Assembly: GCA_038062895.1 (NCBI GenBank) | Contig: JBBTWJ010000006.1 | Span: 48,862-112,861 of the forward strand | Direction: 5' to 3' | Source of the DNA: Patescibacteria group bacterium | GTDB lineage: Bacteria > Patescibacteriota > Microgenomatia > UBA10105 > UBA927 | DNA length: 64,000 nt | Part shown: positions 1-64,000 of the stretch, in pieces | How the letters are laid out: every line of letters starts with the position of its first letter | How positions within the stretch are numbered: position 1 is the first letter of the stretch | Position numbers and translations under genes: made by a program | The notes under the pieces: model-generated | The model's database searches: none | What the model saw: the letters and a program-made list of their open reading frames with translations, nothing else | What the model was told of the DNA's origin: nothing

Positions 1-904
1 TAAATCCCGTAACACAGCCCGATCCAATCTGGCTATGACGGATAATATTATTATTACCGATCACGGTATTATCACCGATGTAGCAAGGCCCCACAATTTT
101 CGTATTCTCAAAAATTTTGACATTATCGCCAAGATACACCGGTCCTTCAATAACAACATTTTTTTTGATTTCAACGTTTTTACCACGGAAATCAGATACT
201 TCCTTGAGCAATTGATCCATAATGTCTAGCATGTGCCATGGATACTTAGTCGGATACCAATACCCTTCATAAGGGACAACCTCTGCTGTTCCGTCTTTAA
301 GAAGTTCATTCAAAGCTTTTTCATAAATATCATCTTGCTCGCTTTTTGTCGTGCGCAAAAGCTCAACAAACCTATCAGAATCCGGAAAATAATGAAAAAC
401 TAAATTCCCAAAATCGCTTGGTTCTTTTCCCTCACCAGGTTTTTCTACAACCCCAACGACATTTTGCTCACGCATTACAAAATACCCCATTGGAAAATAT
501 TGTTTCATTTTGATCCCTACCAATACAATCGATTCGCCACCGATCTGCCCTTTAAGCTCCTCATACACCTTCTCTTCCACTAAATCCGTGGCATTCATGA
601 TAAAGCATGGCTTCCCTTCTAAAAGAGGTGCTGCCGCAAGAACTCCTCCCGCCATACCATTTGGTGCAGGCTGCTCAACCGTACGAATAGTTAGGCCTGA
701 TGCCGATAAATGAGAATATGTTTCTTTATCTTGAGGATGAATTACGACGATCACATCAGTTATTCCCGTCAACTTCAACCGATTGAGATTATGGATTAAA
801 AACGATTCCCCTAAGAAGGGGATCATTGATTTACTTGTCTGGATTGGCCAATAACGTTTTCCTTCGCCTCCGGCTAATATGACGGCAATCGTGTCTTTTT
901 TCAT
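1..904 (-). CDS. sugar-1-phosphate nucleotidyltransferase with C-terminal left-handed beta-helix (GlmU/RmlA-like); C-terminus cut by window edge
   Basis: Minus-strand ORF absent from supplied track because it runs off the window; ATG at 902-904 overlaps murA stop (ATGA); translation starts MKKDTIAVILAGGEGKRYWP (NTP-transferase glycine-rich loop) and ends in hexapeptide repeats (GPVYLGDNVKIFENTKIVGPCYIGDNTVIGNNNII). Confidence 0.6.
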   Translation of the reverse strand, partial: MKKDTIAVILAGGEGKRYWPIQTSKSMIPFLGESFLIHNLNRLKLTGITDVIVVIHPQDKETYSHLSASGLTIRTVEQPAPNGMAGGVLAAAPLLEGKPCFIMNATDLVEEKVYEELKGQIGGESIVLVGIKMKQYFPMGYFVMREQNVVGVVEKPGEGKEPSDFGNLVFHYFPDSDRFVELLRTTKSEQDDIYEKALNELLKDGTAEVVPYEGYWYPTKYPWHMLDIMDQLLKEVSDFRGKNVEIKKNVVIEGPVYLGDNVKIFENTKIVGPCYIGDNTVIGNNNIIRHSQIGSGCVTGF

Positions 905-2241
905 ATTTCTTCCTCCTTTTGTCGTTCTATGATGGCCCCAAGCTTTGTCAGCCGCTCTTCTATGTTCTCATATCCCCGATCGATATGCTCTACACCATGG
1001 AGGACGCTCTGTCCTTCGGCTGCAAGAGCTGCCAAGACCAATGTAGCGCCCGCTCGGAGATCATTCATGGTGAGAATGGCATTATGAAGTTTCGTCGGAC
1101 CATGGATGTGGATGGCATGGTGATCTCCATCCTGATGATCTCCCCAGTTGAAATTATAAAAACCGGACGGATCAGGAACTTCAGGATCATAGCTTTCGAT
1201 TTGGACACCCATCTTTTTAAGCTCCTCTACGTATCCAAATCTATTCTCAAACACCGTTTCGTGGATGATTGCCTCTCCGGAAGCCTGCGTCATAAGGACT
1301 GCCCAGGGCGCCTGCCAATCTGTCATAAATCCGGGATGCGGCATCGTCACGACATCCACAGACTTCAAATTCGCGCTCCCACGATAACGGGTACGCGTTT
1401 CATCAATAGCTTCATATATTCCACCGGCTACCGTAAACGCTGAAAGAAACGCAGATAGATGTTGGCGCTGTGACCCTATCACGATGATATCCCCGTGAGT
1501 TACCGCAGCCGCTATGGCAAACGTCACCTCTTCGTTGCGATCCGGCATAATCGAATATTGCGCGCCATGAAGCGCACTGACCCCTTCTATGACGATTTCT
1601 TTGGGTTTACTTCGTCGTACCTTCGCACCCATGCTGTTAAGAAGCGTAATAAGCTCATCTATTTCCACTTCCTGGGCCGCACCTTTAATAACTGTTTTAC
1701 CTTTAGCCAGAGCCGCAGCTAAAATAATCGTTTCCGTGCCTGTATGAGAATTTTTGGCAAACTCAAACGTGATGCCGTTGAGTCCATTCGGGGCAGTTGC
1801 ATAAAAATATCCATCCCCAGAGCGATACTCTATGAGAGCTCCCATTTTTTGAAGTGCATCAATATGCCGGTCTATGGGTCTCGCTCCAATCCTGCAGCCA
1901 CCCGGGTTGGGAATCAAGGCCTTCCCATAACGCGCAAGGAGCGGTCCGATGACCATTGATGAAGTACGAAGACGAGCTCCAATATCCAGGGGAACCTGCG
2001 TTTGATCCGAGTGACTGTTTTGTGCAGTAACTGTGCTACCGTTTCGGCTTATGGTTACCCCAAGACTCGTAAGAACCTCAATCATCAGCGCAACGTCTCG
2101 TATTTCCGGAACGTTTCGGATAACTAATTTCTCATCAGTCAGTAAACTTGCCACAAGGAGTTTAAGTGCTACATTTTTGGCACCTCCAAGAACCACTTCT
2201 CCTTGCAATGATTTACCTCCAGTGATGATAAATTTATCCAT
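901..2241 (-). CDS. murA: UDP-N-acetylglucosamine 1-carboxyvinyltransferase
   Basis: 446 aa; MDKFIITGGKSLQGEVVLGGAKNVALKLLVASLL typical MurA N-terminus; full-length EPSP-synthase-fold protein; position in dcw-like operon. Confidence 0.9.
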   Translation of the reverse strand: MDKFIITGGKSLQGEVVLGGAKNVALKLLVASLLTDEKLVIRNVPEIRDVALMIEVLTSLGVTISRNGSTVTAQNSHSDQTQVPLDIGARLRTSSMVIGPLLARYGKALIPNPGGCRIGARPIDRHIDALQKMGALIEYRSGDGYFYATAPNGLNGITFEFAKNSHTGTETIILAAALAKGKTVIKGAAQEVEIDELITLLNSMGAKVRRSKPKEIVIEGVSALHGAQYSIMPDRNEEVTFAIAAAVTHGDIIVIGSQRQHLSAFLSAFTVAGGIYEAIDETRTRYRGSANLKSVDVVTMPHPGFMTDWQAPWAVLMTQASGEAIIHETVFENRFGYVEELKKMGVQIESYDPEVPDPSGFYNFNWGDHQDGDHHAIHIHGPTKLHNAILTMNDLRAGATLVLAALAAEGQSVLHGVEHIDRGYENIEERLTKLGAIIERQKEEEI

Positions 2242-3274
2242 GAAACTCTCCTAATCTTACGATCTCCTCTTGGAGCTCAACCCCAAACTGCTCTTTCACT
2301 TTCCCACGGGCCAGCTCAATCAATTCTATCACGTCGGCGGCTGTAGCATGGCCGGTATTGATGATGAAATTCGCATGGACAGACGATATTTGGGCGTCTC
2401 CGACTGATGTTCCTTTGAGTCCTGCATGATCCACAAGAAATCCGGCAGAAGTCGTATGGTCAGGTGTCGCCGCTGTCATTGCCTCAGCGGAAGTGATATT
2501 TCTGAACGTACACCCAGGACTTTTGACGCCCTGCGGTTGGCTTTCCCTACGATAGGCAATACTCTGGTTAGCGACACTCCACAGCTCATCTTTGTCTCCG
2601 GGGACAAGGGCAAATACCACCCGAAGAACGATGTCACCGGTTTTTTGGATGCTACTCGTATCGTAGGCGAAGTGAAAATATGAACGGTCAACTATCTTCA
2701 TTTCGCTTTTCGCGGTCAATATGGTCGCCTGATATACCGCATCACCGACGTAGGTTACGGGCATAGAGAGCGTCCCAAAATAACGTCTTCGATTATTTTG
2801 GGTTACGATCCCTTGTGCCGCATCTTTTGATGCGGCCTTCGTCCATTTAGAGTTCATAAATATTGCTCCACCGACCGTTCCGGGTAACCCAAGATGCGCT
2901 TCAAGCCCTCCAAGGCCTTCTTCGACCGTAAAACGGACGAGCTTATTAAAGACAACACCTGAATCAACTTCAACAAATACTGACCCTTTCGCCTCACCAC
3001 CTTCAACCTTCCCCTTCATGCCACGAATAGTGATCGTACTCGTATTATTTTTGATCACCAGTCCCCGGACCCCTTCATCCCCGATGAGAATATTTGTTCC
3101 TCCTCCTAGTATTGTTATCGGTAACCCTGCTTCCCGCGCTTGGATGACTGCCTCCACGATTTCTTTAACACTTCCCGCCTCATAAAAAAATTCCGCCGGT
3201 CCGCCAATCTTAAAGGTTGTATACGGGGAAAGTGAAACATCTTTTTTAAAATTCATAGGATTGATCTGGCCCAT
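2234..3274 (-). CDS. murB: UDP-N-acetylenolpyruvoylglucosamine reductase (FAD-binding); probable true start at internal Met (3256) giving ATGA overlap with murC stop
   Basis: 346 aa; SLSPYTTFKIGGPAEFF...ILGGGTNIL MurB FAD-binding motifs; adjacent to murA/murC. Confidence 0.85.
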   Translation of the reverse strand: MGQINPMNFKKDVSLSPYTTFKIGGPAEFFYEAGSVKEIVEAVIQAREAGLPITILGGGTNILIGDEGVRGLVIKNNTSTITIRGMKGKVEGGEAKGSVFVEVDSGVVFNKLVRFTVEEGLGGLEAHLGLPGTVGGAIFMNSKWTKAASKDAAQGIVTQNNRRRYFGTLSMPVTYVGDAVYQATILTAKSEMKIVDRSYFHFAYDTSSIQKTGDIVLRVVFALVPGDKDELWSVANQSIAYRRESQPQGVKSPGCTFRNITSAEAMTAATPDHTTSAGFLVDHAGLKGTSVGDAQISSVHANFIINTGHATAADVIELIELARGKVKEQFGVELQEEIVRLGEFHG

Positions 3275-4539
3275 TGATAAATATCTCCGGCACCCATAAA
3301 CACGATCACATCATCGGCGGTGAGTTCTTTTTCCAGCCATCGGGAGACATCCTGTCGTAAAGGTGCATAGATTCCACCCAACTTCTGGACAAGTCCTTCT
3401 ACTTTTTGCGCTTCCCGCGCCGACGCATAGATATCCGTCACAAGGGTGATATCCGCCAACGCAAGCGCCCGAACGAAATCAGGCAGTAATGCGTTCGTCC
3501 GTGAGTATGTATGCGGCTGAAACACAACGACGAGGCGTTTCTTGGGATACATTTCGCGAAATGCTGCTATCGTTGATTCAATTTCTTTAGGGTGATGGGC
3601 ATAATCGTCGTAGATGAGTGCTCCGCGCACTTCTCCTAATTTCTCAAACCTTCGCTTTGTGCCTCCAAACCGCTCAAGACCCTGTTTTATGACATTCCAA
3701 GCAATTCCAATTCTTTCGCACGCCGCGGCCGCTGCTGCAGCGTTGAGCATATTATGCCTGCCCAAAACTTGAAGCTTCAGTCCACTTATTTCTTTTGACA
3801 GACCGAATTTCACCACGTTTTCCCCCTTGGATAAAACGGAACTCGCTGGATCATCTGCGTTCATGATCGTAAGCTCGCTCTGTTTTTGCAGTGCCACAAA
3901 TGCTTGTTGAACATGAGCAAGATCTGTATAGACATCAGGATGATCATAATCAATATTTGTCACCACCAAAACGTCCGGCTTGTGCCAGAGAAAACGGGGT
4001 GTCGCGTCATGCCCTGGGTCTGTCACATACTCATCTGCTTCTGCGATAAACCAGTCTCCCTTCCCCGCGTGCCCGGCGGTACCCAGTCCACGGATAGAAC
4101 CACAGCCGACTGCATACGAAGGATCTAAGTCCGCCTCAACGAGAATCGTCGCAATCATGGCAGCAGTTGTTGTCTTGCCATGACTGCCCGCAATACTTAT
4201 CTGGTGTTTCCCCTCCATGACAAGCCCCAACGCCTGACCATGAGGAAGCACCGAAATAGCATGCTCTTTTGCATACATCACCTGCGGATTATCCCGTCCA
4301 CCATGTGCGCCGGTATAGACTACAACATCCGGCTTGAACGCGGCGAGGTGAGACGAATCAAATCCTACATGGATATCAACGTGCGCCTTTTTAAGCTCTT
4401 CATCTGTGGGAAATTCTTCCCCTACGTCACTTCCTGCGACCGACTTTCCGGCATCTTTGGCCCAAATCGCAAGTGCTGCCATAGCAACGCCTTTAATACC
4501 GACCAAATATATCCGCTTTGATTGTTGAATATGGTTCAT
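3253..4539 (-). CDS. murC: UDP-N-acetylmuramate--L-alanine ligase
   Basis: 428 aa; YLVGIKGVAMAALA N-terminal MurC domain, Mur-ligase P-loop GSHGKTTT, C-terminal Mur ligase domain. Confidence 0.85.
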   Translation of the reverse strand: MNHIQQSKRIYLVGIKGVAMAALAIWAKDAGKSVAGSDVGEEFPTDEELKKAHVDIHVGFDSSHLAAFKPDVVVYTGAHGGRDNPQVMYAKEHAISVLPHGQALGLVMEGKHQISIAGSHGKTTTAAMIATILVEADLDPSYAVGCGSIRGLGTAGHAGKGDWFIAEADEYVTDPGHDATPRFLWHKPDVLVVTNIDYDHPDVYTDLAHVQQAFVALQKQSELTIMNADDPASSVLSKGENVVKFGLSKEISGLKLQVLGRHNMLNAAAAAAACERIGIAWNVIKQGLERFGGTKRRFEKLGEVRGALIYDDYAHHPKEIESTIAAFREMYPKKRLVVVFQPHTYSRTNALLPDFVRALALADITLVTDIYASAREAQKVEGLVQKLGGIYAPLRQDVSRWLEKELTADDVIVFMGAGDIYQWARSIL

Positions 4540-5261
4540 AGATTATTACGAAACCCAATCACCGCTATCATTTTACCAAATGATGCTTCCGAATCCTTCC
4601 GGTAAGAAAAAAAGTCGTTGCGTTGACAAGATGTACACAAGGGCGGTGCATCGATATGATCCCGGGCGACCCCCTCCTCGATCAGCTGGCGGTAATTTAT
4701 GAGTCCGATGTCCAGATGCCACGTGCCATCAGCGCAATATGCCATCTTTTCATCATTGCCCAATCGTTGAGCAAATGCATTCACGCGTTGCGTCCCAACG
4801 GTATAACAACACGCGCCGATATGCGGACCAATGACACCATAAATCTTTCCCACTTCAACCCCTGCCTGCACCATAGCGCGCACAGCATGGCCTACCACAT
4901 TTCCCAACGTTCCTTTCCAGCCTGCATGAACTGCTGCACATATATGGTTGACAGGATCAACCAGCAATACGGGAACACAGTCCGCTGCAAGAACCGCTAC
5001 CGGCACATCACGACTTACGAGTCCATCGACTCCAGGCACAACCCCTGTCGATTGTTTATGAACCACACTTATCCGATTGTCATGCACTTGCTGTGCAAAA
5101 ATCGCGGAATCATTCACTCCAAGCGCATGCAAAAAATGTTGTCTCTTTTCTGTGTCTTGACTCATGTCCCCTGCAAGGCGGGACGAAAATCCATGAATGA
5201 CTCCATCCAGCTTAACCATGAGTGATGATTGAAAACAAAGCGTATCGCGTTTATGTACCAT
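4536..5261 (-). CDS. pgeF: YfiH/PgeF family purine nucleoside phosphorylase / peptidoglycan editing factor (DUF152)
   Basis: 241 aa; conserved HAGWKG motif and Cys/His pattern of the YfiH (Cu-oxidase_4) family; embedded in mur cluster as in many bacteria. Confidence 0.75.
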   Translation of the reverse strand: MVHKRDTLCFQSSLMVKLDGVIHGFSSRLAGDMSQDTEKRQHFLHALGVNDSAIFAQQVHDNRISVVHKQSTGVVPGVDGLVSRDVPVAVLAADCVPVLLVDPVNHICAAVHAGWKGTLGNVVGHAVRAMVQAGVEVGKIYGVIGPHIGACCYTVGTQRVNAFAQRLGNDEKMAYCADGTWHLDIGLINYRQLIEEGVARDHIDAPPLCTSCQRNDFFSYRKDSEASFGKMIAVIGFRNNL

Positions 5262-6435
5262 ACCCCAACCGTTTCATATGTTTGCTTACCGCCTCCTGAT
5301 CGCTCCATGGATATTCCCGGCTCCCACGCGCAAGACTTTTTTCATGACCTTTACCCGTTATCATGACCGTATCTCCGGGTTTGGCCTCGTTGAGCGCAAA
5401 CCCAATTGCTTCATCCCTGTCGGGGAGCCGCACCACGCGGCTTTCCGACGGTATGCGTGATGCAATTTCATCAATAATCGTATGCACATCTTCGGTGCGG
5501 TAATCCTCTTCCGTTAAAACGATGATATCTGCATACCGCGCTGATGCTTCACCCATGAGCGGACGCTTCGTAAGGTCACGCAGCGCTGCGCTTCCAAATA
5601 CATGGATAAGACTGCCCTTACAGGATTTACGAACGGTTTTCAATGCTTGTTCTATAGCATTGGGTGTATGGGCAAAGTCGATAATAACGCGGAAAGGCTT
5701 ATCCACTACCACTTCCATCCTTCCTTTCACACCCACAAATGAAGCAATCGCTTTTTGTGCTATCTTGAGTGGCACACCTAAAGCTTCCGTTGCAGCGATG
5801 GCTGCCAGACAATTATACCGATTAAACTCACCGACCAGGATTGTTTTAAACGGATGACTCTTCGGACTTACATTTGCATCACGCCGGATCCCATACGAAA
5901 GCATTCGCTTATGGTGCAAAAGGACGCTTGCTTTATTATAAACTTCCGCTTCATCACGATTCAGTACTGCTACGCGCGCGCGTTGTAGAAGCGATATTTT
6001 GGTCATCAAATAAGCATTGAACGTTTTATGCCAATCCAGATGCTCATGCGTCACATTCGTCAGAACTCCGACGGCAAATCGCACGAAATCCACCCGATGC
6101 TGTGCAAGACCATGGGAAGTAGTTTCCAACACAAAATGCGTATCTCCGTGACGCAGTGCCTCGGCCAGATACTTCTGGACTTCCCAGCCGCGCGGATTCG
6201 TCACATGAAAGCCGGTGTCGTAGGAAACTCCTCCCACGACTGCGTGAACGGAGGTAATCATAGAAACATGGAGCCCATGAGCCTTGAGAATTTCGAAAAT
6301 AAGCGTGCTCGTCGTGGTTTTGCCATCCGTACCTGTTACTCCGATGACCGTGAGCTTCGTGCTGGGAAATCCGTACCGGAGAGCAGCAGCAAAGGCTTCG
6401 GCCCAATGATAGAGCCCTTTTAGGCGTTGCATCAT
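5251..6435 (-). CDS. murE: Mur ligase, MurE-like (UDP-MurNAc-L-Ala-D-Glu--diamino acid ligase), lacking the N-terminal UDP-binding domain
   Basis: 394 aa; P-loop GVTGTDGKTTT at residue ~33; C-terminal domain matches MurE (DFAHTP, RPLMG, GKGHE); the position of the DNPR specificity motif reads EEDYRTED. Confidence 0.75.
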   Translation of the reverse strand: MMQRLKGLYHWAEAFAAALRYGFPSTKLTVIGVTGTDGKTTTSTLIFEILKAHGLHVSMITSVHAVVGGVSYDTGFHVTNPRGWEVQKYLAEALRHGDTHFVLETTSHGLAQHRVDFVRFAVGVLTNVTHEHLDWHKTFNAYLMTKISLLQRARVAVLNRDEAEVYNKASVLLHHKRMLSYGIRRDANVSPKSHPFKTILVGEFNRYNCLAAIAATEALGVPLKIAQKAIASFVGVKGRMEVVVDKPFRVIIDFAHTPNAIEQALKTVRKSCKGSLIHVFGSAALRDLTKRPLMGEASARYADIIVLTEEDYRTEDVHTIIDEIASRIPSESRVVRLPDRDEAIGFALNEAKPGDTVMITGKGHEKSLARGSREYPWSDQEAVSKHMKRLGYGT

Positions 6436-6452
6436 ATTCGTATTATACCATT

Positions 6453-8126
6453 CTACTGTGGTGCAATGCCGTAATATGCGAATAGATCGCGCGCGATACC
6501 GAAGAAAAGCGGCGCTGCGGTTTCTGACCCCCAGGGACTGGATGTGGGCTCCCGAAGCGTCACAAGGATAATAAACTTTGGATCATCAGCTGGTGCAAAC
6601 CCTATGAATGATGCTATCGTTTTTTTGTTATCATAGTGGCCAGCGACAGGAATCTGTGCTGTCCCGGTCTTTCCGGCTATTCTATACCCTTTTGGTTTTG
6701 CCCATTGAGCCTCACCGCGATCAACCGCCGCGATCATCATCTCCGTCATAATCCGCGCCGTCGCCGGGGAGATTGCGGATCGTGTCTTTTTCGACACGAT
6801 CGGTACGACTCTCCCTGATCCATCACGAATCTCTTTGACTATCCTGGGCTCGACGAGCTGACCGCCATTGGCAATAGCTCCGACCGCCCGGATCATTTGG
6901 ATAGGGGTAACGGCGATGCCCTGCCCAAATGACGCAGTAGCCAGGTCTATATCTTTCCAATCACTATCATCGCGTATACTCGCCGGCACCTCTTCCTGAA
7001 GATCGATACCGGTTGGCTCACCAAATCCAAACTTATGAATCGCCTGAAGCATCCCTTCCTTGCCGAGTTTATTCTGTACAAACACCATGCCAACATTTGA
7101 CGAATGTACGAGCACATCGGTCATTGAGATGATGCCGCGGTATTTTTCATCCCACGTCCGGATAAAATACTCACCTACCCGCACCGCCCCTGTTTCTTCG
7201 GCCATTGTTGTTGACTTCACCACGTTTCGATCTAACCCCATTGCCATCACCAGCACCTTGAACGTAGATCCCGGCTCAAACGTGCTGGCTACGATCGGAT
7301 TTTTATATACTTCCTTGGGAAATTCACCGAAGTTAGCCGGATCATAACTTGGGAAGGCTGCCATGCCTAAAATACCACCGGTTTTTGGATCCATAACGAC
7401 GATCGATCCCTCTTTAGCACCGTATTTGGCTATCCCCGCCAATAACCGGTGCTCAATGATCCGCTGGATCGAACGGTCTAACCACAACACTAAATTTCTC
7501 CCATCTTCCGGCTCAATCCGGCGCGTATCACCTACTAGAATCGGAGCCCCACGGACATCCTTTTCAAGCTGCAGCATCCCATCTTTGCCTCCCAGCTCAC
7601 GCCCGTAATACCCCTCTACCCCAAAATATCCGCGATCTTTGCCGTTTTCATCGCTCCCCACAAATCCTACAATATGAGCGGCCATTGAACTCTCCGGGTA
7701 CATACGCTTAGATTCCTTTTCAAATCCTAAACCATTCAGCTTCAAGTCTTTCAGTTGTGTAACGCGGGCAGATTCTACTTTGTGAGCTAGAGGAACCCAA
7801 ACACGATCAGGTTGTGACAGGATACTCACTATATCTTTTCCATCCATTCCCAATAACGATGAAATACTCGCCGCAAATGACGGCATATTTGCAATTTTTC
7901 TGGGCTCGGCGTAGACCAAATACGCGGATTGATTTAACACTAACGGTTTACCGTCAGAGGCCAGGATCGCACCCCGCTGCGCAGGCAGATTAAACGTAAG
8001 GTAATACTGTGATGCAGCCTCAAGTCGAAGGGACGAGGAGCGTATGACTTGCCAATGAAAAAGCCGTGCCACCATCAGGCCATAGAGAACAACAAAAAAA
8101 GAAAACACTATCCAAATACGTACCAT
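6453..8126 (-). CDS. ftsI: penicillin-binding protein 2 / FtsI-type peptidoglycan D,D-transpeptidase
   Basis: 557 aa; N-terminal TM anchor; transpeptidase motifs STFK, SSN, KTGT present. Confidence 0.9.
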   Translation of the reverse strand: MVRIWIVFSFFVVLYGLMVARLFHWQVIRSSSLRLEAASQYYLTFNLPAQRGAILASDGKPLVLNQSAYLVYAEPRKIANMPSFAASISSLLGMDGKDIVSILSQPDRVWVPLAHKVESARVTQLKDLKLNGLGFEKESKRMYPESSMAAHIVGFVGSDENGKDRGYFGVEGYYGRELGGKDGMLQLEKDVRGAPILVGDTRRIEPEDGRNLVLWLDRSIQRIIEHRLLAGIAKYGAKEGSIVVMDPKTGGILGMAAFPSYDPANFGEFPKEVYKNPIVASTFEPGSTFKVLVMAMGLDRNVVKSTTMAEETGAVRVGEYFIRTWDEKYRGIISMTDVLVHSSNVGMVFVQNKLGKEGMLQAIHKFGFGEPTGIDLQEEVPASIRDDSDWKDIDLATASFGQGIAVTPIQMIRAVGAIANGGQLVEPRIVKEIRDGSGRVVPIVSKKTRSAISPATARIMTEMMIAAVDRGEAQWAKPKGYRIAGKTGTAQIPVAGHYDNKKTIASFIGFAPADDPKFIILVTLREPTSSPWGSETAAPLFFGIARDLFAYYGIAPQ

Positions 8127-8420
8127 TTAAGGTTGAAGGTGAAACGCCACGTCTTGAGCGCCGATAGTGATGACCGGAGGACTCGAAATAAATCCTAAGG
8201 CTTTGGATTTATCTTCGATGGTAAGAAGAGATGAAAGCGAAGCAACTTTTTCCTGCAACAACTGATTTTCTTCCTGGAGGGTATCTATGGACCGATCGAT
8301 CTGGGAAACCTTTTTGCCAAATCCAGCAAGCTCGTTGGTCACAAGAATCTCCACAACAAGCAATATGACCACAAGAAAGGGAAGAATTCGTATGCCTGAT
8401 CGAATAAACCGTATCATCAT
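8127..8420 (-). CDS. ftsL: cell division protein FtsL-like (small bitopic membrane protein with coiled coil)
   Basis: 97 aa; TM segment followed by leucine-rich coiled coil (DTLQEENQLLQEKVASL); located between rsmH and ftsI as in canonical dcw clusters. Confidence 0.6.
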   Translation of the reverse strand: MMIRFIRSGIRILPFLVVILLVVEILVTNELAGFGKKVSQIDRSIDTLQEENQLLQEKVASLSSLLTIEDKSKALGFISSPPVITIGAQDVAFHLQP

Positions 8421-9292
8421 AGCTTTTGAGCAATCCGTAATTTTGCACTTCGTGACCGAACATTCATATACTTCTCGGTATCACTTGGCGTCAGGGGCCG
8501 CTTATTTATTGACCGTAAACCAAGTTGCACTATTTCCCGTTTCACGATCCGATCTTCAAGAGAATGGTAGCTTAATGCTGCAATCCGCCCTCCTGACCCT
8601 AACACCATTACTGCGCCGGGTAACCCTTCTTTCAGTGCGCCAAGTTCATCGTTGACCACTATCCGTAATGCCTGGAATACCCGTGCAAGCGTGCTCATCC
8701 TTTCTCGTGCGTCGCCCATTACCTCATCGACCACCCCAACCAAATCTCCCACCGTTGTCACAGACTTTACATGACGGGTGCGGACAACAGCACGAGCAAT
8801 TGACCGAGCCAACTTTTCTTCACCATATGTTGCAAATATTTCATATAATTCTTCTTCAGATAATTTTTTGATATATTCTGCCGCCGGTGCGCCGCTTTTC
8901 GGATTCATTCTAAGATCCAATGGAGCCTCCAAAAAACGGAAACTGAATCCCCTATCGGGCGTATCGATCTGATGACTCGATACTCCCAAGTCAAATAATA
9001 TCCCATCTGCAGTATCAAACCCTTGCTCTTCCGCTATTTTTCTAATGTCCCGAAAATTCCCCTGTACTATTTTCCAATCCCCGTATTTTATATTTTGTTT
9101 TGAAAATTCAACCGCCTCCGGATCTTGATCAATCCCCAGTAGCCTCCCACCTCTCTTGATAATCTCAATACTGTAACCTCCTCCTCCCACTGTCGCATCG
9201 ATATACGTTCCTCCATCTCGTACCGCTAGCCCGTTTAAGACTTCTTCCACCATCACTGGGACATGAAATTTATTTTTATCTGACATGATCAT
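8417..9292 (-). CDS. rsmH: 16S rRNA (cytosine1402-N4)-methyltransferase RsmH (MraW)
   Basis: Supplied ORF extends to 9334, but the likely start is Met at 9292 (MIMSDKNKFHVPVMVEEV), overlapping the mraZ stop by 1 nt; glycine-rich SAM motif DATVGGGGYS. Confidence 0.85.
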   Translation of the reverse strand: MIMSDKNKFHVPVMVEEVLNGLAVRDGGTYIDATVGGGGYSIEIIKRGGRLLGIDQDPEAVEFSKQNIKYGDWKIVQGNFRDIRKIAEEQGFDTADGILFDLGVSSHQIDTPDRGFSFRFLEAPLDLRMNPKSGAPAAEYIKKLSEEELYEIFATYGEEKLARSIARAVVRTRHVKSVTTVGDLVGVVDEVMGDARERMSTLARVFQALRIVVNDELGALKEGLPGAVMVLGSGGRIAALSYHSLEDRIVKREIVQLGLRSINKRPLTPSDTEKYMNVRSRSAKLRIAQKL

Positions 9293-9684
9293 CAGAGATT
9301 CTTCGCATACTCTTCCCAACGAATACGATCCCAAATCTCAAAATGATCACCCGCGCCTATCACCATGATCTCCCGAGCAATGGAAGCGTAATCCTTGAGC
9401 TGGGCAGGCAAAAGTATACGACCAAGTTTATCTATCTCCGACTTTTGGGCCCCGGCGAACATATATCGCCGGATTTTTCTTCCCTCCTCATTCGTGACCG
9501 GCGTGTCAAGGTGCTTGGCAGCTTCACGCTCCCAACTTTCACGGTCAAACCCAAAAATACACGGTTCAAATCCTTTCGCAAGTACCAGTTCCCGCTCTTC
9601 TATCTCTTGTCGAATCTTTCTAGGGAGCGTCACTCTGCCCCGATCGTCTAAACTATGGTCGTATTCCCCAAGGAAAAGCTTCAT
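9292..9684 (-). CDS. mraZ: division/cell wall cluster transcriptional repressor MraZ
   Basis: 130 aa; MKLFLGEYDHSLDDRGRVTLPRKIRQEIEE with duplicated DXXXR MraZ motifs; first gene of the operon. Confidence 0.85.
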   Translation of the reverse strand: MKLFLGEYDHSLDDRGRVTLPRKIRQEIEERELVLAKGFEPCIFGFDRESWEREAAKHLDTPVTNEEGRKIRRYMFAGAQKSEIDKLGRILLPAQLKDYASIAREIMVIGAGDHFEIWDRIRWEEYAKNL

Positions 9685-9701
9685 GCTTCTAATCTACCAC
9701 T

Positions 9702-9746
9702 TCTTCCCATTAATATCCATATTGTCCCATATTTCACGGACTGTCA
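9702..9746 (-). promoter_or_regulatory. mraZ promoter with MraZ-box direct repeats
   Basis: Minus strand reads TTGACA (9746-9741), 17 nt, CAATAT (9723-9718), then three direct repeats TGGGAcaata/TGGATattaa/TGGGAagaag with exact 10-nt periodicity (9728-9702) overlapping the -10 and 5'UTR, resembling known MraZ operator architecture. Confidence 0.5.
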
Positions 9747-9833
9747 AGGGGTCATTTCACAACCCCGCGAGTTTTCACAAAAACTTGACAAAACGTGTTG
9801 AGAGAGAGAGAATACAGTTCGAATGCTCTAACT

Positions 9834-10172
9834 ATGACGCAAGTAACACCTGAAGCAAAAGTCGGTTTTCAACAACCACAAATACCACAGGACGATTGGG
9901 TTGCACTAATGTATCAAGAATACGGACTTGGTTTAACTCCATCATTAGAAAAAATCGAACCAAAAGCTACAGAATTTCTCGCTGATATTAGAACCGCGCT
10001 CAAAGGAGCGGAGTTGGTATTAGGGAGACGCGTGGATGGCAGTATAGAGAAAGAACCCGATGTTTTACCAATACTGACGACTCCGGGTTTGTCTGGGACC
10101 CAGCGTTTCGGACTCTTATTAATGCAAAAAGAGATAGAAAAAGCACAAGCTACTGGTCACGCTTCCGAATAA
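9834..10172 (+). CDS. hypothetical protein (divergent from mraZ)
   Basis: ORF 9795-10172; first in-frame Met with plausible context at 9834 (MTQVTPEAK...); no recognisable domain. Confidence 0.35.
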   Translation: MTQVTPEAKVGFQQPQIPQDDWVALMYQEYGLGLTPSLEKIEPKATEFLADIRTALKGAELVLGRRVDGSIEKEPDVLPILTTPGLSGTQRFGLLLMQKEIEKAQATGHASE

Positions 10173-10252
10173 TATTGCTTCCTAACTGTTCTAGAGGTCA
10201 TATTCCCTGAAGAACTGGCTTTTCTTATCAGAAACGTTGGTAAAACAATTGA

Positions 10253-10279
10253 AGGGATCAATTTGCCTGCGGCCGCAAA
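10253..10279. repeat. degenerate half-copy of the 40-bp palindrome found at 11106-11145
   Basis: agggatcaatttgcctgcggccgcaaa matches 25/27 with agggatcaatttacttgcggccgcaat at 11106-11132; overlaps the stop codon and last codons of the PaaX-like gene. Confidence 0.6.
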
Positions 10280-11079
10280 GATTTTGACACCGATAGAAGT
10301 TGAGATTTAACGAGCGCGTTGGCTTTATCCCCCTTCCACCACGGCGGAAGAAGAGCAAACGGGAGTTGCGGATCGTCATTTAAAATCGCAAGGCAACGGA
10401 TCAATGCAAAATGATCAATGCCATCGAGTTCTTCCACGGAAGACAACCACTTTTCATATCGATCATTAAGATTTTCGAGTTTGTAGACCCGAACCAAAAG
10501 TGCCCGAAGGTCTTCCTCGCCAACTGCACCGTCTTTACCCAAATCAGAAACGATGACCGTTCCGGATAACTCTTTTTCGTCGACAAATGACCGAACAAGG
10601 TCTATAGGATTGTATGGTGTAATCCAAACCGACTCTTGTAGCATGGCACAACCAATTCTCCTAAGGAACTCCCTGAGCAGCTCCCGGTCAATCTTTCTGC
10701 TTTCGGGTATATCATAGGTCACCAAATGCATCCGTCCATCCCACGTACGCTTGTCATCGTATTGTGGAATAATCGAAGCTAGCCGCAACTTTCCTTTCCC
10801 CGTAATCTCCGGCAGCGCATTTCGCCGACGTGTCTTTATCCATCCGTTACGCCGAGCCATCTTAAGTGCATTCTTGATGACATCATAGTTAACCTGGTAT
10901 AAATAATGATCTGCTGCAATTTGCGCCCGCCACACCTGACCGGAGGTAGATTGTGGAAGACCAACTTCTCCCATATAAACTACGGTCCACAATGCCAAGT
11001 CGACGGCATGAGAAAATAATCCTTCTGCCAAGGCAAGAGCCGCTCTACTCATAGCTCTCGTAATACCTTTCTTTCTCAT
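10258..11079 (-). CDS. PaaX-like putative transcriptional regulator with Cas2-like core motif
   Basis: 273 aa; central segment HLVTYDIPESRKIDRELLREFLRRIGCAMLQESVWITP matches the Cas2/PaaX-type fold signature (VTYDI...R...LQxSVW); flanked by the palindrome and its partial copy. Confidence 0.5.
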   Translation of the reverse strand: MRKKGITRAMSRAALALAEGLFSHAVDLALWTVVYMGEVGLPQSTSGQVWRAQIAADHYLYQVNYDVIKNALKMARRNGWIKTRRRNALPEITGKGKLRLASIIPQYDDKRTWDGRMHLVTYDIPESRKIDRELLREFLRRIGCAMLQESVWITPYNPIDLVRSFVDEKELSGTVIVSDLGKDGAVGEEDLRALLVRVYKLENLNDRYEKWLSSVEELDGIDHFALIRCLAILNDDPQLPFALLPPWWKGDKANALVKSQLLSVSKSLRPQAN

Positions 11080-11105
11080 CTATTCCACAATAGCACATCA
11101 TTTCT

Positions 11106-11145
11106 TAGGGATCAATTTACTTGCGGCCGCAATTAAATTGATCCC
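11106..11145. promoter_or_regulatory. 40-bp near-perfect palindrome (candidate operator) centred on GCGGCCGC
   Basis: agggatcaattta-c-ttgcggccgcaa-t-taaattgatccct: 13-nt arms plus a 12-nt palindromic core, 38/40 symmetric; lies 27 bp upstream of the PaaX-like start and in the divergent region with the histidine phosphatase gene. Confidence 0.6.
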
Positions 11146-11171
11146 TTTAGTCTCATAGAATATCCACACAT

Positions 11172-11200
11172 AGAATATCTTCACTGCACCACGATATAAT
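11172..11200 (+). promoter_or_regulatory. candidate promoter of histidine phosphatase gene (likely leaderless)
   Basis: Perfect TATAAT at 11195-11200, only 8 nt before ATG 11209; weak -35; direct repeat catagaatat x2 at 11153-11177. Confidence 0.3.
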
Positions 11201-11208
11201 CAGGACGT

Positions 11209-11856
11209 ATGACGACAACATTTATCCTAATCCGGCACGGAGAAACGAGGTGGAATCTACAAAGAAAGTTAATGGGCGTTACCGATATCCCCCTCAACGC
11301 CACAGGAAAAAAGCAGGCGAAAGCGGTTGCCAAGCACCTAGCGTCGTATCCGCTCGACATTATCTTCACATCTCCGCTCACCCGCACACGCCAAACCGCC
11401 CGCATCATCCATAGTTTTCATCCAAACATTTCACTCATAACCAAAAACGATCTCCGAGAGCGTAACTTTGGAATAGCCGAAGGATTCGGATACCAAAACG
11501 CCAATGTCCTCTACCCGCAGCTCATTTACAACGAAACGTGGAAATATCACCATTTCCGGCCTCAAAACGGGGAATCACTTGCAGAGATAGAAAAACGTGC
11601 CGACACCTTCCTCTCATGGGTACTTAATGCATACAAAGGCAAAAAAATCGCCATTATATCTCATGGTACTTTTTTGCGTGTCCTCATCTGTCGCCTTATG
11701 GAGATTCCATTGTTAGACTTCACGAGAAACCATATGGACAATACCGCGATCACGATACTGCAACATACGACCGGCTACGGGGCTACTATCCATGTCGCTA
11801 ACGACACAGCTCATCTTCCTACTCTCGTAAAAAAGGTCGAAAAAAGAAGCAACTAG
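11209..11856 (+). CDS. histidine phosphatase family protein (phosphoglycerate mutase-like)
   Basis: 215 aa; catalytic RHGETRWN motif at N-terminus and downstream H of the His-phosphatase superfamily. Confidence 0.85.
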   Translation: MTTTFILIRHGETRWNLQRKLMGVTDIPLNATGKKQAKAVAKHLASYPLDIIFTSPLTRTRQTARIIHSFHPNISLITKNDLRERNFGIAEGFGYQNANVLYPQLIYNETWKYHHFRPQNGESLAEIEKRADTFLSWVLNAYKGKKIAIISHGTFLRVLICRLMEIPLLDFTRNHMDNTAITILQHTTGYGATIHVANDTAHLPTLVKKVEKRSN

Positions 11857-12320
11857 AGAGGGTATTCTTTTGAGAATTGGCTCTTATTACCGGAGATATT
11901 GGTAAATTCAAGAACCACAGAAACACTCTTGACTCCAGGATGAGGCCTACAGACATTACGGGAACACGTTCCCAAGTAAATATCATCCCGGATAAATGAA
12001 TCTTTCCCCGATACATCAAGCGGCTTGCTGGTCACCCCCTGCACAATTCCCTGACTGTCATAACTAAGTTCATACGCGACCGTCCGCACTTTCCCGCCAA
12101 GACCATTCACTGATAAAACAACCGTATTATCCTTCAGTTTGCTTTTGGTAAGTTCTACGACAATGGCAGGATCTAAAGTTTCCAATGTTTCTACCGGAAC
12201 CTGTTCGTCCACCACCTGTTTAACTTCTGGAGTTGGGGCAAGTGCTTTATATATCACAAATCCCGTCCCAATCAATAAAATCCCTAACGCAGCAACGGCG
12301 ATAATCATCTTATTTTTCAT
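11853..12320 (-). CDS. hypothetical membrane-anchored/secreted protein
   Basis: 155 aa; N-terminal hydrophobic segment MKNKMIIAVAALGILLIGTGFVIY then hydrophilic domain; no recognisable family. Confidence 0.45.
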   Translation of the reverse strand: MKNKMIIAVAALGILLIGTGFVIYKALAPTPEVKQVVDEQVPVETLETLDPAIVVELTKSKLKDNTVVLSVNGLGGKVRTVAYELSYDSQGIVQGVTSKPLDVSGKDSFIRDDIYLGTCSRNVCRPHPGVKSVSVVLEFTNISGNKSQFSKEYPL

Positions 12321-12334
12321 AGTACCTCCTCAAT

Positions 12335-13732
12335 CTATATCATTAACTTGCTCTCAATATATGCTTTGAGCTGCTCAATGCTCACCCGTTCCTGTTTGGT
12401 GGTATCCCGATCCCGCACCGTCACGGTGTCACTTTCCAGCGTATCATAATCGATGGTGATACACCACGGAGTACCGATCTCATCCTGTGCATAATACCGC
12501 TTCCCGATATTCCCCCGATCATCCCAGGCTGTGGATAGTTTCAATGTTAATTTCAGGTGCTTATATACCTCTTGCGCTTTCGCCGTGATCTCCGGCTTGT
12601 TGCGCACCAATGGAAAAACAGCCACCGTATATGGCGATAACCTCGGATGAAGTTTTAGATAAATACGTTCTCCCTCCTCGCGGTATGCATCAAGCAGTAA
12701 AAATAGAAACGTGCGATCGACTCCCCCAGAAGTTTCCACGATCCACGGGATAAATTTTTCTCCGGTTTCTAAATCGGTATACGTGAAATCATGACCGCTG
12801 TATTGCCCATGGCGGGATAAATCCCAATCACCTCTCCAATGGATTCCTTCTCCTTCTTTCCAGCCCATCGGGGTCTTGTACTCAATATCAAAAGCTTTCT
12901 TGGCATAATGAGCAAGCTCATCATCCCGATGCTGACGAAATCTCAAATTATCTTTATCGTTAAATAAGCTTCTGTACCAATTCATTCGTTGTTCCTTCCA
13001 ATACTCATACCATGTATCCATGGCCTTGGGATTGACAAAAAACTGCATATCCCACTGCTCAAATTCCTTGAGTCTCAACATAAATTGGGGATTAGCCACT
13101 TCATTACGAAATGCTTTTCCAATTTGGGCAATTCCAAAGGGAATCTTGGGATGCATGCTGTCTAAAACGTTTTGATAATCGAGGTAAATAGTTTGACATG
13201 CCTCGCCTTTCAAATATGCGCTTTTTTTGTCACCCTCTACCACCCCCAATGACGTTTCTACCATCAAGCTGAACTTTTTTACCTCCCCCAAAATTCCCCC
13301 ATCCGGAGCTTTTTTCCCTTTTAGTAATTTCGAATAAGCCTCAATAACACTGATCCCTTCTTTTTTTGCCGCTGCATCCGCAGACGCGAGTTCTTCTGGG
13401 GAATACATTTCTTCTATCAAGTGATCAGCGCGATACCTCTTGTTGCCCATCGGGCCACCAACGGATTCAACCATCGCATCGGCAAAGCTGCCCACATGCC
13501 CTGACGCTTCCCACACCTTCGGATGAGTAATAATTGTTCCGTCGATAGGAAAAATATTTTCGTGGTCAACCAGCATGAACTCCCAAAAGAGTTTTTTCAT
13601 GTTTTGACGCAGAAGATGCCCCATTGGTCCCATGTCATAAAATCCCGCGATCCCACCATAAATCTCCGAATTAGGATACACAAATCCCCGGCGCTTACAG
13701 AGAGAAACAATTTTTTCCATTACATTTTCCAT
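12335..13732 (-). CDS. glyQS: glycine--tRNA ligase (alpha2 dimeric class II GlyRS)
   Basis: 465 aa; SLCKRRGFVYPNSEIYGGIAGFYDMGPMG and class II aaRS motifs; downstream of glyA in same orientation. Confidence 0.9.
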   Translation of the reverse strand: MENVMEKIVSLCKRRGFVYPNSEIYGGIAGFYDMGPMGHLLRQNMKKLFWEFMLVDHENIFPIDGTIITHPKVWEASGHVGSFADAMVESVGGPMGNKRYRADHLIEEMYSPEELASADAAAKKEGISVIEAYSKLLKGKKAPDGGILGEVKKFSLMVETSLGVVEGDKKSAYLKGEACQTIYLDYQNVLDSMHPKIPFGIAQIGKAFRNEVANPQFMLRLKEFEQWDMQFFVNPKAMDTWYEYWKEQRMNWYRSLFNDKDNLRFRQHRDDELAHYAKKAFDIEYKTPMGWKEGEGIHWRGDWDLSRHGQYSGHDFTYTDLETGEKFIPWIVETSGGVDRTFLFLLLDAYREEGERIYLKLHPRLSPYTVAVFPLVRNKPEITAKAQEVYKHLKLTLKLSTAWDDRGNIGKRYYAQDEIGTPWCITIDYDTLESDTVTVRDRDTTKQERVSIEQLKAYIESKLMI

Positions 13733-13761
13733 AGTATTTCCTCCTTTTAGTTTATATGATT

Positions 13762-14997
13762 TTAAATAGAATTGAAACAGTAATGCACAGACTGATACGC
13801 GTGACGAATTTGGACCACCTCCCTTCTGATCGTTTCAGGCTTTTTTCTATGAAACAATACTGACGCTATTAGCTTGGCAACAATTCTCATTTCCTTTTCC
13901 TTCATCCCCAGGCGCGTTATTTCATTGGTTCCGATCCGAATTCCAGTCGAATTATTTTCATGGTTCCATGGTAATTGGAACGAATTGACAATAATTTGTG
14001 CCTTTTCAAGTATCCGCATTGCCTCGTTTCCTGAACACTTTGCATCAAATAATACCGTATGGCTCTGTGTAAAATTTTTGTGAGGACAAAGAACGTCAAC
14101 CCCTTGGTTATACAGCTCTTGGGCAAGCGCCTGCGCGTTTTTTATTACCTGCGTCGCGTAATCATGTCCGTACTCTTCAAACTCGGCAAGCGTTATCGCC
14201 AATCCCGCGATATGATGCGGGTGATGATTGGAAGTAAAAAGCGGCACAATTGCATGCTCAATGCTGCTGCGAAATCGTATTTTGTCATTGCAGGCAACTA
14301 ATCCATGACTGGGTGCGGACAAGGTTTTATTCGTACTCATCGAGAGTATATCAGCTCCCTCTGACAACGGATTTTGAAATGTTTGTCCTGCAATAAGTCC
14401 GGATACATGGGCGGCATCATAGATAATTTTTGTCTCTGTCTCATCACAAACTTTTCTCAGCTCCCGGAGCGGAATCGGAAAAAGAAACTCAGAAGTCCCT
14501 ACAATGATCGCGTTTGGCTTTTTTTGTCGTATAAGCATCACCGTTTTTTCCAAGTCTATGGTGTAGTCTTTTTCATCAAACGGTATCGGCTCAAGCCGTA
14601 CATCAAATAATGAAAGTATTCCTGTATTTCCATGACTGTAGTGTCCGCTGTGTTTCACTGGCAATGAAAAAATAAGATCATGAGGTTTCAGGAGTGCATA
14701 ATACGCAACCATATTTGCCACCATTCCTGAAATAGGCTGGAGATTGACATACTGAGCATGAAAAAGATTTTTTGCCGTAGTGACAGCCTCTTTTTCTATT
14801 TTGTCGTAATAGACACATCCGGGATACCATCGCTTGTTTATCTGCCCGACGGTATAACGATTCCCCAAATCTGTCGCAAGTGCCGCCTGCGCTCCCGGAC
14901 TCATAAGGTTTTCGGAAGCTATAAGATTAAGACACTCGCTCCGATACCGAGAGTGCTGATTGATATAATTCCAAATGTTGCAATGATGTTTGATCAT
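13762..14997 (-). CDS. glyA: serine hydroxymethyltransferase
   Basis: Supplied ORF extends to 15078, but that N-terminus is the T-box leader; likely start Met at 14997 (MIKHHCNIW...LNLIASENLMSPG); conserved SHMT motifs (IASEN, PLP-Lys region). Confidence 0.85.
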   Translation of the reverse strand: MIKHHCNIWNYINQHSRYRSECLNLIASENLMSPGAQAALATDLGNRYTVGQINKRWYPGCVYYDKIEKEAVTTAKNLFHAQYVNLQPISGMVANMVAYYALLKPHDLIFSLPVKHSGHYSHGNTGILSLFDVRLEPIPFDEKDYTIDLEKTVMLIRQKKPNAIIVGTSEFLFPIPLRELRKVCDETETKIIYDAAHVSGLIAGQTFQNPLSEGADILSMSTNKTLSAPSHGLVACNDKIRFRSSIEHAIVPLFTSNHHPHHIAGLAITLAEFEEYGHDYATQVIKNAQALAQELYNQGVDVLCPHKNFTQSHTVLFDAKCSGNEAMRILEKAQIIVNSFQLPWNHENNSTGIRIGTNEITRLGMKEKEMRIVAKLIASVLFHRKKPETIRREVVQIRHAYQSVHYCFNSI

Positions 14998-15000
14998 ACA

Positions 15001-15177
15001 TTTACCCACAAAAAAACCGTCCTCACACAGTACACCCGTACCATGTAGGGACGGCCTCAATAAAAGGCGCGGTTCCACCCTACTTAGTGAGACATGATAT
15101 TCCAGTCATCTCACCCACTTCATTCACTTGTGACTCCCACTTGCCAAAGATGGTACAAACGTCACTATTCAATTTTT
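15001..15177 (-). promoter_or_regulatory. T-box riboswitch-like leader, unit 1 (antiterminator/terminator immediately upstream of glyA)
   Basis: Minus strand contains AAGUAGGGUGGAACCGCGCC (15086-15067), the T-box consensus AGGGUGGNACCGCG with a UGGA bulge; GUAGGG pairs with CCCUAC to form an antiterminator; mutually exclusive terminator CCGUCC..GGACGG followed by U7 at 15054-15010, ending 12 nt before the glyA ATG; candidate Gly codon GGC at 15145-15143. Confidence 0.55.
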
Positions 15178-15320
15178 TCCACAAAAAAACCTACCACAAT
15201 TATTTGTGATAGGGATCCTGCTTCGCAGGACGGTTCCACCCTACTTCCTTGGATTATCCAAGACACTTCATTTTAAAACTTTAAGCTCCCTCATGCCATT
15301 GAGATCATCGCATTCTTTAA
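15178..15320 (-). promoter_or_regulatory. T-box riboswitch-like leader, unit 2 (tandem upstream copy)
   Basis: Second AAGUAGGGUGGAACCGUCC (15247-15229); small hairpin UCCUGC-GAA-GCAGGA; terminator CCUAUCACAA-AUAA-UUGUGGUAGG plus U7 (15214-15183); same 3' context UUUUUUUGUGG as unit 1. Confidence 0.5.
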
Positions 15321-15323
15321 ACG

Positions 15324-15352
15324 ATATTATCAATTTTAAAAACCAAAATCAA
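15324..15352 (-). promoter_or_regulatory. sigma70-like promoter for the T-box leader/glyA-glyQS operon
   Basis: Minus strand TTGATT (15352-15347), 17 nt, TAATAT (15329-15324), immediately downstream of the recO stop. Confidence 0.45.
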
Positions 15353-15363
15353 TGACCAAAATA

Positions 15364-15924
15364 TCACGCCAGTTGGGTGAGAAACTTGGGTGTGCGGAGG
15401 CGCTTCTCTATAATTTTTTCAATATATGGATCTATCCTCCCTGCTGGGATACTCTGGTCATGGGCAAGGTACCCAAGGACCCGGAGAAGTTCAAGAGCGT
15501 ACTGTTCATTTGTAACTACTGTGTCAATCTCCATAATACCGTTAAGCGTGTGTAATGCCCCAAGAAGTAGCGCATACACATCCCGGTGTTCCTGCCTCTC
15601 CGGCAAAAGAGCATCGACGAGTTCACAAACATAATACCCAGCGCTTACCCGGGTTAAACTCTCCCGAAGAGATGAAAATGTATGGATAGGAGTCGCTTCT
15701 GTCACGCTATCCCACATTTTTCCTTTGTAAAGGACGAGCGATACATGAGAAAAGACCTCCAGATGGGGAGCCCGACGGCTATGGACGCGGCGTATCCCTT
15801 TAGCGATTACTCTCATCCGACCGTATTCCTTCGTAAATATGGTGACTATACGATCCGCTTCGCCTACGTTACGTCGTTTAAGGATGATTGCATGCGTCGT
15901 GTAGACCCGGCTCAAAGGGGTCAT
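15364..15924 (-). CDS. recO: DNA repair protein RecO
   Basis: 186 aa; N-terminal OB-fold pattern THAIILKRRNVGEADRIVTIFTKEYG characteristic of RecO. Confidence 0.7.
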   Translation of the reverse strand: MTPLSRVYTTHAIILKRRNVGEADRIVTIFTKEYGRMRVIAKGIRRVHSRRAPHLEVFSHVSLVLYKGKMWDSVTEATPIHTFSSLRESLTRVSAGYYVCELVDALLPERQEHRDVYALLLGALHTLNGIMEIDTVVTNEQYALELLRVLGYLAHDQSIPAGRIDPYIEKIIEKRLRTPKFLTQLA

Positions 15925-15930
15925 AAGAGG

Positions 15931-17970
15931 TTACAACACAAGCTCTGTATCTGATGCAAGCTCAAATTTTTTCCGCTCTTTCCCGCCAAGCTTTATGGTA
16001 TATTCGTCACCATTGGTCCCAGGCTGCTTTTGAATAAGAAGCTTATATTTTCCGTCACTGGATTTCACCCCCGACGTGTACGTGAGATCCAGACGGGCGG
16101 TTCCCAACGGATTCACAATGAGGAATCCCTCAAATACCGTCTTACCCAAGCTATCGTACGTCTCCATCGTAACCGGCTTAGTATCTTTGGGGGATTGAGA
16201 TCCGCGGCTCTCCGTAAGTTTGCTGCCCATCGGCGCATAAACGCGCACCCAATTGCGAAGCGGAGCATTCAGACAAAGCCCGCCACTCTCCAGTCCGCAG
16301 TCACTACCGGGGTAGGGATTCTTATATTCAAGCGTCAGCTTCGTGGTGATAGTCCCGTCGCTACCGACCGAAACGTCCTTAACCACTTTTTCTGAAACGA
16401 ACATGTTGGATTTGGCGCCGGCCATATTACTGTTGTTGACATGGAGATAATCCCAGTCTTTTCCTTCTTCATATTTGAGGAGCGTGGCCGTCTCCGTGGC
16501 TACCATGATCCGGCCAGCCATGTTAAAGCTTTCTGCCGCTTTTTGTGCATCACTATCATGGAAATAGGCAAGCACGTGTTTTTGGTTAATCTCGGTCAGA
16601 AGCATCTGAAACAATTGTCCCCAGTACTTAGACGGAGATATGCCCAACGCTTTTTGCATAAGAGTCTGAAGGAGGACCCCTATGATGTCTTTTCTCGCGT
16701 CACGCAAGTACCCCACGGGCCTTGTCGAGTAATCCTCAAGCTCATAGACGGCCTTGGGACAATCGCAGCGCTTATCCGTATCCGCACTAAACTCCCTCCC
16801 GTAGACATGCACAGAACCTAAAATCCTGAGTGCTTCTACCAATACATGCGTATCAACAGCCCATATACCGTCAATTTTTTCTTTACCGGACACAGAATCA
16901 TAGAGCTCTTCAAATTGTTTCATGGAGAGCTTGTAATCGGGAGAAAGATTAGAATCCCTTATATTCAGGTTATATACGCCTTTATGAAACGTGGTAATTT
17001 CCCGCGGAGCGGGGAAGTTTTTTTTCTTGGCTGCATCCAGCGCGTAGATGTCATCGGCTTTTTCCAGAATCGCCTTACCTTTTACGAGACGAAATTGAGC
17101 ATATGCGGTAATGAACCCACCGGTTGCCCGTAGTTCTTTATCATTTTGAAAAAGTACGAGGTACCGTTTTTCCTCTTTGTCTCCTAAGAGCTTCGGAAGA
17201 TTTACGAGCAGTGGTTGTGCATTCACAAATAAATTCGCTGCATTTTCTATGACTTCTTTGGCTTGCACTATGGCATCCCGTACGACTGTACCTCGTACGT
17301 TCTTGGGATACCGATTGGGGTCAATAGCACCTATTTCTTTTCGAAGCGTATCGATATGCGTAGCCATTTCATTGATTTTTGGTGTAAGAGCGCTCATCGT
17401 TTTAACCGCTGTTTGGAGCCGCTCGTCAGCGGTGCCGGAAACAAACTTACTCTTGCCTTTCAAGCCCAAGAGATCCGCGTTCGGTTCCAGGGCTTCAATT
17501 GCGTTATCCCCAGCGCTTAACCCGGCAAATGCGGCGTTGATTCCATGTTCTCCGTCGGCAATATAACTGCCTAAAAAGGGAACGGATTTCAATGCAATCA
17601 TTTTTTTATATTCTTCAGATAATGCAGTTAGCTTTTGTCTTGTAATCATCAAACCCTCTTTCGCTTTGTCCAAATCCTGATTTTTTACGGCGGACCCCAA
17701 CTCGCGCCCGGCAGCGATGGTCTCCTGTGCCGCCGCAATCACGCCGCGCATCGGGAGAAGCATGATACCGATGACCGCAACCGCGATAACGACAAGACCT
17801 AAGGGAATAAAAATAAATTTCCAAGGAAAAGACCGTCTGGAGTTAGCCTGTCGCAATGAGCCGGTAGAATCGGCTTTTGGAGGGGGTACGGTATCTAACG
17901 TGATTTTTTTGAGAAAATCGGGCATACCAAGTAGTAGATTTTCGTTATTTCTTACGAAATAAAAAACCAT
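15931..17970 (-). CDS. DUF4012 domain-containing membrane-anchored protein (true start possibly Met at 17925)
   Basis: 679 aa; single N-terminal TM segment; conserved RATGGFI motif and overall architecture of DUF4012 proteins that accompany polysaccharide loci; 18-nt leader motif suggests start at 17925. Confidence 0.65.
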   Translation of the reverse strand: MVFYFVRNNENLLLGMPDFLKKITLDTVPPPKADSTGSLRQANSRRSFPWKFIFIPLGLVVIAVAVIGIMLLPMRGVIAAAQETIAAGRELGSAVKNQDLDKAKEGLMITRQKLTALSEEYKKMIALKSVPFLGSYIADGEHGINAAFAGLSAGDNAIEALEPNADLLGLKGKSKFVSGTADERLQTAVKTMSALTPKINEMATHIDTLRKEIGAIDPNRYPKNVRGTVVRDAIVQAKEVIENAANLFVNAQPLLVNLPKLLGDKEEKRYLVLFQNDKELRATGGFITAYAQFRLVKGKAILEKADDIYALDAAKKKNFPAPREITTFHKGVYNLNIRDSNLSPDYKLSMKQFEELYDSVSGKEKIDGIWAVDTHVLVEALRILGSVHVYGREFSADTDKRCDCPKAVYELEDYSTRPVGYLRDARKDIIGVLLQTLMQKALGISPSKYWGQLFQMLLTEINQKHVLAYFHDSDAQKAAESFNMAGRIMVATETATLLKYEEGKDWDYLHVNNSNMAGAKSNMFVSEKVVKDVSVGSDGTITTKLTLEYKNPYPGSDCGLESGGLCLNAPLRNWVRVYAPMGSKLTESRGSQSPKDTKPVTMETYDSLGKTVFEGFLIVNPLGTARLDLTYTSGVKSSDGKYKLLIQKQPGTNGDEYTIKLGGKERKKFELASDTELVL

Positions 17971-18058
17971 TATCCTTTCTATTAACCATAAATGAATATT
18001 CCCAGATAATCATCTCGTTCATGCGTATTTCATTCGAACGAAAATTCACTACCTGGCA
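17926..18058. repeat. inverted 18-bp repeat pair flanking the DUF4012 start region (same pair as at 32407-32584)
   Basis: ccaagtagtagattttcg (17926-17943) and gaaaattcactacctgg (18042-18058) are mutual reverse complements (2 mismatches); the right arm is identical to 32568-32584. Confidence 0.55.
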
Positions 18059-18099
18059 TAGCTAGTATTGTTCACATTTAGGAATAAATTGTCAATCTA

Positions 18100-18738
18100 T
18101 CAAACTGCACCTTTACCGGATATCATTGCCCACGGGCTTTTAAGAAGTATTCCGATATCAAACAGTATCGAACGTTTACTCACATAATCCGCATCCATTT
18201 TAATACGCTTATCAAAGTTTACTTCACTTCGCCCTGATACCTGCCAATACCCGGTGATACCGGGTTTAGCGGAAAGCACTACCGAAACCAAATTTTTGGT
18301 GTGGGGATATTTTTTTTGTTGTTGGACCAGTTCATCCTGATAATACGGTCGGGGACCTACCAAGCTCATCTCCCCTCGCAGTACATTAATAAGCTGGGGG
18401 ATCTCGTCTATGGAATGTTTTCTAATAAATTTACCAAAATGAGTAACCCGAGGGTCTTCTTTCAATTTATAACTGTTGCGTTTGTATTCAGAATAAAGTT
18501 TGGCGAATTTAGGGTCAGTCCGGAGTTTTTTGTGCGCATTGACAATCATAGAGCGAAACTTATATATCCGAAATAGACTTCCACCCTTTCCCACGCGCCG
18601 GGGTGTATCAGCAAACACTGAACCAGGGCTATCCAATTTAATTGCAATTGCCGTGACAAACGCCAAAGGAAAAAAAATAAATCCAAGAAATAAACTCCCC
18701 GCAACGTCGATTACCCGCTTCGTAAGTTGGTACCACAT
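18100..18738 (-). CDS. polyprenyl-phosphate hexose-1-phosphate transferase (small Bac_transf initiating phosphoglycosyltransferase, PglC/WbaP C-domain-like)
   Basis: 212 aa; N-terminal TM segment; motif DEIPQLINVLRGEMSLVGPRP diagnostic of bacterial sugar transferase family. Confidence 0.85.
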   Translation of the reverse strand: MWYQLTKRVIDVAGSLFLGFIFFPLAFVTAIAIKLDSPGSVFADTPRRVGKGGSLFRIYKFRSMIVNAHKKLRTDPKFAKLYSEYKRNSYKLKEDPRVTHFGKFIRKHSIDEIPQLINVLRGEMSLVGPRPYYQDELVQQQKKYPHTKNLVSVVLSAKPGITGYWQVSGRSEVNFDKRIKMDADYVSKRSILFDIGILLKSPWAMISGKGAV

Positions 18739-18740
18739 AA

Positions 18741-19823
18741 TTAGGTCAAATGATCGTTTTCCGTGCCTTTCATCTGCTCCACGAGTTTTTTGATTTTTGG
18801 CACGGACCCTTTTTTACACACGAGAACGACGTCGTCGGTATTGACCACTAACATATCATCAAGATCTATGGTGACCACCAACTGATTTGTATAGTTATAG
18901 ACAAGGCTATCTTGCGTGTCATTGAGCATCACTTTTCCTTGCGTTACGTTCTTTTCTTCTGCTTCCTGAAGCGCTTCCTTCAGTGCTTCCCAAGCGCCAA
19001 TATCACTCCACTCGATATTTTCTGAAACAACCAATGCCTGTGATGGATCCAACTTTTCTAAAATCGCGTTATCAAAACTTATTTTTTCGAGTGTAGGATA
19101 TACCGCCTGAAGTACGCCATCATACGTTGCGGTACCCCACGCATCCGCTATTTGCGACAATCCGGCATAGACATTGGGTACAAAACGCTTGTATTGAGTG
19201 AGTAAAAACCGTGGCGTCGTGACGAAATATCCCAAATTCCATGCATGATGGCCACTTGCTAGGTATCGCTGTGCCGTCACTTTATCCGGACGGTACTGAA
19301 AATCGACAAAGGTATGAAACGCAATGTCATCTATCCGGTTGACCTCCTTACCGTAAGAAATCCAACCTAAATTTTCACTCGCAAATCGTGGTTTTTGCGC
19401 GACAAAAATAATTTTTCCCGGGTTATTTTTGATAATTTCTCCCGATACGCGCAGGATGCTGCGGAAAAGCGCTTCTTTACCAACCAAATGGTCACTCCAG
19501 AGAATAACCATGGGTTCATCCGGCTTGGTTTTAGCGAGTATCGCAGTCATGAGTCCTACCGCAGGACCCACATCACGGACTTCCGGCTCACCGACAACAT
19601 GATTTGGGGGAAGCTTGAGCAGTTGGCTTTGCACGATCGGCATGTATGCCTGACCCGTGGAAACATAGACATTATCCCAAGAAAAATCCGGCTGCAGCCG
19701 CTCAGCGGCCAACTGAAGCGTCGATTTATTTCCGATAATCTTCTCAAATTGTTTCGGAGATTTTCTACGGGACAGTGGCCAAAGTCTCGTTCCTACTCCG
19801 CCGGCAAAAATAACTGCATTCAT
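18741..19823 (-). CDS. mannose-1-phosphate guanylyltransferase (GDP-mannose pyrophosphorylase)
   Basis: 360 aa; MNAVIFAGGVGTRLWPLSRRKSPKQF NTP-transferase motif typical of ManC/CpsB without isomerase domain. Confidence 0.8.
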   Translation of the reverse strand: MNAVIFAGGVGTRLWPLSRRKSPKQFEKIIGNKSTLQLAAERLQPDFSWDNVYVSTGQAYMPIVQSQLLKLPPNHVVGEPEVRDVGPAVGLMTAILAKTKPDEPMVILWSDHLVGKEALFRSILRVSGEIIKNNPGKIIFVAQKPRFASENLGWISYGKEVNRIDDIAFHTFVDFQYRPDKVTAQRYLASGHHAWNLGYFVTTPRFLLTQYKRFVPNVYAGLSQIADAWGTATYDGVLQAVYPTLEKISFDNAILEKLDPSQALVVSENIEWSDIGAWEALKEALQEAEEKNVTQGKVMLNDTQDSLVYNYTNQLVVTIDLDDMLVVNTDDVVLVCKKGSVPKIKKLVEQMKGTENDHLT

Positions 19824-20935
19824 ATAGTTTTATAGAGTCTATAAAGCCTCTCAACAGTTGTCTTCATACCCTGCATAAATAGTTTTTTCCGAAACCGATG
19901 TGCATTTTCAATACAAGCTTGTCTTCCCAGTGATGTTCGTAAAAATCTCCTAACTGCATCAACGATTCCCTGTTTTGACTGTTCATCAAAAAGTATTCCG
20001 GTCTCCCCATCTTTGACAATCTCCCCTATCCCACTTTGGGCAAATGCGATCACTGGTCTCCCCGCAGATTGAGCCTCAACCGCAGCAATTCCGAAGTCTT
20101 CATCTGCCGCAGACAAAAAAGCGCGGCAACTTCCATAATAGGCACTAAGTTCCGCGTCTGTCAAATGCGACGTAACGAACGAAATGGTATCAGATGCATG
20201 GGCGCGAAGCAACTTCTCTTCGTGACCTGACCCTATAATAACAAGTGGCAACTTCAATTCATTGAATGCATCAATAATAAGATCAATACGTTTATAGCTT
20301 ACGAACCGTGAGACAACTAAAAAATAATTTTCTTTTTCACCGTTCTGTTTTCTGTTTACTGCTTTCTGTCTAAATTTCTCGTCGTCCACCGGCGGATAAA
20401 TCACCTTCTCGACACTTCTTCCATAATACGTTTCAATTCTCGCTTTCACACGCTGGGATATGGCTATGTAATAATCCGGACGGCTGCTGCCCACGATATC
20501 CCAGCGCCGGAGAACCGGCGCCATCATCGATAATAGTTTGGAAGATTGAGCATAGTCTTCATACCCGCTCCAAAGATACCGCGTTGGCGTCAAACAGTAG
20601 CAGATATGGAGGGTAGACGGTTTCGTAATGATATATTTAGCCTCCGCCGAGGTGACGCTTATCACAACATCAAAGTCATCAAACGAAAACGATTCGAACG
20701 CCATGGGGGTCACCCAGGGAAACCATTCGTGATGATGTTTGGCTAAAGGCACGTATTGGAGGAATGATGGCTTGATAGTAAATACATCTGCCCACCCCGC
20801 CGTGACAGGATCGTAGACGGCAGTATAAAGTGGGGCTTCCGGCCAAATCTCATGCAAGGCAAGAAGCACCCGTTCCGCCCCACCCCACTTATTAATTCGG
20901 TCATACACAAACACAATACGAGGATGTTTTATCAT
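19820..20935 (-). CDS. glycosyltransferase family 4 (GT-B)
   Basis: 371 aa; N-terminal GT4 domain and C-terminal Glycos_transf_1 motifs (EDFGIAAVEAQSAGRPVIA, E-x7-E). Confidence 0.8.
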   Translation of the reverse strand: MIKHPRIVFVYDRINKWGGAERVLLALHEIWPEAPLYTAVYDPVTAGWADVFTIKPSFLQYVPLAKHHHEWFPWVTPMAFESFSFDDFDVVISVTSAEAKYIITKPSTLHICYCLTPTRYLWSGYEDYAQSSKLLSMMAPVLRRWDIVGSSRPDYYIAISQRVKARIETYYGRSVEKVIYPPVDDEKFRQKAVNRKQNGEKENYFLVVSRFVSYKRIDLIIDAFNELKLPLVIIGSGHEEKLLRAHASDTISFVTSHLTDAELSAYYGSCRAFLSAADEDFGIAAVEAQSAGRPVIAFAQSGIGEIVKDGETGILFDEQSKQGIVDAVRRFLRTSLGRQACIENAHRFRKKLFMQGMKTTVERLYRLYKTI

Positions 20936-20959
20936 TATTGCTGATATACAGAAATATTT

Positions 20960-21784
20960 TTACGTTAATTTCTTCCTCTGGTTCGATAAAAAATTTGAGG
21001 ACTCTATAATACTTTTTCCGGTTTCTTTTTCAAGTTTTTTTCTCGCAACTGCTGCAACACTACCGCCTTTTCGAGCAACAAATCGATGCTGAAAAAAAGC
21101 ATTCGGCTGTTTTTTCTTACTTATTGCTGTCGTAGAAGCTTCCGCCAACATTGTCAGAACCAATTCAAGATTAGTCATATGATCACGAAGATTTTCTTTT
21201 TTGAGATTCTTGTGCTGCTTATAATCGCGGGTCTTCATTCCAGCCCAGGCACGGGTAATATCGTCGGTGAGAATGGCAAATTCCAATCCCTCTTTGACCC
21301 CTCGCTCTTCCCACTCGTTCGTCAATTCTTTTCTAATTTCAATACTTTTCAGTCTTTGGTTAATCCAATCATCGCTTCGCCCGAGATTCCGGTAGGCTTT
21401 TAATGCCCGATTGATCGCCTTTTCTGGGTCTTGAATTTCTTCCACACGTTCATACCCAACCCGGGCAAGCCATAGCTTGAATGGTTCAGCCTTAGGGGAT
21501 GGAATAGATTGAATTATACGAAACACGGATTCCGTATCCGCAGCATCAGTGAGGTATTCCTTGCCATCTATTGCTCTCATTTTCAGTTGGTTACATTTTG
21601 TAACCACCTGACTACTTTCTTTCTTCAAACGAAACTTCATAACTTTCCAATAACTACGAGCATTCGGACTACTTGTTAATGCCTGGATGACATCCACCAC
21701 AGAAAACCACCATTTCTCTCCTTTTTCGTCCCAAACCCGACGAATTTTCTTCCCTTCAAAAATAGCTAAATCTCGTTTCTTCAT
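20960..21784 (-). CDS. Bro-N domain / DNA-damage-inducible protein D (DinD)-like protein
   Basis: 274 aa; N-terminal IRRVWDEKGEKWWFSVVDVIQALT matches Bro-N (antirepressor) domain; C-terminal EFAILTDDITRAWAGMKTRDYKQHKNLKKENLRDHMTNLELV aligns with E. coli DinD C-terminal region. Confidence 0.7.
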   Translation of the reverse strand: MKKRDLAIFEGKKIRRVWDEKGEKWWFSVVDVIQALTSSPNARSYWKVMKFRLKKESSQVVTKCNQLKMRAIDGKEYLTDAADTESVFRIIQSIPSPKAEPFKLWLARVGYERVEEIQDPEKAINRALKAYRNLGRSDDWINQRLKSIEIRKELTNEWEERGVKEGLEFAILTDDITRAWAGMKTRDYKQHKNLKKENLRDHMTNLELVLTMLAEASTTAISKKKQPNAFFQHRFVARKGGSVAAVARKKLEKETGKSIIESSNFLSNQRKKLT

Positions 21785-22941
21785 ATATTCTCGTAGACCC
21801 TGAGCGTATCAGAGACAAGCTTAAACCACGAATAGCCATCTAATATAATGTTTTTCGGTTTGACTACATTTTGTGACATCTTTTGAGCAATATCTCCTGG
21901 ATCTTGTGGATTAAAGTACGTCGCTTGACTCCCGAGTATTTCATGAAAAACCGGAATGTCAGATACAATTACCGGGCACCCAAAAGAAAGCGCTTCAAGC
22001 GCCGGCAATCCGAATCCTTCCATGAGAGACGGAAATACAAAAGCAATGGCATGGGCATAGAGATTGGCCAGTTGCGCGTCGTCGGCTTGTCCAAAATAGA
22101 GAACGCTCTCACCAAGATTCATAGACGCAGCAAGTTTTTTTATCTTCCGGTAGAAAAAATCGTCTTTCCCGACTAGCACCAATTTTAAATTCTTTGTCAA
22201 TTGTGAATTGTCAATTGTTAATTGTTGAAATGCCCTCAAGAGCATTTCCAAATTCTTATGTGGATACGCATTCCCAACGTATAAAAAGTAAGGATTCTCA
22301 ATAATTCTTTTTTGACTTTTGACTTTCCCGCCTGCAACGCTTTGCGTAGCATTGCGGGCAGATGACTTTTGACTTTTCCAGCCAGAGGCTGGTCCGCCTT
22401 TGGCGGAGACTTTTTCATCCACCCCCTCATACGTCACAACAATTTTTTTCGGTTGCACATGTAAATGATCAATAATTTCCTTCTTTGTCGTTAGGGAAAC
22501 AGCGATGATAGTCCTCACCCGCCGGAGACCCACGGCAAGGGCAATCCTGTATCCGACGCGTCGTAATTTATATAATATCCACGGCAAGGTCGTCGCCCTG
22601 CCGGTATCGAAGTGGAGGATCGTCAGGTCGTGAATTGTCGCCACCATGCGGCCTGGATAAAAAATAGGAATATTGAAATATGGAATATGCACGAGGTCAA
22701 GCCGGGCTTGAAAAAGTAACCAGGGCATGATCAGCTGCTCGGACACGCTATGCCATCCTACATCTGCCAATACCTTTTTCCATCGTGGGTTTGGGAGTTC
22801 AAAACTCGTATATTCTTTTTTCTTTAAAAATATGGTGTATTCATTTATCTTGTCCTGGTGACCAATCTCACGCACAAGATTCCGGATATATCTTCCGACA
22901 CCGGTTTCATTAATAAGTCTCGCATCGATACCTATGTTCAT
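21781..22941 (-). CDS. glycosyltransferase family 4 (mannosyltransferase-like) carrying an in-frame repeat-element insertion
   Basis: 386 aa; MNIGIDARLINETGVGRY GT4 N-terminus; EGFGLP motif in C-domain; central low-complexity insert SAKGGPASGWKSQKSSARNATQSVAGGKVKSQK encoded by the hairpin repeats at 22321-22412. Confidence 0.8.
   Translation of the reverse strand: MNIGIDARLINETGVGRYIRNLVREIGHQDKINEYTIFLKKKEYTSFELPNPRWKKVLADVGWHSVSEQLIMPWLLFQARLDLVHIPYFNIPIFYPGRMVATIHDLTILHFDTGRATTLPWILYKLRRVGYRIALAVGLRRVRTIIAVSLTTKKEIIDHLHVQPKKIVVTYEGVDEKVSAKGGPASGWKSQKSSARNATQSVAGGKVKSQKRIIENPYFLYVGNAYPHKNLEMLLRAFQQLTIDNSQLTKNLKLVLVGKDDFFYRKIKKLAASMNLGESVLYFGQADDAQLANLYAHAIAFVFPSLMEGFGLPALEALSFGCPVIVSDIPVFHEILGSQATYFNPQDPGDIAQKMSQNVVKPKNIILDGYSWFKLVSDTLRVYENI
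22369..22412. repeat. 44-bp double-hairpin repeat element, copy A (in-frame inside the GT4 gene)
   Basis: ttgacttttccagccagaggctggtccgcctttggcggagactt; hairpins CCAGCC-aga-GGCTGG and TCCGCC-ttt-GGCGGA; a degenerate related segment immediately upstream (22321-22368) forms CCCGC...GCGGG nested hairpins. Confidence 0.7.
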
Positions 22942-23876
22942 AAGAGTGAACGGAGTTTAATACCAATAAGGATAAACGAATAGACCAAAAATCCATACCG
23001 GTGACGGTAATGTTTGCTATAAAATAATTTCATCGCATCATAAAAATATTGTTTTGTTCGGCGCCGCGTTTGCGCGTCAGGATGACCTAATCCGCTTTGA
23101 TGTTTTTTATGGATTATGGAAACAGCTGGATAAAATACTATGCGATGGTTACTTGCTCTGATACGGAAACACCAGTCAATATCTTCTCCATACATAAAAA
23201 ATTTCTCGTCGAATAATCCAATCTGATCGATGACGCTTCGTCGTACCAAAAAGAACGCACCGGAAATGCAGTCTACATCATGGATATCTTTCAATGACCT
23301 AAATCCCTGATGGTACTGTCCAAAAAGCCGGGATGTTCCGAACATTTTCTCGAATCCCATAAAATACGTGAACGATGCCCACGGAGTCGGAAATCCGCGG
23401 TGACATGCAGGATCGAGTGATCCATCAGCAAGATTCACCCGACACGTTATCGCGCCAACATCGCGGTTGGCATCCATATACCCTTTGAGTTCACCCAGCG
23501 TCCCCGGGGTCATTTCTGTATCAGAATTGAGAAGCAATATATACCTACCCCTGGATGCACGGATTCCTTGATTGTTCGCCGCCGCAAACCCCACATTTTT
23601 TTCGTTTTGAATAAGGGTTAAATTTTGACTTTTCCAGCCATAGGCTGGTCCGCCTTTGGCGGAGACTTCTTCAGGGCTTCCATCATTTGAAGCGTTATCC
23701 ACAACAATCACTTCCCACCGGTCGCCCTTTGTTTCAGAAGCCGCAAGTGAGGCCAAACAAGCACGCAACACCTCACGCGTGTTGTAACTGACTATGACGA
23801 TGGAAAGATCAAATGATTCTTTTTGCGGTTTCATACCAGACGCGGTCCAACGCGCGAGCGATAGTACCCCACGCAT
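22938..23876 (-). CDS. glycosyltransferase family 2 (GT-A) carrying an in-frame repeat-element insertion; probable start Met at 23834
   Basis: 312 aa; FDLSIVIVSYNTREVL...VVDNASNDGS GT2 motifs, DxD; insert EEVSAKGGPAYGWKSQ encoded by repeat copy B. Confidence 0.8.
   Translation of the reverse strand: MRGVLSLARWTASGMKPQKESFDLSIVIVSYNTREVLRACLASLAASETKGDRWEVIVVDNASNDGSPEEVSAKGGPAYGWKSQNLTLIQNEKNVGFAAANNQGIRASRGRYILLLNSDTEMTPGTLGELKGYMDANRDVGAITCRVNLADGSLDPACHRGFPTPWASFTYFMGFEKMFGTSRLFGQYHQGFRSLKDIHDVDCISGAFFLVRRSVIDQIGLFDEKFFMYGEDIDWCFRIRASNHRIVFYPAVSIIHKKHQSGLGHPDAQTRRRTKQYFYDAMKLFYSKHYRHRYGFLVYSFILIGIKLRSLL
23625..23668. repeat. 44-bp double-hairpin repeat element, copy B (in-frame inside the GT2 gene)
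   Basis: ttgacttttccagccataggctggtccgcctttggcggagactt; 43/44 identical to copy A, same orientation. Confidence 0.7.
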
Positions 23877-25002
23877 ATTCCCGTTCGATTGTTTTTCTCG
23901 CGTTTATTGTTATCTCGTTTCGTTTTTTAGGCGACTTGATGAACCCGGCCACAGCGGCAATAAACTCGTCTTCGGTGTTTCCAATACATAATTCCTTATT
24001 ATGGGTCACGTTTAAACCCGTAGCCCCAAGCGTCGTCGTAACCACCGGCAACCCACTCGCCATTGCCTCCAATATCTTAAAACTCGTTCCGCCGCCGATC
24101 CGAATAGGAGCCAGAAGAACATCTGCTTTTTGAAACTCTTCTTCAATATTGGTTACTTCTTCAAGAAGAATAGCTTGACGATCATGGACGAGCTTTCGTA
24201 ATGGATCGGGCATACTTCGGCCAACTATCCGTAGAGTCGATCCGGGGTAAATCTTCTGAATCTTGGGCCAAATCGACGTCACCAACCACGATACGGCATC
24301 ACGATTCTGCATCCAGTTGAAACTCCCCACAAACAAAAAGACTGGGTGATCTCCTATTTTCTTCGTTACCGATCGAAACGAATCAACGTCAACGCCGTTA
24401 GGAACCACCGTGACCGAACGGGCGGCCCTCCGGCTTTTCCGGATGACCCGTGCGTCATCTTCCGATACGGCTATGACATGCCTGGCTTTTTTCCATACAT
24501 ACTTTTCCCAAAACATAAGCTTAAGTACATCCCAGTAATATCCGGGGCGCAGGAGGGAAAAACGAAATCTGCGTACGTATTCCGTATAAACGGCATACTC
24601 TATGTTATGCGTGGCCGTGACTATCGGGATGGCTATTTTGGGAAGACACGGCCACACATACCAAGGTTCGATATGGACTAGGTCATACGCACCCGTTTCT
24701 AATTCCCGGGCAATCTTCCGGCGAAGCTCTGCGAGGTCATAGGATGACAATAAGAGCGGTCGAATCCCCAACACTGACCGTATCACATAGTTCGCCTGCC
24801 AAGCAGACCCACGGTACGCGGTTATAATTTTTTTACAAAACGAAAGATCTTTCTCATACTGTTTTTCAGACAGATTCCGCAGAAACGTGACAAGGGTAAT
24901 CTCATGGTGTTTACTTAAACGTGAAAGAAGATTATATATCCGAACTTGTCCCCCAGAATAGAGTGGATACGGCAGAAGCGCGGAAACAAATAATACTTTC
25001 AT
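23809..25002 (-). CDS. glycosyltransferase family 4 (GT-B)
   Basis: 397 aa; MKVLFVSALLPYPLYSGGQVRIYNLL GT4 N-domain; C-domain E-x7-E region. Confidence 0.85.
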   Translation of the reverse strand: MKVLFVSALLPYPLYSGGQVRIYNLLSRLSKHHEITLVTFLRNLSEKQYEKDLSFCKKIITAYRGSAWQANYVIRSVLGIRPLLLSSYDLAELRRKIARELETGAYDLVHIEPWYVWPCLPKIAIPIVTATHNIEYAVYTEYVRRFRFSLLRPGYYWDVLKLMFWEKYVWKKARHVIAVSEDDARVIRKSRRAARSVTVVPNGVDVDSFRSVTKKIGDHPVFLFVGSFNWMQNRDAVSWLVTSIWPKIQKIYPGSTLRIVGRSMPDPLRKLVHDRQAILLEEVTNIEEEFQKADVLLAPIRIGGGTSFKILEAMASGLPVVTTTLGATGLNVTHNKELCIGNTEDEFIAAVAGFIKSPKKRNEITINARKTIEREYAWGTIARALDRVWYETAKRII

Positions 25003-25060
25003 AATGCATACTCTCTCGTTACTTCTTCCTTACTACCAACTACCTACTACCCACTATCAA

Positions 25061-26527
25061 CTACTCCGTGCTCCCTGCCTTTGGTTTTGTCAGGTCGATG
25101 ATAGCAAACCGGTCGTTTCTCACTACAACGGTATAGAGATTAGCCAAATCCCGCGTTTCCCAATCATTATCCGTCGGTGATACCGTCACGTAATGCGTCG
25201 CTCCCATCTCCAGTTTTTTTTCTATATCAAATCCAAGCGGCCACCCTTGACGGTTTGTCTGATACAAAAAAGTGGTATCTCCGTTATACGGCGCGATGAC
25301 CCTCGCATCCTTCGGAAGCAATCTATCTGCCTCCCGCCCGGCCTCGACGATATCCGGCCGGTTAATCCAATAATAGGTTCTGATGGTGTACCAGGAAAAA
25401 GCAAACATAAATAAGAAACAAATAGCAGATAGCAGATAGCAGATAGATCGGGAAAAAGGATTATGAGAAAGAAGAAATGCAAATCCCTTCCCTACATATA
25501 CCGCGACAATGGGAATGAACACTATTTGATAGTAATCGTGCTGCACATTACCGCGCGCAATGATGATGACATATGCAAGTACTCCAATGGTCCACAAGCG
25601 AAAAATCCACCCTTCTTTTTTAGACGGAACCAAAAGGCCTCCTAACCCAAGTGGTATAAGTCCCCAATATCCGAGCATTAATTCTCCCAACCGCTTGGCA
25701 AACAGCCAGTAAAACCATGCTCCTTTGAAGCGGATGTTGCCTTCGTTAAAAAGCCATAGATAAACCGGAATCCCTTCTGGATACTGCAAAATCCACTGTC
25801 GCCACCACCATAATGGAAACAAACTGATAGATGAATAAACACATAATCCAATAACCAACGAGAAGGATAAACCGAAACGGCGCCAAAACAAATATGGGAT
25901 GGGCAAAAGCAAAAACGCCGCTGTGGGTTTAACGAGCAATGCGACTCCCCCGGCTATAGCGGCAAATATCACGAGTAACCAATCAATCCGCTTATCCTTC
26001 CGATCATTATGCTCTGACAATCGAAACATAATATATACGCTGAGTACCGCCCAAAACACCATAAATGGCTCTGGAAGGATAATTCTTCCATAAAAAATAC
26101 TGTACGGAAGTACGGCATAGACCAATGCGCCAATTGTCGCGGCAAGCCTTCCGACAGTCACCGTCATCAGAAGATAAACCAAAATGAGGGTTCCCACGGA
26201 GGCGGAAACAGTCACCAACCGGAGGATTATTTCCATAGGAACTTGTGGCAATAACCTGCTCACCCCGTATGCCACCGACTGATAGAGCGGAACTTCGACC
26301 ATCCGCCATCCCATAGGATTATCTTTTCCGGAAGGGATGTTGGAGAGATCATCAAACCGTGGATGCAGAAGGTCTAAGCCGAACTTAGTAAAATTCCGTG
26401 CCACAGCCGCAGTATCGCTCTGACGCCAGCTGTGCCAATCTGCGACCGCATTCCCGAGGCCGTATAAACGCACGGTCACGGCCAGAAGCGAGATCACAAT
26501 AAGAATAAAAAACTCTATCTTTTTCAT
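25061..26527 (-). CDS. GT-C family membrane glycosyltransferase (PMT_2/ArnT-like dolichyl/undecaprenyl-phosphate-sugar dependent)
   Basis: 488 aa polytopic membrane protein; N-terminal loop with conserved D/E residues (RQSDTAAVARNF...) typical of GT39/GT83 proteins. Confidence 0.65.
   Translation of the reverse strand: MKKIEFFILIVISLLAVTVRLYGLGNAVADWHSWRQSDTAAVARNFTKFGLDLLHPRFDDLSNIPSGKDNPMGWRMVEVPLYQSVAYGVSRLLPQVPMEIILRLVTVSASVGTLILVYLLMTVTVGRLAATIGALVYAVLPYSIFYGRIILPEPFMVFWAVLSVYIMFRLSEHNDRKDKRIDWLLVIFAAIAGGVALLVKPTAAFLLLPIPYLFWRRFGLSFSLVIGLCVYSSISLFPLWWWRQWILQYPEGIPVYLWLFNEGNIRFKGAWFYWLFAKRLGELMLGYWGLIPLGLGGLLVPSKKEGWIFRLWTIGVLAYVIIIARGNVQHDYYQIVFIPIVAVYVGKGFAFLLSHNPFSRSICYLLSAICFLFMFAFSWYTIRTYYWINRPDIVEAGREADRLLPKDARVIAPYNGDTTFLYQTNRQGWPLGFDIEKKLEMGATHYVTVSPTDNDWETRDLANLYTVVVRNDRFAIIDLTKPKAGSTE
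25423..25447. repeat. heptanucleotide tandem repeat (atagcag)x3.5 inside the GT-C gene
   Basis: atagcagatagcagatagcagatag read directly; 21 bp keeps frame, encodes YLLSAIC-like repeat on minus strand. Confidence 0.7.
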
Positions 26528-29500
26528 GGACTTAACCGCATTTTTCTGTGTTCTATGAGCTTGCCGGAAGGATCAAACTCAAATACTTTTTGATTTCTGG
26601 ATTCATAGTCTACGGCATCAAAAGCAGCAGACACCGTAGGCCAGCTGAATACGCGTATGGTGGGATTACGGAATACAAGCCATAACGCGTCCGGAATGCC
26701 CACGGGGAATACCCATGCTTCCCCCAAGCGGATCGGCACGTTTACAAAATGAAATTCCATGGGTTCGCTCTTCCAATAGTCTTCGTACGCCCCATCCATC
26801 TCCACGACAAATTTCCGGGATACTTCCCCGGCGTCATACCAATCGTTTTGCATTTGCTGATGCTGGATAAGCTGCAGGAGGCCCCATGAACATGAAACGA
26901 TGACAACGATTAATACTGCTATCATCCGCCCGTTCCCTAGGAGAAACTGGTACATCTTTTTCAGTATATACACCCCCAAAAGCGCTACCGCTACGGAGGA
27001 GAGATAGCTATACCGTGATGTCATATTCCCCAAACCGATAAATGGCGAAAGTGCGATAAGAAAAAATCCAATACCAAAGAGCCATATTCTTCTGTCTTCT
27101 TTGCCGATCATCCCTCCGTATTTCTTCCACACCCGAACAGCCATGAAACTTATCAGAATGAAAACAAGAGCCGAGGCCATCATATGAGTTTTTGCTGCAT
27201 TTCGGACGACCTGAACGAGAGACAATGAAAGTGGACCCAGAAGTCCGAGAAACGCATACCCAACACTATTGCCGACTACATTAAACGGCAGTTTGGCAAA
27301 ATTATAATTATAATCCCCGCTTAACCAATGGCTGGAAGCTAAATACCGCACCGCCAAATAGATAGGCATCGGAGCAAATAATATGGCATACCACGCATTT
27401 CCCACCCGTCGACGAAATTCCTCCCAACCCTGCATCGCAAACGTATACAAGAGATAAAACAATGGCGTCACGATTCCCAATTCATGAAATAACAGAGACA
27501 ACGTAAAGCATGCGATGGTCAACAGAAAATAGACCCGTTTACCGTTTTCCGTCCAAGCTATATACCATAAAAGACTCGACAGAGAAAAAAATGCAGTAAA
27601 CAGAAATCCCGTTGCTGATACCCAAAATATTGGCTCACTATGCCCGCTAAGCATCAGGAACGCGACGGATGTTAGGGCGGAAAGCAATAAATTCCTTAGC
27701 ACTTTCCTCGCTAGGATAAAAACGAGGAGTGCCACGCCAAAATGGAGCAAAAGCGACACGTTATGATAGACGCTTTGATTGAGCCAAAATACTGAATACA
27801 TGGTGAGAAAATAAATTTTCGCACCCGGCCGGTAGAAAAATCCCTGCGCCTGGGTAAAATAACGTGTTATGGTCCCCACATTGAGGTTACACCGCTCCCC
27901 CGCCGCACTCACGGCCGTCCCACAATCTGCAGCCCAACGAAACCACGTAAAATCATCTCCCACAAAATTATTACGTGACATGGACGAATACAAAACGACG
28001 GTAAGAATGAATAAATATATGGCGATGGCAACCGGAGACAAGAGGACTGACTTGAACAATGTATATAAATCCGCGGGTTTGCGCCCATAAAGCCCCAACG
28101 TCCCGAGCGTAACTCCCAACAACATCCACAGCGTAAAAGCGACCTTTGATGCTTCAAAAACATCGATGAAAAAAGCGTTAATTGCCAAACCTCCCACCCC
28201 GGCGGCCAACCCGATGATGAAGCTTCGGGTTTTATGATCATTGACCAAGGGTAATGTCTTCCAAATATAAATTGTGGTTATAACAAAAATTGCCAAGAAT
28301 GTGCTAAATCCCAATAATCCCACCTCTGCTAACATGCGCAGATAACTATTATCCACAGCCAGTCCTACCGACCCATACCCGCTTCCAAAAAAGATGTTTC
28401 TCCTGAATGTGTCCATGGCTCTGGGCCATTCCCCCTGAAATCTGGTCGTAAACGATAAATCATAGGCAAATACCTTTTTAACCAAGAAATCACCATTGAT
28501 GATGAATACTTCCGCTGACGTCGTAGCTATCTTTGGAATGGGTTCATAGTAAAAATGTCCAAGCTTGCGGATGACGGGCGAAAGGGCAAGATTGATATAT
28601 CCCGTGCCCTGCGGTAAATTCTCGCCGTTTGGCGCATTCGGCTCGATGAAGAGCACCGGATCCGCTTCGATCCGCGTGTAGGGAATGACCAGGACAGCGG
28701 CGGGACTGGCGTGGTTATAGAGATCGGAAACAGTCGTACTAAATGCCTGCCTGACCGTCTTTGGGACAAAGTAGCTATTGGGTACATTCGTCGAGTGGCC
28801 CACCGCTTCTCCTGTGGTAGCATCCACTAAAACCTCGACTTCCTTGACCGTACTGGTAAACCGATCCATGATACTCGGTGAGACGCTCACCATGATCAAC
28901 GCGCCAAATATGATGATAGGAAGAGAAATAAGCACAAGCTTTTTCTTCTGCACAAATACGATAATTCCGACAACTCCGACAAGCGCGAACAATGAAATTC
29001 TGGAAACCGTCATTACCATGACAACCAGCCCCAATAGTGAAGCTGCAGCCAACGCGATCCGCCCGAACCAATTTCTGATACCAAACATCATGCTCACGAG
29101 TATCGGAAGAACAAGCACTAAGTATGCCGCCAAATCATAATGCCCACCAAATGTGGAGGAGACACGGGAGAGTCCCGATAACCGTATCGGAATCCCCTTT
29201 GCAAACTCCTCGTTCATGGTTAAAAATGCAGGGAACCCCACATACTTCTGCCCAATCCCGTAGAGCGTCACTCCTAGGACCGTGACGGCCAACATGACCG
29301 TAACCCACAGGATAAATCGTTTGTCGCGCATGGCACTGTACACAACAAAAAATAAACTCATATATTCGATGCGACGGAGCATACTCAAAAAGGCCACATT
29401 GCCCTGTATATTTCCCAAGGCAGAAAAAATGAATAACAGCCCGTGGATGGTCGACACTGCGCCGATCGCCCAAAAGAGTAATATGGGAAGAGTGAGCGGA

Positions 29501-29706
29501 GTGTTGAAACTGTTTTTGCGCCGGAGAGACGCGATCCCCCAAATCAAAAGAACAAAAACTACTACAAAATCTTCAACACGGACATATACCCACGTATGTT
29601 TGACATCCAGAAGAGGAATTTTGGGGTACAATGGTATAAACGCCAGAAGCGCCAGGGTAAAGAGAAATAACACGTTTGCTTTACAAAACTGAAAGAGCTT
29701 CTTCAT
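26524..29706 (-). CDS. large polytopic membrane protein: O-antigen ligase/polymerase (Wzy_C)-like N-terminal region fused to a second GT-C-like membrane domain
   Basis: 1060 aa; >20 predicted TM segments; N-terminal 550 aa resembles O-antigen ligase-like proteins (large periplasmic loop, RSFIIGLAAGVGGLAINAFF); C-terminal 500 aa is a further multi-TM domain with extracytoplasmic tail. Confidence 0.55.
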   Translation of the reverse strand: MKKLFQFCKANVLFLFTLALLAFIPLYPKIPLLDVKHTWVYVRVEDFVVVFVLLIWGIASLRRKNSFNTPLTLPILLFWAIGAVSTIHGLLFIFSALGNIQGNVAFLSMLRRIEYMSLFFVVYSAMRDKRFILWVTVMLAVTVLGVTLYGIGQKYVGFPAFLTMNEEFAKGIPIRLSGLSRVSSTFGGHYDLAAYLVLVLPILVSMMFGIRNWFGRIALAAASLLGLVVMVMTVSRISLFALVGVVGIIVFVQKKKLVLISLPIIIFGALIMVSVSPSIMDRFTSTVKEVEVLVDATTGEAVGHSTNVPNSYFVPKTVRQAFSTTVSDLYNHASPAAVLVIPYTRIEADPVLFIEPNAPNGENLPQGTGYINLALSPVIRKLGHFYYEPIPKIATTSAEVFIINGDFLVKKVFAYDLSFTTRFQGEWPRAMDTFRRNIFFGSGYGSVGLAVDNSYLRMLAEVGLLGFSTFLAIFVITTIYIWKTLPLVNDHKTRSFIIGLAAGVGGLAINAFFIDVFEASKVAFTLWMLLGVTLGTLGLYGRKPADLYTLFKSVLLSPVAIAIYLFILTVVLYSSMSRNNFVGDDFTWFRWAADCGTAVSAAGERCNLNVGTITRYFTQAQGFFYRPGAKIYFLTMYSVFWLNQSVYHNVSLLLHFGVALLVFILARKVLRNLLLSALTSVAFLMLSGHSEPIFWVSATGFLFTAFFSLSSLLWYIAWTENGKRVYFLLTIACFTLSLLFHELGIVTPLFYLLYTFAMQGWEEFRRRVGNAWYAILFAPMPIYLAVRYLASSHWLSGDYNYNFAKLPFNVVGNSVGYAFLGLLGPLSLSLVQVVRNAAKTHMMASALVFILISFMAVRVWKKYGGMIGKEDRRIWLFGIGFFLIALSPFIGLGNMTSRYSYLSSVAVALLGVYILKKMYQFLLGNGRMIAVLIVVIVSCSWGLLQLIQHQQMQNDWYDAGEVSRKFVVEMDGAYEDYWKSEPMEFHFVNVPIRLGEAWVFPVGIPDALWLVFRNPTIRVFSWPTVSAAFDAVDYESRNQKVFEFDPSGKLIEHRKMRLSP

Positions 29707-30568
29707 ATGTTCGAATGATAGTTGGCTTCCCTATCATACGCCCCAAAAGGATCGCTGCCAAGGCTTTTGCCCGGAGCATGCCTCGTAAAACTTCTCCTGC
29801 CAATGGACTGTGGTGCTTCTTATAAAAATAAACCAGTCCCTTATAAATATTTACCACAGGCGTACGCCGCTCCCCGCTGCTTGCCGCACCCGTATGGATA
29901 CATTGCGCCTCTGCTACAAAAAACGCCATGTACCCCTTTTCTTTTGCCCTGTACAAAAGCTCTATTTCTTCCATATACATGAAGATTCTCTCATCAAAAA
30001 ATCCGAGATCGGTAAACGCCGATTTGCGCCCCATGAGGCAGGCCCCTGATACCCAATCCACGCGTTGCGTTTGATCGGGAGAATATCGCGTAGCACCCCA
30101 ATAGTCACCCTTGGCAAATAACATGAGAGCCGCGACCGGAAGAGAAAAAAACGGTCCGCAGGAAGGCTGTAGGGAACCATCTTCATTAAAAAGTTTCCCG
30201 CCCGCAAACACCTTATCTTTATCTTTCACAAACCGATACAACACGCCAATCGCATCGTTTTGGACAACTATGTCAGAATTTAATAAAAGCACATGCGTTC
30301 CTCTTGCTTTATGTAATGCCTGATTATTTGCTTTACCATAGCCCACATTAACTTTATTGCATACTAAATGTACTTGAGGAAATTTGTTCCTCACTAACTC
30401 TGGCGAACCGTCTCCTGACGCGTTATCAACCACGATGACTTCATAAAGGATATGGGAACTCTTAAGACTCACAAAAATTGAAGTCAGACATCGCTCAAGA
30501 AGCGCACGTGTGTTGTAGCTGGGGATGATAATAGAGAGATCCATGAAGTCACTGAAACAGTCTCGCAA
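29681..30568 (-). CDS. glycosyltransferase family 2 (GT-A); probable start Met at 30544
   Basis: 295 aa; MDLSIIIPSYNTRALLERCL...VVDNASGDGS, DxD-like LLLNSDIVV. Confidence 0.85.
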   Translation of the reverse strand: MRDCFSDFMDLSIIIPSYNTRALLERCLTSIFVSLKSSHILYEVIVVDNASGDGSPELVRNKFPQVHLVCNKVNVGYGKANNQALHKARGTHVLLLNSDIVVQNDAIGVLYRFVKDKDKVFAGGKLFNEDGSLQPSCGPFFSLPVAALMLFAKGDYWGATRYSPDQTQRVDWVSGACLMGRKSAFTDLGFFDERIFMYMEEIELLYRAKEKGYMAFFVAEAQCIHTGAASSGERRTPVVNIYKGLVYFYKKHHSPLAGEVLRGMLRAKALAAILLGRMIGKPTIIRTYEEALSVL

Positions 30569-31148
30569 ACTTTAATGTATAGCGCAAATCCTTAGAACGG
30601 TACCTGATGTGCTTGGCGGGTACTCCCCCGACCAGGCTATACGGCTCTACATCATGAGTCACTACCGCTCCACTTCCCACTACTGCTCCGCGGCCAATTA
30701 TGACACCAGGAAGTATTGTTACCCGCGTCCCAATCACCACGTAGTCATCAATCACCACATTACCCTCTACCTCTTGGAAACCTGGGTTGTCGATATCATG
30801 CTGCATGGTGAAAATCCTCACTTCACCGGCGATTGAAACATTATTGCCAATGCGAATCGGTCGCCTTTTCGGCCACAAAAACTCACTCCCATACGTCACA
30901 AGGTTCCTCTTGCCACCCTCCCACTGACGGGAGAACCGTCCGTCCAGAAATGCATCATTGCCAATGATCGTGTTCTGCCCGATCTCTACTCCTGAAGGCA
31001 AGTTAAACTCTGCCCGCCAATGGATAGAACTGTCCTGCCCGATTTTCATCCGAAAAAAATACCGGTAAAGAAAAAGCCGTATGGTATGGCTGGGAATTCT
31101 CCCGGTGAGCGTACATAAAAATACCCAGAAGTCGATGAGTATACGCAT
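30549..31148 (-). CDS. hexapeptide-repeat (LbH) acyltransferase, WcaF-like sugar O-acetyltransferase
   Basis: 199 aa; N-terminal WcaF-like segment then hexapeptide repeats (IGNNVSIAGEVRIF...IGTRVTILPGVIIGRGAVVGSGAVV). Confidence 0.75.
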   Translation of the reverse strand: MRILIDFWVFLCTLTGRIPSHTIRLFLYRYFFRMKIGQDSSIHWRAEFNLPSGVEIGQNTIIGNDAFLDGRFSRQWEGGKRNLVTYGSEFLWPKRRPIRIGNNVSIAGEVRIFTMQHDIDNPGFQEVEGNVVIDDYVVIGTRVTILPGVIIGRGAVVGSGAVVTHDVEPYSLVGGVPAKHIRYRSKDLRYTLKFARLFQ

Positions 31149-31251
31149 ATGTTTTGTAGTTAGTAGTTAGTAGTTGGTCCCTCGGCTCCGCTCGGGATCC
31201 TGAGCTTGTCGAAGGATAGTTGGTAGTATATTACCCACTAATCACTAATCA

Positions 31252-32406
31252 CTACTCCCTACCTGCTACCTCTTCCAACACCTCCAACGTTTTCCTTGCT
31301 GCATGTTCCCACGTAAACTTTTTCACCTGCTCAAGTCCTTTTTTCAACCGCCAACGTCCTTGCATCAGATTTCGCTCTCGCACCGCAGCGAGAAGCCCCC
31401 TTGTAATACTCTCTGTATTCTCGGGATCCACATACACTGCTGCTTTCCCCGCTATCTCCGGCAGGCTGGAAACGTTACTCACGACGACAGGAACATTCTT
31501 CGCCATCGCCTCCAGAACCGGTAGTCCAAATCCTTCATAAAGGCTGGGGAGAGCAAAACAAAGTGCTTGTTCATAGAGCCTCGTGAGATCTTCATCCGGA
31601 ACAAAATCCAAAAATTTTACCCGGTCCGCGATCCCCAACTGCGCCGGTGCTGCCAAGATCTCTTCATAAAGCCAGCCCTTCTTTCCCACAATCACCAAAT
31701 CAATATCTCCAAACCGCTGCTTATTTGTGCTCAAGAATCCACTAAATGCCTCGATTAGGCGCACATAATTCTTCCGTGGCTGAAGCGTCCCCACAGACAG
31801 AATATAGTTTTTTGAAATATGATATTTTTCTTGTACATTTGCTTTCTGTTTTTTGCTATTTGATACTTCTGTCATAGTCAATCCCGGATACGTCACCATC
31901 ACATTCTCCGGCGTAACCCCGTAGGCTTTGATTATAGCATTCTTAGTAAACTCACTGATGGTGAGTATCCGCCTCGCGTGTGCGGCAGAATATGCCGTCC
32001 AGTGTGTAAGCTGGTAGAGGTCATCAGATCGAAAAAGTTCTGGGTAATGGAGGTACGATACGTCCATGATGGACATAACCCGAGGGATGCCGATGAACCT
32101 TGGGATATAATGCGTCGGAGTAAATACCACATCAGCTTGAGGCTGATCAACCATCAAAGCTAATGGCAAACGGAATAAGGTCCAAAATTTCTTTGGGGAA
32201 AGCACATGGTAGCGCCACCAATCTGTCTCGACAGGCATGTCCGGAAGCGGTGCACTCGGAAGATAGATTCTAAAATTGTGATGAGGGATGCCTGATGCGG
32301 GATGGGAGGATAAAAGATAGAGATGTTTGAGGATCTCATACGCATATCGGCCTATTCCGACACGCTCTCTAACGTTTGCTTCATAGCCGTCTATTGCAAC
32401 GATCAT
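31252..32406 (-). CDS. glycosyltransferase family 4 (GT-B)
   Basis: 384 aa; MIVAIDGYEANVRERVGIGRYAYE N-domain; C-domain EGFGLPVLEAMA. Confidence 0.85.
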   Translation of the reverse strand: MIVAIDGYEANVRERVGIGRYAYEILKHLYLLSSHPASGIPHHNFRIYLPSAPLPDMPVETDWWRYHVLSPKKFWTLFRLPLALMVDQPQADVVFTPTHYIPRFIGIPRVMSIMDVSYLHYPELFRSDDLYQLTHWTAYSAAHARRILTISEFTKNAIIKAYGVTPENVMVTYPGLTMTEVSNSKKQKANVQEKYHISKNYILSVGTLQPRKNYVRLIEAFSGFLSTNKQRFGDIDLVIVGKKGWLYEEILAAPAQLGIADRVKFLDFVPDEDLTRLYEQALCFALPSLYEGFGLPVLEAMAKNVPVVVSNVSSLPEIAGKAAVYVDPENTESITRGLLAAVRERNLMQGRWRLKKGLEQVKKFTWEHAARKTLEVLEEVAGRE

Positions 32407-32584
32407 CCAGGTAGTAGATTTTCAGGAAAAACGCCGCCCCAGAGAGATATTCTCTTAGTCGACGCCTAAACAATCTTCCTCATTAACTGGTATTAAAATT
32501 ACTTTCTCGGCGTTTTGCATATATTATTCTCATCAGGTAGCAGAAGCTTCGCTTCACCACCTGATTCTGAAAATTCACTACCTG
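32407..32584. repeat. 178-bp non-coding segment bounded by 19-bp inverted repeats (leader-motif pair), between a truncated and a full-length GT4 gene
   Basis: ccaggtagtagattttcag (32407-32425) vs ctgaaaattcactacctgg (32566-32584), 17/19 complementary; internal 9-bp inverted repeat aaaacgccg/cggcgtttt (32430-32438/32502-32510). Confidence 0.6.
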
Positions 32585-32585
32585 G

Positions 32586-33131
32586 TCATACGTATCCCGG
32601 ATAAACAACCTGTAATCTACTATCGCGTATATTCAATAATTCACTCACATCTTTCCTCGTGGCCTCGGAATCGCAAAGAATGGCTTTACATTCCTGTTTC
32701 ACCCAAGCAAGACGCCTCTTTTGCACATCAACGATAGTCTTTGCAAATGTTTCCGGATATCGAAGAAAACCTACATCGTGAATCGTCGTGATCCCCCGGG
32801 CATGGACAAGAGGCGGCTGAATCCAATCGCTACTCCAAAATACATCTATTTCACCCACAAACCATTCTATCGGCATGATATGAAGCCAATTCCACAAAAA
32901 TTCAAGAAGTGTCGGAGGAATCGGGAAAGCTGCCAACCGAACGCGGGGATTGACAACACGGACCTCTTCAAAATATTCAGTAAAACGAGATAGCTTCCTC
33001 AACGAAGCCCCAAAAAGAACATATTCGTTCTGCTCGTCCATTTTGAGGAGCGCTCCCACGAGATGCTTCACATATACGCCGACACCGGTTCCTTCGTGGA
33101 CGATCTGGCTGATATCGATACCAATCTTCAT
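32586..33131 (-). pseudogene. truncated GT4 glycosyltransferase (N-terminal domain only, 181 aa)
   Basis: MKIGIDISQIVHEGTGVGVYVKHL is paralogous to the N-termini of the GT4 genes at 31252-32406 and 21781-22941 but the ORF stops after the N-domain (ends VVYPGYV); no C-terminal Glycos_transf_1 domain follows. Confidence 0.55.
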
Positions 33132-33183
33132 AAAAAGTAGTAAGCAAGTGAAAATTTCGTATCTACCAACTACAAACTACTAC

Positions 33184-34158
33184 CTACCAGCTTTTTTTAC
33201 TGTGCCATTTCCATGCAGACCCAATAATAGTTTCTAGCTCCGAATATTCAGGTGTCCATCCGAGAACCTTTTTCGCTTTCTGATTATCCGCCCAAAGTTT
33301 AGCCGGGTCACCTGGCCTACGTGCCGCAAATGAGCGGGCCACTTTCCTTCCTGTCACGCGCTCAATAGTATCTAAGACCTCCAGATTGCTATATCCTTTA
33401 CCGACCCCGAGGTTAAGCGCAACAGACTCGCCCCCCTGGGCGAGGTACTGCGCGGCCTGAATGTGCGCTTGGGCAAGATCGACAATATGAATGTAATCCC
33501 GGATACACGTACCATCTGGCGTTTCGTAATCATTGCCATACACCTCAAAGTGATCCCGTTTGCCCTGTGCTACCTCAAGGGCAATAGGAATAATATGTGA
33601 TTCCCGTTTATGGGCCTCTCCTAGGCTTCCATCAGGCATAGCGCCAGCGGCATTAAAATATCGTAAGCATACGGAACGCGTGTGGTAAATGCGCCCGTAC
33701 CACTCAATCATTTCCTCTACCATACGTTTGCTGGAACCATACACCGATACCGGTGCGATATGCGCGCTCTCCATGACCGGAACCTGGTCGGGATACCCAT
33801 AAACCGCGCTCGTCGAAGAAAAAATGATGGGCGGATTCCCATGAAGCCTCACCGCTTCGAGTAAATTCAGACCGCCCCGGAGATTATTATCATAATATTC
33901 ATAGGGCTTTTCCATGGACTCTCCGGCGAGCGAATATGCAGCAAAATGAATAACCGCGTCAAACGATTCAGAGGCAAGTGCCCGATCAATATCCTCGCTG
34001 TTTCGAAGGTCCCCCACAATAAGCTTCGTATCCCCGACGGCCAGTTTATGCCCTAGCGAAAGGTTGTCAAACACGACCGTTTCATATCCCTGCTGCTTTA
34101 AAATTGCATTGGTAACAGAACCAATATATCCGGCGCCGCCGGTAATAAGAACTTTCAT
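33184..34158 (-). CDS. galE: UDP-glucose 4-epimerase
   Basis: 324 aa; MKVLITGGAGYIGS Rossmann motif, catalytic S..YxxxK (YGSSK) and strong overall GalE similarity. Confidence 0.85.
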   Translation of the reverse strand: MKVLITGGAGYIGSVTNAILKQQGYETVVFDNLSLGHKLAVGDTKLIVGDLRNSEDIDRALASESFDAVIHFAAYSLAGESMEKPYEYYDNNLRGGLNLLEAVRLHGNPPIIFSSTSAVYGYPDQVPVMESAHIAPVSVYGSSKRMVEEMIEWYGRIYHTRSVCLRYFNAAGAMPDGSLGEAHKRESHIIPIALEVAQGKRDHFEVYGNDYETPDGTCIRDYIHIVDLAQAHIQAAQYLAQGGESVALNLGVGKGYSNLEVLDTIERVTGRKVARSFAARRPGDPAKLWADNQKAKKVLGWTPEYSELETIIGSAWKWHSKKSW

Positions 34159-34163
34159 GATTA

Positions 34164-34385
34164 TTATTGTACCTTATGCGGCCGGAGGAGTGAAATGAGG
34201 ATAAATATGAGGAAGTAGGCCGCCCCGTACCACGTCAACCGCTCTGCGGTAAAGAACGTCCAGGTAGCAAACAAAGGCATAGCCGCAATGAGGCACGCAA
34301 GTCCCACCCAAATGAATATAATCGGACGCCTAAGCGAGAAGAGAACGGCAAGAAGAATAAGAAATCCTACGTCTTGTGGTTTCAT
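34164..34385 (-). CDS. small hypothetical membrane protein (2 TM)
   Basis: 73 aa, two hydrophobic helices; overlaps downstream gene start by 4 nt. Confidence 0.4.
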   Translation of the reverse strand: MKPQDVGFLILLAVLFSLRRPIIFIWVGLACLIAAMPLFATWTFFTAERLTWYGAAYFLIFILISLLRPHKVQ

Positions 34386-34990
34386 GAAGGATTCGTTTTT
34401 CGATCCTCTGGGCGCGCTTGGTATTCTTCTATGGTTTGGACGTTCCGTTTAGAAAATTCTATAACTTGAGCAAACACCTGTCGGTCTGCTTCTCCCACCC
34501 GGCTCATGAGTACACCCAAAACTTCCTGATGCTTGGCTGCTGCGGTCTTAAGTTTCGTAAAAAACGCCTCATCCTGCTTATCGGTTAGGCGATACAGCTC
34601 ATACGTGAGAAGCGTATTATTGTGCTCGGCTTTCAAAGCAGTTTCATGGGCAAGAACAATATTATTCTTGTCGACCAACATGGCGGCAGCCAATATGCCT
34701 TTATCTGTTTGCCTAAGATAAAATTCTATTTTTTGGATAGGATCAGTAATGAAATCCGCCGCAAGCCTGTCCCGCAGCACTTTGATTTTATAAAAAGGAT
34801 TATCCGGCAACATACCAGGGAAAGCGAGATCATACTTCACGTACACCGGCGAGGTCGCGGCCCCCATATCCTTCTCCTGTGCATGAGCGGTAGGCACAAC
34901 AAAAAGTGCTATAGAAAAAAGAATGATTGATAAAATCAATGATCTCATGATCGTAAATATCATGCTACCAAACGCTATCAAAAAAGACAA
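34382..34990 (-). CDS. hypothetical secreted/membrane-anchored protein (DUF5667-like)
   Basis: 202 aa; signal-like N-terminal hydrophobic segment ending AHAQE; helical repeats. Confidence 0.4.
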   Translation of the reverse strand: MSFLIAFGSMIFTIMRSLILSIILFSIALFVVPTAHAQEKDMGAATSPVYVKYDLAFPGMLPDNPFYKIKVLRDRLAADFITDPIQKIEFYLRQTDKGILAAAMLVDKNNIVLAHETALKAEHNNTLLTYELYRLTDKQDEAFFTKLKTAAAKHQEVLGVLMSRVGEADRQVFAQVIEFSKRNVQTIEEYQARPEDRKTNPS

Positions 34991-34998
34991 CCACTTCT

Positions 34999-36174
34999 TT
35001 ATATGTGATGGGTTTCAATAAGCCATGTGACCGCGGCGATAACATCCTGGATATCTTTCCGGCTAAGATTGGCACCCAGCGGCAATGACACCGTCCGCCC
35101 GCCGACAAACTCTGCGTGAGGAAACATGTTTTTTTTGAAACCAAAGGTCTTGCGGTAGTACTCATGCAGATGTACGGGATTGAAATGCGCCCCGCTTCCG
35201 ATGTTCATTTTTATGAGCTGATCGATAAAATCATCTCGGGAAATCCGCAATTTCTCAAGACGTAATAGAATTGCGAACAGATGCCGGGCATGCTTTGTGC
35301 CGGTAGACTCCAAGGCTGGTACGATAAGCTCGGGCATATTGCCAAACGCATGCATATACGTTTCCCAATGTTTCTTTCTGATCACCCAATTGGACTCTAC
35401 GCGCGCAAGCTGGTGGATGCCAATCGATGAGGCGATATCGGTCAAATTATATTTAAATCCCGGAGTAACGGCCTCATAATGGCGGTAGTATTTGACACTG
35501 TAGCGCTTATAGGCATCCTGCGAGAGTCCGTGAAGGCTCATGATCCGCATCATCCCAGCAAGCTTCTTGTCATTTGTTGTGACCATCCCTCCTTCGCCGG
35601 TGGCTATATTTTTGGTCACGTAAAACGAAAACACTGTGATGTCGCCGACCGAGCCTATTTTTTCCCCCTTATATCTTGCTTCAGCCGCATGCGCAGCATC
35701 CTCAACCACAAAAAGTTTGTGCCGGCGGGCAAGACCCATGATTGCATCCATATCGCAAGGCCTGCCATGCAGATGGACCGGCAAAATGACTTTTGTTTTT
35801 TTCGTTATCTTTTTTTCTATCTCTTCGGGATCTATGTTCCACGAATCACGATCTACATCAGCAAAGACAGGAGTTGCACCGGAGTGGAGAATGACGTTGA
35901 CCGTGGATACAAACGTGAGCGGTGTCGTAATCACTTCATCCCCGGGACCCACGCCCAACGCTTTGAGGGCAAGATGAAGTCCTGCTGTAGCGGAGTTGAC
36001 GCCAAGCGCGTATTTGGCTTTTGTATAGGTAGCAAAGGCTTTTTCAAATTGCTCCGTTTTCGGCCCCGTACCCCACCAGCCGGACTTAATCGTGTTGACA
36101 ACTTCCGCAATTTCTTGCCTGCCGATAAACGGCTTACCAAAAACTAAAAAATTTTTTCTCTGCGGCTTTTTCAT
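34999..36174 (-). CDS. DegT/DnrJ/EryC1/StrS family PLP-dependent sugar aminotransferase
   Basis: 391 aa; GDEVITTPLTFVSTVN, DAAHA and SFYVTKNIATGEGG (PLP-lysine) motifs. Confidence 0.9.
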   Translation of the reverse strand: MKKPQRKNFLVFGKPFIGRQEIAEVVNTIKSGWWGTGPKTEQFEKAFATYTKAKYALGVNSATAGLHLALKALGVGPGDEVITTPLTFVSTVNVILHSGATPVFADVDRDSWNIDPEEIEKKITKKTKVILPVHLHGRPCDMDAIMGLARRHKLFVVEDAAHAAEARYKGEKIGSVGDITVFSFYVTKNIATGEGGMVTTNDKKLAGMMRIMSLHGLSQDAYKRYSVKYYRHYEAVTPGFKYNLTDIASSIGIHQLARVESNWVIRKKHWETYMHAFGNMPELIVPALESTGTKHARHLFAILLRLEKLRISRDDFIDQLIKMNIGSGAHFNPVHLHEYYRKTFGFKKNMFPHAEFVGGRTVSLPLGANLSRKDIQDVIAAVTWLIETHHI

Positions 36175-36189
36175 GGTTTCGTTTTTTTC

Positions 36190-36225
36190 AAGGTACTACC
36201 TTGCGGGATTGCAAGGTAGTACCTT
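36190..36225. repeat. perfect 14-bp inverted repeat hairpin (aaggtactaccttg-cgggattg-caaggtagtacctt)
   Basis: Read directly; lies in the 71-bp gap between the acetyltransferase stop and aminotransferase start; T-run precedes it on plus strand, no U-tract after the stem on the transcribed (minus) strand. Confidence 0.7.
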
Positions 36226-36245
36226 ATGAAATTACCCAAATGACA

Positions 36246-36788
36246 TTAGGTTCTGAATTTCCGTATAAATTTCGCCGGAACCCCTCCCACCAATGTTTTT
36301 GACGCTACATCCTTTGTCACTACCGCTCCTGCGGCAACCGCAGCACCCTCTCCGATCGTGAGACCCGCAAGTATGGTCGCGCGGGCACCCACGAAGCATC
36401 CTTTTTTAAAAACAGTGGAATGAGCCACAGACGGAATATACTTTTGTACAGGATGATTCTTGTATCCTACGTTTGTATGGGTCAGGACCATCACATCAAA
36501 AGAAAGTGTTGCGTCATTTTCAAGAATAATGCACTCCGCTGTATCCAATGTCACTCCGTCGCCCAAAAAACAATTATCACCGATTGAGATACCGCTAATC
36601 CCCGTTCTGTAGAGATTAAGGAGGCTAATCCGCTCGATAACGGTATTTTTCCCAATTCTGGCACCAAACACCCGTAACATCCACACGCGAAGCGGGGACA
36701 CAAACATCATGGCAAACAGATATTGCCAAAGACTAAAGAGAACGTACCGCATGACTTTTCGTATACCGATTTCTTTTACTGCCTTCAT
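36246..36788 (-). CDS. WcaF-like hexapeptide-repeat sugar O-acetyltransferase
   Basis: 180 aa; N-terminus LRVWMLRVFGARIGKNTVIERIS resembles colanic acid acetyltransferase WcaF, followed by LbH repeats (GEGAAVAAGAVVTKDV). Confidence 0.75.
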   Translation of the reverse strand: MKAVKEIGIRKVMRYVLFSLWQYLFAMMFVSPLRVWMLRVFGARIGKNTVIERISLLNLYRTGISGISIGDNCFLGDGVTLDTAECIILENDATLSFDVMVLTHTNVGYKNHPVQKYIPSVAHSTVFKKGCFVGARATILAGLTIGEGAAVAAGAVVTKDVASKTLVGGVPAKFIRKFRT

Positions 36789-36793
36789 ACTTT

Positions 36794-37525
36794 TTATTTT
36801 GACAAATATCCCTTCCTAATCAACTGTCTATAAAATTCCATGATATTCTTTATATATTCCAACGTGTCATGGATAAGCCGAACCGAAGATTTTTTATCAA
36901 ATCGTCGAACAAAAAGCACCGGCTCTTCGCGTATCTTCAGTCCTTCCAAACAGGCAAACGTCATAATTTCCGTGTCCCAGAACCAACCGCTGTTCTTTGT
37001 CTTCTTGAGGATTGGCAGTATTTTTTTACGATCAAAAAACTTATATCCCGTCTCTGTATCTTTCAACGGTATTCCAAAAATCGACCGCACCAGCCACGAG
37101 TACCCGCGGGAAAGAATCGCCCGGTGAAACGACGTGAGTCCTTCCCGGTATACCCGTAACCCCGTCACCACATCCGCTTCCCCACCTAGGATCATGCGGA
37201 CGAACTGTGGTATATAGACTGGTGATACCTCAAGATCAATATCAATAAACCCGACGACCTTCCCGCGCGCGATGGCAATCCCATCCCGCACCGATTTTCC
37301 CCGACCCTGATTTACGTCATGATAGACAGCCCGGAAATTTTTATTCTTTTTGACGAGCGACGCAATGATCTCAGCGGTCTTATCTTCGCTTTTATCATCG
37401 ACAAAAATAAGCTCGTAAGTTAATACACTGCCGCGTAATACGGATATAACGCAATCAACACTTTGCCGGAGATGCGCCTGCTCGTTATAGCAGGCGATGA
37501 TGAGAGAAAGATCAATCCGTTTCAT
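36794..37525 (-). CDS. glycosyltransferase family 2 (polyprenyl-phosphate sugar synthase-like)
   Basis: 243 aa; MKRIDLSLIIACYNEQAHL...VDDKSEDKT, DIDL DxD motif. Confidence 0.85.
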   Translation of the reverse strand: MKRIDLSLIIACYNEQAHLRQSVDCVISVLRGSVLTYELIFVDDKSEDKTAEIIASLVKKNKNFRAVYHDVNQGRGKSVRDGIAIARGKVVGFIDIDLEVSPVYIPQFVRMILGGEADVVTGLRVYREGLTSFHRAILSRGYSWLVRSIFGIPLKDTETGYKFFDRKKILPILKKTKNSGWFWDTEIMTFACLEGLKIREEPVLFVRRFDKKSSVRLIHDTLEYIKNIMEFYRQLIRKGYLSK

Positions 37526-37540
37526 AAGCGGGGTTTTCGG

Positions 37541-38116
37541 TTATATACCAATCAGTTCACGCACTGCATTTTTTACTGCCATCCCGAATGGGGGTATATA
37601 TTTTTTGAGCTTACTTTTGTCTAGCTCTTCTGTATTCCACTCGTGGGAACCATCCGTTCTTTTCCCGAGGGAGATTAAATACAGCATGTCTAAAACAGCT
37701 TTTTCCGGTTCCGCTACATACGTGCCTCCTGCCAAATTGAATCCAAAAAATAATTCCCGTTTTAGTTGAGAATAATCACATTCAACATCCATCAGTGTAA
37801 TTTTTTTTGAATGCCGTGTGGTGGCAAGCGTCAAGTTATACAACCCCTGATTTATGATTCCATACTTAGACAGCGCACTTTCAAAACTGATATAGCTGGG
37901 ATAGTAAAGTTTCGTAGCAAGCTTTTCCACATCGAAAGAATGACCACGCAGCATATACACTCCCCTGGCAACTTTTACTATAGAACCGGAATCCACCAAC
38001 CTCTTTATAGCCGTATTGATATGCACCTCATTGGGAAAAAGCTTTTTCACATCTGCAATATCAAAAACATCCTTCGCAAGTTGTTCTATTTTTTCAATTA
38101 ATATATTTTTTCTCAT
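37541..38116 (-). CDS. AbiEi-family antitoxin-like transcriptional regulator (type IV TA/abortive infection)
   Basis: 191 aa; N-terminal winged-helix-like AbiEi_4 pattern (IKRLVDSGSIVKVARGVYML); translationally coupled (4-nt overlap) with AbiEii-like gene. Confidence 0.65.
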   Translation of the reverse strand: MRKNILIEKIEQLAKDVFDIADVKKLFPNEVHINTAIKRLVDSGSIVKVARGVYMLRGHSFDVEKLATKLYYPSYISFESALSKYGIINQGLYNLTLATTRHSKKITLMDVECDYSQLKRELFFGFNLAGGTYVAEPEKAVLDMLYLISLGKRTDGSHEWNTEELDKSKLKKYIPPFGMAVKNAVRELIGI

Positions 38117-38817
38117 AAAGAAAACTCCTCTAGTATATTACGGTGATTTTTTGGAATGAACGGATTTAACTTATCCATCAATTCTTTTTGGGTATACTTG
38201 AATTCCTTTTTAATCGTAAATATTCTATTCAATTTTTGATGTATATACCATGCGTCAAACAAATCTCTTGGTTCTCTTCTAACTCTTGTCTTGAGTATGC
38301 CTAATTTATCCTCTAGAATAGACTCAATCGTGTAAACTCTTGCGGAAATCTCAAGATTATTAAATGGACTTCGCAGAAGTCCAACAACAGAGACAAAATC
38401 CCTCACGTTTTTATTAATTTCAACTTTAATACCGATGGGAATTGGTTTAAATCCCGTGTCAAACACAATCTTGGCAAATAGTGTATGGTGTTTATCATAT
38501 ATATCTTTCACCCGTGCTTCAGGAATAAGACCAGGTAATTTCTCTATCGCATTCTTGAACGTTGTGTACGGAATACTTTTAATCAAAGAGAAATCTAAAT
38601 CTTCGGAAAATCGAAAAGAGCCGTAGGCCAGACGCAAAGCCGTCCCCCCTTTAAAAACCAAGTCTCTTTCAAATGAAGATCTAAAGAGTACATCCAGTAT
38701 GTACATCTGATAATGCTCTTTGAGAATATTATCGGTAATCGTGGAATGTTGAGCCGCAAATTTCTCAGCCTGGTCCTGTGTTAACATACTATACATAAAT
38801 GTACAGTATCTTGACAC
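38113..38817 (-). CDS. AbiEii/AbiGii-family nucleotidyltransferase toxin (DUF1814)
   Basis: 234 aa (GTG start at 38817, ATG alternatives at 38796/38787); motif FKGGTALRLAYGSFRFSEDLDF characteristic of AbiEii NTases. Confidence 0.7.
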   Translation of the reverse strand: MSRYCTFMYSMLTQDQAEKFAAQHSTITDNILKEHYQMYILDVLFRSSFERDLVFKGGTALRLAYGSFRFSEDLDFSLIKSIPYTTFKNAIEKLPGLIPEARVKDIYDKHHTLFAKIVFDTGFKPIPIGIKVEINKNVRDFVSVVGLLRSPFNNLEISARVYTIESILEDKLGILKTRVRREPRDLFDAWYIHQKLNRIFTIKKEFKYTQKELMDKLNPFIPKNHRNILEEFSL

Positions 38818-38838
38818 TGATCACAAGGAGATCTTTTA

Positions 38839-38885
38839 CCGGAGATGCGCCTGCTCGTTATAGCAAGCGACGATGAGAGAAAGAT
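38839..38885. repeat. 47-bp duplicate of the 5' coding end of the GT2 gene (direct repeat of 37466-37512)
   Basis: ccggagatgcgcctgctcgttatagcaagcgacgatgagagaaagat vs 37466-37512, 45/47 identical, same orientation; encodes remnant LSLIVACYNEQAHLR then stop; the two copies bracket the AbiEi/AbiEii pair. Confidence 0.75.
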
Positions 38886-38903
38886 AAACATGCTTCACGG
38901 TGT

Positions 38904-39647
38904 TTATTTTTGCGCAATCGCCACTAACGTCGGCTTACATTCACGAAGAAGTATCCCCTGGGATAGTGCGATCATACGCCAAAAAGACTCTCCCATAAAT
39001 GCAATCAACGGCATGAGTGTCGTCTTTAGGAGCCGAAGTATCGGATTATCATCGTACGGCGTATAGGAGTTCATTTCAAAAAAACTATTCCTCGTCAACC
39101 CGCAATTGCGGAAAAGTTGGGATAAGGAAACCGTGTTGTACAGAGACTTATGGGTAATATCGGCGAATAATAACGTATTAGCGAAGGGGTGATTAGCGTT
39201 TGGCAATGAAACTAAGAGAGTTCCGTCTTTTTGCAACATGCGCTGGACAGATGTTAGAAGTACTGCTGCGTCGCCGGGTGAATAGTGCTCTAATACATCA
39301 TATAAGACTATCAGACGAAATGTGTCTTTATGTGACTCATAGAAAGATTTTTCCGCCCGCTCATCCACGAGCTGGACATCAAAACCATTTTTTCTACATA
39401 TATCGACGCATTCCTTCGAATAATCCGTGCCTTTGATATTTGTGTATCCGAGTGTTTTGAGAGCCGCTACGTTATGTCCCACCCCTGATCCAATTTCTAA
39501 AATAGCACTATCCTTCTGTTTGGGAAGATATGGAAGGAAATATGATTTCCAGACGTACAAACGCTTGCGGAATACGGCATCTGTGGCCGCGGCGACATAT
39601 TGGTAATGAGTGGATACATATCGGGAATAAAATTTACTTTTTTTCAT
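38904..39647 (-). CDS. class I SAM-dependent methyltransferase
   Basis: 247 aa; motif I ILEIGSGVGHN, motif post-II VLYDVLEHY. Confidence 0.8.
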   Translation of the reverse strand: MKKSKFYSRYVSTHYQYVAAATDAVFRKRLYVWKSYFLPYLPKQKDSAILEIGSGVGHNVAALKTLGYTNIKGTDYSKECVDICRKNGFDVQLVDERAEKSFYESHKDTFRLIVLYDVLEHYSPGDAAVLLTSVQRMLQKDGTLLVSLPNANHPFANTLLFADITHKSLYNTVSLSQLFRNCGLTRNSFFEMNSYTPYDDNPILRLLKTTLMPLIAFMGESFWRMIALSQGILLRECKPTLVAIAQK

Positions 39648-40890
39648 AGGTCTTTACTTCAAAAAGCCGCTTATACGACAAAATAAGCGCTTGTTCTGAA
39701 TAGTTCTTTATGAGTGCTGCATATCCGTTTCTTCCCAACCGTCTTCGTTTTTCAGAATCGGATAAAAGCAACGATAAGGCCTTCTCTACCTCGTGCTCAC
39801 GTGCAAATTGTACCACAATTCCCCCCTTATTCCGTTCGATAAGTTCTTGAGTAGGTCCTAAATTACATCCGATCACCGGCTTCCTCTTGTGCCATGCTTC
39901 TAAATAAACATACCCGAATGTTTCAGATTTTGATGGCATACAAAACACATCACAGCTCGCAAAAATTATTTCTTTCGTAGATTCCTCAACGTAACCGAAG
40001 TCAACCAGATACGGGGTCGTATCAGAACTTTTTAGCACTTCATTCCACTCGGTCGTGTTATGACCTATCGCGACAAGTACAATGCTCTTGTCTTCCTGAT
40101 AAAGGCTCTTCACAGCTGCGAGGGTCGTTAATGCTCCTTTCATAGATCCCTTCAGCCCTGCAAACAGAACAACCTTTCGATGTTCGATTCCGTATCGTCT
40201 CTTAAAAAGGAGTACATCGTGCTCCAACGCATCTGCTGTATGCATAGTACGGGTACGAATATAGAGAGGAATAACCCTCGTTTTTCCTTGGGAAACCGGA
40301 TAGAGCGCTTCAATCTGCTTTTTTTCTGCGTTGGAAATGACATGAATACAATCTGTTTTTTCTAATATACTGCCTAATTCCTTGTTATGGTATGACTCAA
40401 CCTCCGCATGAAAAAATGGAGTCAAAATAACGTATGGTTTTTTCTTCAGACGCTCAATACCATCGAATACCTGTTGATTAATCTCAAGTGGAAATGGAGA
40501 ACAATGCACGACATCAAATTGCTCCTTTTGCAATAACTCAAACAAACCGCCTAGATACGGGCCGCTCGAGACGATGCGCATCTTATTTCTGACCGACATT
40601 GGCAATAGGTAGCCAAAAACCCGTTCAAGGATAAACGCCGCGCTCGTGATCCATTGCTGCGATGGCAAACGCAAAACACGAACGCCGTTAAACGTATCCT
40701 TTGTTGTATTCATCTTTTTCCCAAACAAAGGGTCATACCAATAGCGTGGCGTTGCCCCATCACTTGTGACAACCGTGACATCCTGTCCGGCTGCCGCAAA
40801 ATCCTCAGCAAGGATGCGGACGGCATTATCTGATCCGTAAAGTGGAGCGGGTAAATATATAGGCGTCACGAAAACAATTTTCTTTTTCAT
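39634..40890 (-). CDS. glycosyltransferase family 4 (GT-B)
   Basis: 418 aa; MKKKIVFVTPIYLPAPLYGSDNAV N-domain; C-domain ETFGYVYLEAW. Confidence 0.8.
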   Translation of the reverse strand: MKKKIVFVTPIYLPAPLYGSDNAVRILAEDFAAAGQDVTVVTSDGATPRYWYDPLFGKKMNTTKDTFNGVRVLRLPSQQWITSAAFILERVFGYLLPMSVRNKMRIVSSGPYLGGLFELLQKEQFDVVHCSPFPLEINQQVFDGIERLKKKPYVILTPFFHAEVESYHNKELGSILEKTDCIHVISNAEKKQIEALYPVSQGKTRVIPLYIRTRTMHTADALEHDVLLFKRRYGIEHRKVVLFAGLKGSMKGALTTLAAVKSLYQEDKSIVLVAIGHNTTEWNEVLKSSDTTPYLVDFGYVEESTKEIIFASCDVFCMPSKSETFGYVYLEAWHKRKPVIGCNLGPTQELIERNKGGIVVQFAREHEVEKALSLLLSDSEKRRRLGRNGYAALIKNYSEQALILSYKRLFEVKTYEKK

Positions 40891-41828
40891 ATTGTTGCCC
40901 GGAGCACAAAGACATCTCCTTTATTCATTCTATCGATGAGCCATTCAAACGGATAAAAAAGCAGCACCAGCCATTGCGTATGAATGAGATTCGATCGTAT
41001 GCCAAACTTCTCCCGCAGGATGTATTGAATGCTCCCAAGCAATCCTCCCGCCGAACAAAACTCCACATGGCTCACGCTAAATCCTGATCGGACGACGGCC
41101 TGCTGAAGCGTCAGGGGCGAAAATAATACGAGATGACGGGGAGCATCTAGATTATACCAATAGGTCCCGAATATATGAGCCAGGAAACTCTCCACGTTTG
41201 GCGTACCGATGATCAGCTGACCTCCTTTTTTCAACTTTTTTTTGATAAGCCGCAAGCATCGCATAGGATCATCCAAATGCTCAATCACGTGGTAGAGGCG
41301 CACTGCATCAAAATAATTGTCAGGATACGATGAAATATCCTGATAAAACCCAACACGGACATGATCCACTCCCCGCTTTTTTGCAACCCCGACCGCCGCC
41401 TCGTCGATATCCATCCCGAACGTCTCCCATCCAAACTCTTTTAAGAGCATAAGCGTATCCCCCACCCCGCATCCGACGTCTAATATCTTCCCATCGGTTA
41501 TGAGATGGGGAAGCGCCGGGACGTTCGGCAGCAGCATCGCCAAAATTTTACTTACAGGAGTTGGATGATTGCTTGCGCGGACTAAATACGTACGAAGCTT
41601 CGCAAAAAAACTCCCATTCCCTTTTGAGTCGTATGCGTAATATTTTTTTGGAGGGTAATACGGAGCCACTTGAGCCTCTGACAGCATAGGAAATAACGAT
41701 ACGGCAGAACAATTCTGACATTTGACAAACGTAAACGCCCCTGGCAGTTCAAACATCCTGTCTTTCGCACTCAAAAGACGTCGACACGACTTGCCGCCGC
41801 AAAGCGGACACTCAAACAGTGATTTCAT
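40887..41828 (-). CDS. class I SAM-dependent methyltransferase with N-terminal zinc-ribbon
   Basis: 313 aa; CPLCGG...CQNC zinc ribbon; motif I ILDVGCGVGD; VIEHLDDP. Confidence 0.8.
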   Translation of the reverse strand: MKSLFECPLCGGKSCRRLLSAKDRMFELPGAFTFVKCQNCSAVSLFPMLSEAQVAPYYPPKKYYAYDSKGNGSFFAKLRTYLVRASNHPTPVSKILAMLLPNVPALPHLITDGKILDVGCGVGDTLMLLKEFGWETFGMDIDEAAVGVAKKRGVDHVRVGFYQDISSYPDNYFDAVRLYHVIEHLDDPMRCLRLIKKKLKKGGQLIIGTPNVESFLAHIFGTYWYNLDAPRHLVLFSPLTLQQAVVRSGFSVSHVEFCSAGGLLGSIQYILREKFGIRSNLIHTQWLVLLFYPFEWLIDRMNKGDVFVLRATI

Positions 41829-42888
41829 ATTGAGAAAGAATTACGTGGCGGTATCTTTTTGCATCCAAGAGTAAGCAAAAGTAATAATATAATCCTGGAT
41901 TATAATAGATAGATCTTCGTATTCCCCTATCGGTAACTTTTCTTATATTCTGTTGTATGTTGTTTCTTTTTTTAAGAGTCGTTTGCAAATTGACCAAATT
42001 CCACCACCATCCTTTCAAAATTGCCGCTACAACACCAAGCCGCAACGACATAAGAAAATAAAACAGGACTCCTATCTGAAAAACGGCAAAAACCGGATAA
42101 ATGGTGGCAAGATACAACGTTCCAAAATTTTTAAGATATGAACAATTCATATTTTTAAACGTGAGATACACTCTGCGCTCGTAGTTATAGGTATCCGTTG
42201 TATCGCCACCAGCCACGTGATAGATGTAAGAATCCGGCTGATAGAGGACTTTATATCCGGCAAGCCATAACCGGTGGCACAAATCGGTTTCCTCAAAGAA
42301 GATAAAAAAATCCTCATCAAATCCTCCTACCTCTTCAAACGCATGCTTGGGAATCAGCATGCACGCGCCTTTAGCGGAAAATACTACTCTCGTGGTCCGG
42401 TACATAGGTAAACGATGAACTTTTCGATATCCGTAGTGATATAAAAATCCGGACATAGTGAGGTACGCGCCAGCCTCATCAAGTAAATCCGGGTGATCCA
42501 TAACGCGCATTTCCGGCTGAACGCAACCGATATGAGGATCCCGCTTGCAAGCCTCAATTATGGGTAGTAAAAATTCTTTCGAAACCTTCGTATCATTATT
42601 GAGAAATAATAGATATTGACCGGCGGCCGTCCTGGCTCCAATATTATTTCCTCCGGCAAATCCGTTATTTTTGTCACTCGCAATTACCTTTACCTTAGGA
42701 AAATTTTTTCTCATATACGATACGGAGCCATCCGAAGAATTATTATCTACAACGATAATCTCAATGAGAGGATTTTTGATCTGAACCAAAGAAGATACAC
42801 ACGTATGGAGAAATTTTTTCCCGTTCCAATTGAGGATAATCACGGAAACCAACGGGGCTCTTGAAATCATATAAGCTTCTTGCTCCAA
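41812..42888 (-). CDS. glycosyltransferase family 2 (GT-A)
   Basis: 358 aa; VSVIILNWNGKKFLHTCV...VVDNNSSDGS, DxD; C-terminal TM segments. Confidence 0.85.
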   Translation of the reverse strand: MEQEAYMISRAPLVSVIILNWNGKKFLHTCVSSLVQIKNPLIEIIVVDNNSSDGSVSYMRKNFPKVKVIASDKNNGFAGGNNIGARTAAGQYLLFLNNDTKVSKEFLLPIIEACKRDPHIGCVQPEMRVMDHPDLLDEAGAYLTMSGFLYHYGYRKVHRLPMYRTTRVVFSAKGACMLIPKHAFEEVGGFDEDFFIFFEETDLCHRLWLAGYKVLYQPDSYIYHVAGGDTTDTYNYERRVYLTFKNMNCSYLKNFGTLYLATIYPVFAVFQIGVLFYFLMSLRLGVVAAILKGWWWNLVNLQTTLKKRNNIQQNIRKVTDRGIRRSIYYNPGLYYYFCLLLDAKRYRHVILSQYEITV

Positions 42889-43949
42889 ATGGCAGGAGTA
42901 TCCTCGGTCTCAAGCTCAAGCCCGTCGCTCAAGTATTGAAATTGCTGTGGTCCCATCGTTTTGGCCCACGCGACCATCTTTGCGACACCCTGCGCAAGCG
43001 TCACACTTGTTTTATACCCCAATAGCTTCACCGCCTTGTCATGAGTACAATAGGCCTCCTTAACTTCCTGAGGTCGGAGAGCCAGGTATTTGGGCTTCAA
43101 GTGCTTTGGGACGTTCCCATCAGGAAAAAATGTTTGGATCACAATATCGGACAACTGATTGATCGTATACTCCTCTTTCGGTCCGATATTAATTATCTCT
43201 CCATTGACAGCATCTAAGAAGCCAGTTTTTACAAAATACGGATTAAAGTCATCTATGTAGGTGAATGCCCGTTTTTGCTCGCCATCTCCATAAATATAAA
43301 AATTCTTGTTGCTGAGAAGACAATTGATAAATATCCCGATGACATTCCTATACGGATCCGCTAAATTTTGCTTCGGACCATAGACGTTATGCGGTCGAAC
43401 GATGACATACTCAAATCCATGAACTTTTGATAAAATTTCAGTAGCCTCCTCCATAGCGGTCTTGGCTATGGCATAAACATCTTCAGGAATCCGCCTCATG
43501 CTTTCCGTAAAGGGAGTCTGTTGAGCACCATAGACACTCATAGAACTCGTCAGGACTACTTTCTTTAAACCATGACGGATACTTGGAATAAGTGTATAAA
43601 GATAAGCAAGATAATTACGTTCAGTCGCCGATATGGGGGTAAATTGACTCCTGCCTTCTGTGGCGTCAGCGGCTAAATGGTAGAGAAGTTCCGGTTTGAC
43701 TCCTGCGATATATTTTTCGGTTTTATCTTTATCACGCAGATCCAATACCGTAAATTTTGATTTCGGACTCACATTTCTGGTATACCCTCCCGAAAGGTCA
43801 TCGACGCCATATACCTCGTGACTCCCCATCGCGACAAGCGAGTCCACGAGATGGCTTCCCATGAAACCGGCAGCTCCGGTCACTAGAATTCTCATGGGTT
43901 TATTATACAGGGACTCGCCTTTCTTTGGAAGCGAGGAAGACCAATGCAA
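42867..43949 (-). CDS. NAD-dependent epimerase/dehydratase (SDR; UDP-glucuronate decarboxylase/4-epimerase-like); probable start Met at 43895
   Basis: MRILVTGAAGFMGSHLV Rossmann motif; YxxxK present (YAIAK). Confidence 0.8.
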   Translation of the reverse strand: MHWSSSLPKKGESLYNKPMRILVTGAAGFMGSHLVDSLVAMGSHEVYGVDDLSGGYTRNVSPKSKFTVLDLRDKDKTEKYIAGVKPELLYHLAADATEGRSQFTPISATERNYLAYLYTLIPSIRHGLKKVVLTSSMSVYGAQQTPFTESMRRIPEDVYAIAKTAMEEATEILSKVHGFEYVIVRPHNVYGPKQNLADPYRNVIGIFINCLLSNKNFYIYGDGEQKRAFTYIDDFNPYFVKTGFLDAVNGEIINIGPKEEYTINQLSDIVIQTFFPDGNVPKHLKPKYLALRPQEVKEAYCTHDKAVKLLGYKTSVTLAQGVAKMVAWAKTMGPQQFQYLSDGLELETEDTPAIWSKKLI

Positions 43950-46089
43950 CTGCCAAAACAGTCAAAAGAGAAACTCCCAAGCCCCATGTCACGTAGTTCT
44001 GCGGCTCAAATTCTACGACGCCTTCATATGTACCGGGGGTAGAAATTAAAAAGCTATTTAATCCTTGCGGTGATCGCTCGGACTTAACCATCGTATTTCC
44101 CACTCTTAACACCCACCCAGGATGGTAACTCTGGGAAAAATAGACGGTAGCCGGAGCATTAACGGTCAAAGAAACCGCGTATTGATCCATACGGATTCGT
44201 CTGTATGTAATCGACTCGTTGGTCGAAACCCAAAAAAGATCTCTATGCCGTGGAGTCTGGTAGATCGTAAGATTGCCGGAACGGATCTTGGTAAGCCATC
44301 CGACCCCATCAAGAACCGTTTCGTATTCCTGCCGCTTCTTCTTATCATATTTTCGATCACTCAAAAATAACTCACCCAGCGAGTCATATGGGATCATGAC
44401 ATACCCTATCCCCAAATCTTCTAAAAGCGCCTTACCCGTGGGCGCCTCCAGTTTCACTTTCAAATCAGCGGCCGTCGTAACGGCAAAGAGTGGCTCGCTC
44501 TCAATCTGCATATGATCAAGTGTCCCATAAGAAAACCGCTGTAGACGGGGCACCCAAAGCGTGCGGGCAAAATTTGTCTGCGCCTGCAAGAAATGCTCAA
44601 GTTCCGCGTATTCCTGCGGCACCGTCTGCGCAACATACGTCCCCCCAAGCTGGCCGAGGACAGCGGGACGGATGGTGAAAAACCAGAAGAAGAGGAAGGT
44701 AGCTAGTAGTATGTAGTTCGTAGTAAGGAGGATACTATTTGTCTTTTTTGCCTTGCTACTTACCACCTGCTGCAAGCTACGGAAAAGTTCGCTTAGTTGC
44801 TTCAGCGTAAACGGAATCAAGATTGAATATGCTAGCGCGATCAACACGTACCATTTCGTGGGATCCCGGAACATCGCAAATCCGGGGACGTGGGTAAACA
44901 TCCATTGATACACGATTCCAAACGGTTCCTGCGCGCCCTTGGCAAGAAATGTGCCCAGTATGGCAAGGAGAGCAAAAAATCCTATCTGTTGTCTGCTCTT
45001 TGCTCTCTGCCCCGCCCATGCGAGCGCTGCAAACGCGAGCACTGGTAGCACGAGAAACTCAGGCTGTAAAAAATATGTCTTTCCAAACACATTCTCCGGC
45101 CAGTTGGGATGGAGAAGCGAGAGAGCGTGGGAAAAATCCGCGAAACTATAAAATTTAATCGAATCTATTGACGTGTATGCCGACCCCAAATCTCCGATCG
45201 GGTTACTTCTCATGGCCACCATCGGGACGACCCAAAACGCATTAAGCAGAGCTGCAATACCTACAGCAAACGCAAAACCAAGAAACGTCCAGAGTAATAC
45301 TTGAAAAAAATGTTCTTTTATATTAACGAAGTAACCCTTCCTCGCCGGCCCGCTTCGCCCGCCTAGCCGCGAGGCTGGCCGAATCGAGGCGAGCAGGCGG
45401 GGAACGAACGAACTAACAACCCACAATGAAACCCCTACCATCGTCACGTACGCAATCCGGGGATCGATCATGAGTTGAAACCCTAATGATAATCCTGTAA
45501 TCAAGGAATATTTGTTATTTGCTATTTGATATTTGTTATTTACACTCTGGTCGCATACTAATGTTAAAAGCTTGATAAAGCTCGCCAGAACAAGAGGAGC
45601 CAGACCGTAGGCAATGGCCACTCCCATCTGCCCGCCCCCCGTCACCATGAGGATGTAGGTATTCGTGGTATAGACGAGCGACGCGACTATCCACCACGGA
45701 AACATATCTCTTAAGTCTTGAGTCTTAAGTCTAAAGTCTTGAATCACAGCTTCCCAGAGCTTTTTGGACCCGTAAACAGATAACGCGATAAACAACCCAA
45801 ACCATCCGACTTTATACACAATATTCCATGGGATGTGCAGCCACTGATTAAAAATGACTACGATAGCAGAGCCAAAAACATGCAATCCGAGGAGGGGCTG
45901 CATACCCCCAATCCCATTCCCTAACCATGATTGCCAAAGTGTAGGGAGAAGAGAGAAACTCCTCAAAAAGTCCTGGGTATAATATGGCCAATCTCCGCCA
46001 ATAATCAACGGGTTTAAAAGCCAATTACGGAATATATACAAAACCGTAATAAACACAACCGATACACAAAAATAATAATATTTTTTCAT
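43903..46089 (-). CDS. large GT-C-like polytopic membrane protein (paralog 1 of 3)
   Basis: 728 aa; ~12 N-terminal TM segments, large extracytoplasmic middle region, C-terminal TM anchor; N-terminal loop LNPLIIGGDWPYYTQD resembles LKPGEMDLGGDNSRLYFYD of the 46950 and 53368 proteins; carries GC-rich hairpin insert at 45340-45405. Confidence 0.5.
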   Translation of the reverse strand: MKKYYYFCVSVVFITVLYIFRNWLLNPLIIGGDWPYYTQDFLRSFSLLPTLWQSWLGNGIGGMQPLLGLHVFGSAIVVIFNQWLHIPWNIVYKVGWFGLFIALSVYGSKKLWEAVIQDFRLKTQDLRDMFPWWIVASLVYTTNTYILMVTGGGQMGVAIAYGLAPLVLASFIKLLTLVCDQSVNNKYQIANNKYSLITGLSLGFQLMIDPRIAYVTMVGVSLWVVSSFVPRLLASIRPASRLGGRSGPARKGYFVNIKEHFFQVLLWTFLGFAFAVGIAALLNAFWVVPMVAMRSNPIGDLGSAYTSIDSIKFYSFADFSHALSLLHPNWPENVFGKTYFLQPEFLVLPVLAFAALAWAGQRAKSRQQIGFFALLAILGTFLAKGAQEPFGIVYQWMFTHVPGFAMFRDPTKWYVLIALAYSILIPFTLKQLSELFRSLQQVVSSKAKKTNSILLTTNYILLATFLFFWFFTIRPAVLGQLGGTYVAQTVPQEYAELEHFLQAQTNFARTLWVPRLQRFSYGTLDHMQIESEPLFAVTTAADLKVKLEAPTGKALLEDLGIGYVMIPYDSLGELFLSDRKYDKKKRQEYETVLDGVGWLTKIRSGNLTIYQTPRHRDLFWVSTNESITYRRIRMDQYAVSLTVNAPATVYFSQSYHPGWVLRVGNTMVKSERSPQGLNSFLISTPGTYEGVVEFEPQNYVTWGLGVSLLTVLAVALVFLASKERRVPV

Positions 46090-46931
46090 TTCACAAGCTT
46101 AATACACGCTACAGCGCGGGATGCAGCGCAGTATGATTTTTCAATATGTTTCTGGGAATATCTCACGTGCGAACATTCCTTTTCTGTGGAAAGCTGCCAT
46201 CCGCTTTCATTATATTGATAATAACTTATATCAAATGATGAGGGATCAAACGCCTTAATGAGCTCTCGCACCATAGCTGTATCGAAAACCTGATACCAAT
46301 CATGATCTTCATATGCACCAAATGGAATCGTGATAAGGCAAATACCCTTTTTTATCAAAATTCTTTTGAATTCTTTCACAACCAATAGATAATCTTTTTT
46401 ATTCTTTTGCTTATAACCACCATCAGGTATGTAGATACTGTTGTCCATTCCAACATGCTCTAATACTGACACGCAGGAAATTGAATCAAAAAATCCGTCC
46501 GTAAATATTTTCTTCCTCAAATCTCCGAAAATATACGAAATATATTTATCTACATAACAATTTTTTTCTGGATTTAGATTAACAATAAATATTTTTAGGT
46601 TTCTTAGCTGATGACTCAAAAGTATGGTTCGAAAATTGAACGAAGCACCCGCATCTAAATGATTACCCTTACTTGGAAGATGGGAAATTGCCCAAGGTAT
46701 CTCAACAATTCTTTCGCTCAATCCTACTCCTAATTTAGGAGGTAACGATTTTTTGTATCTAAATAAATTTAGATCAAATGTAATCAATCTTTCCATCTCC
46801 ACAAATAAATGAGATACAAAAATAATTTCTCCAATCACAAAGGGAACCTTATTCCACCAAGGAAAAAATATATTGATAAAATCTCTTAGATAAATATAAA
46901 TAAATTCTTTGACTCCGTGGGTTACGCTCAT
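46086..46931 (-). CDS. hypothetical protein, SAM-methyltransferase-like fold
   Basis: 281 aa; LDAGAS...SVLEHVG pattern reminiscent of class I MTases; weak. Confidence 0.4.
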   Translation of the reverse strand: MSVTHGVKEFIYIYLRDFINIFFPWWNKVPFVIGEIIFVSHLFVEMERLITFDLNLFRYKKSLPPKLGVGLSERIVEIPWAISHLPSKGNHLDAGASFNFRTILLSHQLRNLKIFIVNLNPEKNCYVDKYISYIFGDLRKKIFTDGFFDSISCVSVLEHVGMDNSIYIPDGGYKQKNKKDYLLVVKEFKRILIKKGICLITIPFGAYEDHDWYQVFDTAMVRELIKAFDPSSFDISYYQYNESGWQLSTEKECSHVRYSQKHIEKSYCAASRAVACIKLVK

Positions 46932-46949
46932 ACGTCCTATATTGACAGT

Positions 46950-49900
46950 CTATTTTCTCAAAAATAGCTTAAGACACAGAAAAAGGATAATAAGTAAACC
47001 AAATCCTGACAGCAATAAACTTCCGTAAAATAACTTCTGAGACGTCATTTCTATGATAAGGGTGTAATCGCTCCGGTTATTCACATCCTCGGGCTTAATA
47101 ACCCATGAATTCGCATATCCGTTTACCGGCAAATGGGACTTTTCTGCGATCGGATCAAATCCCCACGTGTCAAATGTATCCCGGTTCCAAAAATCAATTC
47201 TATGTTTGCCTTCTTGGATCGCTCCGTTTGCATAGCTTGCGACGATCGCATTGCTTCCCTCGGTCGTTTCAGGAATAATTGACTTTGTAACTGATCCTAA
47301 TATGCCTCCCACAACTCTCGCCAGCATGCCTTTTATGGTTTTTGCTTCATGTTCGAGGCTGGGATAAAACAGTTTCCATTTTTGGTTAAATGACTGGGAC
47401 AAGACAAGTGCGTACGGGCCTTTCGCATCCCTCACCTCCACCGTATATTTTGTGGGGTTTATTTGGGTGAACGTGATGCGTGGAATCGCAGAAATAGTGG
47501 ATTGCGGGATGGATTTTAATACGATATTAGGATTATAAATTTTTTGCACAGTCAGATTTTTAATCTCTATTTTCTTAATTGTTTCTTCATCCTGACTCAC
47601 GACATCATCCAAATCCCTCGTGATTTGTAATGAAGCTGAAGAAGCATCTTTTGCGGATAAAACGGCAACCTTAAACTTCCGCCATTCCTTCGACCTGATC
47701 GTTTCCTCATATGCGTCATTCACAAATCTGTTGGTTTCTGTATCACCCTTTTCATGCAAAACCATTAAAAAGTTCTGATCATTGGTCAAATAGTCAAAAG
47801 AAATGGCGTATATTGTATCTCCCTCCCAATTGGGGATGTCACGCAAGAGTCCGCTTGTATCACTTAAAAAGTTATACATTACGGCCAGAGTTACCGGATC
47901 GGTCTCTATCGCTCCTTGTTCTTTCCCTAAGCTTATTTGTTCCGCCACAGTCCAATGCGTTTGTGCGACCAAATTTGGAACTGAACGAATCGAAAGAACC
48001 AGCGGCAATGACTGTTTATTTTCAACTTGCATATCGCTATATTTCAGCCATTCCTCATATTGAGCTTCCATGGGTGATAATTTCATCCCACCAACACTCA
48101 AATCTATTGGAAGATCATCCATGTCGTTCTTATTGACGTATACTTCATATTTTCCATTTGGAAGAGGATTTTCCACAATATACGGAATGTTCCCAACATC
48201 CGGCAAGTCAAGACTCAATGAATTGTGTATATCAATAAACATCCCATCTATTAAACCCGAAAGGTACCGCCTGTCTTCAGTGTTTAACGAAGAATCTTGC
48301 CGTATGGCAGTCCTCAACTTCTCCTTATGCTCCTTTAAATATGTCTTTAATTCGACCTTGCTAGTAGTTCTTGAATATGCGGATTGATTGGTAGAATCTA
48401 TCTCGATAATAATTTTTTTTATCGCTTGTTGATATCGTGCGAGCGTGACCTCCCATGAATTGTATTCACTAAACTTAAAAAACTCCCAGAGCGTTGGCTC
48501 TCTCCACTGTTGAGCGAATTGGGATATGCTCGCAATGTTTCTCCGAAGCGGAGTATCTTTTAGTTCATAGAGTTCGTTGATACGCTTCTCTGCAAAATAG
48601 ATACTCCTGTCAATATACGCATCATTGATGTCTCCGTATCGATTGAGATCCCGTTTTTCACGCAATACGACCAATGGGTAAATGAACGAAGAAAGTTTCC
48701 TCGATACGGTGGGAGAAACAAACCGGTCAGACTTTTTCTTTTTAAAAAAATCAAAAATCGTACTGGTGTTTCTTGCTTTCAAAAGGACGGTATCAAATAA
48801 TTCCTGCCTGGCGTTGAAAATCGTACTGTCGTCAAAGAAGGCTACCCGTTTATCGGTATAAAAAGAAACGGGAGTACTCGCGTTTACCGCAATAACGTCA
48901 CCGGAGTATGCGATACTTTTTGGAGTATAAATATGCGGAATATAGGACGTATCATCGAACTCATAAATATGAAATGTATTGGCAATGGTTTTTATCTCTT
49001 TCACCCCGAGTCCTTTTATGAATTCTTTGTACCCCTCTTGAGTGTCAGGAAAAAAATCACGGGCACGTGTATACGGTAACGCCGGAAAATTATCTCCATA
49101 AATATACGGATCAGCGTTATAAAAAATGTATTTAATATTCAACATAATAAGAATATTTTTTAACTTGGTGTAATTTTTTTCTTTTGCAGCAGCCAGAATA
49201 CTCTCACCAAAAACACCAAGCTCTGCTATGCTGGTAAATTCATTCCTTGCTGCCAAGTATGTGATCGTGGACGGACCGATATATGCTGCATCATTTTCAC
49301 CTTTCAGCACTTGATATCCATGGTCGTTAAGCGGTAACGATAATATCTTGCCATCCACAGGGAGTGACCTGATAAAGGCAAGCACATCTTCATACACCGG
49401 GTCCATTTTTATATGGGACCGGATGTCTTTACTTTGCCAAAGCTTCGTATCTGTCAATTGTCCACTGATAAATTGCCATGAGGTTGAGACCAGGAGAATG
49501 ACGATGAACCCCGTGAGGACATATCTTTCAGCCGCTCTAATTTTTGTAAACACACTGGAGAGAGCCAAACCAACCAGTACCGTGTAAAAAAACAAATACG
49601 CCCATTGCCACTGGCCATAAAAAACACGGAACATGGCAAATCCGGGCAACCGGAACGCCAACTCATACAGCTTCAGTCCGATATGAGTAATATTGGCCGA
49701 AACAAAAAATAGCGTAATGAGAAAAAATATCGTACTTAACAGGTATAGTTTGCTCTTATTCCATAATAATCCCAGCACAAACAGGAGTGGAAAAAGTATA
49801 AAGATCCACCAATAAAATTTTGGCTCCGTATATTGCAACAGGCCGAGCAGCGCATAACTCACTTTGATGGACGGTGCTGTGGCCACGAAATATTTGAGTC

Positions 49901-50768
49901 CCCACTCTAATTTGCCTTGAGCTCCGAAAATAAAATCGCCTAAGAAACTTCCCGGAGTCAATATGCTCACTATTTGCGGTATGAGATGAAATGCCTGCAG
50001 AAGAACAAAAAGCACCAGGCCAACTGCAATTTTTGCTATCGGGATTGATTTCCTTTTTATATATTTGGTGTAAATGCCAAGAAACAGAACTGCGAGCGGG
50101 AAAAAAGAAAAAAATGTGGGAGAACCAATGAAACTAAAATTTGAAGAAAAAATAAATGTCACAAGGAGCGACACCAACAGGTATCTCATACCGCCGGTCA
50201 GAAAAAACCGCAAAAGGAGAAAAAACAATAACGGATTGAGAAAAACTACATTCATGGGCAAAAGTGGATACCCCCACCAATGAATAGGATTTGGAGAAAA
50301 TGTGTAATAAAGACCAGCGAGAATTCCCGATGTCTCTATTATTGATTGATTCGGCCTTACTGCTTCTTCCTCTCCTTTCAGGAGCTCCTTTACTACCAGA
50401 TAACAGGCAAAGAATCCAAGGCTTAGATTGAGCCCATGAAATATCGAAATAACTATTGTCGGGGAATGTACTATTGATTTAATAAATGCCAGGAGCAAAA
50501 AGAATGGAATCGCATAGTAGCTCAAATTTTCTCCCCCGAACGCCGAATGAGAAACGCTATATGTTGACTGGCTCAAAAGATACGCAATGGGATCATAAAA
50601 ATACAGTCTGCTGTTATCTCCTCCTAGATCCATTTCTCCCGGCTTAAGCCAGAAAAACGGAATGAAAAAAATCAGAATGGTTATGACAAAAACCAATAGC
50701 GAATAACGTGATATTTTCATGTTCGTAATTCCTGAATAATTCCAACGATCATAAAGAGAAATAACCAA
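46950..50768 (-). CDS. giant GT-C-like membrane protein (paralog 2; AftD/DUF3367-like architecture); probable start Met at 50720
   Basis: 1272 aa; N-terminal FWLKPGEMDLGGDNSRLYFYDP and RLPGFAMFRVFYGQWQWAYLFFY shared with 53368-55779 protein; ~14 TM then ~800 aa extracytoplasmic region and C-terminal TM anchor. Confidence 0.55.
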   Translation of the reverse strand: MVISLYDRWNYSGITNMKISRYSLLVFVITILIFFIPFFWLKPGEMDLGGDNSRLYFYDPIAYLLSQSTYSVSHSAFGGENLSYYAIPFFLLLAFIKSIVHSPTIVISIFHGLNLSLGFFACYLVVKELLKGEEEAVRPNQSIIETSGILAGLYYTFSPNPIHWWGYPLLPMNVVFLNPLLFFLLLRFFLTGGMRYLLVSLLVTFIFSSNFSFIGSPTFFSFFPLAVLFLGIYTKYIKRKSIPIAKIAVGLVLFVLLQAFHLIPQIVSILTPGSFLGDFIFGAQGKLEWGLKYFVATAPSIKVSYALLGLLQYTEPKFYWWIFILFPLLFVLGLLWNKSKLYLLSTIFFLITLFFVSANITHIGLKLYELAFRLPGFAMFRVFYGQWQWAYLFFYTVLVGLALSSVFTKIRAAERYVLTGFIVILLVSTSWQFISGQLTDTKLWQSKDIRSHIKMDPVYEDVLAFIRSLPVDGKILSLPLNDHGYQVLKGENDAAYIGPSTITYLAARNEFTSIAELGVFGESILAAAKEKNYTKLKNILIMLNIKYIFYNADPYIYGDNFPALPYTRARDFFPDTQEGYKEFIKGLGVKEIKTIANTFHIYEFDDTSYIPHIYTPKSIAYSGDVIAVNASTPVSFYTDKRVAFFDDSTIFNARQELFDTVLLKARNTSTIFDFFKKKKSDRFVSPTVSRKLSSFIYPLVVLREKRDLNRYGDINDAYIDRSIYFAEKRINELYELKDTPLRRNIASISQFAQQWREPTLWEFFKFSEYNSWEVTLARYQQAIKKIIIEIDSTNQSAYSRTTSKVELKTYLKEHKEKLRTAIRQDSSLNTEDRRYLSGLIDGMFIDIHNSLSLDLPDVGNIPYIVENPLPNGKYEVYVNKNDMDDLPIDLSVGGMKLSPMEAQYEEWLKYSDMQVENKQSLPLVLSIRSVPNLVAQTHWTVAEQISLGKEQGAIETDPVTLAVMYNFLSDTSGLLRDIPNWEGDTIYAISFDYLTNDQNFLMVLHEKGDTETNRFVNDAYEETIRSKEWRKFKVAVLSAKDASSASLQITRDLDDVVSQDEETIKKIEIKNLTVQKIYNPNIVLKSIPQSTISAIPRITFTQINPTKYTVEVRDAKGPYALVLSQSFNQKWKLFYPSLEHEAKTIKGMLARVVGGILGSVTKSIIPETTEGSNAIVASYANGAIQEGKHRIDFWNRDTFDTWGFDPIAEKSHLPVNGYANSWVIKPEDVNNRSDYTLIIEMTSQKLFYGSLLLSGFGLLIILFLCLKLFLRK

Positions 50769-51085
50769 ACGCTAAATTTTTCCGTAGTAACTGACGCAGA
50801 GGAAGAAAAAAAACTAATACCCAATGCCGTCAAGAACAATAAACATAACAAAAAAGTGAGTTTGCTGGTTATATGGGTCATTTTTGCGTATATTCCATAT
50901 GCCGCCAAAACGCCAAACGTTATGACATCCGAGCTGGTTTTGAGAAAGATGCTATCGATAAAAATTGCTCCTACGAGGGACACCAAAATCACTTGTTTAT
51001 TCTGTTCTAAAAAAGTGACTATTTTTCCACGGTACATAGATCTATAAACGATAGCATTCATGACGTAGGACCAGATTCTATTCAT
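50717..51085 (-). CDS. small 4-TM membrane protein (paralog of 52980-53336)
   Basis: 122 aa; C-terminal VWLFLFMIVGIIQELRT matches VWLYLFLVLGIYQKWRE of the other copy. Confidence 0.5.
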   Translation of the reverse strand: MNRIWSYVMNAIVYRSMYRGKIVTFLEQNKQVILVSLVGAIFIDSIFLKTSSDVITFGVLAAYGIYAKMTHITSKLTFLLCLLFLTALGISFFSSSASVTTEKFSVWLFLFMIVGIIQELRT

Positions 51086-51104
51086 AGGAATAGTGCATTA
51101 TAAA

Positions 51105-52013
51105 CTATCCAGCATGGTGTTCCCACCACCGGCACTCATCTGCATACAGCTTCATACGTTCAAATGTTTCTTTCAGACCTTCCTCAATGGTGTACCGGGG
51201 TGTCCAGCCAGTGAGACGCTTCACCAGGGCTACATCGGCAGTAAAATTCATAGGGCCGGACACGGGCTTTTCCAAATCCTTAATCTTTTTACCGGATAAC
51301 TCCCCGATAATCTGCGCGATGCGACCCACGCTTACCGACTGTCCGGTGCCTAAATTCACCGGGCCGGTATAATCCGTTTCAAGCAGTTTGACGATCGCAT
51401 CAGCAGCATCCGGAGTATAGAGAAAATCACGAACCGGCTTGGTATTCCACAAGGTCACTTCATTTGGCGAAAGCGCCTGTTGGATGAGCGTCGGAACCAA
51501 ATCCGGTCTCACGAGTTTCGTCGGACCATAAATATTACTAAACCGGGCGATGATGCTGGGAATTTTCGAAGCATAAAAACGCACTAACTCCTCCGACAAA
51601 TATTTACTGAATACATAATCATTGATATAGGGATCAGTGGGCTGCGTCTCGTCAACCGGCAACTTCATTTTGTTCACGTCGTACAAGAGAATCGTGGAAA
51701 AACACATGAATTTCTTGATTGTTCTCTTTTGCAGGTAAAAAAGTATTTTTTTAAGAGGAAGGACGTTATACTCAAGTCCCATACTCGGCTTGGTATTAAT
51801 GATGTGGTGGTTAGAGCTGCCAACGAGAAAAATGACCTTGTCAAACTCCAGATCATCCAGAGCCGTCAGGTCATCAAGGCTCGGTAAAAAGACATGCTTG
51901 TTTTTAAGTTGCGCGGACAACGGACTGCGGCCAATGGAAATGATATCCGGATACTTTTCCAAAATGATCGGACCCAGGAAACCACTTCCCCCGAATAATA
52001 CGGTATTACTCAT
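51105..52013 (-). CDS. NAD(P)-dependent epimerase/reductase (SDR family)
   Basis: 302 aa; LFGGSGFLG Rossmann-like motif, YxxxK (YVFSK). Confidence 0.7.
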   Translation of the reverse strand: MSNTVLFGGSGFLGPIILEKYPDIISIGRSPLSAQLKNKHVFLPSLDDLTALDDLEFDKVIFLVGSSNHHIINTKPSMGLEYNVLPLKKILFYLQKRTIKKFMCFSTILLYDVNKMKLPVDETQPTDPYINDYVFSKYLSEELVRFYASKIPSIIARFSNIYGPTKLVRPDLVPTLIQQALSPNEVTLWNTKPVRDFLYTPDAADAIVKLLETDYTGPVNLGTGQSVSVGRIAQIIGELSGKKIKDLEKPVSGPMNFTADVALVKRLTGWTPRYTIEEGLKETFERMKLYADECRWWEHHAG

Positions 52014-52972
52014 ACTTTTGATGAGGCAGCTTCATAGTTCTGTTCAAACCACGAAATAGTTTTTTGTAAGCCCGTTGCCAGATCAAATGCTGGCTTCCAC
52101 TTCAGTTTCTCCTGCATGTGGGTAATATCACATACTTTGCGCAGTGCTCCATCCGGTCCGGACGTATTCCACTTAATCTCTCCAGAGTATCCGGAGATCT
52201 CCTTTATGAGTTCGGCAAGCTCGGCAATTGGCGTTTCCACTCCGGTACCGATGTTGAGGGGCATTTCCTCATCATAACGTTCTGCAGCGCTCAGAACCCC
52301 GTCCGCGGCGTCCTCAACATACAGGAGCTCCCGGATAGCCCGCCCGGATCCTAACACTTCCACAGACGGATCGCTACCACGCTTGGCATCGACAAACTTC
52401 TTGATAAGCGCGGAAGCGACATGGGACCGTTCGATACTAAAGACATCCCGCGGCCCGTACATGTTCGTCAAAAGGAGCGTAATTGAATTGAGGCCATATT
52501 GCTGCCGGTATGCGTTACTGCCTATATACATCGCGCGTTTCGAAAAACCATACGCCTCTACGCTTCTATGCATTGGTCCGTTCATAAACTCCTCCTCACG
52601 GAAATATCCGGTCGGAAGCTCTCCGGGATAGGCGCACGTGGAACCGATGTTTACCAGCTTTTCGGCATGAGATACATGCGCGGCTTTGAGAACATTGATA
52701 TTTATCCTCACATTGGTATCAAAAAGATCCGCAGGGTTTTTCAAAATGTTGAGAAGCCCACTGATAGCTCCTGCACAATTGATGACGAGATCCGGCTTCT
52801 CGCGGAGGAAATAATCGATACTCGCTTTTTCCTGGGTCAGATCAAGTTCCCCGTGCGACGGCGCAAGGAGATGAACGTCGAAACGTTCCAGTTTATCGGT
52901 TATGTGGCTTGCTAAAAATCCGCTTCCGCCTAAAAGGAGTACTTTTTTATTTTGTAATTTCATAATGACCAC
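52010..52972 (-). CDS. fcl: GDP-L-fucose synthase (GDP-4-keto-6-deoxy-D-mannose 3,5-epimerase/4-reductase)
   Basis: 320 aa; aligns with E. coli Fcl across length: VINCAGAISGLLNILKNPADLFDTNVRININVL...IGSTCAYP, KPDGALRKVCDIT. Confidence 0.8.
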   Translation of the reverse strand: MVIMKLQNKKVLLLGGSGFLASHITDKLERFDVHLLAPSHGELDLTQEKASIDYFLREKPDLVINCAGAISGLLNILKNPADLFDTNVRININVLKAAHVSHAEKLVNIGSTCAYPGELPTGYFREEEFMNGPMHRSVEAYGFSKRAMYIGSNAYRQQYGLNSITLLLTNMYGPRDVFSIERSHVASALIKKFVDAKRGSDPSVEVLGSGRAIRELLYVEDAADGVLSAAERYDEEMPLNIGTGVETPIAELAELIKEISGYSGEIKWNTSGPDGALRKVCDITHMQEKLKWKPAFDLATGLQKTISWFEQNYEAASSKV

Positions 52973-52979
52973 CGTATAT

Positions 52980-53336
52980 TCATTCTCTCCATTTTTGATA
53001 TATGCCTAAAACCAAAAATAAATACAACCACACCGCAAATCGTTCTACCGCCGGAACCAGCGGCTGATAGAAAAGCAATGGATCTGTCCACAAGTACATC
53101 ACATAGGTCAAAATGAGTAACAATAACGAAAAAAGAAGGGTCACCGTGCTCGTCAGCGCGAAACGCTTAATCAGATAAAAGAAAAATAAGAGTATGCCGA
53201 ATATCCGTATGTCAGAACTGATGGGAAAAAGAATAACATCACCCATGATGAGGACAAAAACCGGTATCAGGAAAAATAATTTATTCTTCTTGATAAAACC
53301 GATGCTTTTCGTGATAAATCCTGTTATTGCCCGCAT
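52980..53336 (-). CDS. small 4-TM membrane protein (paralog of 50717-51085)
   Basis: 118 aa; see paralog. Confidence 0.5.
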   Translation of the reverse strand: MRAITGFITKSIGFIKKNKLFFLIPVFVLIMGDVILFPISSDIRIFGILLFFFYLIKRFALTSTVTLLFSLLLLILTYVMYLWTDPLLFYQPLVPAVERFAVWLYLFLVLGIYQKWRE

Positions 53337-53367
53337 AGTTATAGAAATACTTTAGATCAATATAGTA

Positions 53368-55779
53368 TCACTTTTTCCTTAAAATGGATGCCCCGTAGAG
53401 CAAAAAAACGCATATCGCCACTATCGAAATGGCAGCACTGTAATAAAATACCCGTTGTTCAACCATCTCGACGATTATTTCATACTGCTCTCTACCCGAA
53501 CTATCTTCTGGCGTGATATACCATGCATTCGCATACCCGTTCACCAAAAAATGCTGATTGTCCGGAATACTTGGCATACCCAATGTTTCAAACGTTTTGG
53601 CATTCAGAAAAATATCATCATGCGCAGACTCGCGAATGCTTCCGTCAAAATAACTCCCATTTACCTGCAACTCTTCACCTTCTTTCTTCGATATATAGAG
53701 CTTCCAGCGAGAGTGATATTTATCAGAAAATACGAGGGTATACGGATTTCGCGCTCCAGATACTTGCACTCTATATTTTGTAGGGTTTATCCGTTTGTAG
53801 GTTACGACCGGCAGACCTCCTGTCGTCTCTATGGCATGTTGTGTACACGTTTGCGCTGTAAATACACTGTCACAAACAGTACGCTCTACAAATGCTACTC
53901 TCGGTTCGCTTAATGGTGTGGTAAAAAATGACGCATAATCCGGCTCTTTTTTCTCTTGCGTATCAAACGGATACACGGTGGCCGGAATATAGAAACGGGG
54001 AAGATATTCTTTCACATCTGCTTCCAATACGCGGTAGTATCCCTGTTCAAATATTTTTGGCCCCGCGATAGACCCAACCAAATCCGCAAGCGCCTTGTCA
54101 TCCGGAACAGCTTCAAGAAATAGTCCGTATGGGAAGGCGGGAAAAAATTGCTTATACGCCTTCGGGTCTGCGCTATAAAAAATATATTTGACGTTGAGCA
54201 AACCGAGTAAACGTCTGACCGCACCATAATTTTTATCTTTAATTAATTGAAGAAATAAATTGGAAAAAGGAGCAATATCCTGATATCCGCTATAATCGTG
54301 TCTTCCGGTAAGGTATGCAGTAGGAGATACGCCGATATATGCCCCGTTATTCGTCCCTGCGATAAGCTGATATGCGTAATCGGTAAACGGAAAATTAATG
54401 ATTTTTCCATCGTCCGGTATTGCTTTAAGGAATGCAAGCGATTGTTCATAATCTGGATTTATTTTCATAATGTTCGTCATATTGTTTGAACCCCAAAGAG
54501 GCGCTTTGAGAAGGTCACCACTGATAAACGTCCAACTGCTGTAGATAAAAAATCCGGCGATGATGACCGACAACACATAGACAGAACGTAAACGTAATTT
54601 AGCAAATACTACGAAAGACAAATAGCCGAATAATACCGAATAAAAAAATGCATAGACCCATTGCCACTGACCATAAAACACCCGGAACATACCAAATCCA
54701 GGGATGGAGAATAGCTTCCTATAGATCTCCACGCCAAGTTGGGTGATATTAGCCGATGTCAAAAACAGCGTGACGAAAAAAAATGAAGTCAGAAGGGCAA
54801 GGTCTCTCCCGATCCGTTTACTCAACAAATATCCCAGAATTATCATAAGAGGCACCGCTAAGGTGGCCCATCGAACCTCGGGCAAGGAATACGTATAAAA
54901 TATGTTTTTACTCACCTTGCCAAGACCCAACACCGCATTAAAATAATTTAATCCTTCATTTTTCGCAGCCGTTGCTTCGAGCAGTCGCTGGCCTAAATAG
55001 CTGCTTTTATCAAACGTATAGGAAACTACCGGAATGATGTGAAACGCATGGATACCCAAAAAGAGAATGACCCCAATGAATATATATTTCCAGGGTAATG
55101 ACTTTTTTATGACAAATTTCACATAGAGAGCCAAAAAACAAAGCGCTAATGGGTAAAAAGCAAAAAGAGGTGGCGGCGCGATTAACGTAAAATTCGGAGA
55201 AAAAAGAAAGGTGACCAATAGTGTGAGCCACAAATATTTAGCGTTATCCGTAAACAAAAATTTCATTATCAGATAAAACATCACGGGGTTGAGGAATACC
55301 TGGTTATGCGTGAGAAGTGCCGCATGCATATTAGCCCCGACACTCGGAGAGAACGTATAAAAAAGTCCGGCCAATATTCCGGCTAAATCAGCTTGCGACT
55401 CCTTCGATTTGTCAACATGAGGCTTGAGCATCTCAACGACGATAAGATAGACAAAGAAAAAAGCCCCGACGAGCTTAAGCGCGTTTGATACATTGATCAG
55501 AAGATACGGCGAATGGAAAATGGAATCGATTATTTTAAGTACAAAAAGATAGGGGATAAGATTCTGATTCGGAGCTACTACGCCGTTATTGCCGGGTTGA
55601 ACGCTATATAAGCTCGTCGATCGCAGGAACGCTCCTGGGTCATATAAATACAACCTGCTACTGTCCCCCCCTAACTCCAACTCGCCGGGCTTGAGCCAAA
55701 GAAAAGGAAGAAGAAATAAAAGGATACAAATTACCCAAAGCGTTATTTTTACCCTGAAAATCGACGCATAACTTGCCAT
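53368..55779 (-). CDS. large GT-C-like membrane protein (paralog 3)
   Basis: 803 aa; LWLKPGELELGGDSSRLYLYDP, SIPGFGMFRVFYGQWQWVYAFFY; same architecture as 46950-50768 protein with shorter extracytoplasmic region. Confidence 0.55.
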   Translation of the reverse strand: MASYASIFRVKITLWVICILLFLLPFLWLKPGELELGGDSSRLYLYDPGAFLRSTSLYSVQPGNNGVVAPNQNLIPYLFVLKIIDSIFHSPYLLINVSNALKLVGAFFFVYLIVVEMLKPHVDKSKESQADLAGILAGLFYTFSPSVGANMHAALLTHNQVFLNPVMFYLIMKFLFTDNAKYLWLTLLVTFLFSPNFTLIAPPPLFAFYPLALCFLALYVKFVIKKSLPWKYIFIGVILFLGIHAFHIIPVVSYTFDKSSYLGQRLLEATAAKNEGLNYFNAVLGLGKVSKNIFYTYSLPEVRWATLAVPLMIILGYLLSKRIGRDLALLTSFFFVTLFLTSANITQLGVEIYRKLFSIPGFGMFRVFYGQWQWVYAFFYSVLFGYLSFVVFAKLRLRSVYVLSVIIAGFFIYSSWTFISGDLLKAPLWGSNNMTNIMKINPDYEQSLAFLKAIPDDGKIINFPFTDYAYQLIAGTNNGAYIGVSPTAYLTGRHDYSGYQDIAPFSNLFLQLIKDKNYGAVRRLLGLLNVKYIFYSADPKAYKQFFPAFPYGLFLEAVPDDKALADLVGSIAGPKIFEQGYYRVLEADVKEYLPRFYIPATVYPFDTQEKKEPDYASFFTTPLSEPRVAFVERTVCDSVFTAQTCTQHAIETTGGLPVVTYKRINPTKYRVQVSGARNPYTLVFSDKYHSRWKLYISKKEGEELQVNGSYFDGSIRESAHDDIFLNAKTFETLGMPSIPDNQHFLVNGYANAWYITPEDSSGREQYEIIVEMVEQRVFYYSAAISIVAICVFLLYGASILRKK

Positions 55780-55784
55780 ACAAT

Positions 55785-56942
55785 TTATGCAAAAGAAAAC
55801 ATGGAAGGATAAATTTTTTTGTAATAAAATTTCTGACTCAACGTATAAGCATTCTTACTATAAAAAGAATATCTCGAAATAATTTTTTTGACCGCCTCAA
55901 CAAAAGCACGGGGATCTTTAGAGTTGATAACAATGCCAGCCTCTGTTTTTTCCACTTCTTCGGCAAATTCTAATATATCCGTGGTAATAACGGGCATCCC
56001 CAAACTCAAATAGCGTTTGATCTTCCCAGGATCACCGTAATGTGAAACGTTACTTACGTCAGAATCGTATGTGGCGATACCAATCGAACATTTTTTCAAA
56101 ACTTCATTGAACGACTCTCCCTCTAAATATCCGTAGAAGGTAGTATTTATTTTTGATTTTTTAGCCCTTTCTTTAATGTAATTCTCATCAGGACCTGATC
56201 CAATAATCTCATATCCTACATCTCCAAATTCATCCAGCAACGTATCATCATTGTCAAAAACAGTGACGACCCCTTGACTCTTTTTTAGCACGCCGATAAA
56301 CCCAAACACGATTCTATCGGGCTTATACTTCTTTATGAACGGAAATCTATCAGTCCCAATCGGTATAATTTTATGCTTTGCGTTTTTCTGAAAAATACCT
56401 ATATCTTTCCGTAAATTTAACAGGCGTCGGTTTACAAACGTAACTGTGTCCGAATAAGAACTAATTTTATCGAATTGCCAATAAATAAAACGCATCAACA
56501 TCACGATTTTATTTTCATGTAGCGGAGGATAATAATCCCATACCCAAAATATAGTTTTATCAACAACTCCAATTCCCTTCAAAAGACTTCCTATCCAAGC
56601 GGTGAAGGCATTAACCGTAAAGTATATATCTATAGAATTGTATTTCATCCTCAACCAAGATGAAAATAGAATCACTTCCAAACAGGTAATGATGGATCGT
56701 ATCGGAATTAACAAAAATACAAATTTTTGAATGAGGGGTATTTGAAATAATGAAAATGTCCTCTGAAGGTTACCGTCAAAATATATCTCGAGTGTATTAT
56801 AATTTCTTTTGTTCCGTAAATTATGAAAACCAATAGAAAAAACAAAAACTTTCTGAAAATTTTCTACTATATAATCCAAAATTTTCCCAGAATTTTCATA
56901 CGGAGAATAATTTACATATATAATGGATTTGCTTCTTCTCAT
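55785..56942 (-). CDS. glycosyltransferase (GT-B fold, GT1/GT4-like, divergent)
   Basis: 385 aa; C-terminal region with GYLEGESF...IATYDSDVS..GDPGKIKRYLSLGMPVITTD resembling Glycos_transf_1. Confidence 0.55.
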   Translation of the reverse strand: MRRSKSIIYVNYSPYENSGKILDYIVENFQKVFVFSIGFHNLRNKRNYNTLEIYFDGNLQRTFSLFQIPLIQKFVFLLIPIRSIITCLEVILFSSWLRMKYNSIDIYFTVNAFTAWIGSLLKGIGVVDKTIFWVWDYYPPLHENKIVMLMRFIYWQFDKISSYSDTVTFVNRRLLNLRKDIGIFQKNAKHKIIPIGTDRFPFIKKYKPDRIVFGFIGVLKKSQGVVTVFDNDDTLLDEFGDVGYEIIGSGPDENYIKERAKKSKINTTFYGYLEGESFNEVLKKCSIGIATYDSDVSNVSHYGDPGKIKRYLSLGMPVITTDILEFAEEVEKTEAGIVINSKDPRAFVEAVKKIISRYSFYSKNAYTLSQKFYYKKIYPSMFSFA

Positions 56943-56965
56943 AGGAATGATGGAATGATATCATA

Positions 56966-57982
56966 ATGGTGTTGAAGAATATATCGTATAAACAACAAAA
57001 AACTATGTTAAAAAAGAAAACTGCGTTGGTAACCGGAGCTGGCGGATTTATTGGACATCACCTGGTAAAATTTCTTCAAGAAAAAGGGTATTGGACAAGA
57101 GGTGTTGATCTAAAGAAACCAGAATTCGAAAAAACTTCTGCGGATGAATTCAAACTTCTTGATCTCCGCGAAAAAAATAATGCATTGAAAGCCGTTCAGG
57201 ATATGCAATACGTGTTTAACCTTGCGGCAAATATGGGTGGCGTAGGCTTCATAGAAACAGTTCATGCAGAAATAATGCACGATAACCTTCTGATTGACGC
57301 GAACATGATAGATTCAGCCTATACTGCTCAAGCGGAACGCTACTTCTATTCCTCATCCGCATGCATATATCCTATAAACAAGCAGACAGAAGTTAAAAAC
57401 AACGGACTGAAAGAACATGACGCCTATCCCGCAAATCCGGACAATGAGTACGGTTGGGAAAAAATTCTTGCTGAACGATTATGCCTTAACTATCATCAGG
57501 ATTATAACTTTGAAGCCCGTATTGCTCGATTTCATAATGTCTTCGGACCCTTAGGAACATGGCAGGGAGGAAGAGAAAAATCTCCCGCCGCTCTTTGCAG
57601 AAAAATTGCTCTTGCAAAAAGCGGTGATGAAATAGAAGTATGGGGCGACGGCAAACAAACAAGATCATATTGCTTTATCAATGACTGCCTTGAAGGTGTT
57701 TACAAACTTATGATGTCAGATATCCATGAACCTCTGAACATCGGATCTGATAAAGATATCTCCATTAATGATTTAATTGATACTATCGCCCATATTGCAG
57801 GTAAAAAAATTAAAAAACGATATAACAGGCAAAAACCACAAGGAGTAAGAGGAAGAAACTCAGACAATACATTAATGAACAAATACTTTCACTGGGAGCC
57901 TTCTACATCACTTATAACAGGGTTAACAGAGACATACTCGTGGATCCTAACGCAAATACAACAAGGTAAACTCCAAAAATAG
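56966..57982 (+). CDS. GDP-mannose 3,5-epimerase (GME; GDP-L-galactose/GDP-L-gulose forming); probable start Met at 57005
   Basis: Aligns nearly end-to-end with plant/bacterial GME: NLAANMGGVGFI, YSSSACIYP, FHNVFGPLGTWQGGREKSPAALCRK, GVRGRNSDN. Confidence 0.85.
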   Translation: MVLKNISYKQQKTMLKKKTALVTGAGGFIGHHLVKFLQEKGYWTRGVDLKKPEFEKTSADEFKLLDLREKNNALKAVQDMQYVFNLAANMGGVGFIETVHAEIMHDNLLIDANMIDSAYTAQAERYFYSSSACIYPINKQTEVKNNGLKEHDAYPANPDNEYGWEKILAERLCLNYHQDYNFEARIARFHNVFGPLGTWQGGREKSPAALCRKIALAKSGDEIEVWGDGKQTRSYCFINDCLEGVYKLMMSDIHEPLNIGSDKDISINDLIDTIAHIAGKKIKKRYNRQKPQGVRGRNSDNTLMNKYFHWEPSTSLITGLTETYSWILTQIQQGKLQK

Positions 57983-58000
57983 GGCTTACATATTTTTTAT

Positions 58001-58681
58001 ATGTTAAGAGTAAGTTTTTTGTCTTCAGGTTCGGGATATACAACCGCAACGATACTCCACGCAATACAAAAAGGCGTCTTGACGAATATTATTCCGGTTA
58101 GCATAATATCCGACAGAGAAAGCAAGTCATTAGACTTGGCTTCCAAATTTCACATCATACCTCATGTAGTAAATTATCACGATGCAAGTTCACGAGAGGA
58201 ATTTTCTGACAACATTTTACATATTTTCAAAAAAGAGAGCATTGATGTTTCTTTTTCGACGTTTGATCGAATATTATCCGGAAAGATACTTCATAGCTAC
58301 AAAAATAGACTTATCAATATTCACCCGTCTCTTCTCCCCTCTTTTCCCGGCTATGGCACCACAGCTCAAGCCATAAAATACGGCTCTAAATTTATCGGAG
58401 CTACATGCCATTTCATCGACGCTGAAATAGATCATGGACCAATCATTAATCAGGCAATTCTGCCACTCAATGATAACGAAAATCTCGATTCAATTAATCA
58501 AAAATTATATAAATTGAAGCAACAGTTAGCCTTAGAATCGCTCTATGCATTTTGTACTAATCTGATTACTGTCAAAGACAGATACGTTAAAATAAAAACC
58601 GCTCAATATGATAGTTTGCCAGTCAATCCAACCTTAAACTTGCCTCAAATCATTGATTTTTTGCGTACGTATGACAAATAA
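58001..58681 (+). CDS. formyltransferase family protein (putative NDP-amino-sugar N-formyltransferase)
   Basis: 226 aa; Formyl_trans_N motifs INIHPSLLPSFPG and HFIDAEIDHGPIINQ (catalytic His/Asp) as in PurN/ArnA-N/WbkC-type enzymes; located in sugar cluster. Confidence 0.75.
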   Translation: MLRVSFLSSGSGYTTATILHAIQKGVLTNIIPVSIISDRESKSLDLASKFHIIPHVVNYHDASSREEFSDNILHIFKKESIDVSFSTFDRILSGKILHSYKNRLINIHPSLLPSFPGYGTTAQAIKYGSKFIGATCHFIDAEIDHGPIINQAILPLNDNENLDSINQKLYKLKQQLALESLYAFCTNLITVKDRYVKIKTAQYDSLPVNPTLNLPQIIDFLRTYDK

Positions 58682-59372
58682 GATTGCGATACTACAGCCA
58701 TCTTATATACCGTGGCTTGGTTATTTTGATCAAATCAACAGAGTTGATACATTTATTTTTTATGATGATGTTTTATATACTAAAAATGACTGGAGAAATA
58801 GAAATAAAATCAAAACACCAAGTGGTGTTTCCTGGCTAACTATACCTGTTACTATCAAAAATAGACTAAAAGATTATCTACTGATCAAGGATGTAATGAT
58901 CATTGATCCAAATATTTTAAAAAATCATTTAAAAACAATTGAATTTAATTACAAAAAAAGCCCATTTTTCCAAGATTTTTATTCAACAATAGCTCCCATC
59001 TTTAATACGGAGTATCACCTATTAGCTGACCTAAGCATAGATATTATTAAAACGGTTTGCGAATATATAGGCCTCAAAGGTAAAAATTTATTACGAAGCT
59101 CCGATTTAGGCATTGTTGGCACAAATCCCACGGATAGATTAATAAATCTATGTAAGAAATTCGAGGCTACCAATTATTTATCATCGGATAATTCTAAAAA
59201 TTACCTTAAGGAAAAAATGTTCGAAGAAAATGATATTATCCTTGAATATCAAAAATACAGTCATCCGAGATATAAACAGTCATGGGGCGACTTTGTTCCC
59301 TATTTATCAATAATTGATCTAATTTTTAACGAAGGACCAAAATCATTAAGTATTTTATCTAATAATGTATAA
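58671..59372 (+). CDS. WbqC-like family protein
   Basis: ORF 58653-59372; likely start MTNKIAILQPSYIPWLGYFDQI matches WbqC-like N-terminal signature; commonly co-occurs with sugar formyl/aminotransferases. Confidence 0.65.
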   Translation: MTNKIAILQPSYIPWLGYFDQINRVDTFIFYDDVLYTKNDWRNRNKIKTPSGVSWLTIPVTIKNRLKDYLLIKDVMIIDPNILKNHLKTIEFNYKKSPFFQDFYSTIAPIFNTEYHLLADLSIDIIKTVCEYIGLKGKNLLRSSDLGIVGTNPTDRLINLCKKFEATNYLSSDNSKNYLKEKMFEENDIILEYQKYSHPRYKQSWGDFVPYLSIIDLIFNEGPKSLSILSNNV

Positions 59373-60375
59373 GCATATATTTATTACCGGAGCAGGCGGA
59401 TATATTGGCTCCAAAATGGTTTCCTTCTTTCTTGAAAAAGGATTTTTTGTGACTGCGCTAGACAAATTTTTTTTCGGTAACGTATTGAATGATTTAAAAG
59501 AAAATAAATCATTAAACATCATTAATGGAGATATCAGATTATTTGATAAAAAAGTGCTGAAAAATGTAGACGTTGTCGTTGATTTAGCCGCAATTTCAAG
59601 TGATCTTGCTTCTGAACTTAATCCTACACTCACACACGAAATTAACTGTGAAGGCGCCATGCGGGTTGCCCGACTTGCCAAAGAAATGATGGTTAAAAAA
59701 TACATTTTTTCATCTTCCTGCAATGTCTATGGAGCAGGGAATGATATTTTTGATGAGACTTCCCAATTCCATCCTATTGGATCCTATGCAATAAGCAAGG
59801 CAGAGGCCGAAAAAAAACTTTTAAAACTTGCTGATGACAATTTCACTGTGACGATAATGCGAAATGCACCGGTATATGGATTATCTGAAAGAAGAATGCG
59901 ATTTGATCTTATCGTAAATATTATGACTCTGCATGCTATGAAGCATAATACAATTAGAATTTTTAATGGTGGAAAACAATGGCGCCCCTTAATTCATATC
60001 AATGACTGCATCACTGCATTTTTATGTATCATCATGGAAAATGATTTAATAAAAATTCAGCGACAAATTTTTAATGTAGGTTCGAATGGACAAACATATC
60101 AAATGTACGAAATTGCAGCAAAAATTAAAAAATATTTCCCGAATGTAGTAATAGAGAATGTGCCAGGTTACCACGATAAGATCAGTTATCGCGCTGATTT
60201 TGATAAAATCAAGAATGTATTACATTTTCGGACGAAAAAATCAATTGACGATGGCATTATAGAAATAAAAAATGCCATAATAAAGGGAATTATTCGAGAT
60301 AATACGGAAACCCGAATATTTGAACGCTATCAATACCTTCTTTCAGAAAAAAAATTGACTTCGTTCAATGGGTAA
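59365..60375 (+). CDS. NAD-dependent epimerase/dehydratase (putative NDP-hexose 4,6-dehydratase)
   Basis: 336 aa; ITGAGGYIGS Rossmann motif, S...YxxxK (YAISK). Confidence 0.75.
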   Translation: MYKHIFITGAGGYIGSKMVSFFLEKGFFVTALDKFFFGNVLNDLKENKSLNIINGDIRLFDKKVLKNVDVVVDLAAISSDLASELNPTLTHEINCEGAMRVARLAKEMMVKKYIFSSSCNVYGAGNDIFDETSQFHPIGSYAISKAEAEKKLLKLADDNFTVTIMRNAPVYGLSERRMRFDLIVNIMTLHAMKHNTIRIFNGGKQWRPLIHINDCITAFLCIIMENDLIKIQRQIFNVGSNGQTYQMYEIAAKIKKYFPNVVIENVPGYHDKISYRADFDKIKNVLHFRTKKSIDDGIIEIKNAIIKGIIRDNTETRIFERYQYLLSEKKLTSFNG

Positions 60376-60380
60376 AAAAC

Positions 60381-61526
60381 ATGATAAAAAAAGAAATACA
60401 ATTTTACAAACATAATATAGGAGTTGAGGAAATAAACGCAGTTACTGAAGTACTTCGATCACCTTTTCTTACCACCGGAAAATACGTAGATCTGTTTGAA
60501 GAAAACTTTGCCAAATATTTGCAAACTCACTTCGCTGTAGGGCTTACAAGCTGTACTGCAGCACTTCATTTATCCCTATTAGCAGCCGGAGTTAAGCCAG
60601 GTGATGAGGTGATTACCACTCCCCTGTCATTTGTTGCAACTGCAAATTCCATTTGTATGGTGGGAGCAACGCCAATTTTTGTCGACGTAGAAAAAGATAC
60701 TGGGAATATAGACGCTGATCTCGTCGAAAAAGCTGTAACCCAAAAAACTAAAGCTATTCTGCCGGTTCATTTGTACGGACAAATGGTTAATATGAAAAAG
60801 ATTTTACGTATTGCGCATAAGCGCAATATAAAGGTGATTGAAGATTCTGCTCATGCGTTAGAGGCACAGCGGGACGGAGTAAAACCCGGACAAAAATCAT
60901 TTGGTTCGTGTTTTAGTTTTTATGCAACAAAAAGTATAACGTCCGCCGAAGGAGGAGCTTTCACAACAAACGATGAGTCAATCGCAAAACTTGTAACAAA
61001 GTTTAGGTCTCACGGAATAACAAGTGAACTTGCCCAGAGAGAAAGAACTGGATTAAAAACATATGATGTCGATGTCTTAGGATGGAAATACAATATGAAT
61101 AATATTCAAGCAGCACTACTCATTCCCCAAATTAGAAAAATAGAAAAACAATGGAACCAAAGAGAAAAAATTGCAAATAAATACAGAGAAGCATTCACAA
61201 AGTTTGCCATAGAAATGCCGCGGGAATATAATAACTCAAAACACGGAAGACACATATTTCCGATCTGGGTTTCAGCTCAAAAAAGGGACAAAATATTAGA
61301 ATACATCAATGACCATGGCGTCGGAGGCGTGATCAACTATCCCGCTATTCATCTATTTTCATTTTATAAAAAGACTTTCGGTTTTCACGAGGGAATGTTT
61401 CCAAATGCAGAAAAGATTGCAAAACAAACCATCTCTCTTCCGCTCTATCCAAAATTGACAGAAGAAGAAACAGATTATGTAATAAAGATTGTTAAACAAG
61501 CAGTTGAAACCTCGGTCAAAAATTGA
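60381..61526 (+). CDS. DegT/DnrJ/EryC1/StrS family PLP-dependent sugar aminotransferase
   Basis: 381 aa; GDEVITTPLSFVATAN, EDSAHA, SFYATKSITSAEGG. Confidence 0.9.
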   Translation: MIKKEIQFYKHNIGVEEINAVTEVLRSPFLTTGKYVDLFEENFAKYLQTHFAVGLTSCTAALHLSLLAAGVKPGDEVITTPLSFVATANSICMVGATPIFVDVEKDTGNIDADLVEKAVTQKTKAILPVHLYGQMVNMKKILRIAHKRNIKVIEDSAHALEAQRDGVKPGQKSFGSCFSFYATKSITSAEGGAFTTNDESIAKLVTKFRSHGITSELAQRERTGLKTYDVDVLGWKYNMNNIQAALLIPQIRKIEKQWNQREKIANKYREAFTKFAIEMPREYNNSKHGRHIFPIWVSAQKRDKILEYINDHGVGGVINYPAIHLFSFYKKTFGFHEGMFPNAEKIAKQTISLPLYPKLTEEETDYVIKIVKQAVETSVKN

Positions 61527-61565
61527 CACCATTATCAAATTCATCGCTCATATTGAAATGCTTAC

Positions 61566-62312
61566 CTATTTATTATTCAAATAAATTGTATTTAATCCGT
61601 TGTCATAATATTCTTTATATCTATTATTTCTCATTAATGAATCTATTCTAACTTTTTTACTGGATCTTTTACCTGTTATCATTAAATTAAAATCTCCCGT
61701 TTCGACGCAAACAACGGTAGGTCTAAATTTTTTCCAATTATTACTTTCCAAAACTTCAAAATCCAATCCTTCTGTATCAATCGATAGGAAATCTATTTTT
61801 GCAGTACAATATTTCTCGATTACACTTTTTAACGTAAATACGGGAATTTCCAACTCTTGTTTTAACTTATATCCTAATTTTAAATTACTTGCCCTCTCGT
61901 CTTTAGAAAAAGTTGACAAACCGTCAACTTCAAATTCATAAAATGAAGCAATACCTGAAGTATTTTTAATCCCAATATTTAAATTAATATCTCTTTTCCG
62001 TTGCCTTATAAATTCCTTTAATAATATTGGGTTTGGCTCTATGTTTATACCGCTCCATCCTTTGAGATAAAACTTTTTTGTATTATTAAAAATATTTGGG
62101 TTATGTGCCCCGATATCGATATAAAAACCCTTCTTTTTCTGACCAATAACCCTTTCAATAATCAAATCTTCGCCTTTTTGACTAAATGACCCCTTTAAAT
62201 ATTTTTTAATAAACGTATCATTAAGTGCCTTAATAATAAATACAAAAAAAAATATAAAACCCCGCTTTTTGTATATTGATATAAATTGTCTTATAAGTGC
62301 CCTTGCATTCAT
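61566..62312 (-). CDS. FkbM family methyltransferase
   Basis: 248 aa; GFYIDIGAHNP and IDFLSIDTEGLDFEVL motifs of Methyltransf_21. Confidence 0.8.
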   Translation of the reverse strand: MNARALIRQFISIYKKRGFIFFFVFIIKALNDTFIKKYLKGSFSQKGEDLIIERVIGQKKKGFYIDIGAHNPNIFNNTKKFYLKGWSGINIEPNPILLKEFIRQRKRDINLNIGIKNTSGIASFYEFEVDGLSTFSKDERASNLKLGYKLKQELEIPVFTLKSVIEKYCTAKIDFLSIDTEGLDFEVLESNNWKKFRPTVVCVETGDFNLMITGKRSSKKVRIDSLMRNNRYKEYYDNGLNTIYLNNK

Positions 62313-62950
62313 TTATTTTTTGTGGCTACAACGATAAATCCTTTTGATATGCTCCAAAATATCGGCATTCTCTGAATTAACTTTATACCAAAAGATCGTA
62401 TAAAGGGATTGAAAAAACCTCTACTACCGCATCCCAAGTAAGCAGCCTTCTCGTCGGGAAGATGAAAATAATATTCACAAGGATATTGGTTGAATAATTT
62501 TTTCATTCCAAAATATGATCTTGAATACGAACAGTCCTTATAGGATCTACCCTTCCCTGTAATACGCAAATACCTATCAGCAATAGAGAGAGGCACCCAG
62601 CCTAGGAAGGGCAACCCATAATGAGATTCAAACAACCACCACTTGTTTGGCGCGGTAACATAAACCATTCCGCCCGGCTTAAGTAAGGAGAATATTTTTT
62701 TGAATGATCTTTCCACATGAGACATATGTTCCACGGTGGTGAGGCTAACTATTAAATCAAAAGTCCCTTTTGTATGAAAATCTTCGACTTTACAGTTATA
62801 AAAATTAATTCTAGATTTTCTTATGCTCTTGCTTTTGATCGCGACGTTATACACTTTCTTATATGGTTCTATCCCGATTACCTCTTTAACATATTTTCCA
62901 AGTTCAAACGAGTACTCGCCCCAACCCGATCCAACATCTAATACTCGCAA
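62309..62950 (-). CDS. class I SAM-dependent methyltransferase (TTG start as drawn)
   Basis: 213 aa; motif I RVLDVGSGWGEY right at N-terminus; VSLTTVEHM; start codon at 62950-62948 is TTG; an upstream out-of-frame 46-codon ORF (63078-62938) could indicate a frameshifted N-terminus. Confidence 0.7.
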   Translation of the reverse strand: MRVLDVGSGWGEYSFELGKYVKEVIGIEPYKKVYNVAIKSKSIRKSRINFYNCKVEDFHTKGTFDLIVSLTTVEHMSHVERSFKKIFSLLKPGGMVYVTAPNKWWLFESHYGLPFLGWVPLSIADRYLRITGKGRSYKDCSYSRSYFGMKKLFNQYPCEYYFHLPDEKAAYLGCGSRGFFNPFIRSFGIKLIQRMPIFWSISKGFIVVATKNK

Positions 62951-63238
62951 ATCCTTAGCTTTTTTTGTAATCGCTTTTCCGCGATGATGAGGATCTCCCT
63001 TACCGTTGCTGCTATGACTGAGTGGGGAATTTGAGAGGGTAAAATATCTCTGAAGTACTCTTGTTTAAAGTTATTCATTTCTTGATACTTAAATTAATTT
63101 TCCTAAATCTACCATCATATTCGATTTGATGGTATGCCTATAACGGTGCCTACCATTTTAATCTTTAACCTTAAATAAGTAAAGATAATCATCTATAAAT
63201 CTGGTAAATAACCGAACAATATGATATAAATCTAGGTT

Positions 63239-64000
63239 ATGTTTCTTTATAGTTTGTTTGTTCCACTTTTCTCCTTCATCTTGCAGGTATGGCCCCGTTT
63301 AATAAATCGATATTTTGGAATAGATACATGGCGGCATTTATTACTTGCTGACTATGTACGAAGATATCATAAAATTCCGACCGTACTAGAAGAACAATAT
63401 ATTCGTTCTTCTGGAGATCCGGGATATCCCCCGGTAATTTACCTTATCTTATCAAGATTTAGCAAGGGTTTTACCGAACGATATCAATTTATATTTGCAC
63501 CATTTTTTGACGCAATTCAAAATTATTGCATCTTTTGGTTTGCCTATCTGATTACGAACGACATTACCTCGGCAATCTGTGCCCAAGTTATCGCAGCGCT
63601 CACGCCAATTGCAGTTATTGAAGCAAGCAATCTAAGCACAAGAACTCTCAGTTATCTGATTTTTACTCTATCCTTTCTGTCTCTTGTTATATTTTCCATC
63701 ACCAATTTATATATTTGGCTATTTATAGCATTTGTCATGTTAATAGTGCTTTTCCTAACACATAAATTTGCTATTCAAGCGTACCTATTTATATCGACAG
63801 GATTTTCCATAGCGGAGAAGGACCCTTTCTATATTTTATTTTTTCTTGGTACATTTATTTTTATGTATACTGTAATGAAAAAAATTTATAGGCCGATTTT
63901 GAAGGAACATATGTTGATCCTTTCTTTCTGGAGAAGAAACATATCTGATAGATTTATCCATCAATTTAGAGGACATTCTAAATCGGATCAAGTGAAAGAT
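63239..64000 (+). CDS. polytopic membrane protein, N-terminal part (possible oligosaccharide repeat-unit polymerase/other glycan membrane protein), runs off window end
   Basis: Not in supplied track because it is open to the window edge; translation from ATG 63239: MFLYSLFVPLFSFILQVWPRLINRYFGIDTWRHLLLADYV... with at least 6 hydrophobic helices, no stop before 64000. Confidence 0.45.
   Translation, partial: MFLYSLFVPLFSFILQVWPRLINRYFGIDTWRHLLLADYVRRYHKIPTVLEEQYIRSSGDPGYPPVIYLILSRFSKGFTERYQFIFAPFFDAIQNYCIFWFAYLITNDITSAICAQVIAALTPIAVIEASNLSTRTLSYLIFTLSFLSLVIFSITNLYIWLFIAFVMLIVLFLTHKFAIQAYLFISTGFSIAEKDPFYILFFLGTFIFMYTVMKKIYRPILKEHMLILSFWRRNISDRFIHQFRGHSKSDQVKD

Follow-up and report, generated by a model that had tools for sequence, protein, structure and literature searches.

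A toxin-first AbiE-type module behind a relic glycosyltransferase gene start in a surface-glycan locus of Patescibacteria, and its probable arrival by recombination

In an uncultured groundwater bacterium, a gene cluster for cell-surface sugars contains a two-gene stretch (37541-38832) that we predict to be a self-contained AbiE-type toxin-antitoxin, or abortive-infection, module belonging to a widespread toxin-first subfamily. We think it probable that this module arrived by recombination within the core of a glycosyltransferase (GT2) gene start, and not by transposition or through a dedicated integrase. It would have been collected where the conserved GT2 gene begins, at a 5′ end that appears to gather modules in a clade of Gottesmanbacteria. 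Patescibacteria (candidate phyla) have tiny genomes and are often called poor in defense and mobile elements.

Results

The window, by which we mean the whole 64-kb stretch of DNA that was analyzed, contains the features collected in Table 1. Gene calls and Pfam searches agreed with the first-pass annotation in placing the AbiEii/AbiEi pair between the methyltransferase and GT2 genes, inside a large glycan locus. The GT2 gene heads a conserved block that continues with a hexapeptide transferase and a DegT aminotransferase, and its orthologues are 70-82% identical with conserved synteny downstream. The methyltransferase gene is missing from the syntenic relatives L023, L188, and L106 (tblastn synteny), in which a GT4 gene directly precedes the GT2 gene or a GT2 relic. 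All comparisons were made with metagenome contigs or metagenome-assembled genomes. The GC content of the cassette (36.8%, compared with 43.5% for the window) was considered as a sign of foreign origin and is a weak one, as the cassette lies at the 12th percentile, 12% of equal-sized windows being equally low. An Rfam scan of 37300-39100 gave a match at chance level only, and the relic and leader thus do not correspond to a known RNA.

Table 1. Features of the module and its surroundings (positions are those of the window).
Feature	Position	Strand	Basis or remarks
Methyltransferase gene (SAM-dependent, 247 aa)	38904-39647	minus	Pfam Methyltransf_23, 2e-16
Relic GT2 start (stub)	38836-38898	minus	63 nt; repeat search, nhmmer E = 2.7e-7
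Upstream copy of 47-mer	38839-38885	minus	45/47 identical to 37466-37512
Putative cassette promoter and operator	38787-38832	minus	Conservation across genomes
abiEii	38113-38796 (longest ORF up to 38817)	minus	Pfam PF08843, PADLOC
abiEi	37541-38116	minus	PADLOC AbiEi, Foldseek
GT2 5′ end homologous to relic	37462-37525	minus	Contains 20-nt invariant core TTTCTCTCATCATCGCCTGC, gene nt 17-36
Intact GT2 glycosyltransferase gene, 243 aa	36794-37525	minus	Pfam PF00535, 1.4e-26

The sequence between the repeat copies had been described as a translationally coupled pair of AbiEii-like and AbiEi-like genes, and we found this pair to be intact, with a predicted promoter of its own and a 4-nt overlap (ATGA) of the abiEii stop and abiEi start. 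The assignment of the first gene was upheld by HMM searches, with 80.2 bits for Pfam AbiEii PF08843 (cut-off 22.5; 3e-22) and 6e-24 for the PADLOC AbiEii model. Its product is a DUF1814 nucleotidyltransferase (COG2253) of 227 aa when read from the ATG at 38796; the start conserved among homologues is the ATG of MLTQ at 38787 (224 aa), and the longest open reading frame begins at a GTG at 38817. The catalytic motifs GG (residues 50-51) and DLD (66-68) are present within FKGGTAL...SEDLDF, at positions that match G49/G50 and D67/D69 of Dy et al. (PMC3985639). Relatives in the PDB are 4o8s/4ok0, and more than 1,000 homologues were found. For the second gene, the AbiEi assignment stood with the PADLOC AbiEi model (1e-31, residues 12-179 of 191) and fell short of the curated cut-offs of Pfam and NCBIfam (22.8 vs. 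25 for AbiEi_4 and 53.5 vs. 150 for TAA_AbiEi); NCBI labels the protein as hypothetical. It is composed of a winged helix and a C-terminal domain in an AlphaFold model (pLDDT 86.8), for which the best full-length Foldseek matches were AbiEi 6y8q (E = 1.6e-6) and Rv2827c 1zel (TM 0.67). Both genes are under purifying selection, with dN/dS values of 0.05-0.15 (0.05-0.14 for abiEii).

The canonical order of abiEi followed by abiEii is not found here. The toxin-first order had been noted in the first-pass annotation, and it holds for this locus; it is not a peculiarity of the insertion, since all seven contexts examined for this AbiEii subfamily, among them Leptolinea (Chloroflexi) and Shapirobacteria, have AbiEii (224-229 aa) followed by AbiEi (190-197 aa) with a 4-nt overlap. 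Because gene order is not a mechanistic requirement, we classified the module as AbiE-family with a variant architecture. By homology, AbiEi would be expected to repress the operon at the palindrome described below and to neutralize AbiEii, and free AbiEii may arrest growth, probably via nucleotidylation of tRNA acceptor ends as in its relatives. A search of viral contigs with AbiEii gave no relative, so that a phage vector is unsupported, and a tblastn search of plasmids gave one weak match, in Ammonifex, which was uninformative on gene order.

Upstream of abiEii we predict a promoter with a -35 element TTGTGA (38826-38821), a 17-nt spacer, and a -10 element TACATT (38803-38798). An imperfect palindrome, ACTGTACATT followed directly by TATGTATAGT (38807-38788), spans the -10 element and continues into the start codons, and the Leptolinea equivalent is a perfect 18+18 palindrome behind TTGACA-N17-TACATT. 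The pattern is unique within the window and is conserved upstream of seven homologous cassettes that occupy unrelated insertion sites in several phyla. A scan with the consensus promoter alone found no more sites than in shuffled sequences, and the promoter call therefore rests on this conservation across genomes. A search of JGI metagenome contigs with the exact 38-nt promoter/operator pattern returned 0 matches. The putative promoter/operator is, to judge from sequence, part of the module, and a single palindrome that runs from the -10 element to the start codon would imply a nearly leaderless mRNA.

The direct repeat that brackets the module was recovered by a repeat search as 63 nt with 87% identity (37462-37524 and 38835-38897; spacing 1,373). 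The 47-bp duplication that had been reported within it (37466-37512 and 38839-38885) gave the same value of 45/47 identical positions when recomputed, and an 18-nt core of the repeat occurs only twice in the window, where 0.06 chance matches would be expected. The 47-mer had been taken for the first 47 bp of the GT2 coding sequence, which is incorrect, as the gene starts at 37525 and the 47-mer corresponds to gene nt 14-60. The upstream copy does encode a short peptide followed by a stop codon, as had been described, and its homology does not end at 47 nt, reaching instead to the start codons. This relic of a GT2 start, found 1,373 nt ahead of the real one, has its own GTG (38898-38896) 5 nt past the methyltransferase stop codon (38904-38906) and reads as GTG plus 19 codons, MKHVYLSLIVACYNEQAHLR, followed by TAA (38838-38836) where the intact gene has CAA. 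Nucleotides 17-63 of the relic are nearly identical to the resident GT2 gene and share with it the allele-specific codons of NEQAHLR. Nucleotides 1-16 represent a different start allele (MKHVY vs. MKRID); six of the eight mismatches fall within these 16 nt and two within the last 47 (binomial p = 0.0046). Because 6 of the 16 leading positions differ, the upstream copy is not simply a copy of the resident start. The 45/47 tract may have been acquired by recombination comparatively recently, or gene conversion may have acted between the copies.

Relatives that lack the segment, for which the first-pass annotation had proposed to look, do exist: L188 (whose GT2 is 82% identical) and L023 each have a single GT2 start with the GT4 gene directly before it. 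As both of these sites are unoccupied, the segment is an insertion relative to them. The description of this insertion as recent was not sustained. The cassette is fixed in its own population, being present in every recovered contig (10 read for each of two flanking genes), and three other species (L014/L020, L189, and, as remnants, L021) have this cassette, with an identical relic-to-promoter junction, at their GT2 genes. The dS values between the cassette and those copies were 0.83-1.17, and those of the flanking hexapeptide-transferase and DegT genes were 1.8-2.2. Over its first ~320 nt, GT2 is most similar to L014. Sliding-window identity to L014 showed only a soft drop at ~320 nt, which is no more than suggestive of a recombination breakpoint within the gene. 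The low cassette dS, together with the affinity of the GT2 5′ part to L014, suggests that the cassette may have been exchanged after the species split; the lower dS of the cassette could be due in part to composition. We also sought duplications of flanking genes where this cassette occurs in L100, L101, and L102 and found none, which indicates that the duplication is tied to the GT2 site rather than to the cassette.

We found 13 relics of GT2 starts over six loci of this clade of Gottesmanbacteria, where they separate up to four modules. The L014/L020 locus has three of them, L021 four, L189 and L118 two each, and L106 one; no stub-bearing loci were found beyond the six, and a scaffold gap within the L014 array is resolved in L020. 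The modules in these arrays are AbiE pairs, an ATPase gene (AAA_14/DUF4143), and a pair of HTH and nucleotidyltransferase-like genes. Every module has a relic GT2 start ahead of it, and an intact GT2 gene follows the last one. Since relatives stack up to four modules, each behind its own relic, we regard the site as a recombination hot spot and not as the scene of a one-off accident. Only the clade in which GT2 identity is 77% or more had extra copies of a locus's own GT2 start; in the ~150 more distant loci tested, the sole extra match was of 16 nt and on the opposite strand.

The relics are mosaics, with exchange located within the 20-nt invariant core. When the left 16 nt of relics were compared with live GT2 starts, the L106 relic was identical to L104 and the L118 relic to L105 (16/16 in both cases), and the left part of the first L014 relic matched the live L189 start at 15/16 positions. 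A given downstream flank (that before the 211/280 pair or that before the toxin-first promoter) follows different upstream units from one genome to another. In old relics the core remains identical at 15-19 of 20 positions and nt 37-63 have decayed to as few as 11-20 of 27. There are at least five types of relic-to-cassette junction, ending at GT2 nt ~63-75, and for each type a founding illegitimate join has to be assumed, which homologous recombination leaves unexplained. Glycan enzymes, the AAA_14/DUF4143 ATPase, and toxin-antitoxin pairs are encoded next to the arrays. A search limited to these annotated array neighbors yielded no integrase, recombinase, or transposase.

Discussion

The arrangement had been interpreted as a simple one-step target duplication. 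That interpretation does not accommodate the first 16 nt of the relic, which belong to another start allele, or the 13 relics that separate differing cassettes in related genomes. We instead envisage repeated recombination at the GT2 5′ end, in which units would be joined and exchanged within the 20-nt core, most likely by homologous recombination following DNA uptake. The donor would already have carried a relic, the module, and GT2, and both of its GT2-like arms could have paired with the single GT2 start of the recipient. The native start (MKHVY) would then have stayed behind as the relic, and the start region arriving with the module would have been placed onto the working gene; the 45/47 tract would be recipient sequence duplicated in the event or the product of later gene conversion. 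Such a route has parallels in the literature. Restriction-modification genes are inserted with target duplications of 30 to 400 bp, with no mobility genes and mostly in competent species (PMC2853133), transformation can create duplications via alternative pairing of repeats on sister chromatids (PMC3784515), and Patescibacteria are reported to be competent and to have recombination genes (PMC12455944). Integration of a circle by a Campbell-type single crossover was also considered. It would put donor sequence into relic nt 17-63, and it therefore misfits the allele-specific codons shared with the resident gene unless gene conversion came after.

A recent insertion in one step, in which a free AbiE cassette entered GT2 at about codon 21 and duplicated a 47-bp target so that both copies derive from the resident gene, seems to us unlikely. 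The 45/47 identity, the NEQAHLR codons common to relic and resident, the unoccupied sites in relatives, and the lower GC content of the insert are all in keeping with it, as is the general form of an insertion with long target duplication (PMC2853133). However, the homology runs 16 nt further, to the start codon, with the excess of mismatches described above, the cassette is separated by considerable dS from its copies elsewhere, and the relic-to-promoter junction is identical in L014, L189, L021, and L118, so that this junction must be older than the window lineage or have been imported ready-made.

We give similarly little credence to a dedicated site-specific, integron-like system in which the core is the attachment site, the recombinase is encoded elsewhere in the genome, and circles with one relic excise and reinsert. 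Such a system would account for the form of the arrays, (relic-cassette)n-gene, for the presence of several cassette types at one site, and for exchange that is confined to a core conserved where the relic flanks have decayed, a pattern that it predicts as well. New cassettes also appear to be gene-proximal, since L189 has the start behind the 184/26x pair as its live GT2 start, whereas in L014 and L021 this start is an internal relic. Against this, the annotated genes near the arrays include no integrase or recombinase, the variable relic ends show no visibly fixed crossover position, and the same cassette is present in L100, L101, and L102 without a flanking repeat. Moreover, live GT2 alleles are themselves most conserved in this core, so that homologous recombination would resolve there in any case.

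Less probable still is purely local evolution, in which unequal crossing-over would have duplicated an ancestral cassette and the GT2 start in tandem and the copies would have diverged where they lay, nothing being acquired horizontally. L021 does contain tandem units that share a junction (relic plus toxin-first promoter), at positions 3585, 7015, and 8524, but neighboring cassettes have only 26-41% protein identity whereas the cores of the relics between them are identical at 15-19 of 20 positions. Array order and content vary by species, the left parts of relics match live GT2 starts of other genomes, and the cassette dS is below that of the hexapeptide-transferase and DegT flanks. Finally, although a repeat of this length can mislead short-read assemblers and the L014 array contains a scaffold gap, a false duplication by chimeric joining of strain variants can be practically dismissed, given that eight further contigs, from different samples and assemblers (two assembly pipelines), carry an identical stretch of 1.56 kb (up to 1,560 nt with 0 mismatches) and that analogous arrays are found in NCBI, ENA, JGI, and Logan assemblies.

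We also put forward, tentatively, a broader proposal. Gottesmanbacteria may have a system that collects cassettes with no integrase and uses the first ~70 nt of GT2, with the core, as its attachment site, an analogue of an integron that could be RecA-dependent or act via a not yet recognized recombinase. In front of a surface-glycan operon it would gather winged-helix plus nucleotidyltransferase modules of the toxin-antitoxin/defense kind, along with the ATPase gene, and each insertion would regenerate the gene start and turn the old start into a relic, the portable homology by which cassettes could spread between genomes.

These observations indicate that a widespread toxin-first branch of AbiE exists whose antitoxin is missed by curated models, and that such modules are found inside surface-glycan operons, which are likely phage-receptor loci. 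Different modules have been captured time and again at a single conserved gene start with no visible recombinase, and the relic starts provide a readable trail of these events. If recombination is the correct reading, insertion with long target duplication extends to toxin-antitoxin modules and to arrays, and the locus offers a testable case of competent, streamlined bacteria building small defense islands by short homology alone.

[quoted passage not shown] The module in the window shares with the known systems (AbiEi-AbiEii of Streptococcus agalactiae and Lactococcus, and MenA3-MenT3, i.e., Rv2827c-Rv2826c, of M. tuberculosis) a DUF1814/PF08843 nucleotidyltransferase that has the GG and DxD motifs, a winged-helix partner of two domains with a model matching 6y8q and 1zel, a bicistronic operon with a 4-nt overlap, and a promoter palindrome. 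In the literature, the genes of COG2253 toxins are placed downstream of those for COG5340 antitoxins (Dy et al., 2014, PMC3985639; Arrowsmith et al., 2026, bioRxiv 10.64898/2026.01.19.700257), whereas here the toxin gene comes first. The module also differs in its short nucleotidyltransferase (224-227 aa), in a putative operator that consists of one palindrome from the -10 element into the start codon, and in an AbiEi that scores below the thresholds of curated models.

For restriction-modification gene complexes, insertion with long target duplication was reportedly described by Nobusato et al. in 2000, and it is the closest precedent for what we observed. In the analysis of Furuta et al. (2010; PMC2853133), such an insert is smaller than 20 kb and comprises a complete module with no mobility gene, and the direct repeat exceeds 30 bp and is single in a relative; the cases include repeats of 46-47 bp at 44/46 identity around a low-GC insert, the hosts are mostly naturally competent, and the proposed life cycle consists of insertion followed by amplification via the repeats. 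The insert in the window is likewise small (1.29 kb) and contains abiEii and abiEi only, with no mobility gene, and its repeat of 47 nt (45/47) to 63 nt is single in L188 and L023. With respect to a common target, relic nt 17-63 fit the resident gene and nt 1-16 differ at 6/16. Unlike the restriction-modification cases, the cargo is a toxin-antitoxin module, the repeat is a gene start, by which the gene remains intact, its two copies have different start alleles, and the GT2 site has been reused to form arrays of unlike cassettes.

In chromosomal integrons many cassettes are toxin-antitoxin modules, and cassettes may be promoter-bearing or promoterless. The GT2 arrays resemble integrons (attI, attC, IntI) in being one-directional arrays of small cassettes with a repeated recombination site between them and with new cassettes gene-proximal. 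They differ in that no integrase gene adjoins them among the array neighbors searched, in that the repeat is a collinear relic of coding sequence with variable ends whereas attC is structured, and in that the cassettes have their own promoters. The minimal mobile elements of Neisseria, which are said to have been described by Saunders and Snyder in 2002, are presumed to be mobilized through transformation, with homologous recombination of their flanks. The term is in use elsewhere (PMC3082526; PMC1797815). As at the GT2 site, differing whole-gene cassettes occur at one site between conserved genes; however, those sites are occupied by a single cassette at any time and show no duplicated gene start, whereas the flank at the GT2 site is just ~20-60 nt long and is re-created with each cassette.

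A relic of the GT2 start upstream of the AbiE cassette

Most of the window is taken up by a single glycan-biosynthesis locus, reaching from at least 21 to 60 kb, in which every gene around the cassette is on the minus strand; the organism, a member of the Patescibacteria, probably belongs to Gottesmanbacteria. A repeat search returned a single long direct repeat, 87% identical over 63 nt, with an 18-nt core found at only two sites in the 64 kb. The first-pass annotation had reported a duplication of the first 47 bp of the glycosyltransferase gene (GT2); the repeat is real and 45/47 positions are identical, but this 47-mer corresponds to GT2 nt 14-60. Because homology reaches the start codons, the upstream copy, which reads MKHVYLSLIVACYNEQAHLR before its stop, is more than a repeated internal piece and represents a relic gene start. 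Relic and GT2 start differ at eight positions, which are spread unevenly (p = 0.0046): the first 16 nt hold six and the last 47 nt two, one of the latter two being the TAA stop of the relic (CAA in GT2). An assembly artefact was rejected, as eight additional contigs, obtained from other Hainich groundwater samples with two assembly pipelines, have the identical arrangement. Such repeats do break short-read assemblies: a scaffold gap in the related locus L014 coincides exactly with a relic that is resolved in L020, another assembly of that species.

Coordinates of features in the window and in related loci (L-handles)
Feature	Position	Strand	Remarks
Methyltransferase (247 aa)	39647-38904	-	5-nt spacer follows
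Relic open frame, 63 nt	38898 (GTG) to 38836 (TAA)	-	
AbiEii-like gene	38796-38113	-	40-nt non-coding stretch separates it from the relic
AbiEi-like gene	38116-37541	-	ATG overlaps AbiEii stop (ATGA); 15-nt spacer follows
GT2	37525-36794	-	
Direct repeat	37462-37524; 38835-38897		
BRO-N domain protein	20960-21784		274 aa
Large ORFs	46950-50768; 43903-46089; 53368-55779; 26524-29706		1,272; 728; 803; 1,060 aa
Scaffold gap (run of N)	L014:1546-1645		
Resolved relic	L020:1596-1655		
Toxin-first cassette	L100:6001-7247		contig CAZLDC010000009
AAA_14/DUF4143 ATPase gene	L021:4056-5366; L022:8531-9823; L014:266-1501; L189:7285-8556		
Crp-type cassette	L118:2845-4042		198-aa winged-helix and 205-aa proteins
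Crp-type promoter region	L106:9904-10000		
HTH_17/PIN pair	L189:10748-11483		
Dead toxin-first promoters	L021:7015-7112 and 8576-8673; L014:1490-1545; L189:8540-8590		

A toxin-first branch of the AbiE family

Both genes were correctly named in the first-pass annotation, and we accept the AbiE assignments. The 227-aa AbiEii protein matches the Pfam AbiEii family well over threshold as well as PADLOC AbiEii models, and retains the GG and DLD motifs that Dy et al. (PMC3985639) mutated in the streptococcal toxin. The 191-aa AbiEi protein falls below curated Pfam and NCBIfam cut-offs and has an end-to-end PADLOC AbiEi match (1e-31); the only strong structural neighbours of its AlphaFold model (pLDDT 86.8, 33 homologues) are S. 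agalactiae AbiEi (6y8q) and Rv2827c (1zel). Comparison with the corresponding genes of two other species shows purifying selection on both (dN/dS 0.05-0.15).

Homologues of the toxin (219-235 aa) number more than 1,000, and those of its partner several hundred. The toxin-like gene does come first here, as had been noted, but this order is not specific to the locus: a nucleotidyltransferase gene followed with a 4-nt overlap by a gene for a 190-197-aa partner was found in all seven independent contexts (the window, L014, L100, L101, L102 from the Chloroflexi member Leptolinea tardivitalis, L184, and L185 from Shapirobacteria). The reversed order is a family trait, whereas the AbiE literature consulted gives the opposite order as the rule (PMC3985639). 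A limited literature search found no mention of a toxin-first branch, and the pair is a member of a common, apparently undescribed branch of this known family. In the Patescibacteria examined, all toxin-first cassettes on long contigs lie in glycan loci except the Shapirobacteria copy. The L100 cassette, from the MAG to which the empty-site locus L023 also belongs, heads another glycan operon and its stop overlaps the start of a DegT aminotransferase gene, while that of L101 lies between two GT1 genes.

The stretch preceding the toxin gene (about 58 nt from the relic) is conserved ahead of all seven cassettes, whatever their neighbours. In it a -35 element (TTGTGA in the window, TTGACA in three of the relatives) is separated by a 17-nt spacer from TACATT, and a palindrome, which in Leptolinea is a perfect 18+18, spans the -10 into the start codon. 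A simple promoter scan alone did not exceed chance. This putative promoter and operator resembles that of an autoregulated toxin-antitoxin operon and would imply a nearly leaderless mRNA. Its conservation sets the left boundary of the mobile unit near 38832, a few nt ahead of the -35.

Empty and occupied GT2 sites

GT2 has many orthologues with 70-82% identity. In L188, the closest (82%), and in L023 the site is unoccupied: the methyltransferase-313 and GT4-418 genes, shared with the window, are followed directly by a single GT2 start, without AbiE or methyltransferase-247. Single starts also occur in L019, L024, L104 and L105. The comparison with related genomes suggested in the first-pass annotation therefore did yield empty sites, but cassettes with relics were also found in other species. 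In total, six loci carry 13 relics. When 157 loci were each compared with themselves, additional copies of the respective GT2 start turned up in this clade only (Gottesmanbacteria loci, GT2 at least 77% identical), the sole extra match in distant relatives being one of 16 nt on the opposite strand. The general form of these arrays is (relic-cassette)n-GT2, with the window as the n = 1 case.

Elements upstream of GT2 in occupied related loci
Locus	Order
L014/L020	ATPase, relic, AbiEi184/AbiEii261, relic, AbiEi211/AbiEii280, relic, toxin-first cassette
L021	relic + remnant, relic, ATPase, relic, 198/239, 184/269, relic, 191/232
L189	relic, toxin-first cassette, relic, ATPase, 184/269
L118	relic, 191/232, relic, Crp-type HTH + DUF6036-like NTase pair
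L106	relic, promoter remnant of Crp-type HTH + DUF6036-like cassette

The larger protein of the L118 Crp-type cassette has a weak DUF6036 nucleotidyltransferase match; only the promoter region of this cassette type remains in L106, between relic and GT2. The AAA_14/DUF4143 ATPase gene acts as one cassette type and is flanked on either side by a relic in L021; as the sole insert in L022, it overlaps the GT2 start (ATGA) and has no relic upstream. Dead toxin-first promoters, with about 45 nt resembling the toxin-first abiEii start, precede the canonical-order pairs 184/26x and 191/232, which suggests that these pairs replaced, or entered, earlier toxin-first cassettes. On the other side of GT2, L189 has an HTH_17 antitoxin-like and PIN-domain toxin-like pair before the hexapeptide-transferase gene, and no gene-start duplication was seen at this position.

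Relics as mosaics and the probable history of the insertion

A 20-nt core (GT2 nt 17-36) is kept at 15-19/20 in each relic, and both sides vary. In the left 16 nt, a relic is often identical to a live GT2 start from a different genome (16/16 for L106 against L104 and for L118 relic 1 against L105; 15/16 for L014 relic 1 against L189), and the start following the 184/26x pair is a working start in L189 but a relic inside the arrays of L014 and L021. The right part follows the downstream cassette: L014 relic 1 and L189 relic 2 share the flank before the 211/280 pair and differ in their left parts, and six different upstream contexts adjoin the flank that precedes the toxin-first promoter. These differing affinities indicate that relics are mosaics with the exchange point in the invariant core. 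New cassettes have come in between GT2 and those already present, the former start being left behind at each insertion. The window is an exception, as the right part of its relic is of the resident GT2 type, including the allele-specific NEQAHLR codons, and not of the usual cassette-linked type.

In the most likely history, donor DNA would already have carried relic, cassette and GT2, and both the donor relic and the donor GT2 start would have paired with the single GT2 start of the recipient. Recombination would have left the native start (MKHVY type, also present in close relatives) as the relic, while the MKRID start region, now on the working gene, would have come with the cassette. Two crossovers overlapping in recipient coordinates would have doubled recipient nt 17-63 from the outset; alternative pairing on sister chromatids in transformation can yield such doubling (PMC3784515). 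Alternatively, the two copies, which are separated by 1.37 kb, could have come to look this way through gene conversion. Neither explains the founding relic-to-cassette junctions, of which there are at least five types, all ending at GT2 nt ~63-75 with the promoter directly after. This founding step matches the "insertion with long target duplication" of restriction-modification systems, itself still unexplained (PMC2853133), and by this analogy the manner of insertion probably has a published precedent in another addiction-module class.

A site-specific, integron-like system acting at the GT2 core would account for the conserved core and the array form, but we consider it unlikely given that no recombinase was found near any array, that relic ends vary, and that the same cassette occurs at other sites without a flanking repeat. 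The single recent insertion with 47-bp target duplication proposed in the first-pass annotation is improbable, since the first 16 nt of the copies are divergent and the relic-to-cassette junction is shared with other species. Purely local tandem duplication is very unlikely, with cassettes only 26-41% identical between well-kept cores and relic starts matching other genomes. What goes beyond routine is a multi-genome pattern, drawn from six metagenomic loci and an inferred mechanism, of one gene start repeatedly capturing modules, with a relic kept each time.

Age of the cassette and neighbouring genes

Compared with L014 and L189, the window cassette has a dS of 0.83-1.17 and the flanking hexapeptide-transferase and DegT genes 1.8-2.2, with four-fold-site identities of 0.60-0.64 for the cassette and 0.34-0.45 for downstream genes. 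GT2 dS is 0.98 against L014 and 2.6 against L189, and L014 is closest to the window over the first ~320 nt of GT2. The lower cassette dS and this 5′ affinity suggest that the cassette, and perhaps the neighbouring stretch of GT2 with it, was exchanged after these species split, although it is not a recent copy from any sampled relative. The 45/47 tract is the sole young-looking feature.

Four very large ORFs in the glycan locus gave no Pfam matches at E <= 1e-4. Among the glycosyltransferase genes lies one for a protein with a BRO-N domain, which is frequent in genes of phages and viruses. The methyltransferase-247 gene, which has a 14-nt overlap with the GT4 gene and lacks a relic of its own, is absent from the syntenic L023, L188 and L106, where GT4-418 directly precedes GT2 or a relic, and may represent a separate gain, or a loss in those three loci.

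Follow-up and report, generated by a model that had tools for sequence, protein, structure and literature searches.

The window analysed here, a stretch of 64,000 nucleotides of Patescibacteria DNA, contains genes for three large membrane proteins, A, B and C, and two small ones, sB and sC. A preliminary description had noted these five open reading frames; all were found, and all are on the minus strand. C (53368–55779, as given by the open reading frame call) is a GT-C-fold membrane protein of 803 residues, B (46950–50720) is a GT-C-fold paralog of C with 1256 residues, and A (43903–46089) is a GT-C-fold protein of 728 residues and a YfhO/AftD-like distant relative of B and C. The C protein is 100% identical to the NCBI entry [quoted passage not shown]. 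The small proteins sC (52980–53336; 118 residues, four transmembrane (TM) helices) and sB (50717–51085; 122 residues, matching the S profile) belong to a family that we call S. The sC gene lies 31 nt downstream of C, and the stop codon of sB overlaps the start of B. The mechanical open reading frame of B (46950–50768, 1272 residues) reaches a TTG at 50768; the true start is likely to be the ATG at 50720, which gives the length of 1256 residues and which, as read from the DNA, overlaps the TGA stop codon of sB in the sequence ATGA at 50717–50720.

The neighboring genes described next are also on the minus strand. Between sC and sB are two NAD-dependent sugar epimerase/dehydratase-like genes (52010–52972 and 51105–52013, spanning 51105–52972), which cluster with Pfam-annotated Epimerase/GDP_Man_Dehyd paralogs of the window. 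Between B and A is a gene for a 281-residue soluble protein with no TM segment (46086–46931), whose weak SAM-methyltransferase signature, a Pfam match to Methyltransf_11 (E 0.001), falls just short of the cut-off. Downstream of A is a conserved pair of genes (41812–43949), identified using Pfam as an epimerase/dehydratase (42867–43949) and a 358-residue GT2 with a C-terminal hydrophobic/TM segment at residues 272–290 (41812–42888). A GT4 glycosyltransferase gene (55785–56942; Pfam Glycos_transf_1 and Glyco_trans_1_4) is immediately upstream of C. A second GT2, of 243 residues and with no TM segment (36794–37525), is DPM1/ArnC-like and a candidate polyprenyl-phosphate sugar synthase, which would supply the lipid-linked donor: its best NCBIfam matches include PgfS (2e-19), ArnC (1.6e-13), AglJ, dolichyl-P hexose transferase and PpgS, all far below the cut-offs, and it also matches other GT2 models such as PgaC. 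The wider locus context comprises a phosphoglycosyl transferase, GT2 and GT4 enzymes, epimerases, DegT aminotransferases, a formyltransferase and methyltransferases. The 1060-residue protein at 26524–29706, earlier described as a Wzy_C-like/GT-C fusion, has a weak IctB/Wzy_C-like match at its N-terminus (TIGR00947, E 2.4e-7), but the GT-C part is unsupported, and comparison with the A and C families showed no relationship to either.

BLASTP aligns B and C with 40% identity over 645 residues (E 8e-137) and with 33% identity over the final 182 residues; relative to C, B has an extra extracytoplasmic insert of approximately 430 residues, at about residues 655–1090. Pairwise BLASTP between A and C gives E values of 5e-4 at the C-terminal β domain and 0.15 at PGFxMFR. 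Comparison of family profiles using hhalign aligns C and A end to end (probability 99.3%, E 2.4e-20, 624 columns), and for B and A gives a probability of 96.8% (E 2.3e-10). As judged from these sequence comparisons, B and C are true paralogs, whereas A is related to them distantly and does not count as a close paralog. The preliminary description had proposed three paralogs, which is clear for B and C, but A joins them only at a distance, through profile comparison. The two long motifs that all three were said to share are present in B and C, but A has just their GGD and PGFxMFR cores, in the form IIGGDWPYY and PGFAMFRDPTK. The shared motifs align both pairwise and in profiles.

The structures of C and A were predicted using AlphaFold2, with pLDDT values of 87 and 80 respectively and a pTM of 0.88 for C. 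A Foldseek search of the PDB gave AftD (6w98) as the best match for both, with E values of 2.5e-9 for C, followed by STT3, ArnT and PglB, and 2.6e-8 for A, followed by AglB (9e-6), AftA (5e-4) and ArnT. The GT-C structures in both lists have a probability of 1.00; the TM-scores of 0.44–0.52 are moderate and the rmsd is large. By these searches both A and C fall within the GT-C fold, with AftD ranked first and no credible transporter. Together with B they represent three divergent branches of the GT-C (class A) fold of integral-membrane glycosyltransferases, to which mycobacterial AftD is the nearest relative of solved structure. C is predicted to consist of 11 TM helices, an extracytoplasmic domain of approximately 355 residues (α/β plus β-sandwich) and a C-terminal TM anchor; A has a C-terminal β domain and a TM anchor, and the C-terminal TM is also present in B. 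The large extracytoplasmic region and single C-terminal TM anchor noted earlier thus agree with hydropathy and with the AlphaFold2 models. In the topology model of C, all the loops assigned to the cytoplasm bear K/R residues, and the conserved residues cluster in EL1 (the first extracytoplasmic loop), at the outward-facing end of TM4 and in the loop that joins TM9 to TM10.

The earlier view that the proteins are unassigned holds: A, B and C have no Pfam match to any GT-C model at E ≤ 1, no NCBIfam match near the cut-off and no PDB sequence match, and their named database homologs are all called hypothetical. The likeness to AftD and YfhO suggested in the same description is supported by the wider families and, for AftD, by the Foldseek results as well. 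A homolog from WWE3 is above the Pfam threshold for PF11847 GT-C_AftD (36.6 bits vs a cut-off of 26) and aligns collinearly with the profiles of B (E 1e-39) and C (E 7e-35). A-family members touch PF09586, PF20176 and PF11847 (the YfhO, DUF6541 and AftD models); four of the 42 match the C-terminal 100 or so positions of PF09586, one of them above the cut-off. Weak matches of C-family members to a TMEM260-like GT-C model and a partial match of A to MmpA, both described below, add to these family links. The C-terminal module of A, B and C resembles that of YfhO, whereas the YfhO model finds no match in their N-terminal TM domains.

The catalytic Asp of GT-C enzymes is placed after TM1 (PMC11127046), and in AftD the residue D41, shortly after TM1, is essential (bioRxiv 10.1101/2019.12.22.885152). 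AftD D41 corresponds to D39, D35 and D33 of C, B and A respectively, and we regard these residues as the putative catalytic bases. Asp39 of C (codon 55663–55665, minus strand) is in the first extracytoplasmic loop, KPGELELGGDSSRLYLYDP; it is invariant in the 40 family members, and hhalign aligns it with D33 of the A family. Asp35 of B (codon 50616–50618, minus strand) is in the GGD motif of EL1 and is invariant in an alignment of 23 B orthologs, as is PGF..FR. Asp33 of A (codon 45991–45993, minus strand), within IIGGDWPYY, is invariant in all 42 A-family members. The PGFGMFR motif of C (54682–54702, minus strand) is in the outer loop between TM9 and TM10 and aligns with PGFxMFR of A; P360, F362, F365 and R366 are invariant, and the loop is a candidate donor-phosphate or active-site loop.

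The sB and sC proteins are 29% identical (E 1e-11), and their aligned sequence has four hydrophobic segments. They are paralogs as had been proposed, but their C-termini are not near-identical, with 11 of 21 residues the same. sC has no Pfam or NCBIfam match, and S shows no similarity to GtrA, ArnE, ArnF or the TM parts of GtrB/ArnC-like enzymes: Pfam matches were lacking even at E ≤ 10, and hhalign assigned probabilities of less than 1%. The nearly invariant residues of S are D42, E98, W103 and G111, of which D42 and E98 are predicted to be at the outer boundary of the membrane, outside the membrane core. Almost all S genes (41 of 42) have a GT-C gene or a further S gene no more than 150 nt away, and in WWE3 an S gene follows the Pfam-validated AftD-type GT-C gene. 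From its sequences, S is a new family of small, predicted four-helix partner proteins, and we infer that they are dedicated partners of C/B-type enzymes. S domains are also found fused to cytoplasmic FkbM methyltransferases, to extracytoplasmic β-rich or TIG domains, and to each other, a pattern equally compatible with a flippase and with a docking or scaffold module.

The gene order [C']-C-S-(S)-B-A occurs at approximately 28 species-level Patescibacteria loci, and the B orthologs and C form separate, old clades. Three GT-C genes at one locus are thus usual in this lineage rather than peculiar to this genome; the term "lineage-specific" remains appropriate, since full-length relatives were found in Patescibacteria only. 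The epimerase pair between sC and sB is variable cargo of this cassette, and a close relative (L079) has the same insertion, annotated as Epimerase. Methyltransferases are frequent within and near the cassette at other loci, and GT4 genes are near it at 21 loci. At L080, A is followed by an epimerase, a GT2 and a methyltransferase as in the window, and L002 also has the A-epimerase-GT2 order. Most cassettes have no ArnC/GtrB-like GT2 within 10 kb; the standalone C-S pairs of L017 and L035 have an ArnC-like polyprenyl-P sugar synthase adjacent or nearby, which in L017 matches PRK10714 with an E value of 3e-54.

Mycobacterial AftD is one of several GT-C enzymes that make the extramembrane arabinan from a polyprenyl-phosphate sugar (see also PMC11127046). 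AftD (PDB 6W98; PF11847 GT-C_AftD / DUF3367) shares with its structural matches A and C an 11-TM GT-C module and, after it, a large extracytoplasmic domain. Where A, B and C have a single C-terminal TM, AftD has a bundle of five, to which acyl carrier protein binds, and its three CBMs may be a further difference; A and C (B excepted) are much smaller. A, B and C themselves have no PF11847 match, their hosts are Patescibacteria rather than Actinobacteria, and no genes for the decaprenyl-phosphoarabinose pathway turned up in the scanned ORFs of the window.

In the multi-component transmembrane glycosylation system YfhO/CsbB/GtcA of Firmicutes, the GT-C enzyme has a large ecto-domain and a C-terminal TM, as here, and the logic of a GT2 lipid-sugar synthase, a small 3–4-TM protein and a GT-C enzyme (PMC8035078) is like that of the C, S and ArnC-like GT2 triplets in L017 and L035. 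However, both Pfam and hhalign place S outside the GtrA family, and here a single cassette holds three GT-C genes as a constant set. The Arn pathway of Gram-negative bacteria is similar in that a GT-C gene is followed by one or two small 4-TM genes with overlapping codons (arnT-arnE-arnF in E. coli, C-S-(S) here), and the loci contain DegT aminotransferase, formyltransferase and ArnC-like GT2 genes. In contrast, S has no sequence similarity to ArnE/ArnF, ArnT is below AftD in the structure searches, and lipid A, which is not expected in this lineage, presumably cannot be the acceptor. In GT136 and other three-component pentofuranose systems (Kelly et al., 2024, PMC11127046), a GT-C enzyme that ends in a carbohydrate-binding module carries out extracytoplasmic glycosylation after polymerization. 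They share the catalytic Asp after TM1 and a sugar diversified by auxiliary epimerases (PMC11127046), but use a MATE flippase and a PRPP-dependent synthase, neither of which was seen here.

With the fold, the homology, the conserved outward-facing motifs, the conserved cassette and the tight linkage of S to GT-C genes demonstrated, we consider it reasonably probable that A, B and C are GT-C enzymes that add sugars to a cell-surface glycan, with S handling the donor. In this reading each of the three has an 11-TM catalytic module with its conserved residues turned outward, and a large extracytoplasmic domain held to the membrane by the last TM helix. The probable task of the cassette is to build or decorate a sugar polymer on the outside of the cell; donor type, acceptor, sequential action of the enzymes and the role of S are what we infer in the following scheme. 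Modified sugars would come from the nucleotide-sugar enzymes of the approximately 45-kb glycan locus, and a GT2 would put the sugar onto polyprenyl phosphate at the cytoplasmic face. The lipid-linked sugar would then cross to the outer face, where the three GT-C enzymes would pass sugars to the cell-surface glycan; the acceptor may be held by their extracytoplasmic domains, to which the extra insert of B also belongs. S most likely handles the lipid-linked donor, as ArnE/F would after ArnT and GtrA/GtcA alongside GtrC/YfhO; by this analogy it would be a flippase or a subunit that presents the donor.

It is also conceivable, but we think unlikely, that A, B and C act on pilins, S-layer or other surface proteins as oligosaccharyl- or glycosyl-transferases, like STT3/AglB/PglB or PMT/TMEM260, instead of extending a polysaccharide. 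STT3 and AglB form the second tier of the Foldseek matches (E 5e-5 to 9e-6), and the C-terminal globular domain of AglB (3vu0) was matched with E values of 0.17 and 0.41 and target-normalized TM-scores of 0.53 and 0.42. Seven of the 40 C-family members weakly match a TMEM260-like GT-C (O-mannosyltransferase) model, and both the window and L080 have a PMT_2-type GT-C close to the cassette. However, the best match of both models is AftD, a glycan-extending enzyme, and A, B and C all lack the OST WWD motif; the presence of a phosphoglycosyl transferase and many Leloir GTs at the locus is typical of polysaccharide assembly, and the cassette has no conserved acceptor protein gene. The post-TM1 Asp and the outward loop motifs are invariant in all three families, with 23–42 diverse members each, which is the pattern expected of an active site under selection. 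This makes it improbable that one or more of A, B and C is a non-catalytic GT-C-fold scaffold or lipid-delivery factor that organizes an envelope-assembly complex, as proposed for MmpA (NCgl2761/Rv0226c; NCBIfam NF053599). Residues 346–434 of A, around PGFxMFRD, do partially match MmpA (E 1.6e-8; 33.6 bits vs a cut-off of 210), which is reported to be homologous to the AftD TM domain yet is described as having no recognizable catalytic domains and may be non-catalytic (PMC8698533); MmpA differs in its length of approximately 474 residues, its restriction to Corynebacterineae and its role in trehalose-mycolate transport. That the three proteins are secondary transporters or permeases is hardly credible: Foldseek ranks MFS, GLUT and LeuT structures low, with E > 0.02, probabilities of at most 0.2 against 1.00 for GT-C, and TM-scores of about 0.07–0.11, which effectively refutes this reading, and no transporter is among the Pfam or NCBIfam matches.

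For S, a donor-handling role competes with a different function, which we regard as possible but doubtful: that it anchors to the membrane, or activates, soluble cytoplasmic enzymes of the pathway (the 243-residue GT2 and sugar methyltransferases being candidates), like GacJ-GacI or DPM3-DPM1. Small membrane partners of GT-A enzymes are documented, GacJ being the precedent (review, PMC8035078). The lack of TM helices in the candidate polyprenyl-P sugar synthase of the window is consistent with such a role, as are the N-terminal fusions of S to FkbM-type methyltransferases in several relatives, once inside a cassette (L021). Against this, S adjoins and is translationally coupled to GT-C genes rather than to GT2 or methyltransferase genes, and the 308-residue ArnC-like GT2 of L017 probably has its own membrane segment, since it aligns over nearly all of the 316 positions of the ArnC model. 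The fusions of S to extracytoplasmic domains also count against this role.

All five of the open reading frames (ORFs) listed in the preliminary description were found in the window, on the minus strand. They encode three large GT-C-like membrane proteins, here called A (43903–46089, 728 aa), B (46950–50768, 1272 aa as a mechanical ORF) and C (53368–55779, 803 aa), and two small partners with four transmembrane (TM) segments, sB (50717–51085, 122 aa) and sC (52980–53336, 118 aa), whose family we call S. Reading of the DNA shows an ATGA at 50717–50720, in which the stop codon of sB overlaps an ATG opening MKISRYSLL. Comparison with orthologs indicates that this ATG is likely to be the true start of B, giving a protein of 1256 aa; the overlap points to translational coupling of sB and B.

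The three large proteins had been described as paralogs, which is correct for B and C and overstated for A. BLASTP aligns B and C over 645 aa at 40% identity (E = 8e-137) and the last 182 aa at 33% identity; the two C-matching blocks of B are separated by approximately 430 additional residues at aa ~655–1090, for which Pfam and PDB sequence searches gave no match. Judged by sequence, B and C are unambiguous paralogs. Pairwise BLASTP matches between A and C are limited to the C-terminal β domain (E = 5e-4) and the PGFxMFR motif (E = 0.15). Family profiles were therefore compared at the level of homologs, of which there are at least 327 for C (40 aligned) and at least 958 for A (42 aligned) among protein clusters at 90% identity. 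The C and A profiles can be aligned from one end to the other (hhalign probability 99.3%, E = 2.4e-20, 624 columns), an alignment that keeps the C-terminal β domain, the PGFxMFR loop and the GGD that follows TM1 in register, and a profile of 23 B orthologs matches that of A across the membrane domain (hhalign probability 96.8%, E = 2.3e-10). The profile alignments thus indicate a common architecture and a single origin for A, B and C, with A appearing as a true yet distant relative of the other two. The two long motifs quoted as common to the three proteins are present only in B and C, while A has IIGGDWPYY and PGFAMFRDPTK. The small proteins sB and sC are paralogs as claimed (29% identity, E = 1e-11), with C-termini that are similar rather than near-identical (11 of 21 residues identical).

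Sequence databases gave few indications of function. There is no Pfam match for A, B, C, sB or sC (for A, B and C none even at E ≤ 1), searches of PDB sequences with A, B and C, both as single sequences and as family profiles, returned nothing, and their named database homologs are all titled "hypothetical protein". The sole NCBIfam match among the five proteins is a partial match of A to MmpA, a protein whose homology with the membrane domain of AftD has been reported (PMC8698533). Structures of C and A were predicted using AlphaFold2 on the family alignments (pLDDT 87 and pTM 0.88 for C; pLDDT 80 and pTM 0.80 for A), and the models were compared with the PDB using Foldseek. The likeness to AftD-type GT-C proteins proposed from the sequence was upheld: AftD is the best match of both models (6W98, E = 2.5e-9, for C; E = 2.6e-8 for A), followed by yeast and human STT3, ArnT and PglB for C, and by AglB, AftA and ArnT for A. 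The Foldseek probability is 1.00 for AftD, STT3, AglB, AftA and ArnT, with E values from 2.5e-9 to 9e-3. The alternative that A, B and C are transporters is effectively refuted by the low Foldseek ranks of such proteins (E > 0.02, probability ≤ 0.2, TM-scores of about 0.1). The GT-C fold is predicted for A and C by their models, and for B by its 40% identity to C.

The relation to AftD can be followed further through a protein of 1179 aa from WWE3, another CPR group, which scores above the Pfam gathering threshold for GT-C_AftD, PF11847 (36.6 vs 26 bits), and which is matched collinearly by the B and C profiles (E = 1e-39 and 7e-35); a PDB sequence search with this homolog gave no AftD. Because A, B and C lack a PF11847 match and a WWE3 homolog of B and C passes, the relation to AftD is transitive and lies at the level of the superfamily. 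Within the A family, PF11847 matches 2 of 42 members, weakly (8e-5). YfhO (PF09586) matches four of the 42, over the last ~100 model positions only, with one exceeding the cut-off (32.8 vs 28.5 bits) and no Pfam match of PF09586 to A of the window itself. A TMEM260-like GT-C model matches 7 of 40 C-family members weakly. AftD has 16 TM helices, a C-terminal bundle of five TM helices that binds acyl carrier protein, and three CBMs, whereas A, B and C have one C-terminal TM helix each (models for C and A; hydropathy), and the ecto-domain of C has a single α/β and β-sandwich region. Since they fall below the Pfam thresholds for AftD and YfhO and lack the five-helix bundle of AftD, we classify A, B and C as new families of the GT-C superfamily. 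They are fold-level relatives of AftD and YfhO, and presumably work in a similar way.

Members of the GT-C_A class have a polytopic module of 7–13 TM helices with a cytoplasmic N-terminus. The AlphaFold2 helices of C, oriented by the positive-inside rule, give 11 TM helices, followed by an extracytoplasmic domain (aa 420–775) composed of an α/β region and then a β-sandwich, and a last TM anchor; each loop assigned as cytoplasmic carries K or R. The A model has a comparable set of helices, and hydropathy was scanned for A, B and C. The conserved residues of C are located in the first extracytoplasmic loop (E33, G37, G38, D39, S40, R42, Y46, D47 and P48), at the outer end of TM4 (H158–P165) and in the TM9–TM10 loop (S342–T346 and P360–R366), and in the model they cluster on the extracytoplasmic side. 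Each of the three families has an invariant Asp after TM1 (D39 in 40 C sequences, D35 in 23 B sequences and D33 in 42 A sequences), and these residues are aligned with one another. This Asp occupies the post-TM1 position of the proposed catalytic Asp of solved GT-C enzymes (PMC11127046), and of D41 in AftD, which is essential (bioRxiv 10.1101/2019.12.22.885152). A, B and C therefore display those hallmarks of the GT-C fold that sequence and model can reveal. Enzymes of this class also use polyprenyl-phosphate-linked sugar donors on the extracytoplasmic face, as A, B and C may do. The STT3 and AglB matches, which stand in the second tier of the Foldseek results, raise the alternative that A, B and C glycosylate proteins in the manner of OST or PMT. 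We consider this unlikely, given that the WWD (WWDYG-type) motif of OST is not present in the sequences of A, B or C, and that the genomic context resembles that of a polysaccharide locus. It is more improbable still that A, B and C are non-catalytic scaffolds like MmpA, a reading against which the invariant Asp and the loop motifs argue.

The distribution of these proteins was scanned in one genome per GTDB species. Full-length relatives occur only in Patescibacteria (Levybacteria, Gottesmanbacteria, "Microgenomates" and unclassified entries); several TPA assemblies are titled "Gammaproteobacteria", apparently by default. The C-terminal β domain alone, with its HFxVNGYAN-type motif and TM anchor, is also found in large membrane proteins of archaea and other bacteria. 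The loci with such carriers (L038–L073) come from Bathyarchaeota, Methanosarcinaceae, Woesearchaeota, Dehalococcoidia and others, and often have genes for DPM1-like GT2 proteins (~250 aa) less than 10 kb away. When the C/B, A and S profiles were mapped on 73 loci, approximately 28 showed the same co-directional order: an optional further C-type protein C' (~765 aa), C (~800 aa), one or two copies of S (~115 aa), B (~1200–1270 aa), in some cases a further S-S-B unit, and A (~680 aa). This cassette is present in the complete Levybacteria genome CP066685 as well as in metagenome contigs. In a neighbor-joining tree of the membrane domains, the B-type proteins form one clade, separate from the C and C' clades, and B and C of the window each cluster with orthologs from other genomes. 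The tree and the shared order indicate that the paralogy is old and that the arrangement is the norm for the lineage; a recent local triplication must be rejected, since B and C are orthologous groups common to many genomes.

In the window, the cassette is interrupted by two epimerase genes between sC and sB and by a methyltransferase-like gene between B and A, and these insertions recur in close relatives. Genes found repeatedly near the cassette encode NDP-sugar epimerases/dehydratases (25 loci), GT4 (21), methyltransferases (20), GT2 (18), nucleotidyl-transferases (13) and DegT aminotransferases (13). An epimerase–GT2 pair lies immediately after A in the window and in two of the other loci, L002 and L080. 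The GC content of the window cassette is uneven, at 0.48 in the 44–46 kb bin (gene A) and 0.37–0.40 in the 46–50 kb bins (gene B), which hints at a mosaic origin of the region 43903–50720 or at recombination between cassettes.

The S proteins are 100–126 aa long with four hydrophobic segments, and have near-invariant residues D42, E98, W103 and G111 (sC numbering) and K/R-rich segments around TM1 and between TM2 and TM3. Of the 42 S genes, found in 28 loci, 41 have a GT-C gene or another S no more than 150 nt away, and 28 have such a neighbor on both sides; in WWE3, there is an overlap between S and the end of the AftD-type gene validated by Pfam. A word-indexed profile search found only nine proteins, and it was an exhaustive search of representatives that revealed the size of the family, at 642 representatives of 50%-identity clusters (E ≤ 1e-3), mainly standalone proteins of 100–140 aa. 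Fusions also occur: with a C-terminal FkbM methyltransferase, once inside a cassette (locus L021); with an N-terminal ecto-domain; with additional TM helices and an IPT/TIG domain; and as three tandem S domains (protein P0394). Five proteins (P0361, P0376, P0396, P0344 and P0394) carry, ahead of S, a single TM helix and a conserved β-rich ecto-domain of ~170 aa, with the motif ...NLGIVAVRFNTY...LVFRLKE...FTFGFP... and no Pfam match. In CPR, S seems to serve as a membrane module that can be reused. Taken together, the K/R pattern and the fusion of a methyltransferase to the C-terminus suggest that both termini of S are cytoplasmic, which would put its conserved acidic residues, D and E, close to the outer surface.

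S resembles GtrA/GtcA-type proteins in its length (~120 aa), its four hydrophobic segments (3–4 TM helices in that type) and its position beside a GT-C gene. A relationship to GtrA, SMR, ArnE/F or the TM part of GtrB is unsupported by Pfam, hhalign and phmmer. No GtrA match (PF04138) was seen in 43 S proteins at Pfam E ≤ 10, and SMR/EamA is not among the 25 commonest of the 55 families with weak Pfam matches to S at this threshold. The hhalign probability is 0.1% against E. coli GtrA and at most 0.15% against ArnE/ArnF, and is not significant against the TM parts of GtrB and of the ArnC-like GT2 of locus L017, all weak tests using single reference sequences; equally weak for the same reason is the phmmer search with GtrA, ArnE and ArnF, which found nothing among 2367 ORFs of all the loci analyzed. 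On present sequence comparisons, S is an orphan, and constitutes a new family of small membrane proteins.

The cassette belongs to a glycan locus that spans ~18.1–63 kb of the window and encodes a phosphoglycosyl transferase, many GT2 and GT4 proteins, epimerases, two DegT aminotransferases, a formyltransferase, WbqC, acetyl- and methyltransferases, a PMT_2-type GT-C and a giant Wzy_C/IctB-like membrane protein. From these genes, methylated, amino and formylated deoxy-sugars are predicted in the surface glycan. One of the GT2 proteins (36794–37525, minus strand, 243 aa) is ArnC/DPM1-like by NCBIfam, and its best matches there include the polyprenyl-phosphate sugar transferases PgfS, ArnC, AglJ and PpgS. 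Two further loci have a standalone C–S pair together with an ArnC-like GT2, which directly follows C–S in L017 (PRK10714, E = 3e-54, near full length) and lies ~3.7 kb beyond it in L035. A scan of ~50 ORFs within the 64-kb window gave no UbiA- or DprE1-type match that would indicate a decaprenyl-phospho-arabinose pathway. The gene order of arnT-arnE-arnF in E. coli, a GT-C with one or two small 4-TM proteins immediately after it, is mirrored here, and the combination of a GT2 lipid-sugar synthase, a small membrane protein and a GT-C follows the logic of the Gtr, CsbB-GtcA-YfhO and related systems (PMC8035078; PMC11127046).

The analysis shows the fold and homology of A, B and C, their conserved motifs on the outer side and the genetic linkage; which donor and acceptor are used, in what order the enzymes act and what S does are inferred. 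In the explanation that we favor, modified sugars would be put onto polyprenyl phosphate and the lipid-linked sugars moved to the outer face, where C, B and A would transfer them to a surface glycan, S acting as donor flippase or donor-presenting subunit. We tentatively propose that Microgenomates-type Patescibacteria and WWE3 could have a dedicated, lineage-specific extracytoplasmic line of three to four AftD-like GT-Cs that polymerize a surface polysaccharide sequentially, with polyprenyl-monophosphate sugars brought by S, as a new 4-TM family unrelated to GtrA, SMR, Wzx or MATE. It is also conceivable, though doubtful, that S instead anchors or activates soluble enzymes, either GT2 proteins or methyltransferases: its fusions to methyltransferases favor this reading, but the close linkage of S with GT-C genes speaks against it.

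Patescibacteria (CPR) are mostly uncultivated, tiny and often epibiotic, and their envelope chemistry is largely obscure. Three families of large "hypothetical" proteins now have an assigned fold, which confirms the first guess made from the sequence, and a plausible activity; no paper linking GT-C, YfhO or AftD with Patescibacteria or CPR was found in the literature searched. Several GT-C genes fixed in one cassette, together with a small partner of their own, make up a new, CPR-restricted form of multi-component transmembrane glycosylation, kept across many species-level genomes within large and variable sugar-biosynthesis loci. It leads to the prediction that some of the surface glycan of CPR is built from lipid-linked sugars on the far side of the membrane, and the cassette would serve as a genomic marker of such systems in CPR. 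If the proposed assembly line exists, it would correspond in CPR to the synthesis of arabinan or lipomannan in mycobacteria. Both the cassette and the S family offer concrete leads on CPR envelope biogenesis that can be tested.

Several other features of the window deserve mention. A dcw cluster at 901–9684 (a MurA-like EPSP-synthase-fold protein, MurB, two Mur ligases, Cu-oxidase_4, a PBP transpeptidase, MraW and MraZ) implies that the organism makes peptidoglycan. The glycan locus is bordered upstream by a gene for a DUF4012 protein (15931–17970, minus strand, 679 aa), which adjoins that of the Bac_transf phosphoglycosyl transferase (18100–18738). The giant protein of 1060 aa (26524–29706, minus strand) weakly matches an IctB/Wzy_C-like model at its N-terminus (TIGR00947, E = 2.4e-7) and gave no Pfam or PDB sequence match. 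A hydropathy scan shows it to be rich in hydrophobic peaks, with 27 windows that overlap in part. Its gene overlaps the start of that of the 488-aa PMT/PMT_2-type GT-C (25061–26527, minus strand) by 4 nt. The giant protein was rejected as a relative of A or C (hhalign probability <1%).

BRO-N domains are typical of antirepressor-like proteins of phages and mobile elements, and one is encoded between GT4 genes of the glycan locus (20960–21784, minus strand). An AbiEi antitoxin (37541–38116, NCBIfam E = 2.3e-14) and AbiEii toxin (38113–38817, Pfam E = 3e-22), both on the minus strand, lie in the middle of the locus and coincide with a dip in GC content to 0.39 at 38–40 kb. In the WWE3 locus L074, the AftD-type GT-C/S pair is followed downstream by five co-directional genes (9920–14386), with products of 153, 248, 250, 488 and 308 aa. 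That of 248 aa is a reductase of the adh_short type, no Pfam match is recorded for the rest, and the set could be an undescribed pathway of lipid-sugar modification. Finally, the GC content of the window is 0.33–0.36 at 56000–64000, compared with 0.43–0.50 over most of its length. This stretch contains plus-strand genes for sugar modification (56966–61526: epimerase, formyltransferase, WbqC, epimerase and DegT aminotransferase) and two methyltransferase genes on the minus strand (61566–62950), and may be a horizontally acquired module.

Follow-up and report, generated by a model that had tools for sequence, protein, structure and literature searches.

Which sugars would be supplied by an AT-rich block within a surface-glycan locus of uncultivated groundwater Patescibacteria (CPR), and was that block acquired from elsewhere? 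The analysis covered a 64,000-nt stretch of DNA (the window), longer copies of its contig and related loci, and its answer draws on what was observed of them: which genes are present, which catalytic residues they keep, how the operon is built, how far the module is conserved and how foreign its composition is. The reading towards which we lean, with a confidence only just past the halfway point, is that the block is a compositionally foreign glycan-decoration cassette of ~12 kb that carries a GDP-mannose 3,5-epimerase (GME) and a route to an N-formylated amino sugar, the SDR enzyme of this route being probably non-dehydrating.

Extent, composition and origin of the block

Sliding windows gave a GC content of 0.43-0.50 over 1-45 kb and of 0.33-0.36 from ~55 kb to 64 kb, and the drop was seen gene by gene as well: the 39 genes in 1-45.5 kb have a mean GC of 0.455 and a mean GC3 of 0.456, whereas the 8 genes in 55785-62950 have means of 0.341 and 0.305 (Mann-Whitney, p = 1.2e-7 for GC and 1.4e-5 for GC3). 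Individual island genes range from 0.28 to 0.39 in GC and from 0.23 to 0.37 in GC3, and the interval 56966-62950 has a GC of 0.345. The compositional shift noted in the preliminary description is thus borne out by both measures; the island boundary that it had placed at the strand switch (~56.95 kb) has to be moved, because the drop already starts at 55785 with a minus-strand GT1 gene (GC 0.333), one gene before the switch. On the other side, low GC goes on past 62950 to the window end and then for ~4 kb; in L083, a longer copy of the contig, GC is back up to 0.46 after position 19000 (window coordinate ~67.7 kb). The in-window part of the block, with no strand assigned, is 55785-64000. Smaller low-GC patches were also observed at 46086-46931 (GC 0.335) and at 37541-38817 (GC 0.35-0.39), the latter with an AbiEii toxin gene.

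The same module is found in Patescibacteria relatives with a GC of 0.29-0.37 throughout, whose proteins are 51-83% identical to those of the island. The tetranucleotide correlation of the island is 0.94-0.97 with these low-GC relatives vs 0.72-0.85 with the native window, a likeness to which homology between the loci themselves contributes in part, and codon usage differs strongly between island and native genes (AGA 0.48 vs 0.14; ACG 0.17 vs 0.41). Since tetranucleotide and codon usage match the low-GC relatives and not the host, lateral acquisition is supported, as had been suggested from composition; the block was probably acquired in this way, most likely by recombination from a low-GC relative.

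Genes of the block and a proposed pathway

All ORFs named in the preliminary description, including those for the PurN-like formyltransferase, the WbqC-like protein, the DegT aminotransferase, the FkbM and SAM methyltransferases and the more distant ManC- and Fcl-like enzymes, were recovered where it had placed them and with the Pfam families that it had given. The first gene of the block, divergent from the operon, encodes a GT4-family (Glycos_transf_1) glycosyltransferase (55785-56942, minus strand; Pfam PF13692 and PF00534) and is kept at this position in L086, L087, L089, L090 and L091 (53-72% identity). The operon opens with the GME gene (56966-57982, plus strand), for which a second possible start, at 57005, yields a product of 325 aa, the length at which the gene is called in relatives. 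Its product is 49% identical over 313 aa to the Arabidopsis enzyme (PDB 2c59, E = 1e-98; next family 5e-27) and keeps 8/8 diagnostic residues, S131, C133, Y162, K166, N191, K205, R233 and R297, which correspond to Arabidopsis S143, C145, Y174, K178, N203, K217, R243 and R306, respectively. Judged by its sequence, the enzyme is a true GDP-mannose 3,5-epimerase; the catalytic Cys and Lys on which the earlier identification had staked itself are both present.

A possible source of GDP-mannose for GME is a ManC-like mannose-1-phosphate guanylyltransferase outside the island (18741-19823, minus strand; Pfam NTP_transferase and ManC_GMP_beta-helix), which scores 225 bits with TIGR01479, under the cutoff of 373. 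Also outside the island is an Fcl-like GDP-L-fucose synthase (52010-52972, minus strand; GC 0.49; PDB 8du0 at 1e-52; NF047922 238 bits, under the cutoff of 500). No Gmd or RmlB orthologue was found in the whole 64-kb window. The proposal that the locus supplies GDP-L-fucose therefore stands as to the Fcl-like gene only, the branch being incomplete within the window without Gmd, and for the same reason a 4,6-dideoxy product of the cassette is unproven.

Downstream of GME, the genes for the formyltransferase, WbqC, SDR and DegT have overlapping start and stop codons, so that the four are translationally coupled. This order is kept in L086, L087, L089 and L090; in L091, GME, formyltransferase, WbqC and the SDR start are followed by the contig end.

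The formyltransferase (58001-58681, plus strand; Pfam Formyl_trans_N at 1e-28) has a score of 129.3 with the NCBIfam PurN model, below the cutoff of 150.1. In the PDB, PurN enzymes match it at 1e-33 (Aquifex, the best) to 1e-18, vs only 1e-10 to 1e-6 (29-43 bits) for solved sugar N-formyltransferases. The characterised sugar N-formyltransferases are of the Fmt/ArnA type, often with extra C-terminal domains. The protein falls in a clade separate from PurN, in which N106, H108, D144 and the INIHPSLLP motif are invariant and the PurN acceptor motifs are replaced: the GSN phosphate loop by G-x-[LTI]-T, AGFMR by T-FDR with one residue deleted, and the conserved E-H pair by [K/R]-Q. The clade is very rare, with 1-2 clusters and only P0133 and one fragment above PurN background among 1.84 billion representatives, and it is always on the same contig as the WbqC clade. 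By these alignments the enzyme is a PurN offshoot with the catalytic Asn/His/Asp kept and the acceptor site altered, presumed to be the N10-formyl-tetrahydrofolate-dependent N-formyltransferase of an amino-sugar cassette.

The gene for the WbqC-family protein (58671-59372, plus strand; Pfam PF08889, 253 bits) shares 11 nt with the end of the formyltransferase gene and 8 nt with the beginning of the SDR gene. NCBI lists the identical protein as 'WbqC family protein [Patescibacteria group bacterium]'; to the family as a whole no function has been assigned (PMC5532660). No PDB match was found for the protein by sequence or by fold, the AF2 model having a pLDDT of 90.6, and it contains invariant His, Asp, Cys and Ser. 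In a survey of WbqC neighbours across 80 genomes, DegT was present in 46 loci and dehydratase-like SDRs in 27, N-modifying enzymes also occurred, and coupling of WbqC to a formyltransferase was rare. In L088 the gene upstream of WbqC encodes a GNAT acetyltransferase in place of the formyltransferase, an argument for N-acylation as the function of this slot.

The extended SDR (59365-60375, plus strand) belongs to an [S/A]SSC[S/N][V/I]YG family and has Cys-Asn (Cys-Ser in the family) at the dehydratase Asp/Ser-Glu positions. It is not recognisable as a 4,6-dehydratase: it reads SSSCNVYG in place of STDEVYG and is without the Asp/Glu pair. With TIGR01181, the dTDP-glucose dehydratase model, it reaches 75 bits where the cutoff is 365, and with the model for CDP-glucose dehydratase 29 bits. 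Among solved structures it comes closest to 6vo6 (1e-31, full length, ~30% identity), which, going by the PDB molecule name, we take to be Cj1427, a non-dehydrating C4-dehydrogenase. By motif, score and relative, the earlier label of 'SDR dehydratase' is not supported. The family was found directly upstream of DegT in 2/3 unrelated genomes examined, a Bacteroidetes and another Patescibacteria. We propose that the SDR may be an NDP-sugar oxidoreductase supplying a keto-sugar to DegT.

DegT itself (60381-61526, plus strand) is a DegT/DnrJ/EryC1-family PLP-dependent sugar aminotransferase (Pfam at 1e-115) with the PLP-lysine motif FSFYATKSITSAEGG in its translation. It scores 360 bits with NCBIfam PseC (cutoff 423) and 290 bits with ArnB, and matches ArnB 4lc3 (2e-69), QdtB (5e-61) and perosamine synthetase (9e-55) in the PDB. 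Cues to the nucleotide carrier conflict, as the best DegT matches are UDP-/dTDP-sugar enzymes and GME and ManC point to GDP. An FkbM-family methyltransferase (61566-62312, minus strand; Pfam PF05050 at 4.5e-24; TIGR01444 51.2, above the cutoff of 37.7) follows DegT in all sister loci, and a class I SAM-dependent methyltransferase (62309-62950, minus strand; Pfam Methyltransf_11, _25 and _23) has an orthologue in L086 at 69% identity. At 63239-64000 (plus strand) lies the 5' part of a gene for a 500-aa protein that runs off the window, according to gene calls on L083 and L002; the protein has no Pfam match and is kept in every sister locus (52-69% identity in L086, L087, L089 and L090). Further downstream, outside the window, are a 766-aa protein and another methyltransferase.

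Combined, the block would hold two sugar-nucleotide routes, one of them via GME. In the other, the four-gene cassette would yield an N-formylated amino-sugar nucleotide: the SDR would oxidise an NDP-sugar to a keto-sugar, probably without 4,6-dehydration, DegT would transaminate this keto-sugar, the PurN-derived enzyme would transfer formyl from N10-formyl-tetrahydrofolate to the new amine, and WbqC may contribute an accessory step. Installation and methylation of the sugars may then fall to the GT4 glycosyltransferase, the large membrane proteins and two or three methyltransferases. Inferred in this scheme are the sequence of steps, the carrier nucleotide, where the amino group sits, whether or not C6 loses its oxygen, and what WbqC does.

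Alternative readings

The preliminary description had invoked the classic route, in which a 4,6-dehydratase, a 4-aminotransferase and an N-formyltransferase give an NDP-4-formamido-4,6-dideoxyhexose such as N-formylperosamine or Qui4NFo, with the dehydratase being the SDR or encoded elsewhere in the genome. That claim is not upheld for the window, where the SDR is without the dehydratase signature and Gmd and RmlB are absent, and we regard the route as distinctly less probable, though worth serious attention. [quoted passage not shown] The island SDR, however, is only 24-33% identical to these enzymes (partial alignments), and even they read STCEVYG and not STDEVYG. An improbable alternative gives WbqC a larger role: it would amide-link glycine or another amino acid to the amino sugar, and the PurN-derived enzyme would formylate the glycyl amine, as PurN does with glycinamide ribonucleotide, to give an N-formylglycyl-amino sugar. 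Descent from PurN and not from Fmt/ArnA-type enzymes would fit, as would the acetyltransferases (GNAT or LbH) in the formyltransferase's place in other loci; the wbq genes that name the family are those of E. coli O121, whose O-antigen bears amide-linked N-acetylglycine (PMC7685785). The WbqC model may also faintly resemble HUP-class ATP-using enzymes (TyrRS, NMNAT, cytidylyltransferases), but this likeness is not significant (E >= 0.015, TM <= 0.45), no ATP-binding motif was identified in WbqC, many WbqC loci have a small methyltransferase partner or no acyltransferase at all, and the acceptor-site residues of PurN are changed. We give still less credence to a scheme like that of ArnA/ArnB/ArnC/ArnD, in which formylation is temporary and serves to drive a transamination that is otherwise unfavourable. 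WbqC would be a functional counterpart of the deformylase or act in some other step once the sugar is lipid-linked, and the amino sugar in the finished glycan would be cationic, either free or methylated. ArnB enzymes are the best solved relatives of DegT, the invariant His, Asp, Cys and Ser of WbqC would suit such a role, and the neighbour that WbqC has most often across phyla is a GT2 of ArnC/DPM1-like type whose C terminus carries membrane helices (48/74 loci, adjacent in 31), GT-C-like membrane proteins also recurring. The island and its closest sister loci, however, have the GT4 enzyme and no ArnC-like GT2, the SDR is without the Ser-Glu and Arg decarboxylase signature, and no hydrolase fold was detected for WbqC.

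AT-richness in glycan loci often has causes besides recent transfer, and the shift could stem from chimeric assembly of DNA from two related populations or from an AT bias particular to this locus, with the formyltransferase being the organism's own PurN. The source is a metagenome assembly of low coverage (cov 5-6), synteny with relatives reaches left of the island through proteins of 1272, 122 and 803 aa, and no tRNA, flanking repeats or integrase were found as mobile-element hallmarks of the block. We nevertheless judge this explanation very improbable. Higher-GC DNA lies on both sides of the block in L083, and the junctions recur in independent assemblies, both in L083 and one each in two shorter contigs; the codon-usage difference is strong; and the native gene SDR321, downstream of the island, is similarly diverged (69% identity to its L087 counterpart), yet has a GC of 0.48. 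A housekeeping PurN is likewise at odds with the sub-cutoff score, the loss of the GAR phosphate-loop motif, the translational overlap with WbqC and a clade confined to this module.

Comparison with known systems

Like the enzymes of Arabidopsis thaliana (PDB 2C59) and Methylacidiphilum fumariolicum, the island GME has the catalytic triad, the acid-base pair of Cys and Lys, the conserved Asn, and an acidifying as well as a diphosphate-binding Arg; it differs in being encoded by a CPR bacterium within a glycan-decoration operon, the other genes of which are not matched in the ascorbate pathway of plants. Cj1427 resembles the island SDR as its best solved relative and in lacking the dehydratase Asp/Glu pair. 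The 4-keto sugar that Cj1427 forms is set free for the enzymes that follow (PMC10680097), and this is the role required of the island SDR slot. The active-site motifs differ (NTNSGYG in Cj1427), the alpha-ketoglutarate use and tightly bound NADH of Cj1427 cannot be inferred for the island enzyme, and the downstream enzyme is an epimerase or reductase for Cj1427 but an aminotransferase in the island.

The ArnA/ArnB pathway (UDP-L-Ara4N / UDP-L-Ara4FN) likewise combines C4 oxidation of an NDP-sugar, transamination by an ArnB-like enzyme and N-formylation, whereas in the island the SDR is without the decarboxylase signature, the formyltransferase is of PurN type and unfused to the SDR, ArnC, ArnD and ArnT equivalents are absent and a WbqC gene is added. 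PurN (glycinamide ribonucleotide transformylase, TIGR00639) is alike in length, fold family, catalytic residues and INIHPSLLP; the island enzyme is set apart by its model score, changed acceptor motifs, sugar-operon context and distinct rare clade. WbkC (GDP-perosamine), WbtJ and VioF (dTDP-Qui4N), QdtF and WlaRD (3-amino sugars) and the ArnA N-terminal domain share its superfamily and catalytic triad and similarly adjoin a DegT aminotransferase and a keto-sugar-forming SDR, but the island enzyme is a single-domain PurN derivative of low similarity to them. Finally, WbqC of the E. coli O121 O-antigen cluster belongs to the same family and also lies in a glycan cluster beside an aminotransferase, whereas the island WbqC is coupled to a formyltransferase.

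The epimerase and the coupled amino-sugar cassette

The first plus-strand gene of the low-GC block (56966-57982, with a possible start at 57005) encodes a protein that matches the Arabidopsis GDP-mannose 3,5-epimerase (GM35E) structures at E = 1e-98, with 49% identity over 313 residues to the Arabidopsis enzyme, whereas GDP-fucose synthase is reached at 5e-27 and 4-epimerases at no better than 4e-20. Over its whole length the protein is thus nearer to GM35E than to GalE or GMER. The residues described as diagnostic of GM35E are the S143/Y174/K178 triad, the C145/K217 acid-base pair, R306, R243 and N203 (PMC8787198). All of them are conserved in the window protein: the SDR triad as S131, Y162 and K166, the acid-base pair as C133 and K205 (a Lys as in GM35E, not the His of GMER/Fcl), the acidifying Arg306 as R297 rather than Lys, and R243 and N203 as R233 and N191. 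With the catalytic Cys and Lys in place and no grouping with ordinary 4-epimerases, the preliminary assignment of this gene as a GDP-mannose 3,5-epimerase (GME) stands as a sequence-based prediction. The ManC-like guanylyltransferase gene noted at 18741 is present as well and could supply GDP-mannose to this enzyme.

Four genes follow on the same strand, encoding a formyltransferase (58001-58681), a WbqC-like protein (58671-59372), an SDR (59365-60375) and a DegT aminotransferase (60381-61526). The four genes are translationally coupled: WbqC starts at 58671, inside the end of the formyltransferase gene, the SDR gene likewise starts before WbqC has ended, and DegT begins 5 bases after the SDR gene. 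A mechanical ORF list placed the WbqC start at a TTG at 58653, whereas gene callers and homologues favour the ATG at 58671 (233 aa). A 122-aa antisense ORF (59355-59723) lying wholly within the WbqC and SDR genes is probably spurious. The promoter scan of the region did not rise above shuffled expectation, and the terminator scan revealed no clear operon terminator.

The same gene order was found in every sister locus with a long enough contig (locus L091 ends inside the SDR gene), and locus L086 carries the four genes without GME, suggesting that the cassette is an independent unit. Additionally, GME co-occurs with both of the SDR types found in the cassette (SSSC-type and RmlB-like), which favours two parallel sugar-nucleotide routes over one linear pathway. 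A single GDP-sugar pathway in which GME feeds the amino-sugar cassette was down-weighted on these two grounds.

The formyltransferase is PurN-like, as previously described, though it is judged not to be PurN itself. Its best solved relatives are PurNs (1e-33 to 1e-18), and its matches to characterised sugar N-formyltransferases (WbkC, WbtJ, VioF, QdtF, WlaRD, ArnA-N) lie well below these, at 29-43 bits (E 1e-10 to 1e-6). When 12 members of its clade are aligned with 11 canonical PurNs, all keep the catalytic residues Asn106, His108 and Asp144 unchanged, along with the folate-site motif, whereas three motifs constant in PurN are replaced throughout the clade. The GSN loop (GxGSN) becomes G-x-[L/T/I]-T (SGSGYTT in the window protein), AGFMR becomes T-FDR with a one-residue deletion, and the conserved Glu-His pair becomes [Lys/Arg]-Gln; in PurN, the GSN loop and the Glu-His pair contact GAR at its phosphate and ribose. 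A neighbour-joining tree recovers the clade as monophyletic, and it comprises about 25 clusters at 49% identity or more, followed by a gap down to 40% or less. It is extremely small: when 1.84 billion representatives were scanned exhaustively with HMMER, only one full-length sequence and one fragment rose above the PurN background. In 14 clade members, the longest contig with the gene was equal in size to that with a close WbqC homologue.

A housekeeping PurN identity was rejected on the basis of the TIGR00639 (PurN) score of 129.3 bits, under the cutoff of 150.1, the altered acceptor motifs and the genomic context: in six of six loci inspected the gene adjoins or overlaps WbqC in a glycan operon, with no purine-biosynthesis context seen in any of them. 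In the window, this Formyl_trans_N core sits beside a sugar aminotransferase and an SDR proposed to form the keto-sugar. From the sequence evidence we conclude that the protein is a putative recruited PurN paralogue with a new acceptor. Its slot upstream of WbqC is occupied by a GNAT acetyltransferase in the more distant Patescibacteria locus L088, and by LbH acetyltransferases or small methyltransferases beside WbqC in other phyla; these replacements fit an amine-modifying role.

The preliminary description read the SDR (59365-60375) as the dehydratase of a classic dehydratase-aminotransferase-formyltransferase route, an assignment that the sequence does not support and whose correction changes the predicted product. 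The protein has the motif SSSCNVYG where RmlB has STDEVYG, so that the acid/base pair following the catalytic Ser/Thr (T-D-E in RmlB, S/T-x-E in Gmd) is replaced by S-C-N. It scores far under every dehydratase cutoff, with 75 against 365 for TIGR01181 and 29 against 278 for CDP-glucose dehydratase, and the Gmd family is not listed among its curated-family matches. Of 120 family members, 99 have the S-C-[S/N] motif and 21 gave no match to the search pattern. The family is made up of proteins of about 340 aa from Patescibacteria, Bacteroidota and Nitrospirota with a conserved [S/A]SSC[S/N][V/I]YG motif, and in two of three unrelated genomes examined the family member lies directly upstream of DegT with no dehydratase nearby. 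The best PDB match, at low identity and with a different active-site motif, is 6vo6 (1e-31 over residues 1-304, ahead by 11 orders of magnitude), which we take to be the C. jejuni protein Cj1427. As a C4-dehydrogenase, Cj1427 oxidises GDP-heptose and frees the 4-keto sugar without dehydration (PMC10680097).

Among the sister loci, L089 and L091 carry the SSSC-type SDR of the window, and in L086 (8698-9729), L087 (8698-9729) and L090 (6039-7109) the slot is filled by a non-orthologous dTDP-glucose 4,6-dehydratase-like enzyme (6bi4 at 8e-72, TIGR01181 about 318 bits) with the motif STCEVYG. These RmlB-like enzymes have Cys or Ser in place of the canonical Asp and a C-terminal extension ending in ...DG.I.YH, and their identity to the SDRs found with WbqC in Acidobacteriota and Nitrospirota reaches 57%. 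The two types represent non-orthologous displacement in one operon slot; the job of the slot is therefore presumably to provide a keto-sugar for DegT. Most likely, the window SDR would oxidise an NDP-sugar with retention of the C6 hydroxyl, a reading that is held loosely because the window DegT shares 81-83% identity with its counterparts in the RmlB-type loci. Neither RmlB nor Gmd is encoded in the 64-kb window, and either could be elsewhere in the genome. The natural exchange of an RmlB-like enzyme for a Cys-containing SDR, an enzyme type that recurs upstream of DegT, is of value for enzymology.

The aminotransferase assignment is secure, with 387 bits to PF01041 and the PLP-binding lysine in FSFYATKSITSAEGG. 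The protein remains under every equivalog cutoff, among them those of PseC (360 against 423) and ArnB (290 against 631), and among solved structures ArnB, QdtB and perosamine synthetase match it best, with little between them; these matches favour no single nucleotide or position of the amino group.

Candidate roles of the WbqC-like protein

The WbqC-like protein is a confident member of PF08889, as expected from the preliminary description, scoring 253.4 bits against a gathering score of 21.3 and sharing the invariant motifs WRNRN, DDV and HPxYxQ with 12 homologues. The family, described as uncharacterised (PMC5532660), is large, with more than 7900 homologues below 1e-10. Across 80 genomes of many phyla, the neighbours of WbqC include ArnC/DPM1-like GT2 (48 loci), DegT (46), dehydratase-like SDRs (27), small methyltransferases (22) and LbH acetyltransferases (17), along with GT-C-like membrane proteins and radical-SAM enzymes. 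The protein had no match to solved structures by sequence, and its high-confidence predicted structure (pLDDT 90.6) had none significant by fold (best E 0.015, TM at most 0.45); the model has a faint, recurring resemblance, below significance, to HUP-class nucleotidyltransferases and class I tRNA synthetases.

Five unnamed viral proteins in BFVD without annotation (A0A6J4EHY4, A0A6B9SW24, A0A6B9STS8, A0A411BJX6, A0A1B0Z0N5) share the WbqC fold, with a Foldseek probability of 1.00, TM of 0.51-0.78 and 12-24% identity; the WbqC family is therefore also carried by viruses. In L088 (1-16708), where the GNAT acetyltransferase precedes WbqC, the flanks encode a GT2 and GT-C-like proteins (PMT_2/TMEM260, YfhO). 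Also flanking WbqC are numerous type IV pilin-like (N_methyl) genes in a long array that includes a prepilin peptidase. This arrangement hints that a WbqC-dependent sugar may decorate the pili of that organism.

Two specific roles for WbqC were considered, both of which we regard as unlikely. WbqC might be an amide ligase that adds glycine to the 4-amino group of a sugar nucleotide, after which the PurN offshoot would formylate the glycyl amine to give an N-formylglycyl-amino sugar. The PurN ancestry of the formyltransferase speaks for this improbable scheme, as does the amide-linked N-acetylglycine of the O-antigen of E. coli O121 (PMC7685785), to which the wbq genes belong. The O121 lead comes from the literature, since six concatenated gammaproteobacterial WbqC genes searched against all complete E. 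coli genomes gave no match from which the wbqC neighbourhood could be read. If true, the scheme would amount to the GAR-to-FGAR step of purine synthesis carried out on a sugar and would provide a function for PF08889. It would also account for the N-acetylglycyl-Qui4N found in E. coli O121 and Shigella dysenteriae 7, by an acetyltransferase replacing the formyltransferase. The other role, very unlikely in our estimation, is Arn-like, with transient formylation and WbqC as the analogue of the deacylase. The module is a compact and defined context for probing the function of the WbqC family.

Composition and origin of the low-GC block

The large compositional shift to AT-rich DNA noted in the preliminary description was borne out in 2-kb windows, where GC is 0.43-0.50 over the first 45 kb and 0.33-0.36 between 55 kb and the window end, and at the level of genes. 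The 39 genes before 45.5 kb have a mean GC of 0.455 and GC3 of 0.456, compared with 0.341 and 0.305 for the 8 genes at 55785-62950 (Mann-Whitney p = 1.2e-7 for GC and 1.4e-5 for GC3). The strand switch, proposed earlier as the boundary, is not where the block begins, given that the minus-strand glycosyltransferase gene at 55785-56942 already has a GC of 0.333. In L083, a longer copy of the contig, the low-GC stretch goes about 4 kb beyond the window end and covers genes for 500-aa and 766-aa proteins and a third methyltransferase, before GC rises again to 0.46 at an SDR gene, with RmlC- and RmlD-like genes after it. With a start at 55785 and this extension, the block is about 12 kb long, from 55.8 to about 67.7 kb in window coordinates. 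The FkbM and class I methyltransferases, the pair of SAM methyltransferases described previously, were confirmed within it, and FkbM is kept in all sister loci with contigs long enough to include its position.

Five related loci (L086, L087, L089, L090, L091), recovered by means of the WbqC and formyltransferase proteins, have the same gene order at 51-83% protein identity and a GC of 0.29-0.37 over their whole 9-17 kb, including the flanks. Tetranucleotide frequencies of the island correlate at 0.94-0.97 with these loci, a similarity partly inflated by the homology of the loci compared, versus 0.72-0.85 with the native part of the window, the thirds of which correlate at 0.90-0.94 among themselves. 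Codon choice also differs markedly between island and native genes (Arg AGA 0.48 versus 0.14; Thr ACG 0.17 versus 0.41). The SDR gene that comes immediately after the island shares 69% identity with its L087 counterpart and has a GC of 0.48, compared with 0.28-0.39 for island genes of similar divergence. Composition is thus unlike the host and matches a plausible donor group, the low-GC relatives.

An assembly chimera was judged unlikely because both junctions lie within L083 and two other assemblies have shorter contigs that contain one junction each. No integrase, tRNA target or flanking direct repeats were found at the island borders, and synteny with the relatives continues to the left of the island, suggesting that the mechanism was likely cassette replacement by homologous recombination inside a conserved glycan locus; such an event would leave no mobility hallmarks, and their absence is compatible with it. 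The lateral origin put forward previously is therefore supported but not proven, with GC, tetranucleotides and codon usage all fitting the low-GC relatives.

Glycan locus setting and relation to known systems

The window is chromosomal DNA of an uncultivated Patescibacteria (CPR) bacterium of Hainich groundwater. ENA assemblies ERZ1292628 and ERZ1292630 and the Logan assemblies of ERR3858120 and ERR3858121 contain identical proteins and contigs. The window begins with the core cell-wall genes murB, murE and rsmH at its 5' end, and from about 15 kb onwards nearly all genes belong to glycan biosynthesis: a Bac_transf initiating transferase, the ManC-like gene, many GT2 and GT4 genes, a PMT-type GT-C, GalE, a second DegT accompanied by an LbH acetyltransferase, methyltransferases and a number of very large proteins that have no Pfam match. 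At 15931-18738, a DUF4012 protein (679 aa) adjoins the initiating sugar transferase and ManC-like genes, and the glycan assembly pathway probably starts here. A separate amino-sugar set belongs to the native GC-rich part (33184-37525), with a true GalE (414 bits against a cutoff of 262), an ArnB/PseC-like DegT (34999-36174) that is 39% identical to the island DegT, the LbH acetyltransferase (36246-36788) and a GT2.

Several smaller features interrupt this locus. A separate low-GC patch (37541-38817; gene GC 0.385 and 0.353) encodes an AbiEii-type nucleotidyltransferase toxin (PF08843, 3e-22) and, upstream of it, a 191-aa protein without Pfam match that is probably the antitoxin; the patch looks like a small mobile toxin-antitoxin insertion. 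An isolated gene of very low GC (46086-46931; GC 0.335, GC3 0.29) lies between GC-richer genes, has a marginal methyltransferase match (E 0.001) and is without counterpart in the sister loci. A GC-rich islet (51105-53336; 0.46-0.49) is inserted between genes that are adjacent to each other in the sister loci, and holds a 302-aa SDR gene (best PDB match a GalE-like enzyme, 5e-19) and an Fcl-like gene at 52010. The latter is credible, with matches of 1e-52 to GDP-fucose synthases, but no Gmd was found in the window, and the proposed supply of GDP-L-Fuc is therefore only half supported.

The six large proteins without Pfam match have 1060 aa (26524-29706), 728 aa (43903-46089), 1272 aa (46950-50768), 803 aa (53368-55779), and 500 and 766 aa (L083, 14569-18416); five of the six, including those of 500, 728, 803 and 1272 aa, have none even when matches with E up to 5 are allowed. 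The 803-aa type is a distant paralogue of the 766-aa type (34% identity via L091), and the 1272-aa, 122-aa and 803-aa genes are syntenic with the sister loci.

Patescibacteria are uncultivated episymbionts whose surface glycans probably mediate host attachment, and to our knowledge almost nothing is known of their sugar chemistry. The gene content of this locus predicts L-galactose or L-gulose and a methylated, N-formylated amino sugar on the cell, and implies that decorations of this kind move between lineages as a cassette. The compact bacterial GME is additionally of practical interest for making L-sugars, and the formyltransferase represents a candidate new lineage of sugar formyltransferases for enzymology. 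Overall, the earlier gene list was largely correct, with the SDR as its one wrong enzyme assignment. The locus belongs to a known class of systems, decoration cassettes for an amino sugar and an L-sugar that are exchanged laterally, here probably so, and its form is unusual: it combines a WbqC partner and an interchangeable keto-sugar-forming SDR, within a CPR genome, with a formyltransferase that appears to have been recruited from PurN, unlike the Fmt/ArnA lineage of sugar formyltransferases.
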